Shown: positions 1 to 34,455, numbered from the stretch's first letter. The stretch is 34,455 nt of DNA from Bacteroidota bacterium (GCA_021789755.1 JAJYJD010000003.1:1-34455); one strand, 5' to 3'. The notes: generated by a model not told the origin, from the sequence alone. Numbers and translations are program-made.

Positions 1-32
1 CAGATTTGCATCATATTTCGCGGCGGCCTCAT
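1..32 (-). CDS. Probable 5' end of an ABC-2 type permease (partial, runs off the window)
   Basis: An ATG at 32-30 overlaps the TGA stop of the ABC ATPase (ATGA coupling), and the frame stays open to the window edge (MRPPRNMMQI...). The product is inferred from the usual DrrA-DrrB gene order only. Confidence 0.45.
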   Translation of the reverse strand, partial: MRPPRNMMQI

Positions 33-844
33 CCAAGCCGACGGGCAGTACGCCTTGTTCTTGAGACATCTTTAAATCTCTCTCCTGTTTCTTCTGTTTC
101 CAGTGTCTTCCCGACATAGAACTCGAACACTTCGTTGAGGCTCGCAACACCGCCGTTCCGGGGAATGGATGCCTTGAGTTCGGCGGGCGAACCGATTGCC
201 GCAACTTTCCCTTTGTTCATGATTGCAACTCTGTCGCACATCTCATCGGCCTCTTCCATGTAATGCGTCGTCATAATAATGGTGGTTCCGTCCTTCGCCA
301 GCGCGCCGACATATTTCCATACCGTTTCCCTCGCGACAGGATCGAGCCCGACTGTCGGCTCGTCGAGATACAGGATGCGGGGTCTGTGAAGGACCGCCTG
401 GGCAATCTCGAGCCGCCTGATCATCCCTCCCGAATAACTTCTCACCAGCTTGTCGGCCGATTCCGACAAACCCATGAAGTGCAGAGAGTTGTCTATCATT
501 TTCCCCCTCTCCTTCGCCGGTATGTCATAAAGCTTGGCAAATATCAGGAGGTTCTCGTATCCGCTCAGGCTTCCGTCGGCTGAAAGCAGTTGAGGAACAT
601 ACCCTATCGCACGCCGCACCCGCGGTGCCTGATGAACGACATCGAAGCCCGCAACTGTAGCGACACCCGACGTCGGTGGAAGAAGAGTCGTCAACATTTT
701 TATGGTCGTCGTCTTTCCGGCGCCGTTTGGTCCGACGACTCCAAAGACTTCGCCGGATTCCACGGAGAAAGAAATTGAATCCACCGCCGTAAATGCGCCG
801 AACCTCTTTGTCAGGTTTTTCACTTCGAGAATAGTCTTACTCAT
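29..844 (-). CDS. ABC transporter ATP-binding protein, DrrA (daunorubicin-resistance type) family
   Basis: Walker A GPNGAGKTT, signature YSGGMIRRLEIA, Walker B LYLDEPTVGLDP, H-loop MTTHYMEEAD; C-terminal RTRRTARRLG tail. Confidence 0.93.
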   Translation of the reverse strand: MSKTILEVKNLTKRFGAFTAVDSISFSVESGEVFGVVGPNGAGKTTTIKMLTTLLPPTSGVATVAGFDVVHQAPRVRRAIGYVPQLLSADGSLSGYENLLIFAKLYDIPAKERGKMIDNSLHFMGLSESADKLVRSYSGGMIRRLEIAQAVLHRPRILYLDEPTVGLDPVARETVWKYVGALAKDGTTIIMTTHYMEEADEMCDRVAIMNKGKVAAIGSPAELKASIPRNGGVASLNEVFEFYVGKTLETEETGERFKDVSRTRRTARRLG

Positions 845-876
845 TGAGAATGATCCCCTTGTCTTTCACGGTTCCC

Positions 877-896
877 TTGCAGACGACTTCCTGCAA
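877..896. promoter_or_regulatory. Palindrome TTGCAG-N8-CTGCAA upstream of the ABC ATPase, possible operator
   Basis: Perfect 6-bp inverted repeat in the 90-bp intergenic gap, ~35-50 nt upstream of the ATG. Confidence 0.3.
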
Positions 897-934
897 ATAA
901 TGAAAATCATGCGCGATCCGGGAAGTTTTTCATC

Positions 935-1909
935 TCAGGATTTCGCCCTCATCATAAACAGAAAATCCAGCCCGAACTTATGCAGGCCGGGAATCATCTG
1001 AAAATTTCCTTGCACATATCGGTATCTTTGATAGAAGTCCGAGTGACGCCTGGGCTTGTCGCGAATTTCCACTTCCGAACCTGTCGGCTTCTCGGGCGAC
1101 TCTCTTGGGAAGTAATCCTTCTTCCAGTCTTTCTTCCGGGGCAGGTAGCCCATACTCCTGAATCCGCGTTTTACGCTGTAAGTCTTCATTTTATCGATGA
1201 CGAATCCCGCCTGGTCCAGAATCGTCAAGAGCGTTCGGGCAGGGAAGAAGAAAATATGTCCGTTCTTACTGCGGGCGGGTTTGCCCTCGATCTTGTAGAA
1301 ATCGATCAGGTCCAGCGAGTCGTTAAAACCGTTTGGGACCGAAAGAAAGAAGATACCGTCGGGTTTGATTACACGCCTGCACTCCTTCAGCAAAGAAATC
1401 GGATCCAGAACATGCTCAAGAACATTGTTCACATGAACATAATCGAAAAAGCTTTGGGGAAATCCGGCCTCTGAAAGATCTCCGTGCCTCACATCCAGAC
1501 TGAGCTTTTCGCGGGCGAATCGGACAGCGCTCTCACCGAAGTCAGTCCCGTAGACGTCCCAATTGGAATGTTTCTTTATACCGTTTATGAAAAAACCTGT
1601 TGCGCAGCCGACGTCAAGGAATCTTCCGGTTTGCTTCAGACGGTGCAGGCGCTTTGCGTACGCCATGCCTTTCCCTTCCTCTCTTTCCCGGTCGAAGTCG
1701 TAATACGATGCCGAGTAGAAGATGTCCAGCTGCGCGGGGGTAGGCAGAGGGTCGAAAAAAATCACACCGCACTGCGCGCATTCAACGAGATCGAAGTCGG
1801 TTTGATAGACGAGGTTGACCCTGCTGAGGAAACGTTTATCTTGGGCATTGCCGCAGATCGGACACTCTTTCATGATGACTCCTGTTGCAAGTCCGGATGT
1901 GTCTGACAA
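935..1909 (-). CDS. Class I SAM-dependent methyltransferase with N-terminal Zn-ribbon
   Basis: CPICG...CAQCG Zn ligands; motif I FLDVGCATG; VLEHVLDP; LKECRRVIKPDGIFFLSVPN. Confidence 0.88.
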   Translation of the reverse strand: MSDTSGLATGVIMKECPICGNAQDKRFLSRVNLVYQTDFDLVECAQCGVIFFDPLPTPAQLDIFYSASYYDFDREREEGKGMAYAKRLHRLKQTGRFLDVGCATGFFINGIKKHSNWDVYGTDFGESAVRFAREKLSLDVRHGDLSEAGFPQSFFDYVHVNNVLEHVLDPISLLKECRRVIKPDGIFFLSVPNGFNDSLDLIDFYKIEGKPARSKNGHIFFFPARTLLTILDQAGFVIDKMKTYSVKRGFRSMGYLPRKKDWKKDYFPRESPEKPTGSEVEIRDKPRRHSDFYQRYRYVQGNFQMIPGLHKFGLDFLFMMRAKS

Positions 1910-1952
1910 TTGATCTCAGATAAGAATATCTCAACGGCCATAAAATAGAAAC

Positions 1953-3074
1953 TCAGTCCTCTACCTCTTTTCCCGTGTAGTATCGTTCAAGGCTGTCGAC
2001 GCCCGAACTCAAACTGAAAAGCTGTTCGACCCTTTTTCTCCCGGCTTCGCCATGCGACCGTCGAACGTTCGGATCACGGACGAGTCTCAGAATGCCGTCC
2101 GCAAGCGATTTGTAATCCTTTGGCGGAACAAGGAGACCTGTTTCGTTATCGACAACGATGTCGAGCACACCGGCGCTTTTACTCGCGACAACAGGAAGCT
2201 TCATCGCCATCGCCTCGGCGAGTCCCAGCCCGAAGGATTCCTCGTGCGACGGAAATGCCAGGATGTCAAACGCCGTCAATAGACGGGGCACATCCTTTCT
2301 GAATCCGGTGAAGGTGACGACGTCTTTCAAACCGAGGTCTCCGGCGAGATTTCTTATTTTCGACTCATAAGGCCCTTCACCAAAACTCGCACCGCCGACA
2401 ACGAGGAATTGCAGGTTCATACCCGACGAATCCGTCAAACTCTTTGCGGCCATCAGGAATTCTTCATGCCCTTTTCCAGGCGACATTCTGCCGACCATAC
2501 CGATAAGAAGCGTGTTTTCAGGAATGCCAAGCTCGGCCCGCACCTCGGACTTTCTGTAAAGCGAAGGATCGAACGTCTCGAGCGGTATCCCCGGGGGAAG
2601 GACATGGACTTTCGATTCGGGCACCGGACAGGTATTCAGAACGCTCCCCTTTATGTAATTGGAGATCGCAAATGTTCCCTGAAGCCTTCCGTACAGAAAC
2701 CGGTGAAGCGGGTCGGTTTTCTTCACGCCGCTTGCCATATGTTTCGTCAGAAAAAATTTTGCGTCTGAAGACGCAAGCTTAAGAGCAGGAACCAGCCACC
2801 ATAGATCGTGAGAAAGGTGAGTATGCACTACATCGAAGTCGTAGTCCCTCAGCAATCTGCTCAATTCTCTGATGGTACGGAACGCCTGTTTATCGTCACC
2901 CAGTAGGCCCACAGCCGGTATGCCGGCGGCGTAAGCCTCCTTGAGAATCGTCGACCTTGGCGTGCAGAGGAGGCTGACGTCATGGCCTCGTCTCCGCAAT
3001 TCGCGGGATATCAGGACTGCCTGCATCTCGAGTCCGCCCCATGAACGTGAGCCGCATGACTGGAGAATCTTCAA
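1953..3074 (-). CDS. Glycosyltransferase family 4 (GT-B fold)
   Basis: N-terminal WGGLE, DVVHTH, GRMSPGKG, and the C-terminal EX7E motif ESFGLGLAEAMA..PVVAS; TTG start. Confidence 0.92.
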   Translation of the reverse strand: MKILQSCGSRSWGGLEMQAVLISRELRRRGHDVSLLCTPRSTILKEAYAAGIPAVGLLGDDKQAFRTIRELSRLLRDYDFDVVHTHLSHDLWWLVPALKLASSDAKFFLTKHMASGVKKTDPLHRFLYGRLQGTFAISNYIKGSVLNTCPVPESKVHVLPPGIPLETFDPSLYRKSEVRAELGIPENTLLIGMVGRMSPGKGHEEFLMAAKSLTDSSGMNLQFLVVGGASFGEGPYESKIRNLAGDLGLKDVVTFTGFRKDVPRLLTAFDILAFPSHEESFGLGLAEAMAMKLPVVASKSAGVLDIVVDNETGLLVPPKDYKSLADGILRLVRDPNVRRSHGEAGRKRVEQLFSLSSGVDSLERYYTGKEVED

Positions 3075-3079
3075 GCTAT

Positions 3080-3150
3080 AAACCTTGCGAAGGTTTGAAA
3101 CCGGAAGACTTCATCGAACCCCGTCAAGGTCTGTAACCTTCGGAAGGTTA
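3080..3150. repeat. Cluster of short REP-like palindromes AACCTT-NNN-AAGGTT
   Basis: AAACCTT-GCG-AAGGTTT (3080-3096), degenerate AACCCCGTCAAGGT (3117-3130) and TAACCTT-CGG-AAGGTTA (3134-3150). Confidence 0.6.
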
Positions 3151-4476
3151 CCATGCTTTTTCTCCGATTGCCTGCTGGAGTTCGTACCTCCCGATCACGT
3201 ATTTGTACAGTGCCTGCAAGCGCATCAGCCTTGCCTGGGAGAGGGCTGTCTCCGCGTCGAGGAGATCGAGGTTCGTCACCGTCCCCGCCTCGTAGCGAAT
3301 CCTGGCGAGGCTCAGCGCACTCTCCGCCTGCTGTACCGTTATGTCGCTCGTCTGCAGCTTGTCCAGGCTGGAACGAAGGTCGACAATTCCTCTCTGCACG
3401 TCGGCCTTCACTTCCTGAACGACGTTAGACTTGTACGATTCGGCCGCTTTCACACCCGCGCTGGCCTCCTCCTCCATGCTCTGTCTGCGGTAACCGCCGA
3501 AGAACGGAACGAATCCAGAAATCGGTATCTGAAGCTGAGCCGCCGCGGCAAAGTTTCCTCTCCACGCGTCAAGGTTCGGCTCGTAACCGTTCTTGAAACC
3601 CCAGGCAAAGGCCACATTGAGCGAAGGGTTGTCTACGGCAGATGCAACGTTGTAACGAGCCTGCGCCGTCGCAATCTCGTCGTTTGCCGATTTCAACTCC
3701 ACTCGATTCTCCATAGCAATTCCGGTCAGGGAGTCCGGATTAAGCGACAGCGGCATCTCATTGAATTCGCCTGCGAGCCTGAGCGGTGAATCCTGGGAAA
3801 TACCGAGCAACCGCCTGAGAACTATTTCGGTATTCGACAACGAATTTTCAAGGTTGATCATCTCGTCCTGGGCCGCTGCGACGCGAACCTGCGTCGTCAG
3901 AACGTCGAAGTCCGTCGCCGTTCCTGCCTCAACTTTCCTCTTCGTCATCAAAATATGTTCATTCAGCGTGTTTATTGCGTCGTCTTGAACGCGGATACTT
4001 CTCTGAAGAAACAGTACGGCATAAAAAGTCTGTATGGTCCTGTACGCCAGATCCTGGCGGACCAGCTCGTACCTGTCCTTTGCACTCTTCACCTGCGTCT
4101 TGGCGAGATCGATGTTTTTCTGTCGCCTGTTAAAGTCGTAAACCGTCCCGCTGAAGCCGACGTGTTCGTCGTAGTTGTTTGCCGGAGCCAGGACAATGTT
4201 TCCGAACCCGGGAAAACTAAAAGCCGGGATGGGACCTATGCGGGTGTAGTTGAGAGAGACGCCTCCTTCCGGATAGAGAGGACTCTTGCTTACCTTGACG
4301 CCAGCCTGCGAATCATTGACCTCTTCCGCCGCCTGTTGAATCGTGGGATTGGTCGCAAGGACCATCCGAACGGCTTGGTTCACCGTCAGAGAGTCCGCGG
4401 GACCTGTTTGAGAGAAAGCCTGCGCCGACAGCGAAAGGAAGATCACCGTCAGCAATAGTATAATACGAGATTTCAT
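3148..4476 (-). CDS. TolC family outer membrane efflux protein
   Basis: Signal peptide MKSRIILLLTVIFLSLSAQA; two OEP repeats (EAGTATDFDVLTTQV and RYEAGTVTNLDLLDAE); ends LQQAIG. The ATG at 4476 is preferred over the 4515 start in the ORF track. Confidence 0.92.
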   Translation of the reverse strand: MKSRIILLLTVIFLSLSAQAFSQTGPADSLTVNQAVRMVLATNPTIQQAAEEVNDSQAGVKVSKSPLYPEGGVSLNYTRIGPIPAFSFPGFGNIVLAPANNYDEHVGFSGTVYDFNRRQKNIDLAKTQVKSAKDRYELVRQDLAYRTIQTFYAVLFLQRSIRVQDDAINTLNEHILMTKRKVEAGTATDFDVLTTQVRVAAAQDEMINLENSLSNTEIVLRRLLGISQDSPLRLAGEFNEMPLSLNPDSLTGIAMENRVELKSANDEIATAQARYNVASAVDNPSLNVAFAWGFKNGYEPNLDAWRGNFAAAAQLQIPISGFVPFFGGYRRQSMEEEASAGVKAAESYKSNVVQEVKADVQRGIVDLRSSLDKLQTSDITVQQAESALSLARIRYEAGTVTNLDLLDAETALSQARLMRLQALYKYVIGRYELQQAIGEKAW

Positions 4477-4538
4477 TATTTCCACCATTGTTTGAGATAC
4501 GTGTTTAAAAATCACTTTTAAAAACTCCAGTCTATTGT

Positions 4539-6179
4539 CTATTCCATCGCGACAATTTTCTCGCCGTGCTCTTTCTTCTTCCTGCTTCTCAGGAAGAGTA
4601 CGGGAACAACGCAGAGGAAGGTTATCGCGGCAGCAATGAAGAAATCGTCATCCACTGCCGATACGAATGCCTGCTGACTGACGTTGTAAACAAGAAGGGC
4701 CTGTGCCCGCGCCGACGAGATGGCGGCGTTACCTCCGACCGCCTGCTGGGCAAATGACTTGAGCATTGTCAGAGCATTCCTCACCGCCGGTGAATATTTG
4801 TTCACCGCCTGTCCGTAAATGGTTTCGTGAAAAGCTGTGCGGTCGGTCAGCAAAGTCCCCATTATCGCGACTCCGAAACTGCCGCCTACCTGCCTCAGCA
4901 CGTTGTAGAGACCTGACGCTCTTGCCATCTTCTCTTTCGGTACATCGGAAAGCGATAGCGAGCTCAACGGAGTGAATATGAAACCCATCCCAAGTCCGCG
5001 CAGGTAAATCGATATCATAACCGAGTGGGTTTCGGAAAACAGCGACAGGAAATGGTTGCTGAAGAGGCTCAAAGCCAAAACAATAACACCATAAAGGGCC
5101 AAATACTTCGGATTAAGTCTGTCGGACAAGTATCCCGCGAGCGGACCCATCGTTCCCTGGAGGAAACCCAGCGGCAGGAAAAGCGACCCCGCCTGGAACG
5201 CGGTATATCCCAATCCGTTCTGCAGATACAACGGCAGAAGGAAAGTGCTGCCGAACATTCCCATTCCGAAAATGAAAAGGACGAGGTTAGCCATGGCAAA
5301 GTTGAAGTTCTTCATCAGGCTCAGATCGACGAGCGGTTCACGCGTGTTCAATTCCACAGCGATGAAAGCCACCAGTCCTATAAGCGATAACGCGAAGCAG
5401 GATAGAATGAACGGCGATGTCCACCCGCCGGTGTTCCAATCCGCATCCCCATCCGACAGCGCGAGGAGCAGACTCGTGAGAAACAGCGCCATCGAGATGA
5501 AGCCGGCTGCGTCGAACGAGCGGGATTTCTGCGACTGGTATTCGCGTTGTATAACCAGCGTGGCGAAGATGGCTACGATTCCGATGGGTACGTTTATGTC
5601 ATATATCGAATGCCAGGCAAAATTATCGATAAGATAGCCGCCGAGCGTGGGACCGAGAGAGACCGATGCGGCGGAAGCGACCGACCAGAACCCGATGGCC
5701 GTCCCGCGCTTTTCGGGAGGAAACTCTCTCATGACAATGGCCATGCCGACCGGCATCAGGAGTCCTCCACCGATGCCCTGGATCACACGAAACGCGATAA
5801 GTGCCGTAATGCTCCATGATAATGAACATAACAGTGATCCGGCGGTAAATAGAGTGAGTGCCGTAGCGTAAGTTTTTTTGTAGCCGAACCTGTCGGCGAT
5901 CCATCCTGAGGTCGGCAACATTGTCGCCAGAGCCAGCAGGTATCCTGTCGCTACCCATTTAGCGGTATCCACACCGACTCCGAAAGTTGCCATTATGGTC
6001 GGCATCGAGACATCCACGATGCTCGAATCGAGGACGACCATGAATGTCCCGAACATGACATTAACCAGCACCCACCATTTATACGACGGGTGCTGATGAT
6101 TGGGAATTCCTATTGTATCAGAAAGGGACTTTTCGCTCCCGTTTGTATTAAGATGTGAATCGTGATTATTGTTATTCAT
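4539..6179 (-). CDS. DHA2 (EmrB/QacA) family 14-TM MFS efflux permease, paralog 3
   Basis: TM1 LDSSIVDVSMP, motif A GWIADRFGYK, FRVIQGIGGG, LGPTLGGYL, ASGLYNVLRQVGGSFG. Confidence 0.93.
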   Translation of the reverse strand: MNNNNHDSHLNTNGSEKSLSDTIGIPNHQHPSYKWWVLVNVMFGTFMVVLDSSIVDVSMPTIMATFGVGVDTAKWVATGYLLALATMLPTSGWIADRFGYKKTYATALTLFTAGSLLCSLSWSITALIAFRVIQGIGGGLLMPVGMAIVMREFPPEKRGTAIGFWSVASAASVSLGPTLGGYLIDNFAWHSIYDINVPIGIVAIFATLVIQREYQSQKSRSFDAAGFISMALFLTSLLLALSDGDADWNTGGWTSPFILSCFALSLIGLVAFIAVELNTREPLVDLSLMKNFNFAMANLVLFIFGMGMFGSTFLLPLYLQNGLGYTAFQAGSLFLPLGFLQGTMGPLAGYLSDRLNPKYLALYGVIVLALSLFSNHFLSLFSETHSVMISIYLRGLGMGFIFTPLSSLSLSDVPKEKMARASGLYNVLRQVGGSFGVAIMGTLLTDRTAFHETIYGQAVNKYSPAVRNALTMLKSFAQQAVGGNAAISSARAQALLVYNVSQQAFVSAVDDDFFIAAAITFLCVVPVLFLRSRKKKEHGEKIVAME

Positions 6180-6312
6180 TTCCAAGTGTATCAAAGAAAT
6201 ATTTCAACATGCTGAGATCCTGGAAGAAGAACCGGGCAGTAATCGAAGTTCCATCGTTCCATTGACCGGCTATCGTAATCTTCCGACATTCCAAAACTCC
6301 CTCTCCCTCCCG

Positions 6313-7944
6313 CTATTCCATCGCAACGACTTTCACCTTCTCGCCTTTCCGTTTCTTGTACCGCAGGAATAATATCGGGACAAGGCAAAGAACAGTTATT
6401 GCGGCCGCTACCAGGAAGTCGTCGTCGACCGCGGATACGAAGGCCTGCTGGCTGATCTGGTATCCCAGAAGCGCCTCCGCTCTCATAGCGGACATCGACA
6501 AGGTTCCGCCCACCGCGTGCTGAGAAAAATTCTTAAGCCCGAGCAGGACGTTCTGCACCACGGGAGAAGCCGGGCTGACGGATTGCCCATACATCGTGTC
6601 ATGGAAAATTGTCCGGTCAGTCAGAAGCGTTCCCATTATTGCCACGCCGAAGCTGCCGCCGACCTGTCTGATGACATTGAAGAGCCCCGACGCCTGGGCC
6701 ATACGCTCCCGGGGAATATCTGAAAGCGAAAGTGTGTTCAGCGGCGTAAATATGAGTGCCATCCCGAAGCCGCGCAGGTAAAGTGAAACCATAATGTCCG
6801 ACGTCATCGAGAAGAGAGAAAGAAAATGATTAACAAAGAGGCTCATCGCCAGAAGAATGATTCCAACCCCGGCAATGATTTTGGGATTCAGCTTATCCGA
6901 AAGCGCGCCGGATATCGGACCCATCACAGCCATTATCAATCCGAGAGGCAGGAAGAGCGAGCCCGCCTGAAACGCGGTGTATCCGAGTCCGTTCTGCAGG
7001 TAAAGCGGAAGGAGGAAAGTACTTCCGAACATTCCCATACCGAAAATGAACAGAACAAGATTTGACATGCCGAAGTTGAAATTCTTCAGCAGCCTGAGTT
7101 CGATCAGAGGATGTTTAATGTTAAACTCGACGGAAAGAAAGACGACGAGCCCGATCAGCGACAGGGCGAAGCACCCTAATATGAACGGCGATGTCCAGCC
7201 TCCGGTGTTCCACGACGCATTGCCGTCGGAGAGAGCAATAAGCAGAGGCGCGAGAAAAGTCACAATGGAAAGGAACCCTATGATATCGAAAGAGCGGCCG
7301 CTTTGAATCTTGTATTCACGCTGTATCACGAGGGTCGCGAAAACGCCCACGATCCCGACCGGTACATTAATGTCAAATATCGAATGCCATGCGAAGTTGT
7401 CGATGAGATATCCGCCCAGAGTGGGGCCGAGAGAAACCGACGCGGCGGCGGCGATCGCCCAGAAGCCGAGAGCGGTGCCTCGTTTCTCGGGAGGGAACTC
7501 ACGCACGACTATAGCCATACCGACGGGCATTAACAGGCCACCGCCCGCGCCCTGGATCGCCCGGAACATGATTAACGCGGTCATGTTCCATGAAATCGAA
7601 CAGAGCAACGATCCCGCCGTGAACAGTGCCAGCCCGAGGCTGTAAGTCTTCCTGAAACCGAAATGATCGGCAATCCAGCCGGATGTCGGAAGAAGAATGG
7701 CAAAAGCCAGGAGGTAGGCCGTAGCAATCCATTTTACCGTATCGATCCCGACGCCGAACGTCGCCATGACCTTCGCAAGCGACACATCAACGATCGTCGA
7801 ATCGAGAACCACCATGAAGGTTCCCATCATCACATTCGCAAGAACCCACCACTTGTACGAAGGATGTTCATGATGCGGGACTCCGATGCTGCCGGAGAGC
7901 CCGGAACCGTTCGATCTATTTGGGAAATTTCCATTTGTTTTCAT
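6313..7944 (-). CDS. DHA2 (EmrB/QacA) family MFS efflux permease, paralog 2
   Basis: LDSTIVDVSL, GWIADHFGFRK, FRAIQGAGGG, LGPTLGGYL, ASGLFNVIRQVGGSFG. Confidence 0.93.
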   Translation of the reverse strand: MKTNGNFPNRSNGSGLSGSIGVPHHEHPSYKWWVLANVMMGTFMVVLDSTIVDVSLAKVMATFGVGIDTVKWIATAYLLAFAILLPTSGWIADHFGFRKTYSLGLALFTAGSLLCSISWNMTALIMFRAIQGAGGGLLMPVGMAIVVREFPPEKRGTALGFWAIAAAASVSLGPTLGGYLIDNFAWHSIFDINVPVGIVGVFATLVIQREYKIQSGRSFDIIGFLSIVTFLAPLLIALSDGNASWNTGGWTSPFILGCFALSLIGLVVFLSVEFNIKHPLIELRLLKNFNFGMSNLVLFIFGMGMFGSTFLLPLYLQNGLGYTAFQAGSLFLPLGLIMAVMGPISGALSDKLNPKIIAGVGIILLAMSLFVNHFLSLFSMTSDIMVSLYLRGFGMALIFTPLNTLSLSDIPRERMAQASGLFNVIRQVGGSFGVAIMGTLLTDRTIFHDTMYGQSVSPASPVVQNVLLGLKNFSQHAVGGTLSMSAMRAEALLGYQISQQAFVSAVDDDFLVAAAITVLCLVPILFLRYKKRKGEKVKVVAME

Positions 7945-8014
7945 CAAGTTTCTCTCTATATAAAATTGGGTTGATAAGAATGTTTTCGTTCGTTCCTATT
8001 CCACCGGAAACGTC

Positions 8015-9625
8015 TCACTCCATCGCCGGGGCTCTCACTCCGACGCCGGATCTTTTCCGACGCAGGAAGAAGATCGGCACAAGACACACTATCGTTATCA
8101 CGCCGGCGACGAGGAAGGCATCGTTAACTGCGGAAACAAAAGCCTGCTTCATCAGGTGGCCGATAATCAGCGCTCTCCCCCGAAGTATGGATTGCGGTAT
8201 CGAACCGCCAATCGCATGCTGGGAAAACAGTTCCAACCCGCGGATCACTTTCTGAAAAGAGGCGGAATGATCGTTGACGGCCATGCCATAAGACGCTGTG
8301 TGGAAGATGAGCCTGCGTGTCAGCAGTGTTCCAAACATTGCCACACCGAAGCTCCCTCCAACCTGGCGGATCACGTTGAACAAACCCGATGCCTGCGCCA
8401 TTTTGTTTTTTTGAACATTCGTGAGTGCCAGCGTACTCAGCGGGGTAAACATCAGGCCCATTGCAAAACCTCTCAGGTACAGGGGAAGCATTATTTGAGA
8501 GTGCATCGAGAAGAGCGAAAGGAAATAATTCAGGTACATGCTTATTCCGAGGAGAATTATGCCGATCGCGGCAGGAATTCTAGCATCGACCCTGTCGGAC
8601 AGAAAACCGGCAACAGGCGCCATGATCCCCTGCAATATCCCGACCGGGAGGAACACGAGACCCGCCTGGAACGGAGTGTAATTCAATGAATTCTGCAGGT
8701 ATAAGGGCATTAAGAACGTGCTTCCGAACATCCCTAGCCCGAAGATAAAGAGGATGATGTTTGTAATCCCGAAGTTGAAATCTTTCAGCAGTCTCAGCTC
8801 TATCAGCGGATGTCTGACTTTGAATTCGGTTACCAGAAAAACAATCAGGCCGACCAAAGACAGTGCAAGGCAAGTCAGGATGAAAGTGGAAGTCCATCCA
8901 CCGGTGTTCCACGACGCATTGCCGTCCGTCAGCGCCAGGAGAAGGAAAGTCAGGAATACAGCTACGGAGGCGAATCCGAGTAAATCGAAGCTGCGCGTAT
9001 GCTCGGTCTTGTACTCACGCTGAATGACGATTGTCGCGAAGACACCGAGTATCCCGACAGGGACGTTCACATAAAAGATGGTGTGCCACGAGAAATTGTC
9101 TATCAGGTAGCCGCCGATGAGGGGTCCGAAAGAGACGGACGCCGCAGCCGCGATAGACCAGAACCCCAGCGCGATGCCGCGTCTTTCGGGAGGGAATTCA
9201 CGTGTGACAATCGCCATGCCGACCGGCATCAGGAAACCTGCACCCGCACCTTGAATAATTCGAAAAATGACCAATATGTTCTCATCCCAGGCCATCCCGC
9301 AGAGGAATGATCCGATCGTGAAGAGAGCCAGTGCCAGCGCGTAAGTCCGCTTGTAGCCGAAGTGATCCGCCACCCAGCCCGAGGTAGGGAGCATAACCGC
9401 AAGCACAAGGAGGTACGCGGTCATTACCCACTCTATTTTATCGATGGTCACGCCGAATGTCGCCATGATCTTCGGTAGCCCGACATTGACAATGGTGGAG
9501 TCGAGGACCGCCATGAATGTTCCGATCATGACGTTCGCCAGAACCAGCCATTTGTACATCCTGTGACTCTGGTGAAGCACAGATATTTGACCGCGGACCG
9601 ATCCGGCGTTCAGCGCGAGCGACAT
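8015..9625 (-). CDS. DHA2 (EmrB/QacA) family MFS efflux permease, paralog 1
   Basis: Canonical LDSTIVNVGLP, GWVADHFGYKR, FRIIQGAGAG, FGPLIGGYL, WHTIFYVNVPVG; directly follows the EmrA-like gene. Confidence 0.93.
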   Translation of the reverse strand: MSLALNAGSVRGQISVLHQSHRMYKWLVLANVMIGTFMAVLDSTIVNVGLPKIMATFGVTIDKIEWVMTAYLLVLAVMLPTSGWVADHFGYKRTYALALALFTIGSFLCGMAWDENILVIFRIIQGAGAGFLMPVGMAIVTREFPPERRGIALGFWSIAAAASVSFGPLIGGYLIDNFSWHTIFYVNVPVGILGVFATIVIQREYKTEHTRSFDLLGFASVAVFLTFLLLALTDGNASWNTGGWTSTFILTCLALSLVGLIVFLVTEFKVRHPLIELRLLKDFNFGITNIILFIFGLGMFGSTFLMPLYLQNSLNYTPFQAGLVFLPVGILQGIMAPVAGFLSDRVDARIPAAIGIILLGISMYLNYFLSLFSMHSQIMLPLYLRGFAMGLMFTPLSTLALTNVQKNKMAQASGLFNVIRQVGGSFGVAMFGTLLTRRLIFHTASYGMAVNDHSASFQKVIRGLELFSQHAIGGSIPQSILRGRALIIGHLMKQAFVSAVNDAFLVAGVITIVCLVPIFFLRRKRSGVGVRAPAME

Positions 9626-9635
9626 TTTCCCGTTC

Positions 9636-10646
9636 CTACTTTATTCTCACTGCCACTTCGACCGACATCCCGGGCCGCAAAAACGGCATCTGTCCACCCG
9701 GCGTGCTCGGATCGTCTATCGAAATCTTTATCGGTACGCGTTGAGTGACTTTGGTAAAGTTGCCAGAGGCGTTGTCGGGCGGAATGAGCGAAAACTCGGA
9801 TGCGGTGTAACTTCCGATCTCAAATACTCTGCCGGTGAAATTCACGCCCGGATATGTATCGACGTTTATCTGCACGGGGTCACCAAGATGAATATGGCCG
9901 AGCTTCGTCTCTTCAAGGTTCGCCGTGACCCAGACGTTCTTCAGGTCGTAGATGGTGAAGATAGGCTGACCGGGCTGAACTACATCGCCTGCAAGCACCC
10001 ATCTCTTCGCGACAACGCCCTCGATGGGGGAATTCACTACGGTGTTAAGCAATTGAGATTCAATAACGCCGAGCTGCGCGCGCGCGGCGGCAATCTTTGA
10101 AACGGCTATCGCCGCTTCGGCACGCGCGGCGTCGAGAGCCTGTTGCGCGTGAGTGTACTGCTCCTTCGTTATGATTCCGCCCTTGTACTGCACCTCGGCG
10201 CGATTAAAATCATCCTGCGCACGGTTTACGCCGACCTGCGCGAGCGGGACACTTTGCTGCGCGAGTTCAAGCCCCGCCCGGGCGGATGCTTCCTCCGCGC
10301 GGAGATCACGATCGTCAAGCCTGACAAGGACTTGTCCCGCCTGCACGGTGTCTCCCTCGTCGGTGCCCAGATAGACTATTCTTCCAAGCATCTTCGTGCT
10401 GATCGCGACGTTGTTCGCATCGACGTAGGCATCGTCCGTCGAAACGAAGTCCTGCATGTTCATGTACCAGTAATAGCCGCCGATTGCGATCGCCGTCAGA
10501 ACCACAAGTATCGGTATGATGACCCGCTTCTTGCGGAACAGCGGGACATCCTCTATGTCCTCGTCGGCTTCCCCGTTCTCTGCGGACTTAAGAGTCTTCA
10601 GGGCTGCCTGGTCCAGCTCTTTATTGGTTGTGTCTTTGGTCTCCAT
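9636..10646 (-). CDS. HlyD/EmrA family membrane fusion protein
   Basis: Single N-terminal TM helix, STDDAYV, VQAGQVLVRLD, and the EmrA signature FSLIPPDNASGNFTKVTQRVPIKI...LRPGMSV. Confidence 0.95.
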   Translation of the reverse strand: METKDTTNKELDQAALKTLKSAENGEADEDIEDVPLFRKKRVIIPILVVLTAIAIGGYYWYMNMQDFVSTDDAYVDANNVAISTKMLGRIVYLGTDEGDTVQAGQVLVRLDDRDLRAEEASARAGLELAQQSVPLAQVGVNRAQDDFNRAEVQYKGGIITKEQYTHAQQALDAARAEAAIAVSKIAAARAQLGVIESQLLNTVVNSPIEGVVAKRWVLAGDVVQPGQPIFTIYDLKNVWVTANLEETKLGHIHLGDPVQINVDTYPGVNFTGRVFEIGSYTASEFSLIPPDNASGNFTKVTQRVPIKISIDDPSTPGGQMPFLRPGMSVEVAVRIK

Positions 10647-10661
10647 TGATGTTCTTCCTCT

Positions 10662-11273
10662 TTATTTTCTTTTTCTGATTCCGTTTAAAATTATTTCCAC
10701 GATCTCCTTTGCCGATTGCTCGAGAGCCTGGTAGGTTTCCTCGTCCAGAGTGTTTTCACGTTTGTGGAGGAGCCAGGCCCGCGGTCCATAGAGCATCTGA
10801 ATGACGATTTCAGCCGAGTGCTGCGTGTCTGGAATCGAAAACTCGCCGGCCTTCTGCCCGATCACGAGAATCTGCTGAAGCAGGTTAACCTCCTGCTGTT
10901 TGAAGTCGTTGTAGAGTTCGACAAACGTAAGCCTGGTTTCCGCCGGCTGCTGAAACTGGAGGGCTCTCAAGTTGGCAAGATTCTTGAAGTACTGGCTGCG
11001 TTTGCTCGCATACTTTCGCAGCATGTCACAGGCAGGGATTTTCTCGCCCAGCATGGATTGTATATCCCTCAGGAACTGGTCCGATTCCTGTTTAACCACT
11101 TCGTGGAAAAGGCTTTCCTTTGTCGGAAAATAGTAGTAGAGAGACGCCTTTCCCATCCCGATGTCGGCGGCGATTTCATCCATCGTCACCTTCGAAAAAC
11201 CGTAATAGGCGAACCGCTTTCGGGCCGCCTCAAGGATGACTGTTTGCTTCTCGCCAGACAATTGCTCTGTCAT
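10662..11273 (-). CDS. TetR/AcrR family transcriptional regulator
   Basis: HTH ILEAARKRFAYYGFSKVTMDEIAADIGMGKASLYYYFPTKESLF. The ATG at 11273 has an AAGGA RBS upstream. Confidence 0.95.
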   Translation of the reverse strand: MTEQLSGEKQTVILEAARKRFAYYGFSKVTMDEIAADIGMGKASLYYYFPTKESLFHEVVKQESDQFLRDIQSMLGEKIPACDMLRKYASKRSQYFKNLANLRALQFQQPAETRLTFVELYNDFKQQEVNLLQQILVIGQKAGEFSIPDTQHSAEIVIQMLYGPRAWLLHKRENTLDEETYQALEQSAKEIVEIILNGIRKRK

Positions 11274-11354
11274 CAGTTTTCGATCCTTTCCAATAGCCTG
11301 GCGGCAGGCCATGTACATTTGTTTCGTGCTGTCATATTTTCGACCTCATAACCA

Positions 11355-11381
11355 TTCGACTGTTTCAGTAATTGCGTCGAA
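11355..11381. promoter_or_regulatory. Putative TetR operator TTCGAC-N15-GTCGAA
   Basis: Inverted repeat abutting the -10 box and covering the predicted start site; a further TTTCGAC half-site lies at 11338-11344. Confidence 0.55.
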
Positions 11382-11409
11382 ATATATAACACGCACACTG
11401 CATAGTCAA
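11381..11409 (-). promoter_or_regulatory. Sigma70-type promoter of the tetR-emrA-MFSx3-tolC operon
   Basis: Minus strand TTGACT (11409-11404), 17-nt spacer, TATATT (11386-11381). Confidence 0.7.
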
Positions 11410-11881
11410 GTTCCCGCGGGCATGATGTCTGCCATGGAATTGCCGCCTGTGGCAATATTCCAGCGCTTGCTCCCGACCTGATAGATTTCGCAACAATGCA
11501 TGAAAGGCGTCGGCCTTGCTTTTTGTGACTAGAGTCGAAAAGCGGTTCATAAAGGTTGGATGGGTTCTTATGTGGAGTCCTCGCCTTATTGGCTTTGCGA
11601 CCACTCTTGCCACTGATTTAGGATAGAACTCTAGATGAATCTTTCACGCTAGCAAGCCGAGAAATGCCTAAAAATAGCCCGAATAGACAATTTTCTTGTG
11701 TCGGTGGAGCAAATGTCGAGGGCCACGACAATTCTCCACGATAGGCTGAATTAGGGGGCCACGTTGTCGTAATTCCCCTCTGAGCCTGAAGTGACAGGTT
11801 TCCCATGACAGGCCCCCATCCCCGATATCATAACAGCACTACAACCGTACAAACCCTACGGAATCTTCTCTCTTCATTCAC

Positions 11882-11918
11882 AAAAAACCCGCCCCAGCAC
11901 AATGCTGCTGAGGCGGGT
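11882..11918 (-). terminator. Rho-independent terminator
   Basis: Minus strand ACCCGCCTCAGCA-gcattg-TGCTGGGGCGGGT followed by a T-run. Confidence 0.75.
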
Positions 11919-12077
11919 CACCAGTTTGGAGGAACAAAAGAATACTGAATTTGTTCTCGAAAGGGATGAGTTTACGTCACGACATACTTATTGAACCGAA
12001 ATGGAATGCGTGTCAGGTAAACCGGCAAAGAATCGAGCACAATTTGGAGATCTTCCTAACCCGACACTTCGATCAAT

Positions 12078-13161
12078 TCACCGCTTGATGCACGCACTTC
12101 CGCCTTTCATTACGTGTGTGACTTCGTCCATTGTAACCATGCTTGTATCACCGCGTGTACTTTGTAACAATGCTACGCACGCAACTCCCAGCTCCACGCA
12201 TTCGAGCGGCGACATTCCGCTCAGGAAGCCCTATACGAGTCCGCGGCATAAACCGCCGCCGCCTCCAACACGATCTTAGATCTCGAGGTTCTCGTACCGG
12301 CGCGCCTCGAAAAACTGACCGTCGTGGTACATGCTGGCCGACCAGTTATTTATGAGACCGCTTACCACCTCACGGAGTGTCGTGCCAGCGATTTTGATGT
12401 TCGGAAATTTCTCCACAATACTTCGGACCATATTGTTGTACCGTTCCACAGGAAGATTCCTGAGTTATTCGTCGGTACCCTCAACCCGGAGACCTAGGAC
12501 CTTTTGAAAGATTTCCTCGTTGCCGATTCGAACATCTATATACAGCACGAGAGCCTTTGTCACCTCGACGGCACGCTCGCTTGTCCATAGGTTGCTTCTG
12601 AAATTGATATCATAACTTACGATCGCCCCCGATTCGTGTGCGGCCTTCAAAGCTTCCACTGCCACCTCGGCGCAAGCTGGGGTTAGTGCTGTAAATATCC
12701 AGCCGGTACGAAACCAGCGCGCCCCGCCTGTTTAGAATGCGCGGCTAATCGAACTCGCCCGGTTTGATGTGTGAAATAGCCGTGTCGCCCCGTTGGTATG
12801 TTGTAACGCTAGGTCTGACTCCAATGCCAACCTCTGTGAAGTTGAGACCTATACGGTGGTTTCTTCCGGAACCGTCATACAGTACCCATAAGATCTCGCT
12901 CACCTCCATTCCGCTTGCGCGTGCGTGATTCTTAATTAGCGCACCGAGGCGATTATTCACCAGCCGCGACACCCAACCTGTTCTCAATCCGTATCTCGAT
13001 AACGCGTACGCTACGTTATACTCGCCGCCCCCGACGTAAGCTTCGAAATACGGCGCCAGCTCGATCCTTTGGTGTCCCGCAGGGCTGAGACGAATCATGG
13101 CTTCGCCGAGGGACAGAAGGTCCAATTGACATTCCAACTGCGACTTGATTTTTAAAGACAT
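12078..13161 (-). pseudogene. kdgK: Disrupted 2-keto-3-deoxygluconate kinase (PfkB family)
   Basis: LSLGEAMIRLSP, GGGEYNVAYALSR, RIGLNFTE, VSYDINFRSNLW, DRVGGG, RGDTSMVTMDEV...GGSA.IKR. In-frame stops at 12745 (TAG), 12465 (TAA), 12276 (TAA) and 12231 (TAG); frameshift near 12725-12735; the catalytic GGGD motif reads GGGG. The GGAG RBS is intact. Confidence 0.88.
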
Positions 13162-13524
13162 TTAAAATTGCTCCATTCTTATTTTAACGAGGGCAATAGT
13201 TCAATAATGTTCACATAATTTGGAGAAATCGTGCTTCCCGTCATCGGGAAAGCGCGACAGATGAAAGTTTCAAACTTGCCTGCATGGGTTATCCCGATGC
13301 GACACACGAACCTTTCAACAGCCGAGACATTTGTCGAACTGCTACTCGTACAACGAAGGCACGGCGATGATTCCATCGTTTAGTCCTCCGAAATACGCGT
13401 TCGGTACATACTGAAGATCCATGGGTTTGTCGCCGTGCATTCCGACTATCCTCGCCAGCGATGAGTTTTTCAAACCTGTTCTTTTTCCCTTTTTCTAACG
13501 AAGATAAATGTTCCGGAATGTGTT

Positions 13525-13725
13525 GAACGCGCCGGCGGGGTCGTCAGGAGTAGCCCGTCTGCGGGCAGGTATTCTGTCCTGGATCGCCTTTTTCCGTTCC
13601 GGGTCGTCCCTGAGCGCGGCAGTGTTGTCGGTCGCTGCGTAGCCCAGCGTTATAGCGTTCACAGTCACTCCCCTGGAAGCTCATTCGTTGGCAAAATCCA
13701 TAGTCAATTGCTTAACGCAGCATTT
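13525..13725 (-). pseudogene. kduD: C-terminal remnant of a KduD-like SDR (2-dehydro-3-deoxy-D-gluconate 5-dehydrogenase)
   Basis: Hand translation gives VKQLTMDFANE*ASRGVTVNAITLGYAATDNTAALRDDPERKKAIQDRIPARRRATPDDPAGA. This matches the KduD pattern ANEWA..G.NVNAIAPGY.ATDNTAALR.D..R...ILDRIPAGRWG.P.DL.GA. TGA replaces Trp at 13681 and the N-terminal part is absent. Confidence 0.8.
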
Positions 13726-13822
13726 TGGCAGTCCGGCTAGGACTGCCCCTTGTCGGGTGTATAAAGGACTTCATTGCTCTCGCAGGTTCATCTCCAAGCA
13801 GATGACCCTGCCGACCGCACAT

Positions 13823-13858
13823 AAAAAACCCGTCTCAGTAAAGCGTTACGAGACGGGT
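13823..13858 (-). terminator. Rho-independent terminator closing the glycan-utilisation operon
   Basis: Minus strand ACCCGTCTCGTAA-cgct-TTACTGAGACGGGT followed by TTTTT, 110 nt after the lyase stop codon. Confidence 0.8.
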
Positions 13859-13968
13859 CAAAATCAGAAGGTCCTTCTCTATTCAGACAGAATTATGTTC
13901 GATCCTGCAGATAGTCTATTCTCCGTTTATTTGCGATGGCCCTCAATCCTTGATCGACCATCCTCACG

Positions 13969-16900
13969 TCAGAATTGTATCTCCAAGGAGTTTGATCCCT
14001 TGGAAAGAACAACTTGAATCGATTTTCCAACCTCTTTGACCCCTTGTTGCAGTCTGCCATTAAGTGTTATGGAAGTCGGTTCGGACTCAAGAAGGATCGA
14101 TGCTCTGCATTCTACGTTACTGTTAATTGTCCACTTCTCTCTTGTTGCGACACGCCTCACGTTGAAGGTCACGGGGGCATCAGCTGTGATCAGCTCATTG
14201 CCCTTATACCCGAAATAGGTGGCCTCGGAAGCGGCAAGATGCGATAGCCTTTGGTTTTGCAGTGAGACCTCCGCAATCTTGCCATCAGTGACAACCTTTT
14301 CAGCTGCCATGTTCGCGCTACCGGTTTTGAAAAGCAACGCATCGACGCCGTTATCCATTCTAACGCTAACCCCCACACAGCCGCTGCCGTTTATCTTTTT
14401 GATGTTCTTGGACATCACATTAACATCACCCTCACCCTTCACCGGATAAAGTACCGTAAGGAAATTCTCTTTTCGGCCTTTCTTTGAATTGCTGACTTGA
14501 ACGTACCCGGGCTCGCGTAACGGCGGACCAAACCGGGTCGGAGCTCCGCAGATTGTCAGGTTTGGATTTTCCGGATAAACCACCCGGGCAAATAGAGAAG
14601 CTTTGTCAGTTTTGAATGTAAACACGTTGCTTTGCTTCAAACTAACCTCCTTACGATTGCTGAAGTGAAACAACAGATCGTACTGGTGAGGCGCTCCGGA
14701 GGATTTCAGTTTGTCAAAGATCACAAAATACTTTCTATTCAAGAAGATGATGTTTCTCTGGAACTCCGCCAGTTTTCCGTAGTACAGGTCTGCCAGTTCG
14801 CCGGTAACAGACGAATAGTCGTCCGTTGATATGAAGTCGGTTATTCTCGCCATCCTATTGGCGGATTTTATGAAATGTGGATAGTCCCCGCTTTCCTGAG
14901 ATCCAGCGTCTTCATCCACAAGCACAGTATTATGTCCAGCCGGCTCGATATAGTACCCTTGGTACCACGGGTCAGCGTAATAATTTACGTCGCCAGCTTC
15001 AGGCACTAACGTTCTGCCAAACGCGTTCAATTGAAAGCTTCCCTGATCGTAATGTTCATGGTTGTACCAGGGACCACACCTGAAATTCATCACTACGTCA
15101 TCAGGCGACCAGCCTGACCTGAATACAACGGCGCCCAGCTCAGGGAATTCCTTTGACTTCGGAAGGGATGTCGGGGGAGTCTCAACACCGGAATCGCTGC
15201 CAAACATAAAATCCAGGACATTATTGCGGGGACTCTTCATATACAACCATTGGAATGACGGATCGTTTGAGTGAGTGGAAAGCCATGAAAACGATGACAA
15301 AGTGCTCAACTCCGGATGACTGTCACCGTTATCCAGTATTCGTGGATCAGAATAATTGTAAAGGAAGTACTTATAGGAATTGAGTAGTCCTTTACTCGCT
15401 AAATCGATTCCAAGTACATGTCGGATGGCCGAGATCGTCGGTAAATCATTTCCAAATGCGAAAGCCTGGTAGCTTATTCCTTCCCCCCACGCTCCTGTGG
15501 TGTCCAAAGTATTATCAAGATACATCTGGAATTTCTTTAACAACCCGGAGAGGTACGGCTCAAGATCACCCAACTTCGGATCGTCCCCATATATGGCGAG
15601 CGCGCAACAGATCGCACCACCCACTGTGTTTCCTATCCAGTTGGTCGTTGCGGAGGGTGTCCTATCGTGCAATACATATTCCTCATAGGCAGGTATGATG
15701 CAATCTTTCAGCAAACCTTCGCTGACTTCGTCTCTCTCTCTGGGGTTCATCAGCGGATAGACCATATCATAACAAAAAGCCGCCCGCATGCCGAGTTCAC
15801 CCATTGGGTAATACGTTTCCCTGTGACGAGCCCGAAACCATGGATGGTTCCAGGTCTTCCATTTTGCGATCCTAACTAATGCCTCCTTCGCATATTCACC
15901 AGCTGATGTATCGCCGGTGAGCGCGTAGACTAAAGCGTTGTCGCGCAAAATCTTTTCGGCGGATTCCATTATGCTGAAATAATGCGACAGCGTGGGTATT
16001 AAGTACACGGAATCTAAAACCGCAAAGTTGACATTCGACAAAGAATCTAGTCCGAGTTCCCTCGGCGGAACTTCTCTTAGGCTTGAACTTTCGGAGCCGA
16101 ATTTTATCGACCTTACTATAGATGTTTCTCTGGACTTTGCGGCTTCTTGGACAAGAGAATCCCACCAATTCTGCCAGTGTTGGGTCCCGATTTTCTCTTT
16201 ACAATTATCAATTTCTCTCTGTCGGAAGAAAAGCCTCGGATGCTGCAAATTCTCTTCTGCCAGCCACAGGTTGAACTCAGTCTCAACCCTTTTTCCGGTG
16301 CGATTTTCGCCATCGATCTTCACAGCCCACTGGCCGGGCGTATCGTGACGCGAGAAAGTGTATACGTTCTTCTTCGTCCAGGAATTATCGGTCGAGTTAA
16401 AAAAGAGGGCGGCATCCTTCTGGATTGTTTTGCCATCCGGACTGATAATGCTGACATTCACTTTAGATAGTTTCACCCCGCTTGGAAGCTTTGCAGATAG
16501 ATCGACGTGTTCCCCCGGAGTGTAGTGGTGCAATGGAACTATTAACTGAAGATTCTTCAGATAATATGACGCAGGCTCTCGTATCTCGAACTGCACAGCT
16601 TCACGGGCAGTAAGGTGAAAATCGCTTAAGAACAATCTGTAGGTAACATCAGGGTTGGTCTTGGGGATGTCAGTCGTTATCGAAAAGCCATCGATACCGG
16701 TGCCTGGCATCATGCCGACTCGCAAGAAGTTGAAATCGGAGAGGCCTACAGTGATTTTGTGCCACTCCCTGTCGTCGCTTATGGAGGTATGGTAAGAATA
16801 CTGTTTCCCGTCAGAGCCGTATAATATAAGAGTCATACCTTTGAAGTCGCCATATCCATTCGCCTTATAATAAAAGGAGGCTCTTGTGGTAGCATCGGCA

Positions 16901-17232
16901 ATGAGCGATAGTTTACTTACAAAGCCCATCTTATGTTCCGTAACTAAGGTGGGTCGGTATTCTACCATTAGTGAATACTCGCTGTTGGTCGGCCCGCTGA
17001 TCGCTTCACAGTGAAAGTACGGATCAAAACCTGTGTCTTGAAATGGAGGATAAGATTCCCAGCCGCTTACATTTCCTTCCTTGAAATCTACTTTGTAGAT
17101 TACCTTTTTAGTTATCATCGAATAGTCTCTCTGGTTAAGCTTGCTCATAGGCCCTTGAGCCGCTACCGGGCTATAAACCGGCTGAAAAAGGAAAAGCAAG
17201 AATAATGTAGCAAGCCTCATTTTATTACGCAT
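13969..17232 (-). CDS. Secreted multidomain heparinase II/III-like polysaccharide lyase (N-terminal CBM-like and Ig/MG2-like domains, alpha/alpha toroid, beta-sandwich)
   Basis: Signal peptide MRLATLFLLFLFQPVYSPVAA; HPRLFF; TTNW; GAWGEGISY; DNGDS; VVFRSGW; NHEHYDQGSFQL; GHNTVLVD; FQRNIIF...YFVIFDKL. Confidence 0.85.
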   Translation of the reverse strand: MRNKMRLATLFLLFLFQPVYSPVAAQGPMSKLNQRDYSMITKKVIYKVDFKEGNVSGWESYPPFQDTGFDPYFHCEAISGPTNSEYSLMVEYRPTLVTEHKMGFVSKLSLIADATTRASFYYKANGYGDFKGMTLILYGSDGKQYSYHTSISDDREWHKITVGLSDFNFLRVGMMPGTGIDGFSITTDIPKTNPDVTYRLFLSDFHLTAREAVQFEIREPASYYLKNLQLIVPLHHYTPGEHVDLSAKLPSGVKLSKVNVSIISPDGKTIQKDAALFFNSTDNSWTKKNVYTFSRHDTPGQWAVKIDGENRTGKRVETEFNLWLAEENLQHPRLFFRQREIDNCKEKIGTQHWQNWWDSLVQEAAKSRETSIVRSIKFGSESSSLREVPPRELGLDSLSNVNFAVLDSVYLIPTLSHYFSIMESAEKILRDNALVYALTGDTSAGEYAKEALVRIAKWKTWNHPWFRARHRETYYPMGELGMRAAFCYDMVYPLMNPRERDEVSEGLLKDCIIPAYEEYVLHDRTPSATTNWIGNTVGGAICCALAIYGDDPKLGDLEPYLSGLLKKFQMYLDNTLDTTGAWGEGISYQAFAFGNDLPTISAIRHVLGIDLASKGLLNSYKYFLYNYSDPRILDNGDSHPELSTLSSFSWLSTHSNDPSFQWLYMKSPRNNVLDFMFGSDSGVETPPTSLPKSKEFPELGAVVFRSGWSPDDVVMNFRCGPWYNHEHYDQGSFQLNAFGRTLVPEAGDVNYYADPWYQGYYIEPAGHNTVLVDEDAGSQESGDYPHFIKSANRMARITDFISTDDYSSVTGELADLYYGKLAEFQRNIIFLNRKYFVIFDKLKSSGAPHQYDLLFHFSNRKEVSLKQSNVFTFKTDKASLFARVVYPENPNLTICGAPTRFGPPLREPGYVQVSNSKKGRKENFLTVLYPVKGEGDVNVMSKNIKKINGSGCVGVSVRMDNGVDALLFKTGSANMAAEKVVTDGKIAEVSLQNQRLSHLAASEATYFGYKGNELITADAPVTFNVRRVATREKWTINSNVECRASILLESEPTSITLNGRLQQGVKEVGKSIQVVLSKGSNSLEIQF

Positions 17233-17304
17233 CGCTCTGTTCTCCGGAAGAATAGCCGAGATCTGCGGCTCACCACGGTGGTGAGTCGCAGTCTTCGGCA
17301 AAGG

Positions 17305-19146
17305 TCACTTAAGCAACATCATTTTTTTCGTCAGGACATTTGCTCCCTGCCGGAGTGTATAGAAATAGACTCCGCTAGCGTAGCTGTTCATGTTGACGTT
17401 GAACGTGTAGGTGCCGGCGGGCCTGTAACCGGAGTCGACAACTTTGACAAGTTGACCAAGAACATTGTAAACTTTCAGGCTCATGACACCTGCCCGGTTT
17501 ACACTGACTCTAATGTCGGTTGACGGATTGAAAGGATTCGGATAGTTCTGGCTTAGTTCGAACTTTGTCGGGACCTGGGATGCAGCTGATCTGACCGCGT
17601 TGACACCACCACCTTCCCATTCCTTCATTTGGCTCGGGAACCAATTAAGGTCTCCCAACGCATAGCTGTTCGTGCCAGCTGATTGGAGTGTCGCGTCCGA
17701 ATACGCTAGGTTCTCGGGTAATGGCTGAGTAGGCGGATACACAGATCCTGTCGGATCGTACCACCACAAGTATTTTCCCAGACCCTTAGTTTTGCTCAGG
17801 TATACATAGTGGTCCAGACTATCTACTTGACCCATTATGGACGAGGAGAAACCGGGATCGACGCTGATATTTCCTGTATCTTCGAAGTACGGATACCTCT
17901 TGGTGGTCGGGAAAGTGTTCACTATGCTGGTGGTATCAGAAATGATAGTTGTGTCCGTACTTACTGTAGTGTCGGCGGCAAGAGTGGTATCGGGCACAAA
18001 AGAAGTATCGGCCGCATAGAAAGTCGTGGTGTCCACGACTGTATCTGCTGACGAAGTAGTGGTGCCATTTATTATTATAGTGTCCTGCGTGATATGATGC
18101 GTCGAAATCGACATGAAGGTAGTATCATTGAACATTACCTGGGTGAAGGGGGTCATCCAGCCGGGAGGAGTTATTGAGTCGGCGACTGAGGTTGATGTGT
18201 CATTTATAGAATTCCAAAAGGCTTGCATCGCCTGTGGCCAGTAATAATCGTTGTTATCTAGCGTGATGTGTCTTTCTGCCTCCGTTATGCCGTATGTCGT
18301 TCCGATCGCGCCGAGACTACCCAGACCTATCACTGGAATGCTTCCCGAAGCATCGGTTCCATAAAAGATGTTGTTGGTAATCGTTGCCTGTGTGAGGTAC
18401 GTAATATACATGAGGTGTGCGCCGCTCAGGAAGATAGTATTGTGGTCGAAATCCAGAAAATTATTGTAGTAGACGTTTGCAAGTGCGTAGCCCTCATTAC
18501 AGAATATTGTGTTGTTTACGATATAAACGGTGTCCGTAGGAATCTTGCCTGGGGCAAACAAAACATCCCCGTAGTAGAACGAGGTGTAATCTTGTTGATT
18601 CCTGAACACGTTGTTGGTCAGCCAGTAGCTATTCCAATTTCCGTTCGACCAAAAAGCCGCTTCGGTCCAGCCATCAAATACGCAGCTGTCCGCCGTTATA
18701 TCCAAGCTGTCTCCCGTAACGAAGATTGCTTTACCCGGTCTGACTGGGGCCTGGTCCGGCGCAACGCCGAACAAGTACAGTTGTCTAAGGGTGAGACTTC
18801 CGCTTTCAAGGTTAATGAAAGTATTCGGACGGGAGTTATCTAAGAGGATGGCTGGCTCTATGACGGGCAGTGCTCCCTTGCCGGGGCCGGCCACTATAGT
18901 TAGCGGGAAGTTCACGTTCATCGTACCGGTGAAGAAATAGATCGAGTCTTTTGACAGTTCATACACTCGATTGGGATTCACTCTTGCACCGGTGGCCGTG
19001 GTATCACCCATAATGAATGTGTTGATGCTGCCCGGCGGCATGGCCGGAACCATGACAGTATCCGCTGCCTGGGAAAATGCGCTCGCCGGCCTTTCAACCA
19101 GGATCGCAATCGGCACGATCAGCAAGGTTATGAGTAATCGTTTCAT
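17305..19146 (-). CDS. T9SS type A sorting domain-containing protein with right-handed beta-helix and a Thr/Asp-rich insert
   Basis: Signal peptide MKRLLITLLIVPIAILV; parallel beta-helix repeats (LTNNVF, IVNNTIF, FDHNTIF, ITNNIFY); C-terminal sorting domain FELSQNYPNPFNPST...KVYNVLGQLV...ASGVYFYTL...KKMMLLK. Confidence 0.9.
   Translation of the reverse strand: MKRLLITLLIVPIAILVERPASAFSQAADTVMVPAMPPGSINTFIMGDTTATGARVNPNRVYELSKDSIYFFTGTMNVNFPLTIVAGPGKGALPVIEPAILLDNSRPNTFINLESGSLTLRQLYLFGVAPDQAPVRPGKAIFVTGDSLDITADSCVFDGWTEAAFWSNGNWNSYWLTNNVFRNQQDYTSFYYGDVLFAPGKIPTDTVYIVNNTIFCNEGYALANVYYNNFLDFDHNTIFLSGAHLMYITYLTQATITNNIFYGTDASGSIPVIGLGSLGAIGTTYGITEAERHITLDNNDYYWPQAMQAFWNSINDTSTSVADSITPPGWMTPFTQVMFNDTTFMSISTHHITQDTIIINGTTTSSADTVVDTTTFYAADTSFVPDTTLAADTTVSTDTTIISDTTSIVNTFPTTKRYPYFEDTGNISVDPGFSSSIMGQVDSLDHYVYLSKTKGLGKYLWWYDPTGSVYPPTQPLPENLAYSDATLQSAGTNSYALGDLNWFPSQMKEWEGGGVNAVRSAASQVPTKFELSQNYPNPFNPSTDIRVSVNRAGVMSLKVYNVLGQLVKVVDSGYRPAGTYTFNVNMNSYASGVYFYTLRQGANVLTKKMMLLK
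17900..18129 (-). repeat. Imperfect hexapeptide (x-x-x-D-T-T) protein repeat inside the T9SS protein
   Basis: NDTT...QDTI...ADTVVDTTT FYAADT SFVPDT TLAADT TVSTDT TIISDT TSIVNT; the 18-bp periodicity is degenerate at the DNA level. Confidence 0.75.
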
Positions 19147-19301
19147 GATGGTTCTCTTCCTTTCTGTTGTGGTTAAGAAACTCAAAGGTCACCCGCAAGA
19201 AAGCTTCTGACACAATGCTCACAGTTTAAAGGCGATGTTGCTCACTTATTCAAGCTTACCCCCGTTATCAGTTCGCGCTCGGGAATTTCAAAGCAAGTCG
19301 T

Positions 19302-20381
19302 TTATTTGCCGTGACTCAAAATGTGTCGGCTGCAAAACTTCTTCACCAATTCATAACGTCTCGTATCACGATATGGTGTACGGAACACAAGAACGGCGCC
19401 CGCTTGTCTGTAGGCTATTTTCATTGCTTCTTTCAAATAAGATGGAGTTGCCTCTCTGGACCATGACGAATGAGGAGTGAAATAGATGCAGGGTATGAGG
19501 ACTGCCTCCGGGAAAATCTTGGCGAATTCATTGATATTCCCGGGAAGGCTTGCAGAAGACATGCCATATTCTGGAGACAGACTGGCTTTGTGCTGGTATC
19601 CCCATTCCACAGCGTTAACGTATGGCATGTAAGGGCGAATCTCTTCCATGTTTTTCAGCTGGTTCTCATAAATGGTAACCCCCAGTAAGAGATTCCGGTT
19701 TTCCCTTTCTAGAATTGCGTAAATCTTTTTGACGTAGTCGGGAGTGAAATAATTCGTGTTGTAGAGAAAATCGTCGATCATCAACAGCGTGAGATTGTGA
19801 TGGGTCCTGGAAACCCGTCCGATTGCTTTCGCCCACTTTTGATAATTGAGCCTGTACGGCGGATACCGCATTCTCGAGCCATGCTCCAATCCTGGTTCTT
19901 CACTTGGCGGCACCAATACGACCCATACTTCCAAATGAATCTTCGATGCAAGGTGGCAGAATTCAGGGAGGGCATCGAGTTCCGCCGCCGAATGGCTGTC
20001 TATCAGGTAGCTGTAACAGTTGACTCCGAGATCTTTGAGCCTGTCGATCATCTCTTTGATTCTCGGTTTTCCCTGTACGTCGTACTTCATTCCTGCATAT
20101 GCTGCAACCCTTCGATGTCCGGACGGAAACAGTCTTCTCATACGCATGAGCGCGGCAACGTGCTCTTCGTTTTGTTTCGTTATTGTCTGTGAGCTGCGGT
20201 CGGGCGTTTGAAGCTTATCTATTGTCCCCCCGTTCGCATATCTCTCGATATTGACATGAATCGATTTCAGGTTTGCCGCTGAAGCTTTGATGGGACCACG
20301 GGCAAATGCGGTCATGGCATTCGAACTCGTCAGTAGACCGGTGATCATGAAGAGATATAGCAAGTAACTAATTGATTCCAT
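19302..20381 (-). CDS. Secreted hypothetical protein, predicted GH-like TIM barrel ('IDDF' family)
   Basis: Hydrophobic N-terminus; alternating beta/alpha pattern (LKDLGVNCYSY, LEVWVVLVPP, LLMIDDF, LGVTIY, LIPCIYF). Confidence 0.75.
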   Translation of the reverse strand: MESISYLLYLFMITGLLTSSNAMTAFARGPIKASAANLKSIHVNIERYANGGTIDKLQTPDRSSQTITKQNEEHVAALMRMRRLFPSGHRRVAAYAGMKYDVQGKPRIKEMIDRLKDLGVNCYSYLIDSHSAAELDALPEFCHLASKIHLEVWVVLVPPSEEPGLEHGSRMRYPPYRLNYQKWAKAIGRVSRTHHNLTLLMIDDFLYNTNYFTPDYVKKIYAILERENRNLLLGVTIYENQLKNMEEIRPYMPYVNAVEWGYQHKASLSPEYGMSSASLPGNINEFAKIFPEAVLIPCIYFTPHSSWSREATPSYLKEAMKIAYRQAGAVLVFRTPYRDTRRYELVKKFCSRHILSHGK

Positions 20382-20441
20382 GTGAGTTGGGTTCCTAAGT
20401 AAAGTGACGCCTGAGGATAGACGCAGCTGTCAATAGAGCTG

Positions 20442-23342
20442 TCAGAAGCTCGTCTCGAGTCCAATGTCGGCGGTCATGCCGTATGAATTCTCCGATTGCG
20501 GAAAACTGGATCCGCCGTTTAGATAGAGATCCTTTGCGCCGTTAATGTTGTTCATATCGAAGAAGAGCCGGAGATGATACCAGGGAAGCCCCTGTTTGGC
20601 GGCGAGGTCCCACCTGAGATAGTTTGCCCCGTACTCTCTTAACTCAGACCAGAATTCAGCTCCCTGAAAGACGTTCGACTGGAACAGCATTGAAACGCGA
20701 ATCGAGAATTCCTTGTAATCATACCCGATGGCCAGGTTGGCAATGTCATCAGGCTGGTAAATCAAACGATCTGTATAGAAGGTATCGTTTACGACCTGCT
20801 GGTATTTCGGCAGGTAAATGGTAGTCACTGTCGTGAGGGGATATTTGGCGCGCGAAAAGATATGAGTAAAATTCGCACTTAAGACTAAACCCGACAATGG
20901 ACCTGGGAGATACCAGAAGTGAGTTTCCCAATCAATTTCAGTCCCATACAGATTGACAACGTTCGGGTTGTTAATTGATGTTGATAATGGTTCCCCTTTT
21001 GTGTTGCTCGGTATCCCCGGATAATCTGCCGGATTCACTACGTAAGTGTTCACCGGAAATATCAGGTTGCGAATATGCTTGAGGAAACCGTCGACCGTCA
21101 GTAAACCGACTGTGTTGTTATAAATCGAAAGAATGGCGTCGTAGTTGGTCGAATGTGCTGGTTTAAGAGCGTAATTGTGCCAGACCACGCTCTGGTACCC
21201 GATGTTGATCCTTGGTGTGATAGCATCAAAGGACGGGTATGTAAGAGTATTCGTGTAAGCCAGGTGAATCTGCATCCATGAAAGTGGCTTGACAATCAAG
21301 TGTGCCATCGGAAGCCAAAAACCGTGCGTCTCTTCAATGGTGGTATCATGGTACTCATAAGAAAGTGGTGTCTGAGTTCCCCTTGGAGCTGTATACGAAG
21401 TTGAGAGCTGCTGGAACCTTACCCCTGGCAGGATAGTCAAGTCCTGACCGATGCTCAGCGTATACATGATGTAGGCAGCACTCTCTCGCTCAAAGCCATT
21501 ATAGTTGTTGGTGGCCGATAAGAAATCATTAGTCGCCACATCGGTCTCATAGTCGTATGATTGCGGAGGTGGTGACTGATTAATGACATTCATTACCTGG
21601 TGCATCAGGCCGATGTTCAAGGGCACCCCCATGCCATATTGACCATTCAGAAAGTTCCCATAGCTAAAGTTTGGATCCTCAAAGAGGGTAATCGGTAAGT
21701 ATATACTCCCTGAAGGAACGGAACTCTGCATCCACGGAAAGGCATTCAGGATTGCTTGAATGGTTGTATCGATTCCGTTTATTTGGAAGCGGTTAGCCTG
21801 ACTCAAGTAATTATAAGATTTTGTAGTGTATCTGTATGCCCCGCCGAATTTCAGAATGCTGGTAATATCTCTCGAAAAATTGATGTTTGACAGGAAATCG
21901 ACTTGTGCCGAAAGCTGACGGTTTCTGGACAAGCTGCTCGACTGCAGGGCGGATTGAAAATCGGTTTGTGATAGATCGTTCTTCGCAAGTGTCGGAATAA
22001 CCTGTGGACTCAAACGTTGATAGTTGGCATTGTTCAGGCCGACATCGGTTTGTTCAAAGCTGAAAGTCAAAAGGTTCGGTACTGAGGTCTGAGAATAGGA
22101 GTGAGCAAACTTTGCATCTACAGCGAACAGCGGGAATATTTCTTTGATGTCAAGGAGATTTGTGATGATGTCAAGAATACTGTTCTCGTCCGTCGCACTG
22201 TAGCTGTGAGTATTATTCACCAGATCGTAGTTCTCGTTTCTTATTTGTTCGTTTGTGTTGCCGGAACTCAGGAAGTTCATGAGCTCCACCTTAAGTGTGG
22301 GACGCTTGTAATCCATGACCACCTCAGCGCCGTAACGTTGCCTGTATCTAGGTATATCGGTCAGGCTTAAGTCCTGCATGTAGACCGGGTTTGGTTTCCC
22401 TAGTTGGGGTGCGTTCAAGTTGTAGGTTGCACCGAGTTCATTTGCGGTTAGATTGCGTCCCTCAATATTTGCCTCAGCAAATACTCCGAACCGATTGTTG
22501 AAGAAGCGGGACTCCGCGGTGCCTACCACCTTGTAGTTGGAATGCGTGCCGATCAAGGCATTGTACCCGCCCTGCGCCAGCAAGGAGGTCAGGATGCCTT
22601 TTTTTGATTCCCGAGCTTCCCTGAGTTCGAGATTGACAATTCCACCAACGGCTGCCGCGTCCATGTCTGGCGTAATCGCTTTGATCACCTCTATCCCCCC
22701 GAGCATGTTCGAGGAAATATCGCTCAAGTCGACTGCGCGACTCGATGAAACGTTTGGCGGAACCTCAATTCCATCGATCGTAATCTCGTTGTACTGCGGT
22801 GCCAGTCCTCGAATAACAACTTGCGCCCCTTCTCCGCCTTCCCTCACGAGAGAAATCCCTGGGAGCCGGCCAATCGATTCTGCCGCATTTGCATCGGGAA
22901 GTTCACGTATTCTTGCCGCTGAGACGACGTTCATTATCTGCTCGGATGAAAGCTGCTGGTTTATAGCAGAATTCTGACCGGCAGCCTGCGCTGTCACGAC
23001 CACTTCTTTCCCCTTCACTCCGACGGCATGCAACCCGAAGTCTCGCCTTGTTGTGTTATTTGAAGAGACTTCGATACTAAACTCCTGATTGCCATAACCC
23101 ACATAGGAGGCGCGCAATTTGTACATGCCAGCAGGCACATCGTTCACCACGAAGTGGCCATCATCGTTTGACACCGCACCCATGCTCGTTCCGACGAGAA
23201 GGACATTTGCACCTATGAGAGGTCTGCGTGTTTGAGCGTCCCTGACGTACCCTTCAACTATGCCGCTTGATGCAAAAGCCAAAGATGGAACTGAACTCAC
23301 CGCTAACACCGCCAGGATCAGGGGAAGAATTTTTCTATGCAT
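20442..23342 (-). CDS. TonB-dependent receptor with N-terminal carboxypeptidase-regulatory-like domain
   Basis: Signal peptide; GYVRDAQTRRPLIGANV..GTSMGAVSNDDGHF; plug domain ELPDANAAESIGRLPGISL...IRGLAP...IEVIKAITPDMDA; terminal Phe (GLETSF). Confidence 0.95.
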   Translation of the reverse strand: MHRKILPLILAVLAVSSVPSLAFASSGIVEGYVRDAQTRRPLIGANVLLVGTSMGAVSNDDGHFVVNDVPAGMYKLRASYVGYGNQEFSIEVSSNNTTRRDFGLHAVGVKGKEVVVTAQAAGQNSAINQQLSSEQIMNVVSAARIRELPDANAAESIGRLPGISLVREGGEGAQVVIRGLAPQYNEITIDGIEVPPNVSSSRAVDLSDISSNMLGGIEVIKAITPDMDAAAVGGIVNLELREARESKKGILTSLLAQGGYNALIGTHSNYKVVGTAESRFFNNRFGVFAEANIEGRNLTANELGATYNLNAPQLGKPNPVYMQDLSLTDIPRYRQRYGAEVVMDYKRPTLKVELMNFLSSGNTNEQIRNENYDLVNNTHSYSATDENSILDIITNLLDIKEIFPLFAVDAKFAHSYSQTSVPNLLTFSFEQTDVGLNNANYQRLSPQVIPTLAKNDLSQTDFQSALQSSSLSRNRQLSAQVDFLSNINFSRDITSILKFGGAYRYTTKSYNYLSQANRFQINGIDTTIQAILNAFPWMQSSVPSGSIYLPITLFEDPNFSYGNFLNGQYGMGVPLNIGLMHQVMNVINQSPPPQSYDYETDVATNDFLSATNNYNGFERESAAYIMYTLSIGQDLTILPGVRFQQLSTSYTAPRGTQTPLSYEYHDTTIEETHGFWLPMAHLIVKPLSWMQIHLAYTNTLTYPSFDAITPRINIGYQSVVWHNYALKPAHSTNYDAILSIYNNTVGLLTVDGFLKHIRNLIFPVNTYVVNPADYPGIPSNTKGEPLSTSINNPNVVNLYGTEIDWETHFWYLPGPLSGLVLSANFTHIFSRAKYPLTTVTTIYLPKYQQVVNDTFYTDRLIYQPDDIANLAIGYDYKEFSIRVSMLFQSNVFQGAEFWSELREYGANYLRWDLAAKQGLPWYHLRLFFDMNNINGAKDLYLNGGSSFPQSENSYGMTADIGLETSF

Positions 23343-23380
23343 TATGCCCTCTTGAAATAGATAATGATTATCCGATCACG

Positions 23381-24712
23381 CTATGGCTTTAATTGTATGT
23401 TAGGCAATACGATTTGCATTCCTGGCTGCAATTCGATGTCAAATGTCTCCGGCTGGTATGGCGCCTTAGCAACCTCAACTTCATAAGACGAGCCATTACT
23501 TTCCCCCGCCCAGCCGCCGAAGCTGTATTCACCTTCGTTCGAAGTGAACTTTCTAGAAACGAGCTGTGTGTTCTTTGCTGTCAGTCTTTGTACGGAAACA
23601 AGCGCATTGGCGACCGGGTTGCCGGTACGAGCGTCGATTACCGTTCCCGTTGCCTCACCAAGATTCGGATAGTAGAGGCTGTCCAGAAATGGAGGAATTG
23701 CGAGTGAGTCCCAGCGCTGCTGAGTTATGTACTGTTGGGTCAGCCATGGCGCCGAGAAGAGAAGCGCTCCACCAATCTCTCCCTGATCATACTTGCTTAT
23801 GGAGTTCTGAATCATATACTTGATGCTGACCGGCGTCATCTGTTCGAGAGAGTTCTTGAAATACACTCCCACAATTATCCCCTTGCCTGGATAATTTTGC
23901 TTCACAGTACTTATGTACTGATCAAGATTAGTGTAGTTCTCGTTCTGATGGTGCATCCATAAATTGACTCCGTCGATCAAGTTAACGACCGACTGGCTGG
24001 AAATGCCGAGTTGATCCTCATACACGACCACATAGAGTCTCAGATTCGGAGTAGTGGCCTGAGATGTATCCTCGACATTCCCGTTTCCATCAAGGGTTTT
24101 TCCCTCGAGAGCCTCCCTGATCTCCTGCAACTGAGAAACAGTTATTTTGCCCCCTTGAAAATTCTCGAAGAAATCATCGATAATAATACCGGAAATCTGC
24201 GGATACTCCTTCGACAACTCCGAGAACCTATGAGCAGCCTGGATCATTCCGGGCGATTGCGCAAAAGGCTGAAGAAGAATAGTATCCCCGGGCTGGTTGA
24301 CGACCCCACCTTCCGTGGGCGGCCGCAATACTCCGTAGACTTTGTTTGTGTTCCAAATCGTGCAGTTGTCAACCAGATTTGTCTGAAATGTGTATCCATA
24401 GTATTGAGCTTGAGATATAACACCATTTAATCCGAAGTTGAATGCGGTTTGAATCAATTCTCCTGAAGGCCAGCCCCAGCCGCCGTAGATCGTGCCTGTC
24501 GAATTATGGTACAAACCGATGAACCCTGGAATTTTTTCCGTAACCGGAGTCGAACTTGTCGGACCGACTATCCCGTTTGAATAAGGCGATTTTGAACAGC
24601 CCTCGAGCATTACAAAAGAAAAAAAGGAAAGAACGGCTACCGATTTCAACATTTTGGACACCACCGGATTGTCATCACAAAATGAAAAGGTTCTCCAAAG
24701 TCGCGCTATCAT
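23381..24712 (-). CDS. Putative lipoprotein: 'IDDF' TIM-barrel domain plus C-terminal carboxypeptidase-regulatory-like domain
   Basis: Lipobox VMLEGC after a hydrophobic stretch; ISGIIIDDFF; C-terminal GTVIDARTGNPVANALV...TSNEGEYSF...YEVEVAKAPY. The start is 24712 or 24652. Confidence 0.78.
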   Translation of the reverse strand: MIARLWRTFSFCDDNPVVSKMLKSVAVLSFFSFVMLEGCSKSPYSNGIVGPTSSTPVTEKIPGFIGLYHNSTGTIYGGWGWPSGELIQTAFNFGLNGVISQAQYYGYTFQTNLVDNCTIWNTNKVYGVLRPPTEGGVVNQPGDTILLQPFAQSPGMIQAAHRFSELSKEYPQISGIIIDDFFENFQGGKITVSQLQEIREALEGKTLDGNGNVEDTSQATTPNLRLYVVVYEDQLGISSQSVVNLIDGVNLWMHHQNENYTNLDQYISTVKQNYPGKGIIVGVYFKNSLEQMTPVSIKYMIQNSISKYDQGEIGGALLFSAPWLTQQYITQQRWDSLAIPPFLDSLYYPNLGEATGTVIDARTGNPVANALVSVQRLTAKNTQLVSRKFTSNEGEYSFGGWAGESNGSSYEVEVAKAPYQPETFDIELQPGMQIVLPNIQLKP

Positions 24713-24719
24713 AGTGGCT

Positions 24720-26921
24720 TCATCTCCCTGTATGATCAGACATGTCAATCAACCTGTAGCTGCGAGGCATGACTTGTATTTTGAGTGCTGCGTTATTCTT
24801 CGACTTTGCTATTTCTTTTCCGGCAACAAGATCCTTCCAATTCTGAGTCTCACCTTTATAATAAGGCGTCAACGGCATAAGAGTGATTTCGAGCTTTGAA
24901 TTGTTGTGATTCACCACCGCTGTCACAAAACCCGATCTGGTTTTAGAAACCGCCACGTCGCAATTCTGATTTGTTCCCACGATATCAACATAGCGCTGTA
25001 CCCCGATGTAGTTAAAGACATCGCGCACCAGATATGGGAATTTGCGGGCGGCAGTCTGCGCATCGGTCAGAACAGAGACAACCTTCCCCTTACCATAAGT
25101 GTTCAAGGTTATTGCAGGAGACTCGTCTTCAAACGTCGCAATGACATTTGCGCCCTCAGTTCTCCACACTGGAAGCGTCACTCTCCCAAGCTCCCATTTC
25201 TTGCCAGTAACAGTTCTCTCTCGAAAATCAAATCGGTCGATAATGGCGATATGTGTCCGACTTTTCCCGGTTTTTTCAATCCCAAAGAGAATAGTGCGGT
25301 TGTAAGTCGTGCCCATAGGTATTCTGGGACCGAATGCGACAACTGTCCCTCCTCTCTCAAGAAAATGCTTCATCAACTCGCTGTCGGTTTCATTTAGACC
25401 CGATAGACTCGGGAACACCAACACTTCTTTTGCTTTTAACATCTGCGTCAAGGCACGTGAATTCGCGCGGACCGGGTAGTACGGTGGGTAAGATTCTTCA
25501 TGAAATGGCGCCCATGGAAGAATGTCCACCGGGATTCCCATTGTCCTAAATGCATCAAGGGCACTGTAATAATCGCGTTCCCATCTATATTCCTGGAAGT
25601 CTGTCCAGGGAATATAGACTGCCAGTTGGTTCCGGTGTGCGGAAGCATTACCGATCAAATCAAATGCCTTCATCCCGTCAAAAACTGCGTCGCGGCTCCG
25701 ATCAAACTCCTGTCGGTACTGGGGATATCGCCTGAGGGTATTGTAAATAACCCCGCTGTAATTGAACATTATAATGCCATCGTTATGCGGAACCGTCGCG
25801 GCGCTCATGAATTGCTGATAGATGTTGTTGTAACTTGCGATGTACAAATGCTTCAGGGCGTTCTCCAGGTAACCGAAAAGTTCAACATGAGTCAAGACGA
25901 TTTTGCTTTGAAGTTCAGATGCACCCGACGCAATTGAGCCGAAGTCTTTGACCCTCCTGAAAGGAAATTTGATGCGGTTATCAGGTCTGTAACTAGCCAT
26001 TACCATTCCCTGGTATATTATTATGTTGAGACTCCTGATAGCGCTGAGGTAACCGGCAAGCAATGGATTATCCGTATACGGAGCACAAGCAGTGAGCAAT
26101 CCGGGATTTACTTCCTTGACATAGTCGCAGAACTCTCTCACGTATGTTGCATAGTATATTCCACTCCCTTCCTGATACGAGTAGAACCCAACAAGAGAAG
26201 GATGGCTTCCATACAGGCTGTAGAGTTCTTTGATGATCTCGTGCGTGCTCTTCATTCGTTGAGGAGGCGGGATCACTCTGGTCATGTCCCAGCTGACCGA
26301 TAGCACGACCGAAATGCCGTTTTCATCTGCGCATTTCAATAGACTGCTTAGGTAACTCTGGTCGATTGGAGAGGAACTATCCATGTTGCAGATTTTCGAT
26401 CTGTAGTAAACCCTGCGGGGGGTGATTATCGTATGAGCTATAAGAAAGTTCGCCCCGAAGTTTTTTAACTCGCCGATGTATTTGTCCATATCGGATTTGA
26501 GACCCTTCGGATCGAAGACTCCGATCATACAGAAATCCCCGATGATCTTCTTGAACAGGAACACTGCTTTTCCTATAGCCGCCGGTCTGGCCCTATCGCC
26601 TACCCAGGCCTGAATTGCATAAAGTCCTTGTGGACCATTTCTTCTGATAATGAAGTGCGAATCATAAACGGAAGTTTTCACTTTTTTCAGGCAGAGTGGA
26701 ATTGCACCTTCGTCGGGGATAAGGATCACAGCGTTGAGCGGGTTCTCATCCGCAGATTCAACCACGATGTTCACAGTGTCTCCGATAGTCACTTCGGATG
26801 GGGTGACCGAGATCTTGATAACTTCGCCCGATGCTTTCATCGCCGGAAGAGCAGCGATTAGAATTGCAGAAATAGCGATGAGCCTGAAAAGGAAGCGGGT
26901 TGGCGTACTTTCAGATATCAT
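24720..26921 (-). CDS. Secreted GH-like protein: Ig-like domain, DUF4434-like TIM barrel and GH42-trimerisation-like domain
   Basis: ATGA-coupled to the AGE stop codon; signal peptide; LLKCADENGISVVLSV...ELYSLYGSHPSLVGFYSYQE; THVELFGY; FLERGGTVVA; IATFEDESPAITLNTYGKGKVV. Confidence 0.78.
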   Translation of the reverse strand: MISESTPTRFLFRLIAISAILIAALPAMKASGEVIKISVTPSEVTIGDTVNIVVESADENPLNAVILIPDEGAIPLCLKKVKTSVYDSHFIIRRNGPQGLYAIQAWVGDRARPAAIGKAVFLFKKIIGDFCMIGVFDPKGLKSDMDKYIGELKNFGANFLIAHTIITPRRVYYRSKICNMDSSSPIDQSYLSSLLKCADENGISVVLSVSWDMTRVIPPPQRMKSTHEIIKELYSLYGSHPSLVGFYSYQEGSGIYYATYVREFCDYVKEVNPGLLTACAPYTDNPLLAGYLSAIRSLNIIIYQGMVMASYRPDNRIKFPFRRVKDFGSIASGASELQSKIVLTHVELFGYLENALKHLYIASYNNIYQQFMSAATVPHNDGIIMFNYSGVIYNTLRRYPQYRQEFDRSRDAVFDGMKAFDLIGNASAHRNQLAVYIPWTDFQEYRWERDYYSALDAFRTMGIPVDILPWAPFHEESYPPYYPVRANSRALTQMLKAKEVLVFPSLSGLNETDSELMKHFLERGGTVVAFGPRIPMGTTYNRTILFGIEKTGKSRTHIAIIDRFDFRERTVTGKKWELGRVTLPVWRTEGANVIATFEDESPAITLNTYGKGKVVSVLTDAQTAARKFPYLVRDVFNYIGVQRYVDIVGTNQNCDVAVSKTRSGFVTAVVNHNNSKLEITLMPLTPYYKGETQNWKDLVAGKEIAKSKNNAALKIQVMPRSYRLIDMSDHTGR

Positions 26922-28297
26922 TTCTGATTCACTGCTTCCGCTGCTCCTGGCCACGCTGGTCGCCCGCCATTGTTTTCCAATTTCTCTAATGCCAGGTATG
27001 TCAGCATGAGGTGGCGGGGCAAATGATAGTTCTCTATGCGATCGTAATGTGGCGTGAAAGTGACCTTCCTATCCGCTGCAGTGATCCATAAATGGTATCC
27101 GAATGGCTTGAGCCAATATTTGGCAACCATATACTCATACGTTTTCGCAAACCATTCTTTTGCCCACTCGTCCCCGGACTGCTCAATGAGAACCATCATG
27201 CCGTTCAATGCCTCCTCCTGCGCCCAGAGGACCTTTGGAGTCCTTTTGATTTCCCACAGGTCCAGATCCACGTTATTCAAGCTCCTGAGAACTCCCGAGT
27301 AAACCTGGTCCCATGCAACTTCCACATGGCGTTTGAATCTCTCCGCCGCGGTCCGGAACAATTTCAAATCCTTGGATCCGACCGCCTCTTCCATAATCGG
27401 TCGAAAGGTCTCGATAGAATGGCCTGTGTAGACAAACTCGGACAGATAATTGTCGGGACGCGAATAGTCGTGGTTGAGAAGCTCATTGTTTAGTCTGAAC
27501 TCGGGGTTGAAGTGTTTGCTTAGGACGGCATCAATGCACTTCGATCTTATCTCCTCCAGGTCTGGATCACTCCGGTGCTCAAGCATCCCATTGATAGTGG
27601 TGAGCATTACCATTGCAACACCCTGGATTCTGGCTCCTGGAAACGGGATCACTTTGGGGCCGGAATAGTCCGCCACAATTCGTGGATAATAGTCGGGGCG
27701 ATTATAGATCTTCCAGCATTTTAGGATGATCTCTTTCGCGGTGTTCCAGTATTTTTGTTCGCCTGTAGCGAAAGAATACTCGCTCAAACCCTCCGCAACG
27801 AAAACACTTCCATAAATTCTCTTTGAAGGTGGCGTAAGTGGTTTGCCTTCGCGAGTGATAACGGAAGGCCAGAGACTGTCCCCGGTGGGCTCGGTCTTCA
27901 TTATCAGCTTCAACGAGTTGGTCGCGACATCGAGGTATTTCTCGTCGTTTCCGAAATGCCTGTAGAGGAACGAGTAGACCCAGATGCCCCTTCCTTCGAA
28001 CCAGGTGCGCTTCTTTGTGTTGAGCCTCGTTCCGTCCCTGTCGTCGTTACACATGAAACCGCCGTACTTATGGTCGATCACGTACTTATCCATGAAGGGA
28101 AGAAAGTCTTCAAAAAGGTAGTAGTGATAATCATCACGGAGTTTCTTTAGAGACAGATCGCCGATTTTTAGCTTTGTGGTTCCGGAATCCATTCTCCGCC
28201 GGTCTACGGTGACTCTCTTCAACAAACTTTCGCTGCCAGAGTATTTGGCGGCCAGAATACTTCCGATTGAAGCAGCAACAAACTTGCGCCTGTCCAT
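26918..28297 (-). CDS. AGE family (N-acylglucosamine 2-epimerase-like) protein with twin-arginine N-terminus
   Basis: LPFMDKYVIDHKYGGF, WFEGRGIWVYS, GHSIE, WDQVYSG, KVLWAQEE, YHLPRHL; N-terminus MDRRKFVAASIGSILAA. Confidence 0.88.
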   Translation of the reverse strand: MDRRKFVAASIGSILAAKYSGSESLLKRVTVDRRRMDSGTTKLKIGDLSLKKLRDDYHYYLFEDFLPFMDKYVIDHKYGGFMCNDDRDGTRLNTKKRTWFEGRGIWVYSFLYRHFGNDEKYLDVATNSLKLIMKTEPTGDSLWPSVITREGKPLTPPSKRIYGSVFVAEGLSEYSFATGEQKYWNTAKEIILKCWKIYNRPDYYPRIVADYSGPKVIPFPGARIQGVAMVMLTTINGMLEHRSDPDLEEIRSKCIDAVLSKHFNPEFRLNNELLNHDYSRPDNYLSEFVYTGHSIETFRPIMEEAVGSKDLKLFRTAAERFKRHVEVAWDQVYSGVLRSLNNVDLDLWEIKRTPKVLWAQEEALNGMMVLIEQSGDEWAKEWFAKTYEYMVAKYWLKPFGYHLWITAADRKVTFTPHYDRIENYHLPRHLMLTYLALEKLENNGGRPAWPGAAEAVNQK

Positions 28298-28398
28298 CTT
28301 TTATCGCTCCATTTCAAAAGCGTGTGTTGAGAGGAACACCGCACGGCTTGCTGCCGGTGTTCCAACCCGGCATAACCTAAGACGATTAGAGTGCAGCT

Positions 28399-31275
28399 TT
28401 ACTTTGTGCTTCGCAGCGAGTCCGTCGGCGAAAAGGCGCGAGAGGGCACCTCTCTGACATCAATCTTCGCTAAAGAGATTTGCGGAATACAGAATTCCGC
28501 AAGCGCATCTACATTACCTGTGCCGTCAGCGTTGACAAATTCGCCACCGTGCAAGACACAATCGAGCGTGTCGCAGGATTGAGATACCGGTATTTCGGAA
28601 ATCGATTTGAAGTACGATCCGTTCCAGACTTGTATTTTGCCGTGGTAGTCTGATTTGTAAACCATTCTTATTTCATAATTAGCATGAGTGTTCACACCGT
28701 TTATCCAGAAGCGGGGTCCGCCTGCGAGAGTTGAATATTTTCCTGTTCGAAATGTTATCCCGTTATCCGACTGCGGAGCGGACCACTGACCATTGTAGTA
28801 GAATGAAACACCCGGATCGTGGTCGTACTGATTATTATCGATATAGGCAATTCCGCTATATCGAAGTTTGCCTGTTTCTCCGGCAGCCACCCCAATCCAT
28901 TGATATCCGATTTTTCCTCTAGAAGGCATCGGGGTCGGAGCGACTTGGCCTTGCATGATGATCCTTGGCTTCCCGTTGACGGGAATGAACATTTCGCGTT
29001 GCGTCAGGCCTAAAGTCGTGAAGTGAATAAAGTAAGTATCGTGTTCGACGTTTTTCGGCACAGTCAGATAAAACCAGAACGTGTGCTTTTCGCCCGGTAA
29101 CAGTTTATAAGGTTCTCGCACGGAGGTTGTCATGTGACTCCATTGCTCAGGCAACGTCATAGTCAGAGTGTCGCTAATTGTGGCATCCAAAGCATTGAAC
29201 AATGTGACTGAAACTCTTTGTCTGCTACCAACTAGTACATTTCGCGATGATTCGTCGGGGTGAAGAAGCGGAAAAGTGTTGTTGGACATTACCAAGGCAC
29301 CGTAATTCTTGATCCGTGGCAGACGAAGAATGATGTTACCACCTCTAACTACGGGCTTTATGGCACAGAGTCTGTTGTTGTCAAAATAGACTGCAAACCT
29401 CCTCTTCATACTCGAGGGAAGTTCCAACTCCACGTGTCGCGCACTACTGCCCTTCTTGCTTCCAAGGATTAAGAACAAAGAGTGCGAATATCGTCCTTTC
29501 GTCTGATACTGTTCGAATGTATAGCTGTGCGGTAAATTCCGGATCTTCACAAGCATGTCCATGTGTTCTCTAGCAAGAAGAGGTAAGATCTCTGCAAGGA
29601 ATTGAAGATCACCGGGAATGATGTAGAGAATTCCCTTTCCCAAGTGGCGCAGCAATACGGCTGGTTTTCCATCCGACCATCTCGCCAGTACTAAATCTCT
29701 CGGTTCAGCATTCAATTCGAACCCGTTGGCTAATATCTCCTTCTCTCTTGTAAAGGCTGACATCCGAGACAAAAAATGTAATGTATCCTCGACGTAGTGA
29801 GTGTAATCGCATCGCAACAATTTCTGATAATCAGGCGGGATTTGATCTTCCTCGTTTCCAACAGTGTACTTTGACAGCTTGAAATCGAAATCATCATTCG
29901 GATTAGGAATGATGTTCGTCTTCGGGTCAAGCACAGAAATCAGCGTACCACCATCTTTAAGGAACCTGGTAATCGAAGATATTTGTTTTTCTGACAGTCC
30001 GACCGGCGAAGGTACTATCCAGATCCTACTGTGGACGTTTCCAAGATTAGCCGCAAATGCTTGTGGAACGTGGGCTATTGCGAGAGGTGTCCAAGCCATG
30101 TTGACAAAAGCTGTCCCGCCCAATCCCGTTTCCCTGGGAATGACTGTAGTTACCGCAGCTACCAACTTCGAACCTGCATAATACGGGACATACCTCTGGA
30201 CACTCAGCACACCTTTGCACCATGCAGCCCAACGCCAAAATGCATTTCTGTGTGTCAGAATATCATAGCCATTGAAGAGATCAAAGTAATTGAAAAAGTG
30301 AATTCCACAAGTTGTTGCCGTCAGCAGGACCCCCTGTGACACTCGATAGACTTGATCTTTCGGTATGGCACGCTCTCCGTATCCATTCATGTAATGGGTA
30401 TGGACTATTGTTTTTACGCGGTCCGACAGACCCTGAACGAAATCGGTTAGCCCGCGAAAACCCTGCATTTCCCGATAATTGGACAAAAAGTAGCTGAACT
30501 CGGAAAAATTCCCGATATAGAACTGTACGTTTTCGATATTTACTCTACCGGAGTGAATATGATTCAGGATCGTTCTGACCACTTCAGCAAACGGTCCGTT
30601 TGGAAAATCCATTACTGTCATATCGGGGTTAATCCTTAATGCAGTCTGGGCTAACTCCGAAAACTCATCGGCATTGAGATTCGGCGATCTGGATTCCACC
30701 GGTGGTACAAAGCCTCTGAATGCTGGATATTTCTTAAACCGTTCTACCATGTCGGTAGTGATGTCGTTTAGATAATCGAAGTATCTCCTATTGGACAATC
30801 CGTCTGGGACCAAAGCTAATCCGAGATATCCAGACATATGATGGGTTTCACATTCATCGAGAAAGTCCTTTACTGGATTGCGTCCGAGCCAAGGCTTCAC
30901 CTGAGGTTTTAGTTTCGGGTTGTCGTTCGGGTAGACCGATCCATTGTTCCTGTATACGTATGCGTAGGTGAGCATATTGATGCCGACTTGTTCTAATCTC
31001 GTAAACAGTCTGTCCCTCATCGCACTGGTTGAAATATCCCAAGCCGGGCGAGAACGGGGCCCATCCTTGGGTGCAGATCCCCAGTAAAACGACCCGATAT
31101 AATAAGGTGGAACGGGTAACGGTGAATTAACAAGCATCTTGTCAATATGATTATCACCGGATGAAGGAGGAGTTGATGACGCCGCCGGTGAAGATTGGCG
31201 AGCAGAACATTTGGGAGCAGCAAAGAGGGATAACCCCACAATTAATGAAGCGAGCGCCTTCATCTTAAATTTCAA
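28399..31275 (-). CDS. Large secreted GH-like protein: DUF4434-like TIM barrel, trimerisation-like domain, NEW3-like Ig domain, C-terminal beta domain
   Basis: Signal peptide and Ser/Pro linker; FLDECETHHMSGYLGL...RFKKYPAFRGF; FLKDGGTLIS; LARWSDGKPAVLLRHLGKG; VTLFN...TLPEQW...LLPGEKHTFWFYLTVP. Confidence 0.72.
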   Translation of the reverse strand: MKFKMKALASLIVGLSLFAAPKCSARQSSPAASSTPPSSGDNHIDKMLVNSPLPVPPYYIGSFYWGSAPKDGPRSRPAWDISTSAMRDRLFTRLEQVGINMLTYAYVYRNNGSVYPNDNPKLKPQVKPWLGRNPVKDFLDECETHHMSGYLGLALVPDGLSNRRYFDYLNDITTDMVERFKKYPAFRGFVPPVESRSPNLNADEFSELAQTALRINPDMTVMDFPNGPFAEVVRTILNHIHSGRVNIENVQFYIGNFSEFSYFLSNYREMQGFRGLTDFVQGLSDRVKTIVHTHYMNGYGERAIPKDQVYRVSQGVLLTATTCGIHFFNYFDLFNGYDILTHRNAFWRWAAWCKGVLSVQRYVPYYAGSKLVAAVTTVIPRETGLGGTAFVNMAWTPLAIAHVPQAFAANLGNVHSRIWIVPSPVGLSEKQISSITRFLKDGGTLISVLDPKTNIIPNPNDDFDFKLSKYTVGNEEDQIPPDYQKLLRCDYTHYVEDTLHFLSRMSAFTREKEILANGFELNAEPRDLVLARWSDGKPAVLLRHLGKGILYIIPGDLQFLAEILPLLAREHMDMLVKIRNLPHSYTFEQYQTKGRYSHSLFLILGSKKGSSARHVELELPSSMKRRFAVYFDNNRLCAIKPVVRGGNIILRLPRIKNYGALVMSNNTFPLLHPDESSRNVLVGSRQRVSVTLFNALDATISDTLTMTLPEQWSHMTTSVREPYKLLPGEKHTFWFYLTVPKNVEHDTYFIHFTTLGLTQREMFIPVNGKPRIIMQGQVAPTPMPSRGKIGYQWIGVAAGETGKLRYSGIAYIDNNQYDHDPGVSFYYNGQWSAPQSDNGITFRTGKYSTLAGGPRFWINGVNTHANYEIRMVYKSDYHGKIQVWNGSYFKSISEIPVSQSCDTLDCVLHGGEFVNADGTGNVDALAEFCIPQISLAKIDVREVPSRAFSPTDSLRSTK

Positions 31276-31940
31276 AGGACCTCGTATTTTCTCCAGACTT
31301 CAGCCATGGTTCGACCCGCTGCCAATTCCTTTCTTACAATATTCTCAGTATTGATTCTCTCGACCACTTTTTCCACCACGTCTTTCTCAAGCTCCCTGGG
31401 AATGACCACTGTTCCGTCGAGATCCGCAAAGATCAGATCACCCGGAGAAATACGAACGCCACCGATAATGATTGGAATATTGTAATTGGTGACTCTTGCT
31501 CTCCCGGTGGTGTCTATCGGTGAAGGTCCCCACGCGAAAGTAGGAAACTTCATTCCTATTAATTTCCTGACATCCCGACTATAACCGTTGACGATCGCGC
31601 CACGACATTTCCGAGCAAGGAGAGCGGTAGCTGTCAGTTCACCCATGATCCCGACATCAAGATTGTCGCTTCCAGTCGTTACTAAGAGTGAGCCCGATCC
31701 GAGGGAATCTATACATTTGATGACGGTATCATAAGGTTCTTTCTCATTATCATCCTTCTCATTCAGCAAAGTCACAGCTCTTCCGGCGGCAACAAATGTG
31801 TTGTCGAGCGGACGAATCCCGGAATGAGGTGAAACGACCCGAAAGCGTTGCCCTATTTCGTCAAGGATATCGGAAAACACACCCGCATAGGCGTTCGCTT
31901 CGAGATAAGAAAAGAGTTCAGAGTCAGATTCAAAGTCCAT
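31272..31940 (-). CDS. RraA family protein (HMG/CHA-type 4-hydroxy-2-oxoacid aldolase)
   Basis: SDILDEIG, AAGRAVT, GIMGELTA, GAIVNGYSRD, IGGVRISPGDLIFADLDGTVVIP; AAGAAAGGT RBS. Confidence 0.9.
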   Translation of the reverse strand: MDFESDSELFSYLEANAYAGVFSDILDEIGQRFRVVSPHSGIRPLDNTFVAAGRAVTLLNEKDDNEKEPYDTVIKCIDSLGSGSLLVTTGSDNLDVGIMGELTATALLARKCRGAIVNGYSRDVRKLIGMKFPTFAWGPSPIDTTGRARVTNYNIPIIIGGVRISPGDLIFADLDGTVVIPRELEKDVVEKVVERINTENIVRKELAAGRTMAEVWRKYEVL

Positions 31941-32226
31941 TAGTCACCTTTCTTATACATATTTTTTTCTCTCGAAGTCATAAGTCATCTTTCGAAGCAG
32001 ATCAAGTATTGCCGCAAAGGAGGGCCTCGTTTCTTCCCTCAAAGGAGCTCCACATTGGTCATTACGCTGACAGTTTAGCGAAAGCCGCCATTTGAGCTCG
32101 ACGGGAAAGCGAGAGGTCAACTGGAGTAGAGCAAGAAATGAAGTCTTGGTGACAAAAGCGGGGACAACTCCAAACGGCTAATAACACAAACACCCTAACA
32201 CAGCTTCGCCAACCGAGTCACATCGT

Positions 32227-32254
32227 TTCACATTGTGAACCGCCATCTCACATT
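32227..32254. promoter_or_regulatory. Operator O1: palindrome TTCACA-T-TGTGAA overlapping TGTGA-N9-TCACA
   Basis: Perfect inverted repeat at 32227-32239 plus TGTGAaccgccatcTCACA at 32234-32252, immediately downstream of the -10 box. Confidence 0.6.
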
Positions 32255-32255
32255 C

Positions 32256-32284
32256 AAGATACAATACAATCCAGGTGTTGTCAA
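32256..32284 (-). promoter_or_regulatory. Sigma70-type promoter of the glycan-utilisation operon
   Basis: Minus strand TTGACA (32284-32279), 17-nt spacer, TATCTT (32261-32256). Confidence 0.75.
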
Positions 32285-32353
32285 GAAGCAAAGAAGAAAA
32301 CCACGAATTTTACTCGCGGGCCGCTCGGCTTCTTGAGTAGTCTACGGAGCGCC

Positions 32354-32393
32354 GTGAAATGCCGTCTCACAATCGAACCATCCTGTTGTGAGA
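32354..32393. promoter_or_regulatory. Operator O2: second copy of the O1 motif
   Basis: GTGAAATGCCGTCTCACAAT (32354-32373) matches GTGAACCGCCATCTCACATT (32235-32254) at 16 of 20 positions; also TCTCACAA-N13-TTGTGAGA (32365-32393). Confidence 0.5.
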
Positions 32394-32640
32394 ATTTACA
32401 CAGATGTTTGTATCCACTATATTTGCCAACTTAAAGCGCGATGGAGAAAGAATCTCGCACAGGACCCGCATCTCGACGATACCGCGCGAAGCTAAGCATA
32501 TCTGGTGCGGGTTTCAAAATCACTTTTCAATCGCCGACCCCTTATGGGTAACGCGCCAACGCCGTGCGGCTTTGGACACCACCACCGGTCTGTGGACGAC
32601 AGCCACTTTTGACAGGTCTGACAGATAATTTCGCTTTATG

Positions 32641-33027
32641 TCAGAAATGCGCTTCTCCAAACCTTTGAACCAAATGGATTAGGTTACCTTCCGGATCTTT
32701 AAAGAATGCCAACTTCATCTCTCCGTTTCTCACAATCATCTCTGGGATCAGAAAAGCACCATGGCCCAGCATATATTCATAGTCGCTCTCAAAATCATCC
32801 ACACGAATTGCGAGATGCCGCAATCCGGAATGAAGATTCCCTACAGGTACTGTTTGATCTATCGCTGGATACACTTCTAACATCCCGCCGCCCGGGAAGC
32901 GTAAGAAGTATGTCGAACGTTCCTCTATCCTGTGAACAACCTGACATCTTAGCACAGTAGTGTACCAATCCACCAACCGTTCCGGATTCTGCGCACAAAG
33001 GCCGACATGCTCCAATCCATTAATCAT
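32641..33027 (-). CDS. VOC (glyoxalase/bleomycin resistance) family protein
   Basis: LEHVGL, WYTTVL, LEVY, GLRHLAIRVDD, AFFKDPEGNLIHLVQ. Confidence 0.9.
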   Translation of the reverse strand: MINGLEHVGLCAQNPERLVDWYTTVLRCQVVHRIEERSTYFLRFPGGGMLEVYPAIDQTVPVGNLHSGLRHLAIRVDDFESDYEYMLGHGAFLIPEMIVRNGEMKLAFFKDPEGNLIHLVQRFGEAHF

Positions 33028-33070
33028 AATACTAACCCATCATTCCATTGAACGTCTCACGCGATTACTG

Positions 33071-34087
33071 CTAAGGCACCCTCTCCGGTTTACCAGAGGC
33101 CAACGAGCGATGAATCGCATCAAGTATTGCGGTGACACGCCTTCCGTCCTTTGCTGTCACAAACGTTTCTCGGTCGTCGGTTATTGCATCAATAAAACTG
33201 TACATGCAGGAAGGAAGGGCACCTTGCCATTTGTCGAATATCTTGTAATTCAACAGCGTCCTGGGATATGTGTACGCGTCCTTATCCGCCATTTCAATCG
33301 CTTCCGCTTTCCTGTCAGAGAAGATATGCCCCTCTGTCCCCACAATTTCCATATAAGAGTCAGGCATATATGGACTTTTGTTTGAGTAAATCCATGCAGA
33401 TTCAAAAGTTGCAAAGAATCCATTCTTGAACTTCACTTGTGCCTGAATCGCATCATAAGTGTCGACGCCCCGTTTCTTCAGAACTTCCCTCGCGCCGCTA
33501 GCATACACTTCGTCGCCCTCGCTATCTACCCACCAGCTAACAAGGTCGATGTCGTGCGAAGAAAGGAACCACGCAGAAGTACTGTGCGCGGCCCACGGTA
33601 GCCACTCAGTGGGGACTAATATTGGATCGCTCTTCTTAGCATATCCCATCAGACACTTGCCAATTCTCCCGGCCTTTATGTCGCTGTGGATCTTGTGGTA
33701 CACGGAGAGCCATCGGTGGTTGAACGAGACCTGGAACTTCTTTCCCGTTTCTGCCACCAACTTGACGATCTCATCTGCTTCTTGAATATCTGTGGTCATG
33801 GGTTTCTCCACGAGGACGTGCCTACCGGCTCTCAGAGAGTCCACCACCGGATCACGATGAGCCCAATCGGGCGTGTTTACATGTACAGCATCTAAGTCCC
33901 CGTGTTCAAGCATTTCTCTGTGGTCGTTATAGTATTTAGGAATTCCCAATTCCTTTGCAACCGCAGCCGCCCGCTCGGAATTTTTATCGCAAACCGCCGT
34001 GACTTCAACCCCGGGATAACGCTGCCACACCATGACTGCGCTTTTTCCCATTATGCCCGTTCCGACAACTCCTATCTTGATCGTCAT
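33071..34087 (-). CDS. Gfo/Idh/MocA family oxidoreductase
   Basis: IKIGVVGTGIMG, DAVHVNTPDWAH, GRHVLVEKPM, FNHRW, SHDIDL. Confidence 0.93.
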   Translation of the reverse strand: MTIKIGVVGTGIMGKSAVMVWQRYPGVEVTAVCDKNSERAAAVAKELGIPKYYNDHREMLEHGDLDAVHVNTPDWAHRDPVVDSLRAGRHVLVEKPMTTDIQEADEIVKLVAETGKKFQVSFNHRWLSVYHKIHSDIKAGRIGKCLMGYAKKSDPILVPTEWLPWAAHSTSAWFLSSHDIDLVSWWVDSEGDEVYASGAREVLKKRGVDTYDAIQAQVKFKNGFFATFESAWIYSNKSPYMPDSYMEIVGTEGHIFSDRKAEAIEMADKDAYTYPRTLLNYKIFDKWQGALPSCMYSFIDAITDDRETFVTAKDGRRVTAILDAIHRSLASGKPERVP

Positions 34088-34127
34088 TGCTTTCTCAATT
34101 ACCCTCGTGTTTAAGTTTCCGGATTCT

Positions 34128-34455
34128 TCAAAAAACGAAAATATCCTTCAGCGATTCCCGGCCGCGTGGATCCTCAAATACTTCTTCCCATTCATCGATC
34201 CTCCTTCTCCCGGTAATTATCTTCTCATAAGGAATAGACCCACTTTCAAGGAGTGCGAGCGATCTGTCCCATGATTCGTATTTTGTGGAGATATTGAAAA
34301 GGAACTTCACTCCTTTCATCATAAGCTGCCGATAGGGAAAATCAATTGTGTCATTATCAGAAAATCCTATTCCCGCGAAAGTGCCCAGCTTTCTTATCAT
34401 TTGTGCACCCGATGCCAGCGCCTCAGCTGACCCAGATGCGTCGATGAAGACATCC
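34128..34455 (-). CDS. Zinc-binding (MDR, sorbitol/threonine dehydrogenase-like) dehydrogenase, C-terminal part
   Basis: The frame is open to the window edge: DVFIDASGSAEALASGAQMIRKLGTFAGIG...WDRSLALLESGSI...IITGRRRIDEWEEVF...LKDIF. Confidence 0.8.
   Translation of the reverse strand, partial: DVFIDASGSAEALASGAQMIRKLGTFAGIGFSDNDTIDFPYRQLMMKGVKFLFNISTKYESWDRSLALLESGSIPYEKIITGRRRIDEWEEVFEDPRGRESLKDIFVF

Follow-up and report, generated by a model that had tools for sequence, protein, structure and literature searches.

The genes on either side of a TonB-dependent receptor gene in the analysed stretch of Bacteroidota DNA (34,455 nucleotides; the window) encode two proteins, here called A and B, which are true but distant homologues according to sequence comparisons. 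Judged by their sequences and structure models, both appear to be divergent members of one unnamed superfamily with a barrel of the glycoside hydrolase type. Our favoured reading, to which we assign a probability of about 0.4, is that they form a putative new-family glycosidase pair, consisting of an outer lipoprotein (B) and a periplasmic enzyme (A), that would act on N-acetylhexosamine (HexNAc) substrates by substrate-assisted catalysis. The parts of this reading differ in strength. Its demonstrated parts are the homology, the fold and the residue positions, the synteny, and the secretion signals. That A and B have enzymatic activity is probable. HexNAc specificity or substrate-assisted chemistry fits the residue pattern and is put forward as a tentative proposal, and B, the receptor, and A would presumably act in this order. 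The positions of the relevant features are given in Table 1.

Table 1. Features of the A/B locus and its neighbourhood, with positions counted from the first nucleotide of the window
Feature	Position	Strand	Description
Heparinase II/III-like protein, 1110 aa	13969..17301	minus	Pfam DUF4962 + Hepar_II_III_C
Right-handed beta-helix protein, 626 aa, T9SS C-terminal sorting domain	17305..19185	minus	PF13229, PF18962, TIGR04183
Protein A (P0001)	19302..20381	minus	ORF, 359 aa: signal peptide, linker, (beta/alpha)8 barrel (predicted)
Barrel domain of A, residues 91-353	19323..20111	minus	DSSP of predicted model
Asp203-Asp204 of A (IDDF motif)	19770..19775	minus	directly past strand 4 in model
Glu161 of A (PPSE motif), possible second catalytic carboxylate	19899..19901	minus	loop past strand 3
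TonB-dependent receptor, 966 aa	20442..23342	minus	CarboxypepD_reg-like N-terminus, plug, beta-barrel; PF13715, PF07715, PF00593
Protein B (P0002), 423 aa	23381..24652	minus	lipoprotein signal, (beta/alpha)8 barrel (predicted), C-terminal beta-sandwich
CarboxypepD_reg-like beta-sandwich of B, residues 335-421	23390..23650	minus	PF13620, E 2.2e-9
Barrel domain of B, residues 43-326	23675..24526	minus	DSSP of predicted model
Asp159-Asp160 of B (IDDF motif)	24173..24178	minus	directly past strand 4 in model
Cys19 of B, lipobox cysteine (LEG-C-S)	24596..24598	minus	
744-aa protein, weak DUF4434-like barrel + GH42M-like domain	24720..26954	minus	PF14488 29.0 bits (cut-off 30); PF08532 E 1.9e-7
AGE-superfamily (alpha/alpha)6 protein, 459 aa	26918..28297	minus	PF07221, E 2e-18; twin-arginine-like N-terminus (MDRRKFVAAS)
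958-aa secreted protein, part of conserved operon	28399..31275	minus	
RraA-like aldolase-family protein, 222 aa, opens co-directional block	31272..31940	minus	PF03737, E 2.9e-30

The arrangement described in an earlier note on this DNA, two genes flanking a receptor gene, was borne out. Both flanking genes are real open reading frames, and the protein encoded between them is a TonB-dependent receptor by its Pfam plug and barrel domains and by the TIGR01782 model (TonB-Xanth-Caul), which it passed with 331.6 bits at a cut-off of 310. Against the SusC/RagA model, it reached only 54.6 bits at a cut-off of 368. The maximal open reading frame of B extends from 23381 to 24748 and offers two start codons. 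The ATG at 24712 (MIARLW...), located 8 nt past the stop of the upstream gene and directly preceded by GGGAGA, would add 20 residues relative to the ATG at 24652 (MLKSV...). The latter results in a canonical lipoprotein signal and is the start common to four close homologues (P0048, P0049, P0051, P0052); the mature protein is identical with either start. Relative to orthologues, dN/dS amounts to 0.18-0.26 for A and 0.08-0.09 for B.

The earlier note had also described one of the two proteins as a lipoprotein with an additional C-terminal beta domain and the other as carrying a plain signal peptide. The first is B, with its lipobox cysteine and a CarboxypepD_reg domain that coincides with beta strands spanning residues 331 to 421 of the model; the second is A, which starts with a plain hydrophobic N-terminus. 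The lipobox cysteine is retained in close relatives of B (P0046-P0052, P0056, P0059), and a lipoprotein cysteine was found in 10 of 79 listed B-family N-termini, all of them close relatives. Eight of 78 B homologues possess a T9SS sorting domain. Together with the presence of only a signal peptide in A, these features make a split between surface and periplasm plausible: judging from the sequences, A is likely to be the periplasmic partner, and B the one at the surface or outside the cell.

The kinship of A and B had originally been deduced from four colinear sequence blocks. All four are present in the same order, together with a fifth block (EVWVVLVPPSE in A, KVYGVLRPPTE in B). A direct BLASTP comparison aligned residues 151-242 of A with residues 104-215 of B at 25% identity with an E-value of merely 0.003, and HMM-to-sequence searches at database scale left the two families unlinked, with a best cross score of 26.9 bits. 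Profile-profile comparison, the check suggested in the earlier note, gave a clear result. HHalign aligned the A profile (44 sequences) with the B profile (60 sequences) at 96.4% (E 1.3e-9) over 148 columns that include all blocks. With an A alignment of 23 sequences, the match to B reached 97.0% (E 8.7e-11; 172 columns, strands 3-8; 95.4% in the reverse direction), and 49 distant superfamily domains matched the B family at 97.9% (E 5.3e-13; 175 columns). These three independent comparisons agree in strand register. As controls, two reversed and ten column-shuffled profiles were used, all 12 of which remained at or below 0.5% (E of at least 0.13). Six further comparisons set the profile of A or of B against three other proteins of barrel type, namely the 744-aa neighbour, the 958-aa neighbour, and a DUF4015/GHL10 protein from an acidobacterium, and yielded 16.8, 0.2, 0.1, 0.7, 1.4, and 4.3%. 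Moreover, when the 3.48-Mb genome to which the window belongs was searched in six frames with the A profile, only A and B were matched, the latter at an E-value of 2e-4. Chance similarity or generic barrel convergence without specific kinship, for which the weak pairwise E-value and the missing link at database scale might be cited, is therefore practically negligible given the agreement of the profile comparisons, their clean controls, and the single additional match in the whole genome.

Both proteins are confidently predicted to be complete (beta/alpha)8 barrels, in agreement with the TIM barrel originally proposed. The model of A (pLDDT 85 overall, above 90 for residues 75-358) contains eight strands and eight helices; its linker (residues 15-60) is poorly modelled, and the local pLDDT is low at residues 161-170, the loop opened by E161. 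The model of B has a pLDDT of 93.5. According to DSSP, the strands comprise residues 91-95, 122-127, 151-156, 197-202, 232-236, 257-261, 294-300, and 329-333 in A, and residues 45-47, 75-79, 104-109, 153-158, 205-211, 228-232, 258-264, and 295-299 in B. The closest structural matches of both are clan GH-A glycosidases (Z 14-19). For A, the 50 rows listed by VIA-align all have a Z of at least 16.2 and are nearly all glycosidases, with GH164 6t5o (Z 19.1, rmsd 4.0, 258 residues aligned) and GH5 8ag9 (Z 18.7) at the top. For B, the highest rows are those of GH53 6gp5 (Z 15.9, rmsd 3.3, 236 residues aligned), GH2, GH39, and 4h41, titled putative alpha-L-fucosidase (BT_0435), at Z 14.6. The Foldseek top match of A is Cwp19 (5oq2; E 1.8e-7, TM 0.53). 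The comparison with GH84, GH20, and GH18 proposed in the earlier note thus upheld the barrel fold, but not these families as the nearest folds, since clan GH-A is nearer. GH84 is absent from the Foldseek and VIA-align rows listed for A and B, GH20 appears for A only at Foldseek ranks 23, 32, and 49, and GH18 chitinases are found mid-list in VIA-align (for A, 2dsk with Z 16.5; for B, 9buf with Z 13.3 and 3fnd with Z 13.2).

The resemblance to clan GH-A (GH5, GH164, GH42, GH53, GH2, GH39) covers the whole barrel (240-267 residues aligned at Z 17-19 for A; Z 14-16 for B), and the acidic position past strand 4 is filled. Clan GH-A is defined by a pair of glutamates, the acid/base past strand 4 (N-E motif) and the nucleophile past strand 7. 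In contrast, this pair is absent from A and B, which have D-D past strand 4 and Y-F past strand 7. The barrels of A and B matched no Pfam or NCBIfam model and no PDB sequence, as expected for the unnamed family claimed before, and the 120 relatives listed are all unnamed or annotated as hypothetical proteins, none with a Pfam domain. The unnamed superfamily around A counts at least 520 cluster representatives and spans many domain contexts; B forms a branch of its own beside these. The GH84 model PF07555 matched neither A nor B (E up to 0.1) nor any of 44 A-family members (E up to 1). GH18 enzymes carry a D-x-x-D-x-D-x-E motif on strand 4, which is absent from A and B, and no match to PF00704 was found. 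Likewise, the GH20 signature H-x-G-G-D-E, as given in an excerpt of PMC10570127, is not present: the residues preceding the pair are NLTLLMI-DD in A and QISGIII-DD in B, and PF00728 did not match. The DUF4434 (PF14488), GHL6, and GHL10/DUF4015 (Cwp19-type) families resemble A and B in being uncharacterised secreted barrels from similar loci. However, models of this type (PF14488, PF14871, PF02638, PF13200) matched neither A nor B, and none emerged as a shared barrel family from the 44-sequence A or the 90-sequence superfamily alignment. With single sequences as targets, HHalign gave 16.8% (A) and 0.1% (B) for the DUF4434-like protein of the window, and 1.4% (A) and 4.3% (B) for the DUF4015/GHL10 protein. 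An Atlas feature score of 0.88 to a DUF4434-bearing cluster is regarded as a lead only.

The candidate active site is an Asp-Asp pair, which directly follows strand 4 in the models of both A (D203-D204) and B (D159-D160). This location would place it on the C-terminal, catalytic face of the barrel; how D203, D204, and E161 are oriented and spaced was read from the secondary-structure string of the models alone. The profile alignment is significant, the predicted fold is a TIM barrel, and the pair follows strand 4, so that none of the three contrary outcomes named in the earlier note was encountered. Both aspartates are invariant in 44 A-family and in 60 B-family sequences. In a broad alignment, all 23 diverse superfamily sequences have D203 and 22 have D204, the remaining one showing D-N in place of D-D. 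Every A-family sequence contains E161 of the PPSE motif, as do 19 of the 23 in the broad alignment. It aligns with E114 (PPTE) of B, a glutamate nearly invariant in the B family. At or just past strand ends, the invariant residues of A are Y95, Y125, E161, D203, D204, Y238, W260/Q263, and Y300, and their equivalents in B are E114, D159, D160, Y211, W232, and Y264. Strand 7 is followed by IYF in A (Y300-F301) and VYF in B (Y264-F265). The alignments of both families contain no conserved carboxylate on or past strand 7, and no conserved acid past strands 5 or 6.

GH84 enzymes have adjacent D-D carboxylates at the C-terminal end of a barrel strand. A and B resemble GH84 and GH20 in their predicted (beta/alpha)8 barrel with two adjacent carboxylates ending a central strand, in the lack of an enzymic nucleophile elsewhere, and in a pocket rich in Tyr and Trp. 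According to an excerpt of PMC10570127, GH20 enzymes possess a D-E pair that is conserved and lies at the barrel's C-terminal end, and form an oxazolinium intermediate, and the catalytic residues of GH84 and GH85 are placed as in GH20. A and B differ from these families in lacking H-x-G-G before the pair and any match to PF07555, PF00728, or another Pfam model; furthermore, they carry an additional conserved Glu past strand 3, and their top structural neighbours lie elsewhere. We prefer substrate-assisted chemistry because strand 7 lacks a carboxylate and because the sole other conserved acid, the Glu past strand 3, is dispensable in some relatives.

Since this Glu is kept in both families, a classical two-carboxylate mechanism (Koshland retaining or inverting) on a sugar other than HexNAc, e.g. 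a uronic acid or a neutral sugar, is also possible, and we regard it as a serious, if rather doubtful, alternative. The first Asp past strand 4 would then serve as nucleophile or base, with E161 (A) and E114 (B) or the second Asp as its partner. The conservation of the PPSE/PPTE glutamate agrees with such roles. An Asp past strand 4 acts as the nucleophile in GH13, GH27, GH29, and GH31, and GH29-type fucosidases (8ozu, 9hz1, 9eu4, 9pnj) are among the Foldseek matches of A. The gene context, with its heparinase-like gene and KDG-kinase remnant, points to uronic acids as much as to amino sugars. However, four of the 23 diverse superfamily members keep Asp-Asp but lack the Glu, strands 5, 6, and 7, where such families place their acid/base, are without a conserved acid, and E161 of A opens a loop of low confidence.

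Less probable still, A and B could belong to another enzyme class built on a glycosidase-like barrel, such as a metal-dependent lyase, an esterase/deacylase, or a phosphodiesterase acting on a decorated glycan, with the Glu and both Asp residues as metal ligands. A metal site might be built from the three carboxylates that follow strands 3 and 4, which are adjacent; luciferase-like monooxygenases (2b81, 6fri; TM 0.30-0.41) occur in the Foldseek list of B, and esterase-like, sulfatase, and GDPD genes are found near B or A in other phyla. But glycoside hydrolases (Z 13-19) make up nearly all of the top VIA-align rows of the two models, and no conserved His cluster or other typical metal-site signature was detected in the alignments of A, B, or the broad superfamily. 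The aromatic-rich pocket would also be typical of sugar binding. We therefore consider this possibility unlikely.

A and B are located within a conserved nine-gene operon, all genes of which are on one strand. Nearly every putative glycan-active protein of this locus (A, B, and the 958-aa, DUF4434-like, beta-helix, and heparinase-like proteins) stems from an unnamed or uncharacterised family. The 958-aa protein matched no Pfam or NCBIfam model and has a region in common with the 744-aa protein (BLASTP E 9e-5). A broken KDG-kinase-like gene is found just downstream. The locus represents the same type of co-directional block as SusD-less TonB loci with TIGR01782 receptors and Bacteroidota polysaccharide utilisation loci, joining an outer-membrane transporter to glycan-active proteins, some secreted or surface-located and others periplasmic, and to downstream sugar metabolism. 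Unlike in polysaccharide utilisation loci, no SusD gene and no recognised regulator gene were found in the block. The combination of DUF4962 and Hepar_II_III is described in an excerpt of PMC11262172 as the architecture of the PL15 and PL35 uronate-polysaccharide lyases.

The neighbouring AGE epimerase gene had been invoked in support of a HexNAc substrate. The assignment to the AGE superfamily stands, and the protein scored 136.7 bits against the equivalog NF052547, far below the cut-off of 600. As it also looks exported, it provides weak evidence for GlcNAc. No amino-sugar catabolic gene was recognised within the window. In an acidobacterial locus (L035), the stretch between B and the AGE-like gene contains genes for a NagK-like kinase (E 1.8e-29, below the cut-off), a SIS sugar isomerase, an M20 amidohydrolase, and a DegT sugar aminotransferase, and a DegT gene is also located beside an A-type gene in locus L052. 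The absent acid past strand 7, the kept Asp-Asp pair, and the amino-sugar genes near acidobacterial B are compatible with the proposal of HexNAc hydrolases. The nearest folds, which belong to clan GH-A, the low score of the AGE-like protein, and the Glu past strand 3 as another potential catalytic partner speak against it.

Most of this stretch is present in runs from one mine-drainage metagenome study, and relatives were recorded in metagenome-assembled genomes of Pyrinomonadaceae and other Acidobacteriota. The whole block is kept in loci L001-L003, and in L004 as far as the contig end. The beta-helix gene is syntenic in L001-L003, L005, and L006, the 958-aa gene in L001-L004, and in L041 and L083, B, the receptor, and A also lie side by side. 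Among the neighbours of B, the gene for the heparinase II/III-like homologue recurs most consistently (19 of 35 B loci); it is found in 3 of 79 A-type metagenome loci, and homologues of the 744-aa protein occur in 12 of the 35 B loci. A DUF4015/GHL10 gene adjoins the acidobacterial heparinase-like gene. Distant A-type genes have a heterogeneous context, B occurs alone in Methanothrix, and no glycan-degradation neighbours of B were recognised in the ten Methanosarcinales loci.

This distribution bears on the suggestion that one or both of the proteins bind glycans without catalysis and supply the receptor in the manner of SusD or a surface glycan-binding protein. Lipoprotein B is encoded directly beside a receptor without a SusD partner and has an additional beta-sandwich domain, and the canonical GH-A glutamate pair is missing from the barrel, all of which would suit a binding role. 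SusD-like proteins have a SusD-type fold and pair obligately with a SusC-type receptor. In contrast, the folds of A and B are not SusD-like, B consisting of a barrel and a beta-sandwich, and only 5 of 35 B loci contain a receptor homologue. No TonB receptor accompanies B in 17 loci of Acidobacteriota, where the heparinase-like gene adjoins it instead (immediately upstream in 14), or in the ten loci of Methanosarcinales, archaea that are not known to have an outer membrane. The Asp-Asp pair, kept over at least 520 cluster representatives in many domain contexts, looks more like a catalytic than a binding constraint. The earlier suggestion of SusD-replacing binding proteins is therefore disfavoured, and a binding role in general appears improbable.

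We thus return to the favoured reading, in which A and B would be the two enzymes that cleave glycans next to a TonB-dependent transporter lacking SusD. The lipid-anchored B, whose relatives are T9SS-secreted or have a plain signal peptide, would cleave outside the cell, either the polymer itself or fragments released by the heparinase II/III-like enzyme. The receptor would take the fragments in, and A would complete their cleavage in the periplasm. The catalytic centre would be the Asp-Asp pair past strand 4 in a Tyr/Trp-rich pocket to which strands 1, 2, and 5-7 contribute their C-terminal ends. The likeliest chemistry would be that an N-acetylhexosaminide bond is hydrolysed with retention by neighbouring-group (substrate-assisted) catalysis, and the polymer attacked would contain amino sugars and uronic acids. 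In its broadest and still speculative form, the proposal is that A, B, and their relatives, comprising at least 520 A-branch cluster representatives and the B branch from Bacteroidota-like bacteria, Acidobacteriota, and Methanothrix, constitute a new glycoside hydrolase family or clan with non-GH-A Asp-Asp catalysis, by neighbouring-group participation or another non-GH-A mechanism. A surface and a periplasmic member would act as a pair beside the SusD-less transporter, in a pathway for an amino-sugar/uronic-acid polymer that lacks annotation almost throughout.

Should A and B only bind, or represent a minor clan GH-A variant, the assignment would be a useful annotation and no more. If they are active glycosidases, a sizeable and currently invisible family would be added to the catalogue of carbohydrate-active enzymes, with a catalytic signature that differs from that of its nearest structural neighbours. 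Experiments might start from a homologue in Chitinophaga lutea (P0330), a named species. The conserved module of heparinase-like protein, B, AGE-like protein, and DUF4434-like protein, in some lineages joined by A and the transporter, would then mark a degradation pathway for a polymer beyond what current annotation predicts.

The earlier note had described A and B, the barrel proteins encoded on either side of the TonB-dependent receptor gene, as distant paralogs that align in four blocks. All four blocks are present and colinear, and BLASTP added a fifth (VPPSE in A versus RPPTE in B), although the pairwise E value was only 0.003. Relatives were collected and then aligned (44 for A, 78 for B), and the comparison of A with B by hhalign gave 96.4% (E = 1.3e-9) over 148 columns. 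A LamG-free alignment of A (n = 23) reached 97.0% against B (E = 8.7e-11, 172 columns) and 95.4% in the reverse direction, while a profile of 49 distant superfamily domains, which excluded close relatives of A, matched B with 97.9% (E = 5.3e-13) over 175 columns covering strands 3 to 8. Two reversed and ten column-shuffled control alignments stayed at or below 0.5%, and when three other barrel-type proteins served as controls, the six comparisons reached 16.8, 0.2, 0.1, 0.7, 1.4, and 4.3%. In six-frame searches of the organism's own genome (3.48 Mb, 94% complete), the A profile retrieved no sequences other than A and B; the B profile found B only, plus the beta-sandwich of an unrelated protein. 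HMM-to-sequence cross-scores between the two families did not exceed 26.9 bits. Based on the profile-profile matches, the controls, the genome search, and the low HMM-to-sequence scores, A and B are, as judged from their sequences, two families of one superfamily and not close paralogues. The relatedness of the two proteins beside the receptor was thereby confirmed. Both are under purifying selection (dN/dS 0.18-0.26 in A, 0.08-0.09 in B).

The operon comprises nine ORFs running from about 31940 down to 13969, with intergenic gaps of -37 to +116 nt. Two start codons can be considered for B: the ATG at 24712, adopted as the end coordinate in the earlier note, and the ATG at 24652 (MLKSV...). 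The latter gives a canonical lipoprotein signal with LEG-C19 at its end and is shared with four close homologues; mature B is identical from either ATG. The receptor scores 331.6 bits with TIGR01782, above the cut-off of 310, and falls far under the SusC/RagA cut-off. Scans for promoters (26 versus 24.7 in the shuffled expectation) and terminators (17 versus 17.0) were uninformative, Rfam and tRNA scans gave no matches in the window, and no RNA runs containing this stretch are listed.

Coordinates of the operon genes and of two further features of the window
Feature	Coordinates	Strand	Length
Operon gene 1, RraA-like protein		minus	
Operon gene 2, protein of no family	28399-31275	minus	958 aa
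Operon gene 3, AGE-like (alpha/alpha)6 protein	26918-28297	minus	
Operon gene 4, DUF4434-like/GH42M-like protein	24720-26954	minus	744 aa
Operon gene 5, B	reading frame up to 24748	minus	
Operon gene 6, TonB-dependent receptor		minus	
Operon gene 7, A	19302-20381	minus	359 aa
Operon gene 8, beta-helix protein with T9SS sorting domain		minus	
Operon gene 9, heparinase II/III-like protein	13969-17301	minus	1110 aa
KDG/KDGal-kinase-like (PfkB) gene in four colinear pieces, downstream of the operon	12078-13161	minus	
Efflux-type block	3148-11318	minus	

Several neighbours deserve separate mention. The AGE-superfamily protein begins with MDRRKFVAASIG, a twin-arginine-like export signal, and reaches 136.7 bits where the equivalog cut-off is 600; if exported, an AGE-fold protein would more likely be a glycan-active enzyme of the periplasm than a GlcNAc 2-epimerase of the cytoplasm. 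The products of operon genes 2 and 4 have a common region (BLASTP E = 9e-5, 22% identity over about 350 columns) and look like a second distant paralogue pair of the operon; the former has no Pfam or NCBIfam match whatsoever. The broken kinase-like gene is located in the 'empty' 2.6 kb that follow the heparinase-like gene downstream; a repeat scan of this gap detected nothing but short families of two copies and a single imperfect inverted repeat. Its pieces match positions 242-360, 367-451, 457-510, and 531-574 of NF041633, a KHG/KDPG aldolase/sugar-kinase fusion model, and are interrupted by in-frame stops and a single frameshift. Either a pseudogene or a misassembly of this low-coverage MAG could account for the breaks. 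The efflux-type block consists of an outer-membrane factor, three tandem MFS transporters (551, 544, and 536 aa), an HlyD-family adaptor, and a TetR regulator.

Neither barrel, that of A or that of B, has a match in Pfam or NCBIfam, and PDB sequences yielded no relative to any of three profiles (A1, A2, and the broad A5), the best matches being unrelated (E = 0.0067 to 1.5). Out of 1.84 billion, the A profile retrieved 520 cluster representatives at E <= 1e-3, of which 339 were at E <= 1e-10. Ninety of the best representatives share no Pfam family; what Pfam does recognise in them is limited to scattered accessory domains, for example LamG, LRR_5, ThuA, and BACON. A word search with the broad profile listed 120 relatives, all without a Pfam domain and called 'hypothetical protein' wherever the source gave a name. 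They come from Pedosphaera, Phycisphaerae, Bacteroidales, Proteiniphilum, and Chitinophaga lutea, the last being the one record not marked as a MAG. Within a sample of 201 genomes of the phylum, the A profile matched two, both of the organism's own genus. In the ESM Atlas, all 30 nearest clusters of A are unnamed, with a DUF4434 lead at only 0.88; scores for B did not exceed 0.85, and its nearest clusters, again only leads, combine a glycosidase-type barrel with CarboxypepD_reg. No paper on the superfamily was found by keyword queries via neighbour domains and the GH84/GH20/GH18 mechanism, which cannot reach an unnamed family. Judged against Pfam, NCBIfam, and PDB sequences, this fairly large superfamily appears to be previously unnamed; a recent CAZy family could already include it.

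AlphaFold2 models built with the collected family alignments have a pLDDT of 85 for A (above 90 across the barrel, residues 75-358) and 93.5 for B. Each model contains eight strand-helix units, and B has an extra CarboxypepD_reg sandwich at the C-terminus. In the models, strand 4 (residues 197-202 in A, 153-158 in B) is directly followed by the Asp-Asp pair, D203-D204 and D159-D160, respectively. The other invariant residues (Y95, Y125, E161, Y238, W260/Q263, and Y300 in A; E114, Y211, W232, and Y264 in B) are predicted to lie at or just past the C-terminal ends of the strands. After strand 7, no acid is conserved in either family. Among the 23 sequences of a broad alignment, the first Asp is present in all, the second in 22 (one Asn), and the Glu of the PPSE motif in 19.

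Foldseek searches of the PDB with A returned numerous glycosidase barrels with similar scores, including GH2, GH35, PgaB, PslG, and Cwp19 (5oq2; E = 1.8e-7, TM 0.53); GH20 appeared at ranks 23, 32, and 49 and one GH18 at rank 37. With VIA-align (48,161 chains), clan GH-A enzymes came out on top for both proteins. The best match of A was GH164 (6t5o; Z = 19.1, rmsd 4.0 over 258 residues), and several entries of GH5 and GH42 scored Z = 17-19. In the case of B, GH53 (6gp5; Z = 15.9) ranked first, followed by GH2 and GH39; 4h41 (BT_0435, titled 'putative alpha-L-fucosidase') scored Z = 14.6. These neighbour lists are plateaus; at the level of the models, they identify a barrel of the glycosidase type without singling out one family.

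We compared the neighbours of B relatives in 35 genome loci with the window proteins by BLASTP. The whole block is kept in L001-L003, and in L004 as far as the contig end; these loci belong to 'Bacteroidetes bacterium' and Candidatus Kryptoniota MAGs. The versions in L005 and L006 are rearranged, with A, B, the receptor, the beta-helix gene, and the heparinase-like gene all retained. Overall, the heparinase-like gene occurs in 19 of the 35 loci, AGE-like genes in 14, DUF4434-like genes in 12, and homologues of the receptor and of A in only five each. In 14 of 17 Pyrinomonadaceae/Acidobacteriota loci the heparinase-like gene directly precedes B, and the two often overlap; in the remaining three B is at a contig edge. 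The acidobacterial locus L035 encodes, in order, an SSF transporter, an FAH-family hydrolase, a second SSF transporter, a DUF4015/GHL10 barrel, the heparinase-like protein, B, a glucuronyl-esterase-like hydrolase, a NagK-like kinase, an SIS isomerase, CutC, an M20 amidohydrolase, a DegT aminotransferase, and the AGE-like and DUF4434-like proteins. Ten Methanosarcinales/Methanothrix MAG loci (L025-L034) contain B alone, without the bacterial operon partners. These archaeal proteins show 38-42% identity and keep the C-terminal CarboxypepD_reg; in L032, a NosD-like beta-helix protein is encoded upstream of B and an NEW3-domain protein close by. Tandem arrays of B-family genes were also seen, with four copies in the metagenome locus L082 (L082:3-6656), where an A-type gene is next; L006 has three, and L015 and L022 have two each.

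The 44-sequence A alignment identified 79 metagenome loci with A-type genes, and two of them, L041 and L083, again combine B, the receptor, and A. GFO/IDH/MocA oxidoreductases are neighbours of A-type genes in 16 of the 79 loci and heparinase-like genes in three. Pfam analysis of 82 neighbour proteins from 17 of these loci, picked for length and diversity, found, among others, ceramidase-like proteins, DegT, xylose-isomerase-type barrels, a sulfatase, a protein that combines GHL6 with GH42M, and a GH123_N protein. In four loci (L052, L056, L068, and L071), LamG-fused A-type genes lie beside weak N-terminal matches to neutral ceramidase (PF04734), with GFO/IDH/MocA oxidoreductases, a DegT aminotransferase, and xylose-isomerase-type barrels nearby. 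Such neighbourhoods may indicate that glycan breakdown has a branch that is oxidative or involves amino sugars.

To judge from their fold, their secretion signals, their neighbouring genes, and the pocket-like arrangement of the invariant residues, A and B are putative glycan-active enzymes, with B presumably acting outside the cell and A in the periplasm. According to a published study (PMC11262172), the combination of DUF4962 and Hepar_II_III is the architecture of lyases that act on uronic-acid polysaccharides and belong to PL15 and PL35. The target would be a polymer with uronic acids and, probably, amino sugars.

The earlier note had proposed N-acetylhexosamine hydrolysis by substrate-assisted catalysis. 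The invariant Asp-Asp after strand 4, the lack of a counterpart after strand 7, and a Glu that is absent from some relatives favour such chemistry over a clan GH-A mechanism, and the D-E pair of GH20 and the sites of GH84 and GH85, as described in PMC10570127, occupy the same place as the Asp-Asp of A and B. PF07555 (GH84) was found in one of 121 genomes of a phylum sample and in none of the candidates from the organism's own genome; since one sequence is too few for a profile, the likeness to GH84 is one of residue pattern. On the other hand, the nearest folds belong to GH-A, the AGE-like protein is a weak indicator, and the Glu after strand 3 may instead serve in a classical mechanism. For these reasons, we consider putative substrate-assisted chemistry in A and B possible but rather doubtful. 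A purely binding role, the SusD-replacing option of the earlier note, is unlikely, as B is also found without receptors and in archaea.

Taken together, the earlier interpretation is partly supported: A and B are glycosidase-like proteins with an unusual putative catalytic signature, encoded in a conserved, almost wholly unannotated degradation operon. This operon is a variation on a familiar kind of system and not a new kind; the family itself is of interest to carbohydrate enzymologists and directly testable.
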